Part shown: one piece after another, positions 1-35,811 of the stretch
Numbering within the stretch: the first letter of the stretch is position 1
Layout of the letters: every line of letters starts with the position of its first letter
Assembly: GCA_964639345.1 (NCBI GenBank)
Contig: CAZXDF010000014.1
Span: 1 to 35,811 of the forward strand
Direction: 5' to 3'
Source of the DNA: an uncultured candidatus Brocadiaceae bacterium
GTDB taxonomy: Bacteria; Planctomycetota; Brocadiia; SM23-32
Length of the DNA stretch: 35,811 nt
Position numbers and translations under genes: made by a program
The notes under the pieces: generated by a model
Told to the model about the DNA's origin: nothing
Databases searched by the model: none
Seen by the model: only the letters and a program-made list of their open reading frames with translations

Positions 1-22
1 GCAACTGATGGCGAAGTATGGC

Positions 23-1060
23 TCACTGGCCGCCCAGCTCTTCGTCCCAGCGCTTTCTCTGGCGCTCCTTGAGGGCGCGGCGGCTGGCGCGGCGCTTCTT
101 CTTTACGATCTGCTCTTCGGGCCGGTCGACGTCGCTCTCGCGCGGGGCTTCCGGCGCTTCGATGGACTCCAGGATGCTCACGTAGCTCTCGTACCGCATG
201 AGCGGAAGTTCGCCCCGCTCCAGCGCCGCCTTCACCGCGCAGCCGGGCTCGTGCGTGTGGGCGCAGTCGGGCAGCCGGCACTCGTGAGACAGGTCCCAGA
301 TCGCCGGGAAGAACTGCGCCACGTCCGAACGCTCGATGTCCCAGAGCGAGAACTCCCTGATGCCGGGTGTGTCGACCACGTAGCCGCCGCAGTCGAGCTT
401 CAGCAGCGATACCCGCTCGGTGCAGTGTCGCCCCTTCCAGACCCCAACGTCGCCCGTCTTGAGCTCGAGGCCCGGCTGGAGGGCGTTCAGGAGCGAGGAC
501 TTCCCCACGCCGCTGTGCCCGGCGAACACCGTGCTCTTGCCTGCGAGCAGGGCCCGGAGGTCCTCAATGCCCGCGCCGGCGACCGCGCTGGTGAGCACTA
601 CCGGGAAGTCAAGGCCGCGGTAGAGTTCCGCGATGTCTTCGTACTCAGCGTGAGCTTCGGCGAGGTCGATCTTGTTGATGCAGATGGCCGGCTCCAGGCC
701 GCCCGCATCCCCGGCGATGATGTAGCGGTCGATGATGCCGACGGTGAACGGCGGCTCGCGGACGGAGCAGACGATCAGGATCTGCTCGACGTTGGCGACT
801 ATGACGTGCTCTACGCGCCGGTCTTCCGCCCCGCCGCGCACGCGGGCGCGCGAGAGCCTGGTGCGGCGCGGCAGCACGCGGGTTACCACGCCCCGCGCGG
901 GGCCGGTGCGGTCGAACTCCACGTCATCGCCCACGGTCAGGGGCTTGCTCTCGCCGGTGTCGCTGTCGATCAGCCGGCGCCGCGCATCGCACTCGTACGC
1001 CCCCTGCTGCGTGTCGACGGTGCACTTCACGGACGTGATGGTAACGACTTTGCCCTTCAT
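23..1060 (-). CDS. rsgA: Ribosome small-subunit-dependent GTPase A (RsgA/YjeQ)
   Basis: 345-aa ORF. It has the circularly permuted GTPase motif order NKID (G4), then GHSGVGKSS (P-loop), then DTPG (G3), followed by the Zn-finger CRLPDCAHTHEPGC. There is a K/R-rich C-terminal tail. Stop is TGA. Confidence 0.9.
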   Translation of the reverse strand: MKGKVVTITSVKCTVDTQQGAYECDARRRLIDSDTGESKPLTVGDDVEFDRTGPARGVVTRVLPRRTRLSRARVRGGAEDRRVEHVIVANVEQILIVCSVREPPFTVGIIDRYIIAGDAGGLEPAICINKIDLAEAHAEYEDIAELYRGLDFPVVLTSAVAGAGIEDLRALLAGKSTVFAGHSGVGKSSLLNALQPGLELKTGDVGVWKGRHCTERVSLLKLDCGGYVVDTPGIREFSLWDIERSDVAQFFPAIWDLSHECRLPDCAHTHEPGCAVKAALERGELPLMRYESYVSILESIEAPEAPRESDVDRPEEQIVKKKRRASRRALKERQRKRWDEELGGQ

Positions 1061-1132
1061 GCCTCACGCCGTTAGAGGCGGACCATTCTCCAGAAAAGGA
1101 ACTGCCTCGGAGGTCCTTGCAGGCCGACCGAT

Positions 1133-1825
1133 CTAGCGCGGGCCGACCAGGCGGTGGACATCGCGCTCCCTCGCCTGGATGCGGCCCCAGCGCTGGAACA
1201 CGGCCGCCACCGACCATATCGCCAGCAGCCCGATACCCGCCCCGCACCACACGCGCACCGTCATCTGCCAGATGGATTCTAGGTTGCCGACGGCCCAAAG
1301 GATGTTGATGGCGAAATCCGCCGCAAGCAGCGCCACAAGCAGAACCCCCGCCATGCGGTTGCCGAACGGGACGAGCAAGCCCAGCCCGGTCAGGGCCAGC
1401 CCGCCGACCACCAGACATGAGGCGGGAAGGGCCGCCGCCTGCTGGATTGCCATGGGGTTGCCGGACAGGGCGAAAAGCCCCCCGAGGCCACACACCAACC
1501 CGTAGATGGCGGCGACAGGAGCCCCGACTCTGGCCGCTGCAGGCGGGCGAAACCGTACGCGCGGAAGGTACCTGGAGTAATAACGTTTGTAGAGCAGGAG
1601 GAGTATTATCGCGACGACGACCATTATCCCCATCGCGAACACCACCTCGTATCGTGCGAGCACCCGGATGACGTCATCGCGATCGATCTCCGGCACGAGC
1701 TGGTCGCCCTTCTCCGGCGGGCGGATGGTCTGGGCCGCCGCAACACCCGCCGCTGCGACCTCGGTCGCCAGCCAGACGAGCGCCGCGCCCGACCCTGCCA
1801 GGCAGGAAGCTGAATGTCTTTTCAT
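1133..1825 (-). CDS. Hypothetical multi-pass membrane protein with N-terminal signal-like segment
   Basis: 230-aa ORF with GC3-biased codons, a hydrophobic N-terminus (ALVWLATEVAAAGVAAA) and about 5 further hydrophobic helices. I recognise no family. Stop is TAG. Confidence 0.55.
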   Translation of the reverse strand: MKRHSASCLAGSGAALVWLATEVAAAGVAAAQTIRPPEKGDQLVPEIDRDDVIRVLARYEVVFAMGIMVVVAIILLLLYKRYYSRYLPRVRFRPPAAARVGAPVAAIYGLVCGLGGLFALSGNPMAIQQAAALPASCLVVGGLALTGLGLLVPFGNRMAGVLLVALLAADFAINILWAVGNLESIWQMTVRVWCGAGIGLLAIWSVAAVFQRWGRIQARERDVHRLVGPR

Positions 1826-1885
1826 CGTGTCTACACGTCCTTTTTTCTTTTCACCATATACCGAGTGCCGCGCGCGCTGACCCGC

Positions 1886-2944
1886 TCACGCCCGCGGACC
1901 CCGCGACTCCGCCGGCCGCGCCAGAGCGGCGAAAAGGTCGTCCAGGGCCAGCGTGATGTTGGCATTGCCGCCGATGCGGTCTATGGCATCCAGGACCCTG
2001 TCTGTGCAGTCGATCAATAAGTCCGCCGAACACCGCGCAGCGAACGCTTCGAGGGGTTCTCTAAGGGCGGTGTTGAACAGTTCCACCTCGTCCCCCGCCA
2101 CGGTGATGACGGCCGCATCGCGGTAGAGCAGGACGAGGCATTCCAGCAGTTCCTGGACGAGCGGCCTCGAAGGTCGACGCGATTCTTCGCCCCTGCCCGC
2201 CTGCTCGCAAAGCCGGTCCGTGAGCCGCATGACGCCCTCCGGCCCCAGCTCGAGGACGGCCTCGGCCAGCTCGCGGTTGAGGGCGGGCAGACCCATCTGG
2301 GCGAAAGCGCGGGCAAGCCCCGGGCTTCCCCAAGTCCTATGGGCCAGCCACCATGCGTCATCCTGCGACACGCCATCTCTGTTAAGGAATTCCCGCACCA
2401 AGGCCGCCGGCAGGCCGGCGAGCTTCACCACCTGGCAGCGGCTCACTATCGTCTCGGGCAGGTCCCACAGGCCGGCGGCGATCAGGATGAAGCACGCCCC
2501 GCCGGGCGGTTCTTCGAGGGTCTTCAGGAAGCAGTTGGCCGCCTCCGGAGTCATATTCTCGGCGTCGCGGATCACGAAGACGCGCCGCGCCGAGACGAGC
2601 GGCTTGAGGGCGGCCACGTCCTGAATGCCCGGGGCCTTTTCCGGTTTCTTGGGGTCCCGGCGGATCTGCTCCAGCTTGATCTTCTGGGCTCCCTCTTGCA
2701 CGCCCACCTCTTCGTAGTCCGGATGCGTGCCCGCGGCCAGGGCCCGGCAGCTTTCGCACCGGTCGCACTTGCCGGCCTCGCCCTCCCGGCACAGGAGCGC
2801 GGCGGCCAGCTCGCGCGCAAGGTCCAGCCGCCCCACACCCGCCGGCCCGACGAGGAGGTAGGCGTGGCTGGTTCTGCCGCAGCGCAACGCCGCCTCGAGT
2901 CGCGCCACCGCACGCTCCTGACCGGGAATACGCGTCAGCGCCAT
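1886..2944 (-). CDS. holB: DNA polymerase III delta-prime subunit (clamp loader)
   Basis: 352 aa. It has the AAA+ box 'HAYLLVGPAGVGRLDLARELAAALLC' and the Zn module 'CDRCESCRALAAGTHPDY', both typical of HolB. Confidence 0.85.
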   Translation of the reverse strand: MALTRIPGQERAVARLEAALRCGRTSHAYLLVGPAGVGRLDLARELAAALLCREGEAGKCDRCESCRALAAGTHPDYEEVGVQEGAQKIKLEQIRRDPKKPEKAPGIQDVAALKPLVSARRVFVIRDAENMTPEAANCFLKTLEEPPGGACFILIAAGLWDLPETIVSRCQVVKLAGLPAALVREFLNRDGVSQDDAWWLAHRTWGSPGLARAFAQMGLPALNRELAEAVLELGPEGVMRLTDRLCEQAGRGEESRRPSRPLVQELLECLVLLYRDAAVITVAGDEVELFNTALREPLEAFAARCSADLLIDCTDRVLDAIDRIGGNANITLALDDLFAALARPAESRGPRA

Positions 2945-2963
2945 CCGCCCGCGAGCCCTCCAG

Positions 2964-3203
2964 CTATCCTTCGATCACCACGATCCCCTGGCCGACCTTC
3001 ACCTTCTCGCCCTCCTGGGCCAGCAACTCCTTCACGGTGCCCGCCACGGGGCTCGGCACCGTAAAGGCCGCCTTGTCCGTTATCATCTCCAGCAGGTCGG
3101 CCCCGGCTTCGACCCCTTCGCCGGGCGCCACGTACCAGAAAGAAACCTCCGCCTCGTTGGGAGCGTCATCGCCCAACGGAGGCAGTTCCACCCTGTGCTC
3201 CAT
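2964..3203 (-). CDS. Stand-alone lipoyl/biotinyl-attachment domain protein (lipoyl carrier)
   Basis: 79 aa, a single domain. 'GADLLEMITDKAAFTVPSPVAGTVKEL' has the modifiable Lys in the usual hairpin context. It lies directly downstream of lipA. Stop is TAG. Confidence 0.8.
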   Translation of the reverse strand: MEHRVELPPLGDDAPNEAEVSFWYVAPGEGVEAGADLLEMITDKAAFTVPSPVAGTVKELLAQEGEKVKVGQGIVVIEG

Positions 3204-3226
3204 CTGTTCCTCCTCGTGCCTGGTGC

Positions 3227-4105
3227 TTACTCAGATCGTCCTCGCGCCGCCAGCATCTCGGCCGTCATCCTGCCGGCCTGATAGCTGCTGCGCGCAAACG
3301 GCCGACTGGCCACGCCCTCGAAACCCATCTTGCGGGCGGCCTGCTCATAGCGCGCGAACTGGGTCGGCTGGATGAACTCCACGACCGGATGGTGCCGCGG
3401 CGAAGGCTGCAGGTACTGGCCCAGCGTCACCGCCGCGCACCCGACCCGGCGCAGGTCCGCCAGCACGCCCATTACCTCCTCCTGCGACTCGCCCAGCCCG
3501 AGCATCATGCCGCTCTTGCCGATCGGCCCGCCGGCCGCCACGCGCTCCAGCAGGCCGAGCGAGCGGGCGTAATCGGCTCCGGGCCGCACCTCGGCGTAGA
3601 GCCGGGGCACTGTCTCGACGTTATGATTGTATACTTCCGGCCCGGCCGATGCCACCCTGTCGATGTCCTCGGGGCGGCCCAGGAAGTCCGGCGTCAGCAC
3701 CTCGACGGTGGAGCCGCAGCATTCGTGAACGGCCCGCACTGTGCGCGCGAACTGCTCGCTGCCGCCGTCGGGCAGGTCGTCGCGCGTCACGCTCGTGACC
3801 ACCACGTGCCGCAGCCCCAGTCGGTGGGCGGCCTCTGCCACCCGCCCCGGCTCCTCGGGGTCGGGCGCTACGGGCGATCCCTTTTCCACGGCGCAGAACG
3901 TGCACCGGCGCGTGCACTGCCGGCCCAGTATCATAAACGTCGCCGTCCCGCGCGCGAAGCACTCGCACATGTTCGGGCAGTGGGCTTCCTGGCACACGGT
4001 GGCGAGGTCCAACTCGCGCAGGGTCCGCAGCACGGGCTCCGCCACGCCCCGGTCCCCGACCCTTTTCTTGATCCACGGGGGGAACTTCTTAGCGCTTGCC
4101 TTCAT
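3227..4105 (-). CDS. lipA: Lipoyl synthase (radical SAM)
   Basis: I trimmed the track ORF 3227..4462 to the ATG at 4105 (MKASAKKFPPWIKKR). It has the auxiliary cluster motif 'CQEAHCPNMCEC' and the radical-SAM motif 'CTRRCTFC'. The start forms an ATGA 4-nt overlap with the lipB stop. Confidence 0.9.
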   Translation of the reverse strand: MKASAKKFPPWIKKRVGDRGVAEPVLRTLRELDLATVCQEAHCPNMCECFARGTATFMILGRQCTRRCTFCAVEKGSPVAPDPEEPGRVAEAAHRLGLRHVVVTSVTRDDLPDGGSEQFARTVRAVHECCGSTVEVLTPDFLGRPEDIDRVASAGPEVYNHNVETVPRLYAEVRPGADYARSLGLLERVAAGGPIGKSGMMLGLGESQEEVMGVLADLRRVGCAAVTLGQYLQPSPRHHPVVEFIQPTQFARYEQAARKMGFEGVASRPFARSSYQAGRMTAEMLAARGRSE

Positions 4106-4815
4106 GCGATCCCCGCCTCCGCGCGAGCTTGCTGAACGATCCCTGCGAACCCGAACTCCTCGGCGAACAGCGCCGCCGCCCGCTCCGCGACCTGGGCGAA
4201 CTCCGGCGCGCAACCCGCGGCCTCCCCCGAACGAAGAAGCTCCGCCATGGAGGTCATTCGCACGCCCTCCAGCCCGCACGGGACGATCAGCTCGAACAGT
4301 TCCAGGTCCGTGCTCACGTTCAGGGCCACGCCGTGGTAGGCGACCCAGCGCCGCACGGCGATGCCGATTGACGCGATCTTTCCGCCGCCCGCCCACACGC
4401 CGGTGCGCGACGCCTCGACGCCGGCCCGGATTCCATAGCCTTCCAACAGGCGGATCAGCCACGCCTCCAGCTCGCGCAGGTAGCGGTGCAGGTCGCTGCC
4501 CCGGGCCTTGAGGTCGATGACCGGATACGCGACGAGCTGGCCGGGCGCGTGCAGGGTCGCCTTGCCGCCCCGGTTGGTCCTTACCACCTCGATGCCCCCC
4601 CTGCGCAGCAGCTCGCCGTCGGCCAGGACCTGGGCCTCGCTGCCGGACCGGCCGATGGTGATGATCGCAGGATGCTCGACGAGGACGAGAAAATTCTCGC
4701 CGCCCTCGGAGACCAGCACGCGCTCGACCAGCCGCTTTTGCAGCGCGAAGGCCTCGTCGTACGCCATGCGCGCCGGGCCGATGACGGTCAGCATCCTCCG
4801 GGCCGGGCCGTTCAT
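4102..4815 (-). CDS. lipB: Octanoyltransferase LipB
   Basis: I trimmed the track ORF to the ATG at 4815, which has GGAAGG 6 nt upstream. Motifs are 'NRGGKATLHAPGQLVAYPVIDL', 'KIASIGIAV' and 'IVPCGLEG'. The ATG at 4794 is an alternative start. Confidence 0.85.
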   Translation of the reverse strand: MNGPARRMLTVIGPARMAYDEAFALQKRLVERVLVSEGGENFLVLVEHPAIITIGRSGSEAQVLADGELLRRGGIEVVRTNRGGKATLHAPGQLVAYPVIDLKARGSDLHRYLRELEAWLIRLLEGYGIRAGVEASRTGVWAGGGKIASIGIAVRRWVAYHGVALNVSTDLELFELIVPCGLEGVRMTSMAELLRSGEAAGCAPEFAQVAERAAALFAEEFGFAGIVQQARAEAGIA

Positions 4816-5094
4816 GTGCGCCTTCCGTTCCACATTATTGGACCCCGTGCAAGTAATGTCCGGGTCAGCCAGATCCACAGCGGGGTGCCACGGACCAAGC
4901 CGCCAGGCTTGTCCGTGCCTCACTATAAGCACTCTCGCCGGCGCAGGAGCACGGGCAAGGCTTCGCCTTCGCCCGTGGCACCCAGGAAGTTACTTATCCC
5001 GGTCGCAATCGTTCCCGTGGTTGCCCTGGCACTCGATTCCTGCCATGGCCGAGGACGACGACGAGAACGAGCGCGATTACGGTAGCGCGCACTC

Positions 5095-6498
5095 TCACCC
5101 CATCCAGTCGATCGGCATTCCGAGGATGCCTTCGGCGGCCTCGCGCATGCTCTCGGGCATGGTCGGGTGGGCGTGGATCGTCTCCGCAAGCTCCTCGGCC
5201 GTCATTTCCAGTTGCATGGCGAGGGCCGCCTCGGCTATGAGGTTGCTCGCCTCGGCGCTGGCAATCTGCACGCCGAGGACCTCGCCCGAATCGCCGTCGC
5301 AGACCAGCTTCACGAACCCTTCGGTCATGTCGCTCACGTGGGCCATTCCGAGCGCGCGCATCGGGAACTTCTTCACGGTCACATCGCCGACGGCCTCACG
5401 CGCCTCTTCTTCGGTCATGCCGACCACGCCGATCTGCGGGAACGTGAACGCGCAGGCCGGCACCACCCGGTAGCTCACCTCAGCGCTGATATTGCCGGTG
5501 GCGTGAGCGGCCGCCGCAAGGCCCTCGTGGCTCGCGACGTGGGCCAGAAGGATGCCGCCCGCGACGTCGCCGATGGCGTAGATGTGAGGCACGGAGGTTT
5601 GCATGTGCCCGTTGACCACGATCTCGCCGCGTTCGCCCGTCTTGATGCCGATCCCTTCGATGCCCAGCCCTTGCCACATGGGGCGCCGCCCGACGCATAT
5701 CAGCGCCTTCTCGGCCTGTACCCGCTTGCCGCCGGAGAGCGAGGCCACCACGCCGCCGTCCCCTTTCTCGATCCCCTCGAGGGTCGTGCCGGTGAGCAGC
5801 TTGGCTCCGGCCTTCTTGAGCTCGCGCGTGACCTCGCGGCTGCAATCGGCATCCATCTCAGGCAGCAGGCGGTCCTTGAGTTCCACGACCGTCAGATCGA
5901 CGCCGAAGGCCGAGAAGATGCTGGCGAACTCGCACCCGATGTAGCCGCCGCCCACGATTATCAGCGAGGCGGGAAGCTCCTTCAGACCGAGCGCGCCCCG
6001 GCTGCTGATGATGGCCTCTTCGTCGAACGGGGCCACGGGGAGTTCCATCGGCATCGACCCGGTCGCGATCATCACCTTCTCGGCTGTGACCGAAACCCTT
6101 TCGCTCCCGCCCCCGCCATCGACCGCAATCGTATGGGCGTCCTCGAAGGCTGCCGCGCCGCGGATGACCTCGACCTGGTTCGCGCCCAGCAGGGATTCGA
6201 TGCCGCCGCGGAGCTTCTTCGTGACGGCATCGCGGCACTCGACGAGCCGCGCGTAATCCAGCTCCACGCCGCCCAGCCGCACGCCCAGCTCGCCCGCCTT
6301 CCGGGCCTCGCGCATGAAGCGCGCCGCGTGGACCAGGACCTTCGTCGGAATGCATCCGACGTTCGTGCAGACGCCGCCGAGGTGCTCCCTTTCCACGCAG
6401 GCCGCCCTGGCCCCGAGCTGCGAGGCGCGGATGGCGGCCGCGTAGCCGCCCGGGCCGCCGCCGATCACGACCACGTCATAGTCGTATGACTTCCCCAT
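5095..6498 (-). CDS. lpdA: Dihydrolipoyl dehydrogenase (E3)
   Basis: 467 aa. It has the FAD fold 'VVVIGGGPGGYAAAI', the redox disulfide 'GGVCTNVGCIPTK' and the C-terminal 'HAHPTMPE'. Confidence 0.9.
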   Translation of the reverse strand: MGKSYDYDVVVIGGGPGGYAAAIRASQLGARAACVEREHLGGVCTNVGCIPTKVLVHAARFMREARKAGELGVRLGGVELDYARLVECRDAVTKKLRGGIESLLGANQVEVIRGAAAFEDAHTIAVDGGGGSERVSVTAEKVMIATGSMPMELPVAPFDEEAIISSRGALGLKELPASLIIVGGGYIGCEFASIFSAFGVDLTVVELKDRLLPEMDADCSREVTRELKKAGAKLLTGTTLEGIEKGDGGVVASLSGGKRVQAEKALICVGRRPMWQGLGIEGIGIKTGERGEIVVNGHMQTSVPHIYAIGDVAGGILLAHVASHEGLAAAAHATGNISAEVSYRVVPACAFTFPQIGVVGMTEEEAREAVGDVTVKKFPMRALGMAHVSDMTEGFVKLVCDGDSGEVLGVQIASAEASNLIAEAALAMQLEMTAEELAETIHAHPTMPESMREAAEGILGMPIDWMG

Positions 6499-6751
6499 GA
6501 ATGAGTCTTCCTCTCACCGATGCGAGGCTCCGGGCAAACCCCGTAATGCCAGTGTGCGCCCGGAACCCCTATTCTACACGGGCCGGGGGGCCAAGCGCCA
6601 CACTGGACGGCCGCGTGCGCCACGTGCGAGGCTCATGCCGCAAGGTTCTCTGGGCCACCGGGATTTGGCCGCCGGCCGTTTCTCTGCTATGATTAGGTCT
6701 ACGGAAGAAGCCTCATTTGTGTACACGACTCGAGATTCGGGAGGGGAAAGA

Positions 6752-7255
6752 ATGAGCCAGACCGATGAGAACCTGAAAGCGGCATTCGCGGGTGAAAGCC
6801 AGGCCAACCGCAAGTATCTCGCCTTCAGCAAGAAGGCCGACGCGGACAAGCTCCCCGGAATAGCCAGGCTCTTTCGGGCCGCCGCGGCGGCGGAGACCAT
6901 CCACGCCCACAACCACCTGGACGTGATGGGCGGGGTGAAGAGCACGAAGGAAAACCTGGAGGCGGCCGCCGCGGGCGAAGCGGCTGAGTTCGAGGAGATG
7001 TACCCGGAGTTCCTCGAGCAGGCCGAGAAGGACGGTGACAATGGCGCGCGCGAGTCCTTCGACTACGCCAACCAAGTGGAGGAGATCCACCACCGGCTCT
7101 ACCAGGAGGCCGGCCGGACGCTCGCGGCAGGCGACGATCTGCCCGAGAACAAGATGAACGTCTGCCCGGTATGCGGCAATACTGTCGTTGGCGCGGCGCC
7201 CGAGAGCTGCCCGATTTGCAGCACGCCCAAGTCCCGTTTCATCCTGATCGAGTAG
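6752..7255 (+). CDS. rbr: Rubrerythrin
   Basis: I trimmed the track ORF to the ATG at 6752, which has GGGAGGGG upstream. Diiron ferritin-like helices are present ('FAGESQANRKY', 'AAAETIHAHNH', 'AEFEEMYPEF', 'VEEIHHRLY'). The C-terminal rubredoxin-like pair is CPVCG...CPIC. Stop is TAG. Confidence 0.9.
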   Translation: MSQTDENLKAAFAGESQANRKYLAFSKKADADKLPGIARLFRAAAAAETIHAHNHLDVMGGVKSTKENLEAAAAGEAAEFEEMYPEFLEQAEKDGDNGARESFDYANQVEEIHHRLYQEAGRTLAAGDDLPENKMNVCPVCGNTVVGAAPESCPICSTPKSRFILIE

Positions 7256-7340
7256 GCCCGCGCAGGCACAACGTGGCGCCGTCGGCCAGGGCTGCCCGGG
7301 GAGGGTGACGCCCCGACCGGGTTGGGGGATTCGTGATCCC

Positions 7341-8915
7341 ATGCGAACTGCCGTCGTGATCGTGTGCCTTGCCGCCGTGCTGGCCGGCGCCGTGCGGTGC
7401 TGGGGCATCAGCGGCAAGAGCACGGTCGGTGAAGCCGCCGCCATCAGCTACCTCTGCGCCGCCGGCAACCAGGCGCAGTGGGAGAAGATCAAGCGTGGCG
7501 CGCCGCCGTTCGGCCGGTGGGTCGAGGCAAGGGAGTGGAAGGGCTTGCTGCGGACCGAGCGGCCCTTTATCTTCCGCACGATCTCGCGCTCACTCTCCAG
7601 TTACGACATCCACCCGCCGCTTTACTTCTGGCTGCTGAACGTGTGGGCGTGGCTGTGGGGCACGGGCCCGTGGACCGGCACGAGCCTCAACATCCTCTTC
7701 GCCATGGCTACGACGCTCCTCGTGTTCGGCCTTGCCCGGACGGTGCTGGGCGATCCCTTTGAGGCCGGCGTGGTGGCTTTCCTGTGGGCCCTGAGCCCGA
7801 CCGTCCTGCGGGTGTCGTTTCAGGCGCGGCAGTACGACCTGCTGGCCCTCTGCACGGTGGCCTTCGTCTGGCAGGCGGTTCGGTACGCCGACGCCTCCCG
7901 GCGCCTGCGCTGGTGGGACCATGCCCTGCTGGCGACCGGCGCCGCAGCCGGCGCGCTGACGCACTACCATTTCGCGCTCGTGGTCGCGAGCGCCGTCGTC
8001 TACGTGTTCGCTCGCCTGGTCCGCAGCGACCGGCGGCGGCTTGCGGCGGCCCTATGCTGCATGGCGGGCGGTCTTCTGCTTTTTGCCGTGTTGCATCCGG
8101 GCTTCATCGAATCCGTCGGGCATATCGAGAAGCATAATGTCGCATGGAGCCTTGAGCAGTTCAACTTCAGGCTCGGGAAGAGCGCACGGGCGCTGGCCGC
8201 GTTCTTCGTCCTGGGGCGCAAGGCGCTGGCGATCCTGACGGCTCTGCTGGCGGCACTGGCGGTGTGTGCGGCGGTCTCCTGGCGCCGGAGCGGCAGGACT
8301 CTCCGGGCCTACCTGCGGGGTGTCGAGTGGCGCGGCGCGTCGGTGCTCTGGTTCTTCGCCTCCATCGCCGGCGCGGTGATCCTTCTCTACCTCATGTCCA
8401 AGAGCCCCAGGCACGCCATGGGGGCGAAGTACCTTGCCGCCGCGTGGCCGTTCCTCGCTTTCGTTCCCGTGCTCTTGCTGAGGCCCTGCGGCCCCCGGGC
8501 ACGCAAGGCGCTGGGGATCGCCTGGTGCGGCGCGATGCTGCTGTTCGGCGTGATGCATGCCTACGACTGCATCGAGACCCTCAGCGGTCACCCAGACCCT
8601 ATGGCGCACATCCGCGCCGCCCGGCGGATCGTCATCGACCACGTCCACCGCAGCAACCTGCCCCAGATCATCTGGCACATCCCGGACGATACGCTGATCT
8701 ACGCAGCCACCCAGAAGCACATGCTCGAGCATCCCGCCGAGTGGCTGGGGCATCTCGACGGCCGGTGCATGTTCATTGGCTCCCTCAAGTACGGGAACCG
8801 CGAGGACGCGCGCGCGCAACTGCTGGGGCTGCTCCGGGAGGGGCACGAGGTCACGCATGTGAAGGGCGGCGTGTTCGGCATCGGTGACATCTTCCTGTTG
8901 GAGGACGCTCCGTGA
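7341..8915 (+). CDS. GT-C fold membrane glycosyltransferase (ArnT/PMT, family 39/83-like)
   Basis: About 524 aa counted from the ATG at 7341, with many TM helices. '[21 protein letters not shown]' matches the periplasmic-loop motif of ArnT/PMT_2-type enzymes. The exact start is uncertain. Confidence 0.7.
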
Positions 8916-8941
8916 TACGGATCCCTGACTCCGGTCCCGGC

Positions 8942-9496
8942 ATGAAGGCCGAGATGTCGGGCGGCGCGATCGAACTCGTGCAGGGGGACATTACCCTGCA
9001 CGAGGTGGACGCGATCGTGAACGCCGCCAACAGCGGCCTTCGCGGCGGCGGCGGGGTGGACGGGGCGATTCATCGCGCCGGGGGGCCGGAGATCATGCGG
9101 GAGTGCCGCCGCATCGGCGGCTGCCCCACAGGGAGCGCGGTCATCACGGGCGCCGGGAGGCTGCCCGCGCGGCACGTCATTCACGCCGTGGGCCCCGTCT
9201 ACCGGGGCGGCGCCTCCGGTGAGGGTGAACTGCTCGCCGGCGCCTACCGCGCCAGCCTCGGGCTCGTCGCTCAGCACGGCCTCAGATCGGTGGCCTTCCC
9301 CTCGATCAGCACGGGCGTCTACGGCTACCCGATACGGGACGCATCGCGTATCGCCCTTCGGACCGTCATCGATTACCTGCGAGACAACCCGGGCGTGCTC
9401 GACCTCGTGCGCTTCCTGCTCTTCAGCGCGGGAGACTACGAGGTCTACGCGGACGCCCTCCGCGAGCTGGCTCCGAACGAGGCGCCCCCGCCCTGA
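8942..9496 (+). CDS. Macro-domain protein (YmdB-like O-acetyl-ADP-ribose deacetylase)
   Basis: '[39 protein letters not shown]' and '[15 protein letters not shown]' are canonical macro-domain motifs. An alternative GTG start at 8912 would overlap the upstream stop as GTGA. Confidence 0.85.
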
Positions 9497-9517
9497 AGGC
9501 GCCCCGGTCATTCCCCG

Positions 9518-10099
9518 TCACCTTCTGTACCTTCGAAGGGGCAGGAAGGCGTGGACCTGCCTCCGGTATTCCGTAAACTCCTGCCCGCACCTTTCGGCCA
9601 TCAGCCTGTCTTCCCGAACGGCCACGGCCGCAAGAAAAACTCCCGCGTAGGCCTCGCTTGCGAGCGCAATCGTGGTCAGGCGCCACGGCGCGTGGGGGAT
9701 CACGGTGGCCAGGATGCCCAGGCCGAACATGTAGATGCCCACGTAGAGCGGGTGTCGAACGAAGGCGTAAGCTCCCCTCGTGATGACCTTCGGCGTGTCC
9801 GCGCGGTACCCCGCCCAGGTGTGCTGCGCGCCGAGGTCGCTCTTGGCTCTTACCACTATGAGCGTGCCCAGGCCGGACAGGCCGAGGGCGACGAGGTCGA
9901 AGGCGAGAAGCCCGTCGAGCAGGAGCAGCGTGTAGGCGTGCACGGCTATGGGCAGAAGATAGCAGGCCTTGATGCTCAGGATGAACCGCTCGTCTATGAG
10001 CGGGGCCATCCGGCCCTTGTTTCTGAAGTCCGAAATGAAGGCCACGTAGGTGAGCACGACCGCGAACTGGACGGTCTTGAACGCGATGAGCGGAGTCAC
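9518..10099 (-). CDS. Isoprenylcysteine carboxyl / phospholipid methyltransferase-family membrane protein
   Basis: The C-terminal part of track ORF 9518..10675 is hydrophobic and carries 'FVRHPLYVGIYMFGLG'. The N-terminal part of that ORF overlaps the M48 gene in another frame, so I trimmed it. The proposed GTG start at 10099 has AGGAG 13 nt upstream. The ATG at MAPLIDERF is an alternative. Confidence 0.65.
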   Translation of the reverse strand: MTPLIAFKTVQFAVVLTYVAFISDFRNKGRMAPLIDERFILSIKACYLLPIAVHAYTLLLLDGLLAFDLVALGLSGLGTLIVVRAKSDLGAQHTWAGYRADTPKVITRGAYAFVRHPLYVGIYMFGLGILATVIPHAPWRLTTIALASEAYAGVFLAAVAVREDRLMAERCGQEFTEYRRQVHAFLPLRRYRR

Positions 10100-10118
10100 G
10101 GGTCTTTTCGCTCCTGCG

Positions 10119-11549
10119 TCAGAGTACGGCGACCGGCTGGAGCACGCGCGCGCGAGCGAGCGCCCGGCGGCGGCGCTCGCCGGTGAGGCCCGCGTTGAGG
10201 GCCGCAACGTAAGCCCCGTAGGCCTCGGCCCGCTTGCCGGTGCGGTCGTAGCATTCCGCCAGGACGTAGAGCAGATCAGGATCGTCCGGGGCGGCCTGTG
10301 CGGCCTTCTCGAGGGGAGGGATGGCCTCGGCGTACTTCTGCTGGCTGTAGCGGGACAGGCCCAGGCCGTACTGAGCCAGGGGGCTGATGGGAAAGCCGTG
10401 GGCGGCCGTGGCGAACTGTCGCTCGGCCTCGGCGAACTCGTCCCGCTCATACGCCACCTGCCCCAGCCCGATGTTTGCTGGCACATGCCGGCGGTCGATG
10501 CGCAGGGCCTGCCGGTAGGCCGCCTCGGCCTCTGCCAGACGGTCGAGCCCAAGGAGCGCGTCACCCCTGAGCCTGTGGAACTGAGCCTGGTCGGCGCGCA
10601 TCCCGATGGCCTCCTCGGCGGCGCGGAGCGCATCGTCGTAATTGCGCTCGGCCAGCCCCTTGTTCCCACGGTCATAGGGCTCGAAGGCCTCGTTGACCTC
10701 GCGGAGGCCCATCATGCGGCGATTCCAGCGCCCGGCGTAGATGCCGTCCCCCTGGATGAGCCCGCTAGTGAGGAGCCGCTTCTCGTCGATGACCGATTGG
10801 ATCTCGGCCAGCCGCTCGTTCAGCGGCGGGTGGGTGGAGAGGTACCTGCTCAGGACGGTTTCCTTGCGGCCGGCGAGGCGGCTGAGCAGACGCTGCATGG
10901 ACAGCGCCTCGCGGGGGTCCCAACCCGACAGGGCCATGTAGTAGGTGCCGACGCGGTCGGCCTGGTACTCCATCTCGCGGCTGTAGGACAGGTTCAGCAG
11001 GGCCACGCCCGCCTGGCCCAGCACGAGGGCGTTCCGGCCGCCCTCGCCCAGCGCCGCCCCCGTCACGCCCAGCCCCAGGGACATCAGCGTCTGCCGGGTC
11101 ATCTGCTTGGCCGTATGGCCGGCGGCCACGTGCCCGAGCTCGTGCGCCATGACGGCGGCGAACTGGGCCTCGTTCTCGATACCGGAAACGAAGCCGCGCG
11201 TTGCGTAGACGTGCCCCGGGATGGCAAAGGCGTTGACGACCGAGGAGTTCACCAGCGTGAAGTCCGTCCGCATTCCCGGCCGGTGGGTGTTGGCGTACAG
11301 GCGCATCACGATCGCGCCGAGGTAGCGTTTGAGATCGGGGTCCAGGCACTCCCCGTCATACATGAAGATTATGCTCGGGTGATAGCCGTCGCCCATCCCG
11401 AGTTCCTGGTCCGGGGAGATGAGCATCAGGTCCGTGCCGCCGGTGACGGGATTGGTGCGGCATCCCGAAACGGGAAGCAGAGCGCCCGCGCAAAGCAGGG
11501 CGCACCAGAAGGCAGCCACCCGCCCAGCTGTCTTAGCGGTGTCTTTCAT
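10119..11549 (-). CDS. M48-family zinc metalloprotease with C-terminal TPR repeats (BepA-like), lipoprotein
   Basis: 476 aa with the lipobox 'LLPVSGC' and the zinc site 'HELGHVAAGH'. The C-terminus has TPR-like repeats ('AEAAYRQALRIDRRH', 'YAEAIPPLEKAAQAAPDD'). Confidence 0.85.
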   Translation of the reverse strand: MKDTAKTAGRVAAFWCALLCAGALLPVSGCRTNPVTGGTDLMLISPDQELGMGDGYHPSIIFMYDGECLDPDLKRYLGAIVMRLYANTHRPGMRTDFTLVNSSVVNAFAIPGHVYATRGFVSGIENEAQFAAVMAHELGHVAAGHTAKQMTRQTLMSLGLGVTGAALGEGGRNALVLGQAGVALLNLSYSREMEYQADRVGTYYMALSGWDPREALSMQRLLSRLAGRKETVLSRYLSTHPPLNERLAEIQSVIDEKRLLTSGLIQGDGIYAGRWNRRMMGLREVNEAFEPYDRGNKGLAERNYDDALRAAEEAIGMRADQAQFHRLRGDALLGLDRLAEAEAAYRQALRIDRRHVPANIGLGQVAYERDEFAEAERQFATAAHGFPISPLAQYGLGLSRYSQQKYAEAIPPLEKAAQAAPDDPDLLYVLAECYDRTGKRAEAYGAYVAALNAGLTGERRRRALARARVLQPVAVL

Positions 11550-11573
11550 CCCGGCTCCTGAGTTGGGCGCGGA

Positions 11574-11765
11574 TCAGCGCGTGCGAACGCGCACGTAGTC
11601 CGGCCGGCCGGCATCGGGATCGGCGTAGTTGAGGTTGCGCTCCAACTGCTCCAGTCGCGGCTGCCCCTGCCGCGGCTGAAGGTCCACGATGTTCCGCGAC
11701 ATCGGGCAGCCCGCCGACAGCAACCCCGCCAGCAGCGCCGCAGCCGCAATGAATACCTTACGCAT
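11574..11765 (-). CDS. Small putative lipoprotein
   Basis: 63 aa. The signal peptide ends in 'LLSAGC'. It sits between two co-directional envelope genes. No family recognised. Confidence 0.5.
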   Translation of the reverse strand: MRKVFIAAAALLAGLLSAGCPMSRNIVDLQPRQGQPRLEQLERNLNYADPDAGRPDYVRVRTR

Positions 11766-11825
11766 ATCTATCCTCCGTCCCGGGCCGCCATTGCATCAGC
11801 CGGCCGCGCGACAAGGGGAGGGCAA

Positions 11826-12662
11826 TCACTCCCCGCCCTCATCCTCGCCTTTCCCGTCCTTCGACCCGAAGATGCCGCCCAGCGTGTCCTTCAGCGTCCC
11901 TTCAGCCCCTTCCAGCGCACCCTTTCCCGCCTCCAGGAGGTCCTTGCCTGACTCAAGCGCTTCCTTGCCGCCCTCGATGTCGCCCTTCATGAGCGCGGAG
12001 GCCAGCTCACCCGGCAGCTCCCCGAGCGCCTTCAGATCGGAGGCCTTGGCCACGGCGGCGAACACCTCCTTGCGGAGCGATTCGACCACCTGCACCAGCA
12101 CATTCCTCACCGTCACTCCCGTGCCCTCGGCGGTGCGGATGTCCTTTATCTCCACCGTGGGCAGGGGGACGCTGACGGGCATCCCCTCGATCTTGATCCT
12201 GCCGTTCGTAAACACCAGCCGGTCCAGGCGGATGTTCTTCGACAACTCTTCCTTCTCTTCCTCGGACGGCTCGCCCTTCAGGCCTTCCATGATGACGTCC
12301 CAGTTGATGCGCCCGCCGGACATTTCGATCGTGATCTCCGCGCCATCGATCACGACTTCGCGCACCACTATCTCGTCGCCCAGCAAGGAAGCCAGCTTGA
12401 CCTCCACATGACCGTGGCCGAGGCGGAATATCTCCTCGGCCTTGAAACCATCCGGGCTGCCCAGCACGAGCCCGTCAAGCCCGAACGAGCCGTCGGTCAC
12501 GGATACAGACGCCTTCTCCAGCGTCGTCGGCACACCGAGCACCATGTTCCCGCCGGTCTCCACGGCGGCCTTGGCGGCGCGGTTCAGATTCAGGAGCAGG
12601 ATGACCGCGCCGATGCACAACAGCGCCACTACCACCAAGAGCAGCTTGACAAGCTTCTTCAT
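11826..12662 (-). CDS. Membrane-anchored protein, AsmA/DUF748-like N-terminal region (tentative), G/E/K-rich tail
   Basis: Start set at the ATG at 12662 (MKKLVKLLLVVVALLCIGAVILLL), giving one N-terminal TM helix. It is followed by beta-rich 'GHVEVKLASLLGDEIVVREVVIDGAEITIE', resembling AsmA-type N-termini. The C-terminal low-complexity stretch is 'GKEALESGKDLLEAGKGALEGAEG'. Confidence 0.5.
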   Translation of the reverse strand: MKKLVKLLLVVVALLCIGAVILLLNLNRAAKAAVETGGNMVLGVPTTLEKASVSVTDGSFGLDGLVLGSPDGFKAEEIFRLGHGHVEVKLASLLGDEIVVREVVIDGAEITIEMSGGRINWDVIMEGLKGEPSEEEKEELSKNIRLDRLVFTNGRIKIEGMPVSVPLPTVEIKDIRTAEGTGVTVRNVLVQVVESLRKEVFAAVAKASDLKALGELPGELASALMKGDIEGGKEALESGKDLLEAGKGALEGAEGTLKDTLGGIFGSKDGKGEDEGGE

Positions 12663-12896
12663 GGGCGCGGCCCCCGCCAAGAGAAGTTCCCGGATCGGTC
12701 CGAATGCCGCCGCCGGCCGGTGGCGTGCCGGCGCGGCGGATCGGCGTCACTGACCCCCAATATACCGCCTGCCCCCCGGCGACCGCAAGACATCCGTGCG
12801 GGACCAGTTGCTTTCATGCACGCAGCTATGTTCTCCCCCATGCGAGTCCCCACTGCCGAGCGCGGCGTCAGCATCGTCTGCCGCGGTCTCACTCAC

Positions 12897-12925
12897 TTGA
12901 CTTGCCGCTCGATCTGAGGGACAAT
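12897..12925 (+). promoter_or_regulatory. Candidate sigma70-like promoter for the por operon (TTGACT-17-GACAAT)
   Basis: The motif match was read by eye about 70 nt upstream of the porG ATG. The consensus may not apply to this lineage. Confidence 0.25.
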
Positions 12926-12996
12926 GAAACACTTTGCGTGCTTTGCCGGGCAATCGTCTCTTTTCAACCGCGTTGTGCCTAATAGGTTTCCAGCCA

Positions 12997-13578
12997 ATGG
13001 GTAAGAAGCAGCTCCAGATACGATGGCACGGGCGCGGGGGCCAGGGCGCCAAGACCGCTGCGGGCATGGTGGCCGAGGTGGCCGTGGGGGCCGGCCGACA
13101 CGCGCAGGGAGCGCCCGAATACGGCGCCGAACGCGAAGGTGCGCCCATCAAGGCTTACACGCGCATCAGCGAAAGACCCATCCGGGTCCATGACGCCATC
13201 TACTATCCGAACGTGGTCGTCGTGCTGGACGAGACCCTCCTAGACACCGAGAGCGTGGCCGAGGGCCTGGCCGAGGGCGGCATCCTGCTGGTCAACACCA
13301 ACGCCTCGCCCGCCGAAGTTCGCCAGAAGCTCGGCCTGGACGGCCGAACGGTGTGCACCATCGACGCTACCGACATTGCCCTGGAGGAGATCGGGCGGCC
13401 GATTCCGAACACGGTCATGGTGGGCGCGCTGCTGAAGGTGACCGGGGCGGTGGCCGTCGAGGACATCGAGAAGGCGATCCACAAGAAGTTCGACAAGAAA
13501 CTGAGCGCCGGGATGCTCGAGGGCAACATCCGGGCCGTCGGGCGCGCGGCTAAGGAGGTGCAGACCGACGGTGGCTAA
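12997..13578 (+). CDS. porG: Pyruvate/2-oxoacid:ferredoxin oxidoreductase gamma subunit
   Basis: I trimmed the ORF to the ATG at 12997. 'IRWHGRGGQGAKTAAGM' is the typical gamma-subunit opening. It is the first gene of porGDAB. Confidence 0.85.
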   Translation: MGKKQLQIRWHGRGGQGAKTAAGMVAEVAVGAGRHAQGAPEYGAEREGAPIKAYTRISERPIRVHDAIYYPNVVVVLDETLLDTESVAEGLAEGGILLVNTNASPAEVRQKLGLDGRTVCTIDATDIALEEIGRPIPNTVMVGALLKVTGAVAVEDIEKAIHKKFDKKLSAGMLEGNIRAVGRAAKEVQTDGG

Positions 13579-13903
13579 GAAGCTGATGAAGAAGGGCGAG
13601 ATGGTCCCCGGCGCGGTAGTACCGGGTGGGAGCATGGCGGGCCTGCACACGGGTTCCTGGCGCACCTACGCGCCGAGGACCGACTTCGAGAAGTGCACCC
13701 ACTGCCTGTTGTGCTGGATATATTGCCCGGACAGCGCGATCGAGGTCAAGGGCGGCAAGAAGCTCGGGACCAACTTCCAGTACTGCAAGGGCTGCGGTAT
13801 CTGCGCCAAGGAATGCCCCGCCGACGCCATCGAGATACAGCTCGAAAGCGAGATGGCCGACCGGGAAAAGGAAGACGAGCAGCCCCGGGAAAGGAAGGAT
13901 TGA
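13571..13903 (+). CDS. porD: Pyruvate:ferredoxin oxidoreductase delta subunit (2x[4Fe-4S])
   Basis: It has two cluster motifs, 'CTHCLLCWIYCP' and 'CKGCGICAKECP'. The GTG start at 13571 overlaps the porG stop, and the ATG at 13586 is an alternative. There is an acidic C-terminal tail. Confidence 0.85.
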   Translation: MAKKLMKKGEMVPGAVVPGGSMAGLHTGSWRTYAPRTDFEKCTHCLLCWIYCPDSAIEVKGGKKLGTNFQYCKGCGICAKECPADAIEIQLESEMADREKEDEQPRERKD

Positions 13904-13907
13904 CCCA

Positions 13908-15068
13908 ATGGGCGAAAGAGTGGCGTTGACCGGCAACGACTCGGCGGCCTATGCGCTGAAGCAGATCAACCCGGACGTCGTGGCTGCCTATCCGATCACC
14001 CCGCAGACGGAGATGATGCACAAGTTCGCCGAATACGTGGCCGACGGGGAGGTCGTCACCGAGTTCGTGCGGGTCGAGAGCGAGCACAGCGCGATGAGCG
14101 CGGTGGTCGGCGCGTCGCTGGCCGGGGCGCGCTGCTGCACCGCCACCAGCTCGGCCGGGCTGGCGCTGATGTGGGAAGTGCTCTACATCGCGGCAAGCTG
14201 CCGCTGCCCCATCATCATGCCCGTCGTCAACCGGGCGCTGAGCGCCCCGATCAACATCCACTGCGACCACAGCGACACGATGGGCGCGCGCGACGCGGGC
14301 TGGATTCAGCTCTACTCCGAGAACTGCCAGGAGGCCTACGACAACGTGCTCCAGGCCGTCCGCATCGCCGAGCACGCCGACGTCCGGCTGCCCGTCATGG
14401 TCACCCTCGACGGCTTCATCCTCAGCCACACCCTCGAGGGCCTCGAGGTGAACGATACCGAGGTCGCGAGGGACTTCATCGGCGAGTTCAAGCCAGAGCG
14501 CAGCCTCCTCGAGGTGGACGCGCCGGAGACCTTCGGCGCCTTCGCGCTCCAGAACTACTACTTCGAGTTCAAGAAGCAGCAGGTCGACGCTATGGAGAAC
14601 GCCCGCGGCGTTATCGCCGAGATCGGCGCCGAGTACAGGCAGCTGACCGGCCGCGCCTACGGGCACCTCGACCCATATCGGTGCAAGGACGCCGAGGTCA
14701 TCATCGTGGGCCTGGGATCGACGATGGGCACGGCCAAGGAGGCCGCCGATCAGGCGCGCGAGGAAGACGGCATCAAGGCCGGCGTCCTGAAGGTGCGCAC
14801 CTTCAGGCCGTTCCCGGGCGAGGAGATACGCAAGGCGCTTGGCCAGGCCGCGACGATCGGCGTGATGGACCGGGCGATTTCGTTCGGCCTGGGCGGGCCG
14901 CTTTATCATGAGGTGCGCTCGGCCTGCCGCGGCGCGTCCAGCCCGATGCTCAATTTCATCTACGGCCTGGGCGGGCGCGACCTGAGGCTGGAGGACGTGA
15001 GGGAAGTCTTCCGGACCCTCGCCAAGGCCGAAGACTGCGGCGTCGAATACATCGGGCTGAGGGAATAG
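13908..15068 (+). CDS. porA: Pyruvate:ferredoxin oxidoreductase alpha subunit
   Basis: I trimmed track ORF 13626..15068 to the ATG at 13908 (MGERVALTGNDSAAYALKQINPDVVAAYPITPQTE). Stop is TAG. Confidence 0.9.
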   Translation: MGERVALTGNDSAAYALKQINPDVVAAYPITPQTEMMHKFAEYVADGEVVTEFVRVESEHSAMSAVVGASLAGARCCTATSSAGLALMWEVLYIAASCRCPIIMPVVNRALSAPINIHCDHSDTMGARDAGWIQLYSENCQEAYDNVLQAVRIAEHADVRLPVMVTLDGFILSHTLEGLEVNDTEVARDFIGEFKPERSLLEVDAPETFGAFALQNYYFEFKKQQVDAMENARGVIAEIGAEYRQLTGRAYGHLDPYRCKDAEVIIVGLGSTMGTAKEAADQAREEDGIKAGVLKVRTFRPFPGEEIRKALGQAATIGVMDRAISFGLGGPLYHEVRSACRGASSPMLNFIYGLGGRDLRLEDVREVFRTLAKAEDCGVEYIGLRE

Positions 15069-15124
15069 ACAACTACACGCCCGCGCAAGGCTGACACACA
15101 AGACGGCACGTTGGGAGAACGCGA

Positions 15125-16069
15125 ATGCCGACGACGAAACTCAAAGAATTGGGCGACTTCCCCGAACTGCTTTCGGGAGGTCACGCTGCCTGCCCCGGTT
15201 GCGCGGGGCCGATCATCCTGCGGCAGGCCCTGCTGGCCGCGCAGCAGGACGGCGCCAGTGTCGTCGTCAGCATCGCCACCGGCTGCATGGAGGTCAGCAC
15301 CACCCTGTACCCCAACTCCGCCTGGCGCGTCCCCCTGGTCCACAGCGCCTTCGAGAACGCCGCCGCCACCATCAGCGGCGCAGAGGCCGCATACCGCAGC
15401 CTCAAGAGGCAGGGCAAGGTCAAGGACGACATCCGTTTCATCGCCTTCGGAGGGGACGGCGGCACCTACGACATCGGCCTCCAGTCGCTGTCGGGAGCGC
15501 TCGAACGCGGCCACAACTTCACCTACATCTGCTACGACAACGAAGCCTACATGAACACCGGCATTCAGCGTTCTGGCGCCACCCCGAAGGGCGCGTTCAC
15601 CACGACCGCTCCGGCCGGCAAGGTGAGCTCCGGCAAGACGCAGGTCAAGAAGGACCTGACGGCCATCGTCGCCGCCCACGGCATACCGTACGTGGCGCAG
15701 GCAGCCCCGCATCGCACCCGCGACCTGATGCAAAAGGTCCAGAAGGCCGTCGCCATCGAAGGCCCGTGTTTCCTCAACATCCTCGCGCCCTGCCCGCGCG
15801 GGTGGCGCTACGAGCCCGCGGACACGATCCAGCTATGCAAGTTCGCCGCCGACATCTGCCTGTGGCCGCTGTATGAGATCGAGGACGGCAAGCTCAAGAT
15901 CAACTACAAGCCGCGCGAGAAAAAGCCCGTCGAAGAGTGGCTCAAGGGGCAGGGCCGCTTCAAGCACCTATTCAGCCCCAAGAACGAGCACCTCGTCGCC
16001 GAAATCCAGGCCGATATCGACCGCAGATGGGAAGCACTCCTCAAGCGCGAGGAAGACGACAAGAGCTAG
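15125..16069 (+). CDS. porB: Pyruvate:ferredoxin oxidoreductase beta subunit (TPP-binding)
   Basis: 'GHAACPGCAGPI' and the TPP motif 'FGGDGGTYDIGLQS...YDNEAYMNTG'. Stop is TAG. Confidence 0.9.
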   Translation: MPTTKLKELGDFPELLSGGHAACPGCAGPIILRQALLAAQQDGASVVVSIATGCMEVSTTLYPNSAWRVPLVHSAFENAAATISGAEAAYRSLKRQGKVKDDIRFIAFGGDGGTYDIGLQSLSGALERGHNFTYICYDNEAYMNTGIQRSGATPKGAFTTTAPAGKVSSGKTQVKKDLTAIVAAHGIPYVAQAAPHRTRDLMQKVQKAVAIEGPCFLNILAPCPRGWRYEPADTIQLCKFAADICLWPLYEIEDGKLKINYKPREKKPVEEWLKGQGRFKHLFSPKNEHLVAEIQADIDRRWEALLKREEDDKS

Positions 16070-16115
16070 CGCTCCGTCAACCTTGCTTTGACGGGTGCAA
16101 CGGCCACACCTCCAT

Positions 16116-16166
16116 GGGTAGCGCCGCCGTCTCGGCGGCGACGGAGGCGAGACGCCTCCGCTACCC
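16116..16166. repeat. REP-doublet (REPIN-like) palindromic element with GTAG/CTAC termini
   Basis: Sequence is GGGTAGCG-[GCCGCCG TCT CGGCGGC]-GAC-[GGAGGCG AGA CGCCTCC]-GCTACCC. It has a closing stem GGGTAGC/GCTACCC plus two 7-bp hairpins whose loops form CGTCTCG/CGAGACG. The architecture matches 23831..23900. Confidence 0.6.
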
Positions 16167-16345
16167 TGGGTGAGTGGAAGTCCTCGACCGGTCATGCCCG
16201 ACTTGACAGAGCAATAGTCGCACTTGAACGCCGGGTAAACGGGCGCCCGGAGGAAGCGTCGAGCGTTTCTATATGCCCGGGGCAACGCAGTAGGGGGGCT
16301 TATCATGTTCTTCGTCCTGACCGATGAGAAGGGGGATTGGCGGAG

Positions 16346-17203
16346 ATGATGCGACATGGATGGCTCTTTCTGGTCTTGCCTGTTGCCGTCGCCGCACTGG
16401 GCGGATGCTCCGTGACAGGCTTGGAGCGGAGCGCCTCGGCAGGTTATGGTGCTCCTGCGGGCGAAGCAGAACCGGGTGAGACGGAACTTCGCGTGTGGAA
16501 ACCCAGCAAGAGTGTCAAGGTGATTCTGACCCCCTCGGAGCGTGAGAGCCAACCGGGTGGGATCCAGTGGATTGGAACGGAAGGCAGCACGTTATTGAGA
16601 ACCTGGAGTATCACGAGGTTCTTCGGTAGGCCCTGCCTGCTCGGCTCTTATCCCGACCAGTTAGTTGTGTTGCCGTATCTTGTGGGCGGGGGAACGGGAG
16701 CCGCCGAGTATGACTGGGTCGTCATATCTAGACTGGATGGCAAGCCGGCCTTGCGGGAGATGGGGCTTTGGAGGTATTGGTCTGTCTCCAAGGACTCGTA
16801 CGAGTTTAGACTGTCGCCTGCCTTAGCGGCTGTCGGCGCGGAGGTTCGCCAGACCGCTATCGAGTTTCTATACGTGGCGAGGCATGAGGGAGAGGCTGAC
16901 ATAATAGAGGGTACCCTCCTGCTGTGCTGCCCCAACGCCGAGGGAGCTTCTTGGCGGCTGTGTCCGCTGAGGCTGGAAGATGCATTGTCCTGTGTTGCGC
17001 TATTGGACTGCCGTCTTGATGCCGCCCGACATTGGGCCTCGGGAATCCTTGCAGTAATGGCACCCGATGAGACTGCAGCGCATCTCGAAACTGAACCCAA
17101 TTCGTCCGAAAAAGTAGAGAGAGCGCAGGCGCTCAGGCGTGCTTTGACCCGTTGGTACGCGGAGAAAGACCTTCGAGCGCGAAGCGGGCGTCGAGGGCCA
17201 TGA
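16346..17203 (+). CDS. Hypothetical lipoprotein (orphan, lower GC)
   Basis: The ATG at 16346 has GGGGGA upstream, and the signal peptide ends in 'AALGGC'. No family recognised. The 3' end overlaps the convergent acd gene by 71 nt. Confidence 0.5.
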   Translation: MMRHGWLFLVLPVAVAALGGCSVTGLERSASAGYGAPAGEAEPGETELRVWKPSKSVKVILTPSERESQPGGIQWIGTEGSTLLRTWSITRFFGRPCLLGSYPDQLVVLPYLVGGGTGAAEYDWVVISRLDGKPALREMGLWRYWSVSKDSYEFRLSPALAAVGAEVRQTAIEFLYVARHEGEADIIEGTLLLCCPNAEGASWRLCPLRLEDALSCVALLDCRLDAARHWASGILAVMAPDETAAHLETEPNSSEKVERAQALRRALTRWYAEKDLRARSGRRGP

Positions 17204-19259
17204 CGCCCTGGCCGCGCGGGAAGACGAGCAGAGGGTTAAGGTCGCATTCGGTGAGCTGCGGAAAACGGGCGGCAAGGTAACTCACGCGCAGTATGCAGTC
17301 CGCCAGGGCGTCCAGGTCGCCGGGCTCCCGCCCGCGGAAGCCCTTGAGCATGTCGCTACCCTTGATCTCGTCGATCATCTCCCGCGCATCCTCGGCCGTC
17401 AGGGGCGCCACGCGGAACGCCACGTCCTTCAGGAGCTCCACGTATATCCCTCCGAGCCCGAACATGACGAGCGGCCCGAACTGCGGGTCGCGGCTCATGC
17501 CCACAATCACCTCGGTGCCGCCCGTGACCATCTGCTGCACCAGCACGCCGTCGATCGCCGCGTCCGCCTTGTAGGCCCGCGCGCCTTCCATGATCTCGTC
17601 GTAGGCGGCCCGCACCTGCGTCTCGTCCGCCAGCCCCACCTTCACGCCCCCGGCGTCGGACTTGTGTAGGATGTCGTCGGAGGAGACCTTCATCACCACC
17701 GGATATCCGATCTGCGCGGCGGCCCGCACGGCAGCGTCCGCGCCCTCGGCCAGCACGCTCTCCGGCAGGGGCAGCCCGCACGCCTCCACAAGGCGGCCGG
17801 CGTGACGCTCACCGATGGTCGTCATGCCTCTCTCGGCCGCCTCGCCGAGCACCTGCTCGATCGCCGCCTCGTCGAACTCGAAAGCGGGCGGCTCCTGGGG
17901 CGTGGCCTCGGTCCACGTGCGAAAGCGATACATGGCGTCCAGGGCCGTGACGGCGCGCTCGGGGTGGATGTAGTTGGGCACTGACATGCGGTCGAGGATC
18001 TCGCACCCTTCCCCCGTGCTCAGGCTGCCCATGAAACAGGCGAGGACGGGCTTCTCGGTGCCGGCTGCCAGCTCTCCTATCGCCTCAGCCGTTGTCTCGA
18101 CCTCGGTGGTGGTCTGGGGGGTGAGGATCACGAGGAGCGCGTCCACGTTCTCATCCCCTATGGCAGCCTCGATCGCCACGCGATACATGGCCGCTTTGGC
18201 GTCCCCGAGCACGTCGATGGGGTTGTGGATGTTGGCGGCGGGTGGAAGCCTGGAGGCGAGGTATGATTCGGTTTTCTCGGCGAGCGCGGCCATCGTCAGG
18301 GCACACGACTCGATGGCGTCCGTGGTGAGGATGCCCGGCCCGCCGGCGTTGGTCACGATGGCGACGCGGTTGCCCTTCGGCGGCCCCTGGCGGGAGAAGC
18401 CAAGGGCGAAATCGAAGAAGGTGGTCACGTTGCGGGCCCTGACGACGCCGCACTGCGCGAAGGCGGCCTCGTAGGCCACGTCGGCCCCGGCGAGGCTGCC
18501 GGTCTGGCTGGATGCGGCGCGCGCGCCCGCAGCGGTGCGGCCGGATTTCAGCACGACCACCGGTTTCTTCTTCGTCACGCGGCCGGCGGCCGACATGAAC
18601 TTCGCCCCGTCGCTGATGCTCTCCACGTAGCCCAGGATGACCTCCGTGCTCTCGTCCTCGCCCAGGGCCTTGATCAGGTCGCTCTCGTCCACGTCCGCCT
18701 TGTTGCCGTAGCTGACGAAGCGCGATATGCCGACGTTCTCGCCGGCGAACACGTCCAGTACCGCGGTGCCGACCGCGCCGGACTGACTGAAGAACGACAC
18801 GTTGCCCGCCGGCGGCATTGTGGCGCTGAAGGAGGCGTTGAGGCCGGTCGACGGGCTGATCACGCCCAGGCAGTTGGGGCCGATGCAGCGCACGCCGTGC
18901 TCGGCGCAGCGGCGCCTAAGCTCGGCCTGAAGCCGGGCGCCTTCCTCGCCCGCTTCCTGAAACCCGGCGGAGATGACGATCACGCTGCTGCACCCCACAG
19001 CCGCGCACTGGCCGATCACGTCCGGCACGAACTTCGACGGGATCGCGATTACGGCCAGGTCGATACCCTTGCCGATGGCCTTCAGGTCGGCGTAGCACTT
19101 CAGCCCGAGCACCTCGTCGGCTTTCGGGTTCACCGGGTAGATCGGTCCCTCGAAACCGGCGTCGATGAGATTCTTGAGCGTGTCATGCCCCACCTTTCCG
19201 GGCGTGCGACTCGCGCCGACGACCGCAATGGAAGACGGTTGGAAGAAGTGCTCGAGCAT
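17133..19259 (-). CDS. acd: Acetyl-CoA synthetase (ADP-forming), fused alpha/beta (Acd)
   Basis: 708 aa. The CoA-binding N-terminus is 'SIAVVGASRTPGKVGH'. It has succinyl-CoA-synthetase-like ligase domains and a C-terminal ATP-grasp ('GYPVVMKVSSDDILHKSDAGGVKVGL'). Confidence 0.9.
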   Translation of the reverse strand: MLEHFFQPSSIAVVGASRTPGKVGHDTLKNLIDAGFEGPIYPVNPKADEVLGLKCYADLKAIGKGIDLAVIAIPSKFVPDVIGQCAAVGCSSVIVISAGFQEAGEEGARLQAELRRRCAEHGVRCIGPNCLGVISPSTGLNASFSATMPPAGNVSFFSQSGAVGTAVLDVFAGENVGISRFVSYGNKADVDESDLIKALGEDESTEVILGYVESISDGAKFMSAAGRVTKKKPVVVLKSGRTAAGARAASSQTGSLAGADVAYEAAFAQCGVVRARNVTTFFDFALGFSRQGPPKGNRVAIVTNAGGPGILTTDAIESCALTMAALAEKTESYLASRLPPAANIHNPIDVLGDAKAAMYRVAIEAAIGDENVDALLVILTPQTTTEVETTAEAIGELAAGTEKPVLACFMGSLSTGEGCEILDRMSVPNYIHPERAVTALDAMYRFRTWTEATPQEPPAFEFDEAAIEQVLGEAAERGMTTIGERHAGRLVEACGLPLPESVLAEGADAAVRAAAQIGYPVVMKVSSDDILHKSDAGGVKVGLADETQVRAAYDEIMEGARAYKADAAIDGVLVQQMVTGGTEVIVGMSRDPQFGPLVMFGLGGIYVELLKDVAFRVAPLTAEDAREMIDEIKGSDMLKGFRGREPGDLDALADCILRVSYLAARFPQLTECDLNPLLVFPRGQGVMALDARFALEGLSPRTNGSKHA

Positions 19260-19458
19260 GTCGGTCAGGCTCCTGGATGGAAGTGCAGCGCACCGGCATT
19301 ATGCCGCGGCATCATGCCCCCCGGCCGCATGGGCCGGGCGCCCGCTTCGGAACGCGTATACTATCACTGCCGCCTCGGGGCCGGCAAATGCCTTCTGTGC
19401 AAATGAAGAAGCCCGAATGTCGAACAGGCCCGTGGCCAACCAACAGCCACGACGCGGC

Positions 19459-19584
19459 CCACGGAATGCACGGAAAAGCACCGAAGTGAGGAGAACGGCA
19501 AGAACGTCGAAGAGATCCAAAGAGGCGGGACAAAACACAACAGCCCTTTGCATGTCCCTTCCGTGTCTTCCGTGTATTCCGTGG
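19459..19584. repeat. Inverted array of 3+3 heptamers (CACGGAA ... TTCCGTG) in the acd/thyA-like divergent intergenic region
   Basis: The left arm is CCACGGAATGCACGGAAAAGCACCGAAG (19459-19486). The right arm is CCCTTCCGTGTCTTCCGTGTATTCCGTGG (19556-19584). Heptamers are spaced 9-10 nt apart. The outer 17 nt are complementary with 1 mismatch. Confidence 0.55.
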
Positions 19585-19679
19585 TCAACGTCTCTCTCCG
19601 CGTCACCTTGCGCCCGCTCGCGGGGGCTGCTACACTGCCTGTGAGGGCAGTTTCCGGCGGTGCGTTTGGGAGGAGTGCT

Positions 19680-20591
19680 ATGAGCGATGGCCCCATTCGT
19701 GAGGGCCGATCAGCGACCGTTGCGGGCGAGGTGCCGGTGCTTTCCATCAGCGGCAGGACCGTGCCTGAGGCATGGGAGAAGGCCCTGCTGGCCGTGCATG
19801 AGCGCGGCATAGAGGTCCGCACGGAGTATGACAAGGACGGGGACCCGCCCAGCCTCGACGCGACCGTTGTGGTGGAAGTGCGCGAGCCCCTGGGCGAACC
19901 CCGCATCCACAAAAACCTGCCCTGCGGGCCGGTCGAACTGGAGGTTTACCGCCAGGAAGTCGTCGGCGGCATCCACGACCATTGGATCAGCCCGCGCGAG
20001 GGCAAATGGACCTATACCTACCACCAGCGGCTGTTCGCTTACCGGCCGCTGGAAGACCTGGAGAACCCTGAAAAGGGGCCGCAGTTCCCGCCGATTGACC
20101 AGGTGGATTACATGGTCCAGAAGCTGGCGGCGGCCCCCCATACCCGCCGCGCGCAGGCGATAACATGGATCCCGCACTGCGACCCCCCCACCGACCACCC
20201 GCCATGTCTCCAGAGGATGTGGGCCCGCCTCCTGCCCGTCGATGGGGAAGGCTACCGCCTGAACCTGAACACGCACTGGCGCTCGCGGGACCTGCTGCTC
20301 GCCTGGTTCATGAACGTCTATGCCCTCACCGACCTGCAGCGCCTGATGGCCGAGCGGCTCGAGAAGATGCTCGGGGAGCCCGTCCGCTGCGGGCGCTACG
20401 TTGACGTTTCGGACTCCCTGCACATCTACGGCAGCTACCGGGACGAGGAGTTGGCGGCCGAGATCGAGAAGATGAAGGACTCCCCCTGGGCCGAGCGGGC
20501 CTGGGACAGTGCGCTGCTGGAACCCATGTTCGAGGAGGCCCGGCAGAACCTCGCCCGCGACCCGGATCACTACGCCCGGGGCGGAGAGTAA
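19680..20591 (+). CDS. Thymidylate synthase-superfamily protein (divergent, methanogen/archaeal-type-like)
   Basis: I trimmed the ORF to the ATG at 19680, which has GGGAGGAG upstream. TS-fold landmarks are 'TRRAQAITW', the catalytic-Cys context 'HPPCLQRMW', 'WRSRDLLLAWFMNVYALTDL', 'DSLHIYG' and 'TYTYHQRL'. Confidence 0.65.
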   Translation: MSDGPIREGRSATVAGEVPVLSISGRTVPEAWEKALLAVHERGIEVRTEYDKDGDPPSLDATVVVEVREPLGEPRIHKNLPCGPVELEVYRQEVVGGIHDHWISPREGKWTYTYHQRLFAYRPLEDLENPEKGPQFPPIDQVDYMVQKLAAAPHTRRAQAITWIPHCDPPTDHPPCLQRMWARLLPVDGEGYRLNLNTHWRSRDLLLAWFMNVYALTDLQRLMAERLEKMLGEPVRCGRYVDVSDSLHIYGSYRDEELAAEIEKMKDSPWAERAWDSALLEPMFEEARQNLARDPDHYARGGE

Positions 20592-20603
20592 ACCCCCGCG
20601 CAC

Positions 20604-21329
20604 TCACCCGTCGGCCCGAGCCCCAACGATCTCCAGCACCTCGCGCAGGTCCTCGATCATGTAATCGGGCTGCGGGAGGTCCTCGGCGGGCTCATCCCCT
20701 TCCGCGCGCAGCCACGCCACCGGCATGCCGGCCCTCGATGCCCCGACCACGTCGGTGATCAGGCTGTCGCCGACGTAGAGCGTCTCCGAAGCGGCGGTGC
20801 CGGCCAGCTCCATGGCCCGCTCAAAGAGGCGGGCGTCGGGCTTGCTGTAGCCCTCTGCGCCGCCGATAACGCAGTGGTCCACCAGGTCCGCCAGCCCCAG
20901 GGCTCCGATGGCCTGGCGGCGCAGCAACGGGATGCCGTTGGTGATGACGCCCAGCTTCAGCTCCATGGTCCTCAGTCGCCGCAGCAGCTCCGGCACGCCC
21001 TCCCGAACGAACGAAAGCATGGTCATCCGCAGCGCCCTGTTGAAGGTGGCCTCCAGCTCGCGCGCGAGGCCGTCATCGTGAATCCCGTAGCCTTCCAGGA
21101 GCATCTCGAACCGCCGGCGACGGCCCACCGCCACGCGGCGCGCCAGCCCCGCCTCCACTACCTGGCCCAGCAGGGCGGCGTTGAACCTCAGGGCCAAGTC
21201 CGCGGGCTCTTCATCGGGCAGTATGGGCTCCAGCCTTTCGACGACCACGTCCATGGCCTGGCCGGCGCACGCAGCACTGTCCCACAGCGTGCCGTCCAGG
21301 TCGAAGAACACGGCCTTGAATTTCGACAT
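20604..21329 (-). CDS. HAD-superfamily hydrolase (phosphatase, subfamily IA-like)
   Basis: It has motif I 'AVFFDLDGTLWDS', motif II 'GVITNG' and motif IV 'YVGDSLITDVVGA'. Confidence 0.85.
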   Translation of the reverse strand: MSKFKAVFFDLDGTLWDSAACAGQAMDVVVERLEPILPDEEPADLALRFNAALLGQVVEAGLARRVAVGRRRRFEMLLEGYGIHDDGLARELEATFNRALRMTMLSFVREGVPELLRRLRTMELKLGVITNGIPLLRRQAIGALGLADLVDHCVIGGAEGYSKPDARLFERAMELAGTAASETLYVGDSLITDVVGASRAGMPVAWLRAEGDEPAEDLPQPDYMIEDLREVLEIVGARADG

Positions 21330-21448
21330 GCCTCACCGCCCCTGCCCTGCGGGTCGCTCAGCGCCGTTCGCTTGCCGGCTAGATTGTAGCGATGCCCGGG
21401 CCGGAAAGCCAGCGGTGGGTTGACCGGGGCGTTGATTTAGGCGCTATT

Positions 21449-21595
21449 GCAGAACCCGCGCCGTCGGCCCGAGGCCGAGCGAGAGCGTTGAGGACAAGGA
21501 GGCCGAAGCAGGCGATTCAAAGGCCAGAATCGCCGATGCAGGCCGACACAGGCTTTCGGCGCTCACAGCCGGCCGAAGCCAGGATGGGGTTTTGC
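21449..21595. repeat. Stem-closed ~150-nt structured repeat, copy A (upstream of tatA)
   Basis: The closing stem is GCAGAACCC/GGGTTTTGC. The internal hairpin is GGCGATTC..GAATCGCC (21511-21534). It shares blocks with copy B: CGTCGGCCCGAG, GAGCGAGA, GCAGGC..CGCCGAT.CAGG.CGACA, CAGCCGG.CGAAGCC and GGGTTT. Confidence 0.45.
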
Positions 21596-21672
21596 AGCAG
21601 CGCCTGGGGACGGCGGGCCGTCGGCGGCCCGGTGAGGCTGCGTCCCCGAAAGCCGCTTTCGCACGAAGCGGG

Positions 21673-21702
21673 TTTACAGGCGGTGCGCGGAGCGCGTATA
21701 AT
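21673..21702 (+). promoter_or_regulatory. Candidate sigma70-like promoter for tatA (TTTACA-18-TATAAT)
   Basis: The -10 hexamer is perfect and lies about 55 nt upstream of the tatA ATG. Motif match only. Confidence 0.35.
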
Positions 21703-21755
21703 AGGTGCGATTCACCCGCATGAATCCGACGGTGCATCGATGGAGGTAGCCAAGA

Positions 21756-21974
21756 ATGCTCGCGGTTTTCGGTTTGGGACATTGGGAATTGATAATCGTC
21801 CTGGTGATTCTCCTGCTTCTGTTCGGCAGGCGGCTGCCGGAGGTGATGCGCTCGATGGGCCGTGGCGCCAAGGAGTTCAAGAAGGGCCTGCAAGATGACC
21901 TGGACGAGGACGTCGAAGCGACCAAGGGCCCTAAGGACGACGCGGACGAAGGGGCCTCCGGACAAGCGGGCTAG
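21756..21974 (+). CDS. tatA: Twin-arginine translocase subunit TatA/E
   Basis: 72 aa. 'FGLGHWELIIVLVILLLLFGRRLPEVMRSMGRGAKEFKKG' is the canonical TM plus amphipathic helix. GGAGG lies 9 nt upstream. Stop is TAG. Confidence 0.9.
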   Translation: MLAVFGLGHWELIIVLVILLLLFGRRLPEVMRSMGRGAKEFKKGLQDDLDEDVEATKGPKDDADEGASGQAG

Positions 21975-22133
21975 GTTCTGTCTGAGAAGTCCGTCGTCGG
22001 CCCGAGAGCGAGCGAGACCACGCGGTTCGCGGAGCCCGCAGCAGGCATATCTTTAGATACGCCGATACAGGGCGACAATGAAACGCGCCGGTCGCAGCCG
22101 GTCGAAGCCCGATCGGGTTTCTCAGACAGAGCC
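21974..22133. repeat. Stem-closed ~150-nt structured repeat, copy B (immediately downstream of tatA stop)
   Basis: A 15-bp closing stem, GGTTCTGTCTGAGAA (21974-21988) with TTCTCAGACAGAGCC (22119-22133), has one G-U pair. The internal hairpin is GGCATATC..GATACGCC (22044-22063). It is homologous to copy A. Confidence 0.45.
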
Positions 22134-22206
22134 TGACCGGGGCGTCCGGTCGACCCATCCTGATTCGGCTTGGGGGCTGGTGTGTGTTCTCCCGCCGAGC
22201 CGACCC

Positions 22207-23544
22207 ATGGAGAGCGCCCCCATGAGCCTGCGAATCTGGAGGACGTCCCAGCCCGATTTCCCGGCGCTGCTCGATGATTTCGAGGGCCGACGCAGGGTGG
22301 CGCAAGGCTTCGATGCCGACGTGCGGAGGCGGGTCGAGAAGATACTCGAGGCCGTTCGCACCCGGGGCGACGAGGCGGTGCTTGAGTTCACGGAACGCTT
22401 CGACGGCTGCCGCCTGGAGCCGGAGACCATGCGCGTCGGGCCGGAAGAGGTGGAAGAGGCCCTGGCGAGCATCCCCGGGGCGCTCCTCGATGCGCTCAAG
22501 TACGCCGCCGAGCGTATCCGCACCTTTCAGGAATCCATCCTCCTGCGCGACCCCGCGCCCATTGAAACCGGGGGAAGGAGCCTGGGCATCCGATACCGCC
22601 CCGTGGACTCGGCGGGGTTGTGCGTGCCGGGCTTCACGGCGTCCCTGGCCTCCAGCGTGCTGATGAACGCCGTGCCCGCGGCCGTAGCCGGTGTGGGGCG
22701 CATCGTGATGATCACGCCGCCGAGCCCCTGCAGGGGGCCGCGCCCCTTCCCTTCCGTCTCGCCCGACCGCCTGGCCGCCGCGCACGTGGCGGGCGTGGGC
22801 GAGATCTACCGGGTTTTCGGCGGCCAGGGCGTCGCGGCCCTCGCCTTCGGCACCGAGACCATCCCGGCGGTCGACTTCATCGCGGGGCCCGGCAACGTCT
22901 ACGTGCAGTCGGCCAAGAAGGCCGTCTTCGGCGTAGTGGGCGTGGACATGATTGCCGGGCATAGCGAGGTGCTGGTGCTCGCGGATTCCAGCGCCAAACC
23001 CCAGTGGGTGGCCGCCGAGCTCATCAGCCAGAGCGAGCACAATGAGGGCAGCGCGACGCTGCTCACCGATGATGAGCAACTAGCCGGGGCCACAGCGCAA
23101 TGCGTCGACGAGCAGCTCGCCGCCCACAGCGGGGCGCGGGAGGCGCGCGATCATCTGGAACGCTCCGGCCTGGCCGTCGTGGCGGGGTCGATGGACGAGT
23201 GCGTGGAACTCGCCAATCGCCTCGCGCCGGAGCACCTGGTAATCATGACACGGGAGCCCGAGGCCCTCAGCGAGGGCATAAGGCACGCGGGGGCCATCTT
23301 CCTGGGTGACCGGACCCCCGTGGCCGTCGGCGACTACCTCGCCGGTCCCAGCCATTGCCTGCCGACCGGCACCACGGCGCGTTTCAGCAGCGGCCTGACG
23401 GCCAACACGTTCCTGAAATCCACCAGCCTGGTGCGCTACGACCGCAAGGCGCTCGCCGAGGACGCAGCAAGCCTCGAGGTCATCGCCGAAGCCGAGGGCC
23501 TTGAGGCGCATGCGCGGTCGGTCAGGTTTAGGCTGGAGGGGTGA
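22207..23544 (+). CDS. hisD: Histidinol dehydrogenase
   Basis: I trimmed the ORF to the ATG at 22207, with the ATG at 22222 as an alternative. 'IAGPGNVYVQSAKK', 'GHSEVLVLAD', 'SQSEHNEGS' and 'APEHL' follow the HisD pattern. Confidence 0.9.
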   Translation: MESAPMSLRIWRTSQPDFPALLDDFEGRRRVAQGFDADVRRRVEKILEAVRTRGDEAVLEFTERFDGCRLEPETMRVGPEEVEEALASIPGALLDALKYAAERIRTFQESILLRDPAPIETGGRSLGIRYRPVDSAGLCVPGFTASLASSVLMNAVPAAVAGVGRIVMITPPSPCRGPRPFPSVSPDRLAAAHVAGVGEIYRVFGGQGVAALAFGTETIPAVDFIAGPGNVYVQSAKKAVFGVVGVDMIAGHSEVLVLADSSAKPQWVAAELISQSEHNEGSATLLTDDEQLAGATAQCVDEQLAAHSGAREARDHLERSGLAVVAGSMDECVELANRLAPEHLVIMTREPEALSEGIRHAGAIFLGDRTPVAVGDYLAGPSHCLPTGTTARFSSGLTANTFLKSTSLVRYDRKALAEDAASLEVIAEAEGLEAHARSVRFRLEG

Positions 23545-23830
23545 ACATCCGACGAGTAACCGGGAGAGGCTGATTCCGTACGTAAGAAGGGCTGAAAAGA
23601 TTGGAGGGCGGGATCCTTCAATCCAATCCCACCTGTCAGACTCAGATCCGCTTCCAACCTCTTCAGCCCGACAACCAGTTTACCACATCTTGGCGAAAAA
23701 TCCACCCCTCCGGCAGATTTTTTTCGCTCGGCATGTGGCTTTCCCGCCCTCGCGGGCAATTTCGCTCTGCTGCTCACTCCGCGTAGCCGGATCCTGGCGT
23801 AAGGAGCGGCTCTGTTGAAAACCTCCCTCT

Positions 23831-23900
23831 GGGTAGCCCCCGGCGTCTCGCCGGGGGTGTCAGAACCGCCATGCGGCCGAGCGAGACGCCCGGCCTACCC
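23831..23900. repeat. REP-doublet (REPIN-like) palindromic element with GTAG/CTAC termini
   Basis: Sequence is GGGTAG-[CCCCCGGCG TCT CGCCGGGGG]-TGTCAGAACCGCCATGC-[GGCCGAGCG AGA CGCCCGGCC]-TACCC. The TCT/AGA loops match the 16116 element but the stem sequences differ. The spacer resembles the 5' part of repeats A and B. Confidence 0.6.
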
Positions 23901-24073
23901 AAACAGTGAGAAGGCGAGAACGGGTTCCCAACAGCAGTAAGGAGCGCAAATGGAGGGTGTAAAGGGGAGTTGCGCGTGAGAGCGATGCCCGGGGGGGCAA
24001 ACGGGTGCGATTTCGCTGCGCGGTGCGGGAATGTGGCACTCTTACCCCCTGGCAGGGCGCGACCGACATGGTG

Positions 24074-24102
24074 TTGACGGCCGGGCGCGCACAGGGTATG
24101 CT
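24074..24102 (+). promoter_or_regulatory. Candidate sigma70-like promoter upstream of the giant-protein locus (TTGACG-17-TATGCT)
   Basis: Motif match only. It would give a leader of about 200 nt or more containing small hairpins (CCGGGT..ACCCGG at about 24126-24144). Confidence 0.3.
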
Positions 24103-24379
24103 TGAGTCGCGGCCGGGGGGGCGAGCCGGGTCAGGGAAACCCGGGCGCGGGCTGCTCCACGTTTCTTGTGAACGAAAGTGGGCTCGGCGGCGTCTAACGG
24201 GATGATGATGGTCCCGGCAGACAGGAGGTACACGGGCGGACACCGGCAGAGCGGGGAGCTTCTGCTGATGACGGCCCTGCGGGCTGGAGGAGGGGGACTC
24301 ATGGCAGGACTTCGCCTTCGTTTCCGAGGCGCGCTACTCGGTCAGCGCACGGGAGCGCCACGCAACGGTCGAGGCGAGC

Positions 24380-25171
24380 TTGAAGTTCATCGCGGTCGAG
24401 GGGGGATGGCACGAGGTTCCCCTGATCCCTTCCGCGATCCCGCTTCGGTCGGTCGAGATTGGCGGGAGGAAGGCCTACGTCGAGCGGGGCCCCGAGCGCT
24501 ACGTGGGGCACTTCCACGGCAAGGGAGATTTCAGTATTCGTCTCGAGTTCGTGCTGGAGGTGGCGCAGCGGGGCCGCGAGCGCTCGATTGAACTGCCGCT
24601 TGCGCCCGCCGCCGGCTCGCGCGCGGAATTCCTGCTGGACGAGCCCGGCTACCGCGTCCGAACCACGCCCGAGGTGCCCATCGAGCTTTCCGCTGCGGCG
24701 GGCGGCACGCACGCAACGCTGCACGTCGGGGGCCTCGATTCCCTGACCGTCACCTGGCTTCCCGAGGAGATCGAGCCGGCGCCCGCGCCGGTGTTTGAAG
24801 CGACGGAACGCGGTATCATCGAACTGCGCGCGGGGGCTGCGCTGAGGGAATCCGAGTTCACCATCCAGGTGCGTCGTGGCGAACTGGCTTCTATGGACGT
24901 TGCCGTGCCGCCCGGCGTGGACGTGCTGAGCGTGCGCAGGAAGGAGCCTGCCTCCGAGCGCCGTGCCATGACCCCATCGGCGTTCACGCCGACGGCCGAC
25001 ATCGACGCCTGGCACATCGTGGAGCAGGCCGGAGAGCGCCTGATTCGCATGCGCCTCAGCAAACCGGTGCGCGGGGAGTTCATCTTCGCCATCGCCTCCG
25101 AGGAAGTGACCGGTGGGCCGGGAGAGGCGCTCATCCTGCGGCCCTTCCGAGTCGTGGGCGCGAGGCACTAG
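24380..25171 (+). CDS. Giant repeat envelope protein, copy 1, segment before in-frame TAG (N-terminal module + unit 1)
   Basis: This is the track ORF from the TTG at 24380. The frame is open from 24272, and similarity to copy 2 begins at about 24308. It ends at TAG 25169-25171. The 5' boundary is unresolved (see findings). Confidence 0.55.
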   Translation: MKFIAVEGGWHEVPLIPSAIPLRSVEIGGRKAYVERGPERYVGHFHGKGDFSIRLEFVLEVAQRGRERSIELPLAPAAGSRAEFLLDEPGYRVRTTPEVPIELSAAAGGTHATLHVGGLDSLTVTWLPEEIEPAPAPVFEATERGIIELRAGAALRESEFTIQVRRGELASMDVAVPPGVDVLSVRRKEPASERRAMTPSAFTPTADIDAWHIVEQAGERLIRMRLSKPVRGEFIFAIASEEVTGGPGEALILRPFRVVGARH

Positions 25172-25186
25172 GGCGGACGCCTTGTC

Positions 25187-28100
25187 GTGGCGTCGATGCC
25201 CAGCCTTCGCGTCATCGACACCGGCTCGACGGCCGCGCTCGCCCCCGTAACGGAGGAGCCCATCGCGTCCCGCCACGGCGCCCGGGTGCCGATCAAGCGC
25301 CTGGCTTTCCTGTATCACAGCCTGCCGATCGAGCTTCGCCTGAGGGTGGCGCCCGTGCGGCCGCAGGTCGTCGCCACGGCGGTCAGCCACGCGCGGCTCC
25401 AGGCCGGGCTGGTGGAGCTGCTCACCAGAATCAGCTATCGCATCGGGGACGCGCCGCTGGAGCGGCTGCGCATCGGGCTGGATGAGGGACTCATCGTCCT
25501 GGGCGTCTCGGGCAGGGACATACGGATGTGGCGCACGGAGGGCGACGTGCTGGAGGTGCGGCTCAGCAGGCCGGTGAGCGGCGATTACGAGCTTGCCGTG
25601 AACTGCGTCCAGCACCTGCGCAAGGTGGACGGCGTTCTCATCCCGCACGTTCGCGCCCTGGACGCGGAGAGAGAGTCCGGCGCCGTCGGCGTCTCGGCGG
25701 TCGATGAGGTTGCCCTGCTGCATCATCACTCCACGAAGTTCGTGCAGGTCGACGTGGAGGAGTTGCCGGGCTGGGTGAAGGCGCTGGGGCCGAAGCTCGC
25801 ATACGTCTACGATCAGCCGGGCGGCGTGCTCGCCGTCGAATCTTCCCTCATCAAGCCGGTGCTGCACGTGCGCGGATATGCGACGGCGAACGTGGGCGAG
25901 GGCGTCGTGGAGGAGGAGTGCGTGTTTGTCGCCGACGTGGAGAGGCGGCCGGTCTTCGGCTTCCGCCTCCGCATTCCGGCGGGCCTCACGCCCATCAGCC
26001 TGCTGGGCGAGGACGTCGCCGACTGGGAGTTTCATCCGGCCCGGCGGGCCCTCAGCGTTTCGCTGAAGCAGGGGCTCGTCGGCCGCACGCGGCTGCACGT
26101 GTTCTGCGAGCGACGCTGCGGGCTGGACGTTGCCAGCATACCCCTCGGCGGCGTTGCCGTGCTGGATGCGGACGACGTGTCGGGTTGGCTGGGAGTCGGC
26201 ACCGACGCGAACCTCGAGCTGGCGCCGGCCGCGGTCGAGGGCATGATCCCGATGGACATCAAGGACGTGCCGCCGCTGGTGGCGGCCGCCGGCAACCTGC
26301 GGCTTGCCTACCGCTGGGCGGGCGAAGAATGGCGCATGGGCTGCGTGACCCGGCCGGTGCGGCCCCGCCTCGAGGTTGAGACGCGGACGCGCCTGCTGTT
26401 CGGCACGGGGCGGATGCAGGCGCGTACGGAGATAGTATGCAACATCGCAAAAGCCACGCTTGAGGAGCTTCTCATCGCGCTGCCGCCGGGTGCCGTCAAC
26501 CCGCAGATAAGGGGCGAGAACATCCGGAGCCGCGAATTGACCGACGGTCTCTGGCGCATCGGGCTGGCAAGGCCCGTCACGGGCGAGTGGCGGCTGCGCG
26601 TGAGCTTCGAGCAGGTCGCCGACCCGCGCACGGGCGACCTCCGGTTCGCTGGCGTCAGGCTCCCGCAGGCCGAGCGGCAGGCCGGCGTGATCGGCGTATA
26701 TCTGGAGGACCCGCAGGTCGAGGTGAGCGTGTTGAACGCCGACGGCGCGGCCCGCACGCAGACCGCCCCGGACGTTGACGGCGGGGCGCACGCGTTCCTG
26801 GACGCCTACAGGTATTCCGACCCGGCCCGCACAATCGACTTCAAGATGAAGGGCCACGCCATGGTGCGCGGCGTGCAGCTCAGCGCGGAGAAGTGCAGCA
26901 TCGTGACCGTGGTCAAGGAGCGCGGGCAGGCCGTCAACTACATGACGTGCAGCGTGAAGAACGTCGGCGCCCAGTTCTTCCGGATGCGGCTGCCGCAGGG
27001 CGCGGACCTGTGGGGCGCCTACGTCCAGGGCAAGCCCGTGCGCCCCAACAGGCTCCCGGATGGCGACATTCTGATTCCGCTGCTGGAAGCGCCGCGCGGC
27101 AAGCCATTCGACCTGGCCGTCATATGGGCGGAACCGACGGGCAGGCTGGGGCTGGGCGGCTCGCTCGCGCTGGTCGGGCCCGAGCTTGGCCAGCCGGCGG
27201 AGGAGGTGGACTGGGAGGTGAACCTGCCGGAGCGCTACCAACTCGTGCGCGCGCGGGGCAACATGCGCCTCGAGCAGCGTAAGGCCTGGTATCGCGAGGG
27301 GCTGCCGGGAATCCTGTGGCAGCACGTGCGGCGGGCGTGGCCGGTCGTGAAGATTGTTCTGCTCGTGGCTGCGGGGCTTGTCGGGATCGCGCTGCTTTAC
27401 ATCATCGCCCGCGCGCTGCGCCGCCACATGGCCCGCGCAAGGGCGGTGTGGAAAGAGGCCGCTCCCGAGGCCGAGGCGAAGCGCCGCCCGATCCTTGGAG
27501 GGGCTGTGGGAGTCCTGATCATCGTGTTTATCGTGGCGGTGTTCGCCGCCATGCTGATGCCGGCTCTGAGCACGGCAAGGCACGAGGCACGAGAGGCATC
27601 CGCAATGAGCAACCTGCGTCAAACCGGCCTGGGCATGCTGATGTATGCGAACGACCACGGCGACAAACTTCCCCCCTCGCTGGACGTCCTGATAGAAGAA
27701 GGGTACCTAACCCGGAACGCGCCTGTCTCGCCGATGACGGGCGAGAGGTTCATCTATGACCCCACGGTGGAACTGACCGGCGACCTAGCGAGGAAGACGA
27801 TGGCGTGGGACCGTCGCGACCCGAAAGCGGACGGCCAAGCCGTGCTCTTCGCAGACGGCCACGTCGAATGGGTCAAGGCCGAACGTGGCGCCAAGGCGCT
27901 TCGGGGCGTTCCGCTTGGCGGCGTAGAGGGGTGGCGAGAGGACATCGGCGTGACGGCTTCGGGAGGCGTGAGCGTCGATGCATTCCCTGGGTATGAGAAT
28001 GACGCGGACATAGACGGCGCCGGGCGCCCCGACCGTTTGGAGGGTAGCGGCCCCGAGGCGGACTTGGACCTGTCGGGGCCGGCGGCGTCAGCGGAAGATG

Positions 28101-29179
28101 AGGAAGGCGCCAAAAGGATTCACAGTTACAACAAGGCACTGCAACTGGCCGACTCGTACCGAAAGCGGGGCGAATACAGGAAGGCCGAAGGCCAATACAG
28201 GCGGGCCCAGCGCCTGGCACCCGACGACACCCGCGCCAAACAGGGCCTCAGCCGCCTGGAAGAGCTACAGACCATCGCAGAGGACGGGGGAAAAGCGAAG
28301 ATGGCAGCAAAGCCGCCGGTATCGGGTATGCGGCCGCCGGCGCCGCAGGCACCCCCTGCCAAGCCCAAGCCGCGCTGGGAGACATATAGCGTCGGGAGCC
28401 TCATCGCGCAGGCCGGCCAACTGGAAGAAGCAGAAGGAGCCGACTGGGAGGATGACGTCGCAGAGACCGGTACTGAGCGCGGGATACTCGGCCTGGTCTC
28501 TGGCGAGATCAAGAACTTCGACTTTGCTGATGGCGGCAGGGCGGTGCTCGAGGGCGGTGACCTGGTCATCACCGGGCACGCAGAGGTAATCGATGAGGTG
28601 AAGCGTTCCGCGGCCGGGCTGCGGGGCAGGATGCTGGAGAGGACGCGGCAGATCACGGTGAAGAAACTGCAGCAGAAGGCGGAAAGTGCCGCAAAGCGCC
28701 GCGCAGCACTGCGGGATATGGCGCGGGCCAGCCAGCTCAAGACACGCGTCGGCGGCGGGACGATAGTGGGCAACCGCGCGGCGGGGGCCTTGCCGATCGA
28801 GATCGACTTCCCGCGCGTGGGCACGAGGCCGTATCCGTTCCACATGGATTTCGCGGGCACCTCGGTGGCGAGGATCGAGCTGACCTGCCTGCGGGTCGGC
28901 ACGGCGCTGACCGTGCAGGGGCTGATAGGCATCGCGGCCCTGGCGCTGATCGCCCTGACGGGCTGGCATCGCCCCCGGGCGGGGCTGGCGCTGGCCGTCG
29001 GGCTGGTGCTGCTGTCGAGTTTCGTCCTCAAGACCGGTGGCGAGGCCCCCAAACCCTACGCCGTCATGGCGCTTCTGGGGGCCTGCTTTGCGGTCCTGGT
29101 GCCACTTACGCGGCTGCTGGCTGTGGCAAGGCAGCGCGCATGGAATGCCATGGGGAATACGAACAGAGGGACACAATGA
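25187..29179 (+). CDS. Giant repeat envelope protein, copy 1, segment after TAG (units 2-5, TM pair, pseudopilin-like/TPR/secretin-N-like insert, C-terminal TM anchor)
   Basis: 1330-aa ORF in the same frame as 24380..25171, with strong GC3 bias. It has four ~165-aa units, two TM helices (about 27338-27570) and three C-terminal TM helices. Stop is TGA. Confidence 0.7.
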   Translation: MASMPSLRVIDTGSTAALAPVTEEPIASRHGARVPIKRLAFLYHSLPIELRLRVAPVRPQVVATAVSHARLQAGLVELLTRISYRIGDAPLERLRIGLDEGLIVLGVSGRDIRMWRTEGDVLEVRLSRPVSGDYELAVNCVQHLRKVDGVLIPHVRALDAERESGAVGVSAVDEVALLHHHSTKFVQVDVEELPGWVKALGPKLAYVYDQPGGVLAVESSLIKPVLHVRGYATANVGEGVVEEECVFVADVERRPVFGFRLRIPAGLTPISLLGEDVADWEFHPARRALSVSLKQGLVGRTRLHVFCERRCGLDVASIPLGGVAVLDADDVSGWLGVGTDANLELAPAAVEGMIPMDIKDVPPLVAAAGNLRLAYRWAGEEWRMGCVTRPVRPRLEVETRTRLLFGTGRMQARTEIVCNIAKATLEELLIALPPGAVNPQIRGENIRSRELTDGLWRIGLARPVTGEWRLRVSFEQVADPRTGDLRFAGVRLPQAERQAGVIGVYLEDPQVEVSVLNADGAARTQTAPDVDGGAHAFLDAYRYSDPARTIDFKMKGHAMVRGVQLSAEKCSIVTVVKERGQAVNYMTCSVKNVGAQFFRMRLPQGADLWGAYVQGKPVRPNRLPDGDILIPLLEAPRGKPFDLAVIWAEPTGRLGLGGSLALVGPELGQPAEEVDWEVNLPERYQLVRARGNMRLEQRKAWYREGLPGILWQHVRRAWPVVKIVLLVAAGLVGIALLYIIARALRRHMARARAVWKEAAPEAEAKRRPILGGAVGVLIIVFIVAVFAAMLMPALSTARHEAREASAMSNLRQTGLGMLMYANDHGDKLPPSLDVLIEEGYLTRNAPVSPMTGERFIYDPTVELTGDLARKTMAWDRRDPKADGQAVLFADGHVEWVKAERGAKALRGVPLGGVEGWREDIGVTASGGVSVDAFPGYENDADIDGAGRPDRLEGSGPEADLDLSGPAASAEDEEGAKRIHSYNKALQLADSYRKRGEYRKAEGQYRRAQRLAPDDTRAKQGLSRLEELQTIAEDGGKAKMAAKPPVSGMRPPAPQAPPAKPKPRWETYSVGSLIAQAGQLEEAEGADWEDDVAETGTERGILGLVSGEIKNFDFADGGRAVLEGGDLVITGHAEVIDEVKRSAAGLRGRMLERTRQITVKKLQQKAESAAKRRAALRDMARASQLKTRVGGGTIVGNRAAGALPIEIDFPRVGTRPYPFHMDFAGTSVARIELTCLRVGTALTVQGLIGIAALALIALTGWHRPRAGLALAVGLVLLSSFVLKTGGEAPKPYAVMALLGACFAVLVPLTRLLAVARQRAWNAMGNTNRGTQ
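27482..27871 (+). other. Embedded pseudopilin-like domain (prepilin-type hydrophobic helix + H-X9-DG/DUF1559-like end)
   Basis: 'RRPILGGAVGVLIIVFIVAVFAAMLMPALSTARHEAREASAMSNLRQTGLGMLMYANDHG ... VLFADGHVEWV'. This resembles PVC-type pseudopilins ('LLPALS.ARE.AR...C.NNLKQIGLA...Y' and a terminal 'DGHV' motif). It lacks the G/F-T-L-I-E cleavage/methylation site. Confidence 0.6.
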
Positions 29180-29190
29180 GGGAGCGAACG

Positions 29191-31671
29191 ATGAGCAAGA
29201 GGCACTGGTTGTTAGGAGTCGTGCTGGCGGCGATGCTGTGCGGCGGGCTGACGCGCGCCGCCGAGCAGCAGGCGGTATCGGCCGGCGATATTGACGAAGC
29301 CGATGTGGCGGGCGTCCCCGCTGCCCGGGCGGGCCTGGTTCTGACCCAGGCCCTCGCGGAGGGCGCGGTCGAGGATGGGCTGGCCAAGCTGCGCCTGACG
29401 CTCGATGCGCAGTCCTACAGCGACGGGGAACAGCGCGTTCTGCTGCTGCCCGCCGACGTGGCCGTGAGCGACTGGTCCGTCAAGAAGTCGCTGTTCGGTC
29501 CGAAGGCCTACGTCCGCCGCAGCGACCGCGGCGTGGAGTTCGTCATGGTGGGGGATGGCACGTGCCGGCTGCACCTGGACTTCGTGCTTGGGGTCGCGGA
29601 GCAGAAGTCCGTGCGCGCGGTCATACTGCCCATCGTCCCCGCCGTGGTGAGCACGACCCGCCTGAGAGTGCCGGGGACCGACCTGGAGTTCAGCACCGAC
29701 CCGAAGGCCACCGTGGAAACCCGCGCCCTGGCCGACGCGACGATCGTCACGGTCTACGGCGGCGAGGGCACCGTGGCCCTGAGCTGGAAGCCGAAGGTGC
29801 CGGAGAAGGTGCTCGAGGCGGTCGTCTTCGCCAGCCAGGCCATGCGACTTCGGCTGGGCGAGGGGCTCGTGAGGATCGACACGGCGATTGACTACACCAT
29901 CGTGCAGGGCAGCCTCAGCGGGCTCGAGGTCCGCTATCCGGCCGATTGCGCCCTGCTCAACATCGAGGGCGCGGACATCCGGACGTGGGACGTCTCGGAG
30001 CCGCAGGGCGCGGCGCCCAGGACGCTGAAGGTCTCCCTGATGGACGATGTGGAAGGGCACTACCGGCTGACCGTGAGCCTTGAGAAGGTCCTGCCGGAGC
30101 TGCGGGCCGAGTTCGACCTGTCGGCCATCGAGCCGCTGGGCGTCGTCAGGGAGAAGGGCCAGGTGGCGGTCATGGCGGTCAAGGGCATCAGCGTGGAGGC
30201 GGTGTCGCTGGCGAACATCAGCCACGTGGACGTGCGGGAGATGACGGTGCTGCCGGGGATGGCGCGGCAGGATGTGCGGCTGGGTTTCCGGTATCTGAAA
30301 CGCCCCTGGAGCCCGAGGCTGCGCACGGGGGAGGTGGTGGCCAAGACCTCGGTCGAAACCCTGACGACGGTCCGCGCCGGCATGGACACCATGCGTCTGC
30401 TCTCGGACCTGAACTACACCGTCCGGGACGCCGGCGTCTTTCAGTTCCGCGTGCGGCTGGACGAGGGACTGAAGCTGATCGACATCAACGGGGCCAACAT
30501 CAACAACTGGCAGATGGACGAAGCGGGGCGCGTGCTCACCGTGGCGCTGCGATCCAAGGCCGAGGGGCGGTACCGGCTCCAGATAGAGACCGAGATGGAC
30601 AAGCCGGCCGGTGAAGGGGCGGCAGTGCCGGCGGTGCAGGCGCTGGAGGTTGACCGGGCGACGGGCTACCTGGCCATCATCCCCGCGCCCGGGATGAAGG
30701 TGGAAACGGCCTCCCTGTCGGGCATAAGCCAGATCGACGTGAAGGAGCTGCCCGATGAGCTGCTCAAGCTCTCGCCGGCGCTCGCCTACCGCCACATCCG
30801 CCCCGGGTACGGGCTCGCCATCAACGTCACCGAGATTCAACCGGAGGTCCACGCCGAGGTTCAGACGGTCGCCATCCTGGACGAGCACGAGTTGAACCTC
30901 GACACCGAGATCCACTACTCCATCCGACGCGCGGGGATCTTTCAGCTCCGCGTGGCCATCCCGAAGGAGCTGCGCCGCACCAACATCGAGGGGCCGGACA
31001 TCGACGATACCTCGTGGGACGAGGAGCAGGGCATCCTCACGGTGAACCTCCGCTCGAAGGTGACGGGGGCCTACGTGCTGAAGATCGAGACCGAGAAGAC
31101 GCTGGCAGAGATCGGCGAGAGCATGGAAGTGCCGGTCATAAGCACTGCGGGCGTGCGCAAGGAGCGCGGGTTTCTCGCCGTCGTGACCAGGGCGAGCGTG
31201 CGGCTGAAGGCGGCCGAGGGCAAGCTGGTGGGGCTGGACGACGTGGCGGTGAGCGACCTGCCCCCGCAGATGCTGCGGCGCGCGGGGGAGGTGGCGATGG
31301 CGTTCAAGTACTTCGCCCAGCCCTGGGGCCTGGCGTTCGCCGTGGAGCGGATCGACCCTCGCGTGACGGCCGAGGTGTTCAACCTCATCTCGGTCGGCGA
31401 GAAGCTGGTGACGATCAGCGCGACCGTGCAGTACCGCATCCTCCACGCCGGCGTCGACCGGTTCGTGGTGAAGCTGCCGCCGGACGCTGAAGCCGTTGAC
31501 ATCGACGGTGACGCCATCAAGCGCCGCGAAGAGGGCAAGGACGAGGAGAAGGGCATCTGGACCGTCACGCTTCAGTCCAAGCGCACCGGCTCCTATACGC
31601 TCTACGTGAGCTTCGAGCACGAGCTTGCCGAAGACCAGGCCGTGTTCCCCTACGGGGGCCTCCAGGTGTAG
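29191..31671 (+). CDS. Giant repeat envelope protein, copy 2, segment before in-frame TAG (signal peptide, N-terminal module, units 1-4)
   Basis: The ATG at 29191 has GAGGGAG 7 nt upstream. The Sec-type signal peptide is 'MSKRHWLLGVVLAAMLCGGLTRAAEQ'. Unit openings are at about 30145, 30649 and 31156. It ends at TAG 31669-31671. Confidence 0.75.
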   Translation: MSKRHWLLGVVLAAMLCGGLTRAAEQQAVSAGDIDEADVAGVPAARAGLVLTQALAEGAVEDGLAKLRLTLDAQSYSDGEQRVLLLPADVAVSDWSVKKSLFGPKAYVRRSDRGVEFVMVGDGTCRLHLDFVLGVAEQKSVRAVILPIVPAVVSTTRLRVPGTDLEFSTDPKATVETRALADATIVTVYGGEGTVALSWKPKVPEKVLEAVVFASQAMRLRLGEGLVRIDTAIDYTIVQGSLSGLEVRYPADCALLNIEGADIRTWDVSEPQGAAPRTLKVSLMDDVEGHYRLTVSLEKVLPELRAEFDLSAIEPLGVVREKGQVAVMAVKGISVEAVSLANISHVDVREMTVLPGMARQDVRLGFRYLKRPWSPRLRTGEVVAKTSVETLTTVRAGMDTMRLLSDLNYTVRDAGVFQFRVRLDEGLKLIDINGANINNWQMDEAGRVLTVALRSKAEGRYRLQIETEMDKPAGEGAAVPAVQALEVDRATGYLAIIPAPGMKVETASLSGISQIDVKELPDELLKLSPALAYRHIRPGYGLAINVTEIQPEVHAEVQTVAILDEHELNLDTEIHYSIRRAGIFQLRVAIPKELRRTNIEGPDIDDTSWDEEQGILTVNLRSKVTGAYVLKIETEKTLAEIGESMEVPVISTAGVRKERGFLAVVTRASVRLKAAEGKLVGLDDVAVSDLPPQMLRRAGEVAMAFKYFAQPWGLAFAVERIDPRVTAEVFNLISVGEKLVTISATVQYRILHAGVDRFVVKLPPDAEAVDIDGDAIKRREEGKDEEKGIWTVTLQSKRTGSYTLYVSFEHELAEDQAVFPYGGLQV

Positions 31672-31719
31672 GAGGTCCAGCGCGAGACCGGGTACCTGGC
31701 CATCACGTCCCGGCCGGAC

Positions 31720-32910
31720 GTGGAGCTCGCGGTCCCGGACTCCGACGTCGAGGGCCTCACGCCCATAGACAGCCGCGAGATCCCAGCGAGCTACATGCGC
31801 GGCGTCACTCTGCCGGTGCTGCTGGCCTACCGCTACGTATCGCATCCGTACACGATCCGAATGGGCGCGATGCCTCACGCGGCGGCCGACGTCACCGTGG
31901 CCGTGGTGGAGAGCGCCCACCTGAGCACCATCATCACCGAAGAGGGCAACATGATCACCGACATGGCGTGCACGCTGCGCAACAGCCGCCAGCAGTACCT
32001 CCGCCTGAAGCTGCCCGAGAGGATCTGGCACGCCTTCGTGGACAACAAACCCGTCATGCCCCTGATCGACGGCGAGATAACCAAGATACCCGTCGCCCGG
32101 GCCGCTGGGAGCAGCGCCTCTTTCGTGGTGAGGCTGCGCTACAGCCAGGAGCGCGACTCGCTCGGACGGGTCGGCTCCATCCGGCTGGAATCGCCCTTCG
32201 AAGGGATCGACGTGATGAGGCTCGGCTGGAAGCTTTCGCTCCCCGACGGCTATGAGGTTGTGCGGGACCTGGGGAACATCCGTATGTTGGAGGACCCCCG
32301 CCTCCTGGAGGCCGACATCAAGGGGCTGAAGCCGGACATGGAGGTTCAGGTGCGCCTTGAGCGTGACCGGAGCATTCAGGAACAGGGAGGCGAGCAGTAC
32401 GAGTGGAACTGGCAAGCGCAGCGCAAGATACAGCAGGACGCCGGAGGCAAGGGCCGCCAGGTCGGCATCTACACCGGCAGCAAGCCTAGCCAGGGGAACG
32501 TCTTCGTATTCCAGAGCCTCATCCTGACCGGCGAAGAGGCGGCCTGGGTCGGGGGCCAGTATGTGAAAGGCTCCATGGCCATCCCGCTCAAGGGCGTCCT
32601 GGCGATCCTGGTGGCCGCTCTGTGCGGACTCGCCTGGCGTCGGCTGACCTGGCCGCCAGCGGGGCGGGTGGCCGTGCTGGCCGGGGCTGCCGTGGTCCTG
32701 CTCGGCGTGCGCACGCTTGCTGAAGGCGCCTACCGCAGCTACCTCACGACGGTCATCCTGTCCATGCTCGTCGTGGCTGCGGCGTTGGCGCTCTACACCG
32801 CCGGCACGTGGCTGCGCGAGGCATGGACGCGCCGGCGCATCGCCCGGGATGCAAAGGCGATCAGCCGCGAGCAGGCCGAACCGCCCGCAGCGCAGCCCGC
32901 GCCCGAGTAA
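31720..32910 (+). CDS. Giant repeat envelope protein, copy 2, segment after TAG (unit 5 + three-TM anchor)
   Basis: This ORF is in the same frame as 29191..31671. The first canonical start is the GTG at 31720. The 16 codons from 31672 ('EVQRETGYLAITSRPD') already match the unit-opening motif, so the real coding region probably begins at 31672. Stop is TAA. Confidence 0.65.
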   Translation: MELAVPDSDVEGLTPIDSREIPASYMRGVTLPVLLAYRYVSHPYTIRMGAMPHAAADVTVAVVESAHLSTIITEEGNMITDMACTLRNSRQQYLRLKLPERIWHAFVDNKPVMPLIDGEITKIPVARAAGSSASFVVRLRYSQERDSLGRVGSIRLESPFEGIDVMRLGWKLSLPDGYEVVRDLGNIRMLEDPRLLEADIKGLKPDMEVQVRLERDRSIQEQGGEQYEWNWQAQRKIQQDAGGKGRQVGIYTGSKPSQGNVFVFQSLILTGEEAAWVGGQYVKGSMAIPLKGVLAILVAALCGLAWRRLTWPPAGRVAVLAGAAVVLLGVRTLAEGAYRSYLTTVILSMLVVAAALALYTAGTWLREAWTRRRIARDAKAISREQAEPPAAQPAPE

Positions 32911-33054
32911 TCCGGGGCGGCGCGATCTGTCGTTCGCTTGGAGCAGGCCCGGAACCCGCCTATACTAATATGGGCTGGCACGGCCGGCCGCGCGACGGCC
33001 CCTGCCGGTGTTCGTTGTGATGCGCATTCTCCCCTGCTTACGATTGGTCATGCG

Positions 33055-34305
<1,251 letters not shown>

Positions 34306-34335
34306 GTCTGCGCACCGAGAACGCGGACCTCCTCG

Positions 34336-34542
34336 CTACTCCCGCACTGCTTGAATTGTGATCTTACGATCCGCACTCCATAGGGAGCGGGACGCCTCCT
34401 CGTGGATTTCAAAGGATTTGACCTTCTCGGACCGACGAATGTCACCGATCACATTCGGATAGCTGTGCACTTTGGGCGGTGCGCACCCCAGCCCAAAGGT
34501 TGCAACAGCAATCGCCGCCACTACACAACCTAACCTACGCAT
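34336..34542 (-). CDS. Small putative lipoprotein (lower GC)
   Basis: 68 aa. The hydrophobic N-terminus ends in 'TFGLGC'. No family recognised. Confidence 0.4.
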   Translation of the reverse strand: MRRLGCVVAAIAVATFGLGCAPPKVHSYPNVIGDIRRSEKVKSFEIHEEASRSLWSADRKITIQAVRE

Positions 34543-34590
34543 GGCACCCTCCTCTTCACAGAGCTCGATACCTCATACGGCACAGAACGC

Positions 34591-34968
34591 TCACGCCCTC
34601 TCAATCCGCACGGTCTCGCCGGCGGAGTGCTTCTTGAGCGCGTCCGGGTTCTCGATGCGGCCGATGGGGTTGACGGCGCTGGCTGGCTTGATGGCGTCCT
34701 CGGACTGGGTCATCGGCGTTTTGCCGAAAAACAGGCAGAAGCACGCCCCCGCCGGCCAGTAGCCCAGGTCCCCCTTGCTGACGGTCTCGACTGCGTTCTC
34801 CTCGCCCACCTGGACGGGTATCTCGAAGTAGATCTCCTCGCCCCACGTGCGCGCTGTGGAATCGATGGGCAGAGCATTCATGATCTTGGCCACAGTCTCT
34901 GGGGCGCCATCTTCGTCCAGCGCCGCATCGAACTCCTCGCTGCCGACCGTGATCTTGATCTTCGCCAT
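34591..34968 (-). CDS. Cyclophilin-like (TM1367/PF04126-type) small protein
   Basis: 125 aa. 'IKITVGSEEFDAALDEDGAPETVAKIMNALP...TWGEEIYFEIP...GDLGYWPAGACFCLFFGKTPM' matches my recollection of the cyclophilin-like family pattern. Confidence 0.6.
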   Translation of the reverse strand: MAKIKITVGSEEFDAALDEDGAPETVAKIMNALPIDSTARTWGEEIYFEIPVQVGEENAVETVSKGDLGYWPAGACFCLFFGKTPMTQSEDAIKPASAVNPIGRIENPDALKKHSAGETVRIERA

Positions 34969-35071
34969 GGCTGGATTCTCCTCTCAACATGCGCGGCATT
35001 GCCAACCTGTTGGCTCCCTTATAGCGCAACGCCGACGTTCCCACAAGCGACCCGCGCACGGCCGGGCCACG

Positions 35072-35100
35072 TTGACGCCGCCGGCGGAATCGCGTAACTT
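35072..35100 (+). promoter_or_regulatory. Candidate sigma70-like promoter (TTGACG-17-TAACTT) upstream of the URO-D-family gene
   Basis: Motif match only, about 47 nt upstream of the ATG at 35147. Confidence 0.25.
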
Positions 35101-35146
35101 CTCGTGTTGCGCCAGGTGCTGCATTTGGTCCCCAGGCCCACCCCCG

Positions 35147-35811
35147 ATGGAGAAGAACGAGGTGACATCCAAAGAACGTGTGCTTGCCGCACTGAGGCAC
35201 GACCAGCCCGACCGCACGCCCCTCTGGCACGGGGTCCCGAAGCCGGAGATCATGGAAGGCCTGCTCGGGCATTACGGCACGCGCGATGAGGAAGAGCTGC
35301 TCCGCGCGATCGGCGACGACTTCCGCTGGGCGGCGCTCCCAGAGTGGCAGGGCGGCCCGGACGAGCGTCCTTTCGGCATGCCGGGGGCAAACCCGGCAGC
35401 CTGCGAGACCGCTGCCGACGTGGACGCCCTCCCGTGGCCTGACGCGAAGAAGTTCGCCGCCCCCGACGCGCGCAAGCGCTGCGAGGCCGTGGCGGACTGC
35501 GCGATCATGGGCGGAAGCTGGGCGGCGTTCTTCCACGACATCGGCGGGCTGATCGGGCAGGAAAACTACTTCATCAAGTTGCACACGCACCCGGCCGTCG
35601 TCGAGGCCATCACCGAGCACGTCATCGACTTCCACATCGCCGCCAACGACCGCCTGTTCCGCGAGGCCGCCGACCTGATCGATTTCTACTTCTTCGGCAA
35701 TGACTTCGGCACCCAGCGGGGCCTGTTCATTGGCCTGGAGCACTTCCGGCGGTTCATCCTGCCGGGCATACGCCGGCTGGTGGAGCACGCGCGCTCCTAC
35801 GGGCTGCACGT
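35147..35811 (+). CDS. Uroporphyrinogen decarboxylase (URO-D)-family protein, 5' partial (runs off window)
   Basis: It is not in the ORF track because no stop is reached. I translated it by hand from the ATG at 35147: 'MEKNEVTSKERVLAALRHDQPDRTPLW...FFGNDFGTQRGLFIGLEHFRRFILPGIRRLVEHARSYG'. The opening 'ER..AAL.....DR.P.W' and later 'DD.G.Q' type motifs are typical of URO-D/MtaA-like enzymes. Confidence 0.6.
   Translation, partial: MEKNEVTSKERVLAALRHDQPDRTPLWHGVPKPEIMEGLLGHYGTRDEEELLRAIGDDFRWAALPEWQGGPDERPFGMPGANPAACETAADVDALPWPDAKKFAAPDARKRCEAVADCAIMGGSWAAFFHDIGGLIGQENYFIKLHTHPAVVEAITEHVIDFHIAANDRLFREAADLIDFYFFGNDFGTQRGLFIGLEHFRRFILPGIRRLVEHARSYGLH

Follow-up and report, generated by a model that had tools for sequence, protein, structure and literature searches.

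The stretch of DNA analyzed here, referred to as the window, comprises 35,811 nucleotides of a contig from an uncultured candidatus Brocadiaceae bacterium. Between hisD and icd, flanks that a first-pass annotation had recognized and that annotation of the window ORFs bears out, two paralogous frames lie in tandem on the forward strand: copy 1 at 24272-29179, closed by a TGA at 29177-29179, and copy 2 downstream of it at 29191-32910. Each frame is interrupted by an in-frame TAG. The first-pass annotation had read through both stops and described two giant coding frames, neither of which is intact; as a result of the premature stops, ORF callers report four ORFs, of 263, 1330, 826, and 396 amino acids (aa). 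Copy 2 has an alternative ATG as well, at 29176, which shares bases with the copy 1 stop (ATGA). The gap between hisD and copy 1 (23545-24271, approximately 730 nt) is non-coding, and the 5' end of copy 1 is absent from it; the intergenic sequence from 23545 to 24313 holds no repeat within the window and has no match in related loci. A promoter scan placed a promoter-like site at 24074-24102, inside this gap after hisD. The 20 other ORFs scanned in the window either encode housekeeping functions or are without a Pfam match; MoxR, DUF58, and vWA partners are absent from the whole window, as the first-pass annotation had said of the neighborhood of the pair. A PMT_2 glycosyltransferase gene lies at 7305-8915, some 15 kb off and amid unrelated housekeeping genes. 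An Rfam scan of the window was empty.

The two copies are collinear and 24.7% identical over about 970 aa (E 1e-76), so that the paralogy proposed from inspection of the letters holds. BLASTP of each copy against itself returned the self match only. Profile-profile comparison with hhalign, run on family sub-alignments, brings out the internal repeats: the three full units of copy 2 match one another at E values of 1e-30 to 1e-49, the partial unit within the N-terminal module matches at 1e-14 to 1e-21, and the terminal unit at 1e-11 to 1e-13. A unit hidden Markov model (HMM) found three full units, one N-terminal partial unit, and one terminal variant in each copy. Both methods placed the unit openings where the first-pass annotation had put them, and its homology of the last unit between copies is confirmed by the paralogue alignment and the unit HMM. 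Its count of five units of about 165 aa stands for the three full ones per copy, the other two being the N-terminal partial and the terminal variant. The unit alignment (A3) is marked by the motifs R-E-x-G-x-x-A-V, L-[AG]-[FY]-[RK]-Y, Y-x-I-R-x-A-G-V-F, and L-R-S-K-x-E-G-x-Y-x-L.

In copy 1, the N-terminal beta-sandwich module and a weak partial unit occupy 24272-25168, a fragment annotated elsewhere as a 263-aa ORF. The three full units follow at 25172-25663, 25667-26167, and 26177-26662, with i-E values of 1e-43 to 1e-46 for units that themselves belong to the HMM training set, and the terminal variant, a homologue of the final copy 2 unit, spans 26657-27271. The upstream fragment of copy 2 (29191-31668, 826 aa, P0001) carries a signal peptide at 29191-29262 by topology prediction, the N-terminal sandwich, a partial unit at 29785-30135, and full units at 30148-30645, 30652-31149, and 31159-31668. 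The downstream fragment (31672-32910) is annotated as a 396-aa ORF starting at GTG 31720; it comprises the terminal unit (31672-32286) followed by a helix, a two-strand element, and the membrane anchor.

Topology prediction gave copy 2 a signal-peptide-like N-terminus and three C-terminal transmembrane (TM) helices, and copy 1 five TM helices, in support of the Sec signal peptide on copy 2 and the multi-pass C-terminal anchors of the first-pass annotation. The copy 2 anchor (32575-32799) is followed by a basic cytoplasmic tail. The three-helix anchor of copy 1, at 28901-29119, has a highly conserved block upstream, which reads GGT-x-GSR-x-AGA-x-PL...YPFHMDYAGTS in orthologues and GGTIVGNRAAGALPIE...YPFHMDFAGTS in the window. 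Since the anchors are C-terminal cytoplasmic-membrane helices, the arrays would face the periplasm of a diderm cell.

Copy 1 carries further modules between its array and its anchor. The first is a TM hairpin (27353-27559), whose helices at aa 1028-1046 and 1078-1096 are joined by a basic loop. Overlapping it, a TM helix plus small domain at 27494-27886, ending in VLFADGHVEWV, resembles the DUF1559 or H-X9-DG pseudopilin-like proteins (PF07596, TIGR04294) of Planctomycetota and Verrucomicrobiota in combining a hydrophobic helix with a small domain that ends in LFADGHV; it differs from them in being internal (about aa 1075-1205) rather than N-terminal. The window insert scores below the cut-offs (16.6 bits against 23.3 for PF07596 and 13.8 against 19 for TIGR04294). 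Among the orthologues, PF07596 is on record for P0060 and P0064, P0046 matches it at E 1e-38, and half of the six copy 1 orthologues lack the module. The prepilin cleavage/methylation motif (G|F-T-L-I-E) is absent, the internal helix being RRPILGGAVGVLIIVF, with Gly at the would-be Glu5. A TPR-like helical repeat at 28139-28255, kept in orthologues, gives TPR matches at E 0.002-0.02, under curated cut-offs.

The two AlphaFold (AF2) models are all-beta arrays, with pLDDT values of 87 and 81, which agrees with the beta-sandwich-like modules that had been suggested earlier. For both models the top Foldseek match is ribophorin I/Ost1 (PDB 8b6l_O, 6s7t_E, 6c26_1, and 6ezn_A), with E values of 1e-8 to 1e-9, a probability of 1.0, and 340 to 460 aligned columns. 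These matches include the sandwich-then-TM arrangement, at TM-scores of only 0.15-0.34, low because the chains are flexible multi-domain arrays. Integrin alpha legs (8t2v_A and 3fcs_A) match at E 1e-7 to 1e-5 over about 800 columns. Further fold matches are to the M1 aminopeptidase N-domain and, weakly (E 3e-4), to ITIH1, which contains a VIT domain; the best of the fold matches are thus to proteins of scaffold type. A search of BFVD gave only an M1-aminopeptidase-like match.

The unit profile built from A3 retrieved the representatives of 4,786 clusters made at 50% identity; the majority exceed 2,000 aa. The labels seen among them are of metagenome-assembled genomes (MAGs) of Planctomycetota, Verrucomicrobiota, and Lentisphaeria. 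Judged by these profile matches, the window proteins belong to a large, widespread, unnamed bacterial family that is neither rare nor peculiar to this locus and includes thousands of unannotated relatives. The repeats matched nothing in Pfam, NCBIfam, or PDB sequence profiles, the last searched with alignments A1, A2, and A3 to no relevant result even at E<=10, and the literature on ribophorin, DUF1559, or giant proteins in Planctomycetes yielded nothing on the repeat-array family.

The tandem of copy 1 and copy 2 is conserved in 11 other species-level loci (L004, L007, L011, L012, L015, L017-L020, L022, and L024, with the ERZ1426840 contig in addition), where the paired genes are separated by gaps of about 12 to 19 nt. 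No named-family profile matches and the pair recurs in related genomes, so that neither of the outcomes which the first-pass annotation had named as contrary to its view was seen. The same two-array plan is found within single proteins of 2,050 to 2,800 aa labelled Verrucomicrobiota, with both arrays in the order of the gene pair. The window pair has this plan as well, with helical anchors after each array.

In five of six loci of distant fused relatives the giant gene adjoins vWA-YfbK_C or VIT-vWA genes; a gene for an ECF sigma factor and one for a vWF_A-VWA-YfbK_C membrane protein directly precede it in three of the six, and a separate VIT-VWA gene adjoins one distant relative. This order is like that of ECF289-type sigma/anti-sigma pairs, in which the anti-sigma factor carries vWA and DUF3520/YfbK_C (PMC7826278). 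Neither the window nor any split-pair locus examined has this arrangement, and 14 related loci of the pair family have no vWA, MoxR, or DUF58 gene within 10 kb.

The two interruptions fall at similar places. The copy 1 TAG (25169-25171) replaces a CAG: an R-Q-T-G unit-opening motif is present in five of the six copy 1 orthologues, and its Gln codon is the TAG of the window. The copy 2 TAG (31669-31671) lies five residues ahead of the R-E-T-G opening of the terminal unit, in a column that is variable in orthologues (L/V/Q/M/P/T). The two sites are thus near-equivalent structurally, each at a unit opening, for which the chance under random nonsense hits is about 4e-4, calculated post hoc. Positions this nearly equal fit gene fission or tolerated readthrough better than random nonsense hits.

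Copy 1 is damaged at its start as well, which brings to three the lesions that the first-pass annotation had overlooked. The frame begins immediately after a TGA TGA (24266-24271), has no ATG, GTG, or TTG before 24380, and meets its first canonical start there, a TTG. Three-frame translation of the upstream sequence revealed no signal peptide in any frame, and tblastn with orthologue N-termini detected homology only from 24314 onward. The relatives look different: 32 of copy 2 and six of copy 1 are unbroken across the corresponding site, the six copy 1 relatives carry signal peptides, and none of the orthologues is split (those of copy 2 measure 1183-1457 aa, those of copy 1 1502-1699 aa). The window pair departs from the family in lacking an uninterrupted frame with an N-terminal signal peptide.

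GCA_035092285.1, Logan SRR26502663, and JGI 3300035206, three assemblies of the same population as the window, carry identical TAGs, at 99.96-100% identity. The absence of the copy 1 5' end likewise recurs, in loci L001 and L003. Population variation within the pair amounts to only three SNPs, too few for an estimate of selection or of dN/dS across the stops. Past the stops, the frames stay open for another 1,336 and 413 codons, at a GC3 of 0.85-0.88, and family-conserved residues are kept at 63 of 65 positions in copy 2 and 181 of 202 in copy 1, so that inactivation, if it has occurred, was recent. No sign of decay is visible beyond the stops, an observation that runs against a decaying copy.

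The best single explanation, which we hold at about even confidence, is that a conserved two-gene operon for a two-subunit periplasmic scaffold, anchored in the cytoplasmic membrane, is present here in a copy whose inactivation is recent. Both genes are cut by premature stops and so are probably decaying copies. To judge from the sequence, production of full-length anchored proteins from this locus has most likely ceased, and a decaying copy is more likely than a working system. In the intact plan, taken from the orthologues, each gene encodes a Sec signal peptide ahead of some 1,000 aa of beta-sandwich modules outside the cytoplasm, in the order N-terminal sandwich, partial unit, three two-subdomain units of about 165 aa, and terminal variant unit, leading to a three-helix anchor in the cytoplasmic membrane. 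Copy 1 inserts between array and anchor the TM hairpin, an optional pseudopilin-like domain, the TPR-like repeat, and a coiled coil.

Gene pairing and the fused forms suggest that the two chains assemble side by side as a heteromeric, non-enzymatic rod or scaffold. Such a rod would project from the cytoplasmic membrane into the periplasm, comparable to paired integrin-type or ribophorin-type legs, and would space, tether, or organize envelope components; the scaffold role is suggested by analogy of fold and by the absence of catalytic motifs. Like integrin alpha/beta, the pair would consist of two anchored chains with long beta-sandwich legs and short cytoplasmic tails. Unlike integrins, the window chains have no beta-propeller head, vWA domain, or sequence relationship to them, and the resemblance is one of analogy only; the vWA domain is the fold of integrin I-domains, and it is vWA-domain proteins that the distant fused relatives adjoin. 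As it stands in the window, the putative operon has a copy 1 deprived of start and signal peptide and carrying the CAG-to-TAG change, and a copy 2 with a TAG before its last unit.

The most serious competitor, which we regard as possible and clearly less probable, is that the locus still functions, either with TAGs made leaky by near-cognate or suppressor readthrough, so that truncated and full-length products both arise, or after fission at module boundaries into four working polypeptides. The placement of both TAGs at unit openings is consistent with this, as are the long open frames beyond them, the retention of conserved residues past the stops at the rate of intact orthologues, restart codons 6 to 17 codons past the TAGs, and the fixation of the TAG state in four assemblies from different samples. 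Against it, TAG is a true stop in at least three housekeeping genes here, since those for POR alpha, POR beta, and icd close with it where the encoded domains are expected to end, and a tRNA scan of the window was empty. When the 100 nt past each TAG were folded as RNA, the z-scores were -0.4 and -2.1, no different from those of the controls (-2.4 and -0.7), which indicates no readthrough-stimulating structure. The downstream fragments have no signal peptide, so their ectodomains of 300 to 700 aa would not be exportable; a start codon and a signal peptide are both missing from copy 1, and split orthologues were never seen. Pyrrolysine or other reassignment of TAG is rejected because TAG terminates other genes of the window, and no TAG is conserved in the orthologues, which show Gln or varying residues at these positions.

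A related proposal, which we consider rather improbable as a whole, sees an undescribed two-chain envelope scaffold of integrin-like or ribophorin-like type, possibly common to the PVC phyla (Planctomycetota, Verrucomicrobiota, and Lentisphaerota) and wired in some lineages to a module of ECF sigma and vWA anti-sigma factors. In this proposal the TAGs of the window would be, instead of signs of decay, tolerated or exploited to yield anchor-less and anchored isoforms, through leaky readthrough or through fission at module boundaries.

It is very unlikely that the proteins are divergent members of the BatD, DUF4139/MuiA, or VIT-vWA families doing work like that of Bat aerotolerance or VIT-vWA systems. 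All share the general plan of signal peptide, beta-sandwich ectodomain, and membrane anchor, and both the weak ITIH1 fold match and the vWA-YfbK_C or VIT-vWA genes beside distant fused relatives point the same way. The window proteins are much larger, have a regular 165-aa repeat, and are not part of a MoxR-DUF58-vWA operon; such genes are missing from the window and from the surroundings of the 14 related loci. BatD (PF13584) was rejected, with no match at E<=1 for the four fragments in Pfam or NCBIfam and no operon context. DUF4139/MuiA (PF13598, TIGR02231) was rejected for want of any match at E<=1, or at E<=0.01 in seven distant relatives, and VIT-vWA (PF08487 with PF00092) because Pfam gave no match; the seven distant members were likewise without a match at E<=0.01 to these families.

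Still less credence goes to a kinship with ribophorin I, in which the proteins would be its bacterial homologues and serve as accessory subunits of a periplasmic glycosylation machine. Ribophorin I/Ost1 is a non-catalytic subunit of the eukaryotic oligosaccharyltransferase; like it, the window chains appear to have extracytoplasmic beta-sandwiches followed by a membrane helix, and they have no catalytic site. The top Foldseek rank for both models and the PMT_2 glycosyltransferase gene speak for such a relationship. The window chains differ in having 9 to 10 subdomains in a repeat array, a three-helix anchor, and a paralogous partner, and the TM-scores are low. The Ribophorin_I profile (PF04597) did not match, nor was there sequence-level signal to any PDB chain. 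An STT3/PglB-like gene is not a conserved neighbor (none adjoins the pair in the window, L004, L007, or the ERZ1426840 contig), and the PMT_2 gene is distant from the pair.

We think it equally doubtful that these are cell-surface adhesins beyond the outer membrane. Long beta-sandwich arrays are typical of adhesins, and the first-pass annotation had offered either an envelope scaffold or an adhesin-like system; its anchored beta-sandwich arrays hold up, and its adhesin option is opposed by the anchors, which form alpha-helical TM bundles at the C-terminus and carry basic tails on the cytoplasmic side. Pfam and NCBIfam profiles found no beta-barrel, sortase signal, or type 1, 5, or 9 secretion signal among the window proteins. 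Least probable of all is that the stops are assembly or sequencing artefacts in genes intact in the organism: the source is a MAG, in which single-base errors occur, but the identical TAGs are shared by four contigs that were assembled independently from NCBI, Logan, and JGI samples, and the lost copy 1 5' end recurs in L001 and L003.

The window locus, then, probably represents a damaged copy, and annotation pipelines will list it as four unrelated hypothetical proteins. The repeat unit itself defines a large family without a counterpart in Pfam, NCBIfam, or solved structures. Envelope organization in Planctomycetota, Verrucomicrobiota, and Lentisphaeria is still poorly understood, and a conserved rod that is anchored in the cytoplasmic membrane and may be heteromeric is a candidate for one of the structural elements of such envelopes, and thereby a concrete target for cryo-electron tomography and genetics.

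The two genes under study, copy 1 (24272-29179, +) and the downstream copy 2 (29191-32910, +), are collinear paralogues with 24.7% identity over ~970 residues (E 1e-76), as the first-pass annotation had claimed. We split a 33-sequence alignment of the copy 2 family at the unit openings proposed there and compared the pieces profile to profile. The three central copy 2 units match each other with E 1e-30 to 1e-49 over 152-166 columns, the terminal unit, a variant that ends the array, matches them with E 1e-11 to 1e-13, and the final ~108 residues of the N-terminal module resemble the second half of a unit (E 1e-14 to 1e-21). The earlier count of five units is a fair shorthand for what a unit HMM finds in each copy, i.e., three complete units, a partial one in the N-terminal part, and a terminal variant, and the motifs quoted with it are conserved columns of the unit alignment. 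The signal peptide of copy 2 and the multi-pass C-terminal anchors were likewise borne out: copy 2 has a signal-peptide-like N terminus and, at its other end, three hydrophobic helices followed by a basic tail, and copy 1 has five hydrophobic helices.

The window is an entire contig of 35,811 nt with 68% G+C, and the NCBI record for its proteins gives a “Candidatus Brocadiia bacterium” MAG as the source. The pair sits among housekeeping genes, with a 2-oxoacid:ferredoxin oxidoreductase (POR) cluster, an ADP-forming acyl-CoA synthetase, a HAD hydrolase, and hisD on its 5' side and icd on its 3' side. Farther 5' are RsgA, a DNA polymerase III delta-type (DNA_pol3_delta2) subunit, LipA/LipB, a dihydrolipoamide dehydrogenase-type flavoprotein, a PMT_2 glycosyltransferase, a macro domain protein, and an M48-TPR peptidase. 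The earlier account of this context holds, including the lack of a MoxR, DUF58, vWA, or secretion ATPase gene in the window. The three-gene POR cluster (gamma-like, alpha, beta) adjoins the acyl-CoA synthetase (12934-16069 and 17133-19259, -), a pairing that may provide substrate-level phosphorylation from acyl-CoA, and TAG is the stop of two of these genes. The longest hisD ORF (22078-23544) encodes 488 aa, compared to 440 aa called in two other assemblies; it has ~48 additional N-terminal codons, and the Histidinol_dh domain begins at residue 79. The longest lipoyl synthase ORF (3227-4462) overlaps that of lipoyl(octanoyl) transferase (4102-4932, -) by ~360 nt; the true LipA start is probably farther downstream, since LIAS_N starts at residue 117.

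The arrays match no model in Pfam or NCBIfam even at E≤1, seven distant relatives match nothing in Pfam at E≤0.01 except for a genuine DUF1559 domain in one of them (P0046), and the family profiles match no PDB sequence. A unit profile of 169 positions, searched against representatives of 50%-identity clusters, matched 4,786 of them at E≤1e-3 and 1,236 at E≤1e-30; the best matches are mostly proteins of 2,050-2,800 aa with 7-10 unit matches. The members examined are labeled “hypothetical protein” by their sources, with one “PulG,” and the NCBI records among them are Verrucomicrobiota or Limisphaerales MAGs. Sixteen species-representative genomes yielded copy 2-type genes; all sixteen are MAGs, labeled Planctomycetota, “Brocadiaceae,” Lentisphaeria, or Muiribacteriota. 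We thus regard this as a real and large family that is conserved but has no name, a repeat-array variant of a broader class, the membrane-anchored beta-sandwich proteins of the envelope; of this assignment and of the architecture we are highly confident. One copy 2 relative (P0021, 1,357 aa, 42% identity) has on record a Por_Secre_tail domain (PF18962), a type IX secretion sorting domain, which would imply another localization in that protein's lineage; a window protein gives a sub-threshold match to the same model (E 0.004).

AlphaFold2, run with 33-sequence alignments, confidently modeled the parts of copy 2 before and after its in-frame TAG (826 and 412 aa) with mean pLDDT values of 87 and 81. 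The modeled ectodomain is all beta, with an N-terminal sandwich and then subdomains A (~75 aa) and B (~90 aa) in alternation, the latter with two strands of ~23 residues; the terminal unit leads into a short helix, a pair of strands, and three long helices. For both models the top Foldseek matches in the PDB are ribophorin I/Ost1 chains (E 1e-8 to 1e-9), followed by integrin alpha legs, ITIH1, the M1 aminopeptidase N-domain, and 3kd4, with TM-scores that are low (0.15-0.34), as expected for flexible multi-domain chains. We read these matches as a resemblance to non-catalytic extracytoplasmic scaffolds, ribophorin I included, at the level of fold and not of family membership.

Copy 1 has additional parts between its array and its final three-helix anchor: a TM hairpin whose loop is basic, a small domain of pseudopilin-like type (sub-threshold DUF1559 and H-X9-DG matches, motif LFADGHV), a TPR-like repeat, and a coiled coil. 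Three of six copy 1 orthologues have the pilin-like piece, which in copy 1 lacks a prepilin cleavage motif. A very conserved block lies 5' of the anchor, GGT-x-GSR-x-AGA-x-PL...YPFHMDYAGTS in orthologues and GGTIVGNRAAGALPIE...YPFHMDFAGTS in the window.

A copy 1-like gene lies directly 5' of the copy 2-like gene in related loci L004, L007, L011, L012, L015, L017-L020, L022, and L024 and on the ERZ1426840 contig; at L014 the upstream sequence, cut off by the end of the contig, shows just a short match to the C-terminal extension of copy 1. The genes flanking the pair vary between lineages. The TGA that ends copy 1 in the window (29177-29179) shares bases with an in-frame copy 2 ATG (ATGA 29176-29179), 15 nt before the annotated start at 29191, an arrangement that suggests translational coupling. 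On the ERZ1426840 contig (138,060 nt; genes 5020-18294 of the locus) the pair of 1,655 and 1,250 aa has a third large gene (1,457 aa) on the same strand 3' of it, which would make a triplet; copy 2 relative P0026 is also 1,457 aa but is recorded on a contig of 112,561 nt. In the fused proteins of 2,050-2,800 aa, the first half resembles the copy 1 profile through the TM hairpin and pilin-like region and the second half the copy 2 profile as far as the anchor, in the same order as the gene pair. Such fusions support the idea that the chains cooperate physically, and we consider it likely that they act jointly.

At five of six fused-form loci a vWA protein is encoded next to the giant gene (relatives of 2,089-2,304 aa at L005 6613-9962, L026 3839-6833, L028 1-4041, L009 14948-17380, and on the JGI 3300047160 contig). 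In three, an ECF sigma factor and then a vWF_A-VWA-YfbK_C (DUF3520) membrane protein lie immediately upstream; in one, a vWA-YfbK_C protein is three genes upstream, and in one a VIT-VWA protein is downstream. The DUF3520 neighbors resemble the vWA-DUF3520 anti-sigma factors that are the hallmark of ECF group 289 (PMC7826278). A gene of this type is absent from the window and from the 10-kb surroundings of the split pairs.

The frames first read as two giant coding sequences are not intact, each being interrupted by an in-frame TAG (25169-25171 in copy 1, 31669-31671 in copy 2). TAG is an ordinary stop in the window, closing POR alpha, POR beta, and icd at Pfam domain ends, and the database therefore lists four ORFs, of 263, 1330/1327, 826, and 396 aa. 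The copy 1 frame also begins directly after TGA TGA, its first canonical start is TTG 24380, and its homology to orthologues starts at 24314, corresponding to their residues 37-55, just beyond their signal peptides. The gap after hisD (23545-24271, ~730 nt) is unusually long compared to the ~160-380 nt before copy 1 in relatives; it has no signal peptide in any frame, shows neither an Rfam match nor a repeat, resembles none of the related loci, contains a single sigma-70-like promoter match (24074-24102), and may be the trace of a rearrangement that deleted the copy 1 5' end. All 32 copy 2 relatives (904-1457 aa, 35-65% identity) are open across the TAG site, a variable column with L, V, Q, M, P, or T. 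The six copy 1 relatives (1502-1699 aa, 37-52% identity) are uninterrupted and have signal peptides, and in five the site is the Gln of R-Q-T-G, giving a CAG-to-TAG change in the window.

Most likely, the 5' loss and the two nonsense codons abolish full-length products in this genome, and on balance we favor inactivation. Among alignment columns that are conserved in ≥90% of the other family members, the window keeps the residue in 63 of 65 after the copy 2 stop and in 181 of 202 after the copy 1 stop. Both figures are within what intact orthologues show, so that inactivation, if these are pseudogenes, would be recent. Simple decay leaves unaccounted for the placement of both TAGs at a unit opening, in almost equal structural positions of different units: the copy 1 TAG is at the Gln/Glu position of R-[EQ]-x-G in the first full unit, and the copy 2 TAG is five residues ahead of R-E-T-G of the terminal unit. 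The joint chance is ~4e-4, a post hoc value (four openings per protein, tolerance of three residues), and it leaves room for a reading in which the breaks do no harm, either because the genes have split at module boundaries or because termination is leaky; however, the downstream pieces would be large ectodomains without a signal peptide, and copy 1 lacks any start. Scans of the window for tRNA and Rfam elements, and for distinctive RNA structure 3' of the TAGs, gave nothing. Assembly error is very unlikely because identical TAGs and the identical shortened 5' end occur on three other contigs (GCA_035092285.1, the Logan assembly of SRR26502663, and JGI sample 3300035206), which are 99.96-100% identical to the window and form one population with it, with only three SNPs within the pair.

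The analysis establishes an export signal in orthologues, arrays of beta-sandwiches, helical anchors whose basic tails are cytoplasmic, and genes that are paired or fused. In an intact system, both chains would insert in the cytoplasmic membrane with their arrays in the periplasm and might pair lengthwise and via the anchor helices, forming a long rod, non-enzymatic in nature, that would hold envelope components apart or tether them, with the copy 1 pilin-like and TPR parts as putative docking sites. We put this scaffold role forward tentatively, and give the whole statement, i.e., architecture, joint action, scaffold role, and inactivation here, an even chance. The first-pass annotation was right about the paralogues, units, copy 2 signal peptide, anchors, and context, but not about intact frames, given a TAG in each and a copy 1 without a start; its interpretation is supported in part, as an unnamed system of membrane-anchored beta-sandwich arrays, but the window's copy of the pair is damaged. 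The pair is of interest for its family and for the peculiar positions of its stops, rather than for the window locus as a working system.

Follow-up and report, generated by a model that had tools for sequence, protein, structure and literature searches.

The TAG at 31669-31671, which interrupts the reading frame of a long repeat-containing protein, is best explained by recent nonsense mutation in a two-gene cassette that this uncultured planctomycete population is apparently losing, a reading to which we assign a probability of roughly 80%. The interrupted gene is copy 2 (29191-32910). Together with copy 1, a tandem paralogue lying upstream at about 24275-29179, it is orthologous to a conserved gene pair coding for two giant proteins. 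A premature TAG would have arisen once in each gene, the simplest route being a C-to-T change that hit a CAG (Gln) codon. Since the codon at this site is a sense codon in relatives and the sister gene is broken in the same manner, recent inactivation is a more likely explanation than a special mode of decoding. Positions refer to the window, that is, the whole 35.8-kb stretch of DNA that was analysed, and the features of the cassette are listed in Table 1.

Table 1. Features of the interrupted two-gene cassette.
Feature	Position	Strand	Remarks
Copy 1 N-terminal fragment	24275..25168	+	homologous to unit 1 of orthologues; no start codon or signal peptide
Second in-frame TAG, copy 1	25169..25171	+	context ...FRVVGARH*GGRLVVASMP...
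Copy 1 remainder	25172..29179	+	listed ORF 25187-29179, 1330 aa
Copy 2 pre-stop part	29191..31668	+	signal peptide and four repeated beta-rich units, 826 codons
Stem-loop over TAG	31656..31678	+	8 bp, 7-nt loop; TAG at junction of loop and 3' arm
In-frame TAG in copy 2	31669-31671	+	aligned codon is CAG in L013
Sixteen codons, EVQRETGYLAITSRPD, no canonical start	31672..31719	+	most conserved motif of the repeat unit
Copy 2 post-stop ORF	31720..32910	+	396 aa; last unit, conserved C-terminal module, transmembrane helices

The TAG splits a single frame, and the two halves of copy 2 jointly match intact orthologues of 1,230-1,310 aa from end to end. We confirmed both open reading frames of the original prediction, the 843-aa frame ending at the TAG (29140-31671) and, in the same frame, the 396-aa frame that opens with a GTG. 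The former is a mechanical ORF that begins ahead of ATG 29191; this ATG (MSKRHW..., followed by a signal peptide and preceded by GAGGGAG) is the more likely start and gives a pre-stop product of 826 aa. This part has a GC3 of 0.91 and corresponds to residues 1 to about 830 of the intact orthologues P0005, P0007 and L013. The original prediction also held that the sixteen codons following the TAG behave as coding sequence, which is borne out by the paralogue, aligning without a gap across the stop (635 aa, E 1e-62), and by the orthologues, which match both flanks as a single stretch. The peptide context across the stop reads GGLQV-x-EVQRETGYLAITSR, where x is the TAG position. In a structure model of copy 2, the sixteen codons form a strand (model residues 202-211), and the stop site falls into a short loop between strands of adjoining modules (residues 193-201, mean pLDDT 93) rather than into a free linker.

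The stop is a genuine feature of the DNA of this organism and not an assembly artefact. The same TAG-bearing sequence is present in GCA_035092285.1, GCA_030743675.1 and the JGI metagenome 3300035206 (the copy 2 TAG being found in L001, L002 and L017), and a per-run Logan assembly of SRR26502663 contains the same break, namely an 826-aa product translating to the query followed by a separate downstream gene (L020). The TAG is thus carried by five assemblies, the window and four others, which represent two haplotypes differing by 3 SNPs in 12 kb (0.025% of sites). Both stops of the cassette occur in every assembly available, and an intact allele was not seen.

Relatives of copy 2 were recovered by an exhaustive phmmer search, which returned 3,293 homologues, the full-length ones spanning both sides of the site as one stretch; a word-indexed protein search gave only C-terminal fragments that do not span it, and a scan of genome_contigs with a single protein found no relative. 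For the construction of search patterns a four-sequence alignment (A3) was usable, whereas alignments A1 and A2 were too divergent. Aligning orthologues at the TAG, as had been suggested, revealed a sense codon in every orthologue examined: CAG in L013, GTC in L003 and CCG in L004. At the protein level the residue is V in P0004, P in P0005 and Q in L013, and a sense residue is present in each of the 29 aligned homologues, the column being Leu in 17 of the 29 more distant ones. Neither in these 29 proteins nor in about 13 intact family genes (L003-L013) is there a stop at this site. L013 is one of the two closest orthologues, and since it has CAG, a single C-to-T change explains the TAG in the window. 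The original prediction had named sense codons in orthologues together with polymorphic reads as a sign of mutation or error; the first is what we found, whereas all five assemblies carry TAG. The gene pair is distributed in Planctomycetota, with a copy-2-like gene also present in a Lentisphaeria MAG, and intact pairs with signal peptides were seen in L004/L006, L009 and L010. The products, of about 1,250 and 1,650 aa, consist of repeated beta-sandwich units and are predicted to be secreted and membrane-anchored. When both halves of copy 2 and copy 1 were scanned against Pfam and NCBIfam, no family exceeded the threshold. Searching PDB sequences with a family profile matched only GPCRs, in the transmembrane region, and these matches were rejected as spurious.

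Over its whole length copy 1 can be aligned with the intact L004 orthologue of 1665 aa, and it contains an in-frame TAG of its own. The original account of this DNA does not mention this second stop. The frame of the N-terminal fragment is open from 24275, with a listed ORF from TTG 24380 (263 aa), and the remainder of the gene codes for repeated units, internal transmembrane segments, a TPR region, C-terminal transmembrane helices and a prepilin-like H-X9-DG/DUF1559-like stretch. The column of the copy 1 TAG has R in L004 and Q in L009 and L010 (two of the three orthologues), and the same TAG is found in L001 and L018. Both stops of the cassette are TAG, lie near repeat-unit junctions, are followed by G and probably replace Gln. 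In addition, copy 1 seems to have lost its start codon and signal peptide. No hydrophobic stretch was present upstream of copy 1 in any frame between 23900 and 24400, and the frames of 23545-24500 showed no convincing similarity to orthologue N-termini; a frameshifted signal peptide ahead of copy 1 was ruled out by these scans.

All lesions that we found in the window are confined to this cassette. Across its roughly 2,870 codons no additional stop or frameshift is present, a search of the window for pairs of segments in the same frame picked out no other coding frame, and about 20 other ORFs of the window gave normal domain matches to Pfam or NCBIfam. In relative-rate tests, amino-acid change in the window lineage was no faster than in orthologues for either gene. 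For the post-TAG part of copy 2, changes unique to the window and to P0004 numbered 32 versus 42 and 28 versus 35; against L004, the counts were 108 versus 144 and 103 versus 108 for the whole of copy 2, and 137 versus 191 and 113 versus 138 for the whole of copy 1. This absence of acceleration, which extends to the sequence downstream of the copy 2 stop, fits a very recent stop and equally a gene that is still expressed and selected. Single-base nonsense changes in these genes give TAG in 66-68% of cases, CAG-to-TAG alone accounting for 19%, so that a random nonsense hit would be expected to yield TAG. Among other family members, L005 has an in-frame TAG at a different place and L015 a frameshift. 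L005 had been looked at only as an apparently truncated product and L015 was picked in the same way. An in-frame TAG as a recurrent, TAG-specific trait of the family was rejected, as an unbiased scan of L003-L013 found none, the next truncated product (L015) turned out to be a frameshift and two others simply end at a contig edge.

A very recent nonsense mutation, which the original prediction listed as its third option, is therefore the best fit to the sense codons of the orthologues, with CAG in L013 one transition away, and to the unaccelerated downstream sequence. Because the TAG in copy 2 is premature, ribosomes would normally stop there and produce an 826-aa secreted fragment lacking the membrane anchor, while the downstream 412 codons would be made rarely or never. 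The cassette as a whole may be undergoing inactivation, and its lesions are presumably young, being common to the two haplotypes with neither gene having gathered extra amino-acid changes or further stops. That translation ends at the TAG and that the cassette is non-functional is what we infer from the sequence. As in ordinary nonsense-mutated (split) genes or young pseudogenes of bacteria, which are annotated as two adjacent same-frame ORFs, a single premature stop interrupts a gene that is contiguous in orthologues, the stop being one transition away from the ancestral codon; a functionally linked neighbour carries a second lesion and has lost its start and signal peptide, and two hypothetical proteins are reported by the gene caller. 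Unlike in typical young pseudogenes, there is here no measurable relaxation of constraint and no intact allele in any sample, and loss of function is an interpretation.

The strongest alternative, albeit an unlikely one, is that UAG is read by a near-cognate tRNA-Gln or by a supE-like tRNA(CUA) encoded elsewhere, with both copies being read through; a soluble 826-aa form and a full-length anchored form of copy 2, the products expected under this reading, are equally unlikely. In E. coli K-12 laboratory strains, supE-type amber suppression is due to a tRNA-Gln with a CUA anticodon. The present case resembles it in that UAG occupies positions where relatives have Gln and in that normal TAG-terminated genes coexist with in-frame TAGs. 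A Gln-inserting suppressor would leave just such a pattern: one in-frame stop in each of two paralogues, TAG in both cases, near a repeat-unit junction, followed by G and in a column that has Gln in relatives, although each of these coincidences is individually unremarkable. The lack of acceleration and of further lesions downstream of either stop, the presence of the stops in two haplotypes and five assemblies, and the TAG in a third family member, L005, are also in line with suppression. However, L005 was chosen for its truncated look and L015, chosen likewise, has a frameshift, and random nonsense mutation in these genes would produce TAG more often than not. The missing signal peptide of copy 1 could not be repaired by readthrough, and the stop is conserved in no orthologue. 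Unlike in supE strains, the in-frame TAGs are found in one cassette, which makes up about 26% of the window codons, an arrangement with a chance of about 0.07 under genome-wide suppression, and the 35.8-kb window contains no tRNA gene, of a suppressor or otherwise. TAG is also not avoided as a terminator. Of the window's roughly 26 genes, 6 end in TAG, and for five of these the C-terminus is complete by profile; as originally predicted, icd, porA, porB and tatA are among the five, and so is a biotin/lipoyl-domain gene, whereas the 'rbr' gene named alongside them was not found. That a Brocadiia-class population decodes UAG as Gln to an appreciable extent, by a supE-like tRNA or a leaky RF1, and produces both giant genes in two forms seems to us more doubtful still. 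If it did, CAG-to-TAG changes would be nearly neutral and each giant gene would be expressed both as a soluble truncated product and as a full-length one anchored in the membrane; only in the case of such natural amber suppression would the cassette have a bearing on genetic-code flexibility in free-living bacteria.

Programmed local readthrough, the headline of the original prediction, gained no positive support. Programmed readthrough yields two isoforms in the A1 protein of phage Q-beta and in MuLV gag-pol, and these stops are conserved among relatives and often have a defined downstream context or structure. The frame of copy 2 could in principle give a short and a C-terminally extended form in the same way, but its stop is confined to a single population, and TAG serves as an ordinary terminator here. 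A small hairpin had been described at the TAG, and its CCTCC (31659-31663) and GGAGG (31671-31675) are indeed present; the stem is longer than described, pairing 31656-31663 with 31671-31678. Its folding energy does not exceed chance (MFE -38.8 kcal/mol versus -36.9 +/- 3.4 for shuffled sequences, z = -0.57), 61 of 200 shuffled sequences folding at least as well, as expected from a GC content of 67%.

A further possibility, which we also regard as improbable, is a tolerated gene split, in which the downstream part is re-initiated at GTG 31720, or at CTG 31696 or ATC 31702, and the two polypeptides cooperate. The downstream ORF is intact and unaccelerated, and NCBI annotates the parts as separate genes, the post-stop ORF of copy 2 being MDP6439111.1. 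In copy 1, a GTG without a Shine-Dalgarno (SD) motif and an ATG follow 15 nt and 24 nt after the stop, distances compatible with termination-reinitiation. In copy 2, by contrast, the first NTG is 46 nt away, a long gap for coupling. GTG 31720 has no SD-like motif upstream, unlike many genes of the window, which commonly carry GGAG or GAGG 6-12 nt ahead of the start. The SD-like GGAGG at the stop sits inside the stem-loop and is not followed by an NTG at 5-13 nt in any frame, which leaves re-initiation as originally proposed with weak support at best. Scans of the cassette for promoters and terminators gave nothing above shuffled expectation. With a start at 31720 the conserved RETGYLA strand would be missing and the product would lack a signal peptide, though the orthologous region is extracytoplasmic and lies upstream of the membrane anchor. 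The position of the stop in the short, confidently modelled loop also speaks against a split, and none of the approximately 13 intact family genes is naturally split at this point.

That the TAG is an error of sequencing or assembly, or a minority allele that ended up in the consensus, is very improbable: the source is a metagenome-assembled genome and the sequences compared are consensus sequences, but the TAG is identical in three other assemblies, the gene break recurs in the Logan assembly, two haplotypes share it, and a substitution in a non-repetitive context is not typical of assembly error. Insertion of pyrrolysine or another dedicated amino acid, for which the sole point is that the codon is UAG, can practically be dismissed, as the protein is no methylamine methyltransferase and lacks any methyltransferase domain, the residue at the site varies among orthologues (V, P, Q, L and others), TAG is freely used as a terminator, and literature searches, judged by titles and abstracts, returned no report of a pyrrolysine system or of amber readthrough in Planctomycetota; four papers mention both pyrrolysine and Planctomycetota, none of them jointly in title or abstract.

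The main consequence concerns annotation: MDP6439111.1 and MDP6439112.1 are fragments of one gene, as are MDP6438663.1 and MDP6438664.1, and the annotation should flag them as interrupted instead of listing four separate hypothetical proteins. With regard to structure, a Foldseek search with the modelled units flanking the stop gave 6s7o_E (E 7.6e-11) and yeast Ost1 (6ezn_A, E 6e-8) as best matches. The luminal beta-sandwich domains of Ribophorin I/Ost1, which belong to the eukaryotic oligosaccharyltransferase, share with the cassette proteins an architecture of beta-rich extracytoplasmic domains followed by a membrane anchor. With TM-scores of about 0.25, an identity of 8-12% and no match to Pfam Ribophorin_I, this is a resemblance in fold only, and the bacterial proteins form much longer tandem arrays.

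The ORF listed from 29140 terminates at an in-frame TAG in copy 2, the downstream member of a tandem pair of paralogous genes (the cassette), and a second ORF follows in the same frame, both as originally predicted. The contig (35.8 kb, G+C ~67%) derives from a metagenome-assembled 'Candidatus Brocadiia bacterium' (Planctomycetota). The two ORFs are separated by 16 codons reading EVQRETGYLAITSRPD. Copy 2 likely starts at an internal ATG, which is preceded by GAGGGAG and opens a signal peptide (MSKRHWLLGVV...); from there, 826 aa lie ahead of the TAG. The prediction that the sequence past the TAG is coding is confirmed by the alignment of copy 1 with copy 2, which crosses the TAG over 635 aa (26% identity, E 1e-62) and is ungapped at the site, and by contiguous full-length homologues: an exhaustive phmmer search with a TAG-spanning query returned 3,293 homologues, and full-length proteins of 1,230-1,310 aa (P0005, P0007-P0020) matched both flanks as a single stretch. 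None of the Pfam, NCBIfam and PDB sequence families covers the copy 2 protein, nor is there a Pfam or NCBIfam model for the whole family.

Positions of the features discussed (window coordinates unless a locus is named)
Feature	Position	Remark
2-oxoacid:ferredoxin oxidoreductase subunits	13626-15068; 15125-16069	
ADP-forming acetyl-CoA synthetase-like gene	17133-19259	minus strand
Stretch after hisD	23545-24380	~830 nt, non-coding by appearance
Copy 1, frame homologous to N-terminus	opens at 24275	directly after two stops
Copy 1, first ORF	24380-25171	TTG start, 263 aa
Copy 1, TAG	25169-25171	
Copy 1, second ORF	25187-29179	same frame
Copy 1, prepilin-like segment	~27550-27890	ORF residues ~790-900
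Copy 1, TPR match	~28140-28260	
Copy 2, likely start	29191	ATG
Copy 2, hairpin stem	31656-31663 with 31671-31678	8 bp, 7-nt loop
Copy 2, TAG	31669-31671	
Copy 2, downstream ORF	31720-32910	GTG start, 396 aa
icd, listed ORF	32938-34305	TTG start
icd, probable start	near 33055	
Contig end of GCA_035092285.1 in icd	33768-33786	L001:12049-12067
TAG in homologue L005	L005:704-706	
Frameshift in orthologue L015	L015:5400-5500	

The TAG is real. The same sequence including the stop is present in GCA_035092285.1 (12 kb, 3 mismatches), GCA_030743675.1 (3.6 kb, 1 mismatch) and two contigs of JGI metagenome 3300035206 that are 100% identical to the window. The Logan per-run assembly of SRR26502663 holds the 826-aa product of the second haplotype, with the downstream gene called on its own, and thus shows the same break, so at least two haplotypes carry the stop. 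An assembly artefact, considered in the original prediction, is not borne out, and together with pyrrolysine we regard it as very unlikely. The two haplotypes differ by three substitutions in 12 kb, all within the cassette (two non-synonymous, one synonymous), which are too few for a selection test. The final 19 bases of the GCA_035092285.1 contig differ sharply inside icd (9 mismatches), which looks like a strain junction or a chimeric contig end.

All relatives examined have a sense codon in the TAG column. In the metagenome contig SDBU01025374.1 (L013), GCC CAG GAC stands where the window has GTG TAG GAG, and the aligned codon is GTC in P0004/L003 and CCG in P0005/L004. Leu occupies the column in 17 of 29 aligned homologues, the rest having V, P, Q, K, I, E, F or D. 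The nearest relatives share 64% (L013) and 67% (P0004) identity with the window before the stop, and 56% and 54% after it. The simplest history is one C-to-T transition from CAG.

Copy 1 is also damaged. Its two ORFs, divided by a TAG (...FRVVGARH*GGRLVVASMP...), when taken together match the intact orthologue in L004 (1,665 aa) over the full length (953 bits). L004 has R in the TAG column, the L009 and L010 orthologues have Q, and a CAG-to-TAG change is plausible here too. The three orthologues have a clear N-terminal signal peptide; in the window, copy 1 has no canonical start in frame before the TTG and no signal peptide in any frame, and a hydrophobic stretch is absent from all frames of 23900-24400. 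With the two TAGs and this loss of start and signal peptide, the cassette carries three lesions, and none was found elsewhere in the window. The copy-1-like and copy-2-like pair is intact in L004/L006, L009 and L010.

We propose, with a probability of about 80%, that recent nonsense mutations have struck a two-gene cassette on its way out of this population. Ribosomes would terminate at the copy 2 TAG, giving an 826-aa secreted fragment that lacks the membrane anchor, and the 412 codons past the TAG would be a still pristine remnant. Relative-rate counts revealed no excess of amino-acid change in the window lineage for either copy, which suggests that the stops are very recent or tolerated. 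Window-unique versus other-unique changes were 32 vs 42 (outgroup P0005) and 28 vs 35 (P0007) for copy 2 after the TAG, compared with P0004. Against L004, they were 137 vs 191 (outgroup L009) and 113 vs 138 (L010) for the whole of copy 1, and 108 vs 144 and 103 vs 108, respectively, for the whole of copy 2. The C-terminal part evolves faster in every pair compared, and the window is not special in this respect.

The alternatives to inactivation draw on the fact that decay is not measurable, that an intact allele was not seen and that Gln and TAG coincide at both sites. Leaky readthrough or a Gln-inserting suppressor at UAG is nevertheless unlikely, as the stop is kept in no orthologue, the copy 1 signal-peptide loss is beyond repair by readthrough and TAG is freely used as a terminator in the window. 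It ends 6 of ~26 genes passing a composition filter, among them icd, where the profile is matched to position 416 of 417, and porA, porB, tatA and a biotin/lipoyl-domain gene at complete C-termini; 'rbr', also named as a TAG-terminated gene in the original prediction, was not found among the ORFs scanned. Moreover, both in-frame TAGs fall within the cassette, which comprises ~26% of window codons (chance ~0.07 if suppression were genome-wide). The CCTCC and GGAGG motifs are located as predicted, but the hairpin they belong to lends no support to readthrough, since shuffled sequence folds as well (-38.8 vs -36.9 +/- 3.4 kcal/mol, z = -0.57). An ARAGORN scan of the window detected no tRNA genes.

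A functional split with re-initiation downstream of the TAG is still less probable. Many window genes have GGAG/GAGG 6-12 nt ahead of the start codon, and nothing similar lies at this distance from the GTG of the downstream ORF. The GGAGG overlapping the TAG is SD-like in sequence, but an SD role is not supported, as neither ATG, GTG nor TTG occurs in any frame at 5-13 nt beyond it; the motif is just what the successive codons TAG-GAG-G spell.

That both stops are TAG is not by itself informative: 66-68% of the single-base nonsense changes possible in these G+C-rich genes give TAG, CAG-to-TAG alone accounting for 19%. A 35%-identical homologue from another organism and a different metagenome (L005; JGI 3300037225, Ga0395714_016403), chosen only for its truncated-looking product, has an in-frame TAG (GCC TAG GAA) at another place, near the end of the first unit (...YSLALA*EQALE...), where its relative P0017 has Met. 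In the next gene examined for a truncated-looking product, the copy-2 orthologue L015 (JGI 3300063140, Ga0598258_0000887), a frameshift in ...DYS-K-AGIF..., close to an AAAGGG run, splits 574-aa and 640-aa ORFs; L015 is a genuine pseudogene, or else the frameshift is an indel introduced by assembly. An in-frame TAG as a family trait was rejected, as L015 has a frameshift and an unbiased scan of ~13 genes recovered by homology (L003-L013) found no internal stops. The family consists of very long genes that are now and then disrupted, and TAG is not the specific cause.

An AlphaFold model (mb0e76860b741) of copy 2 residues 630-1075, built with 27 homologues, is almost entirely beta-strand (mean pLDDT 85.8), and the repeat units are predicted to fold as beta-sandwich modules. 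The TAG falls in a confidently placed short loop (model residues 193-201, mean pLDDT 93), with the final strand of one module (189-192) on one side and the following module's conserved RETGYLAIT strand (202-211) on the other. The top PDB match was to the luminal domains of ribophorin I/Ost1 of the eukaryotic oligosaccharyltransferase (E 7.6e-11, TM-score just ~0.25), followed by the M1 aminopeptidase N-domain, also with a low TM-score. Several Planctomycetota MAGs share the conserved tandem pair, and L007, from a Lentisphaeria MAG, has a copy-2-like gene. Many homologues are 2,100-2,600 aa long with the conserved module at either end, pointing to fusion or duplication of the pair.

The context genes, including tatA, hisD and icd, are all intact. 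In the listed icd ORF, the match to the isocitrate dehydrogenase profile starts only at residue 49, and the icd product in another assembly has 416 aa, hence the start probably lies further downstream. Copy 1 contains weak, below-threshold matches to a TPR repeat and to an N-terminal segment of prepilin-like type with DUF1559/H-X9-DG (...MPALSTARHEAREASAMSNLRQ... LFADGHVEWV). The stretch is also conserved in the L004 orthologue, and the giant copy 1 protein is an odd setting for a pseudopilin-like module.
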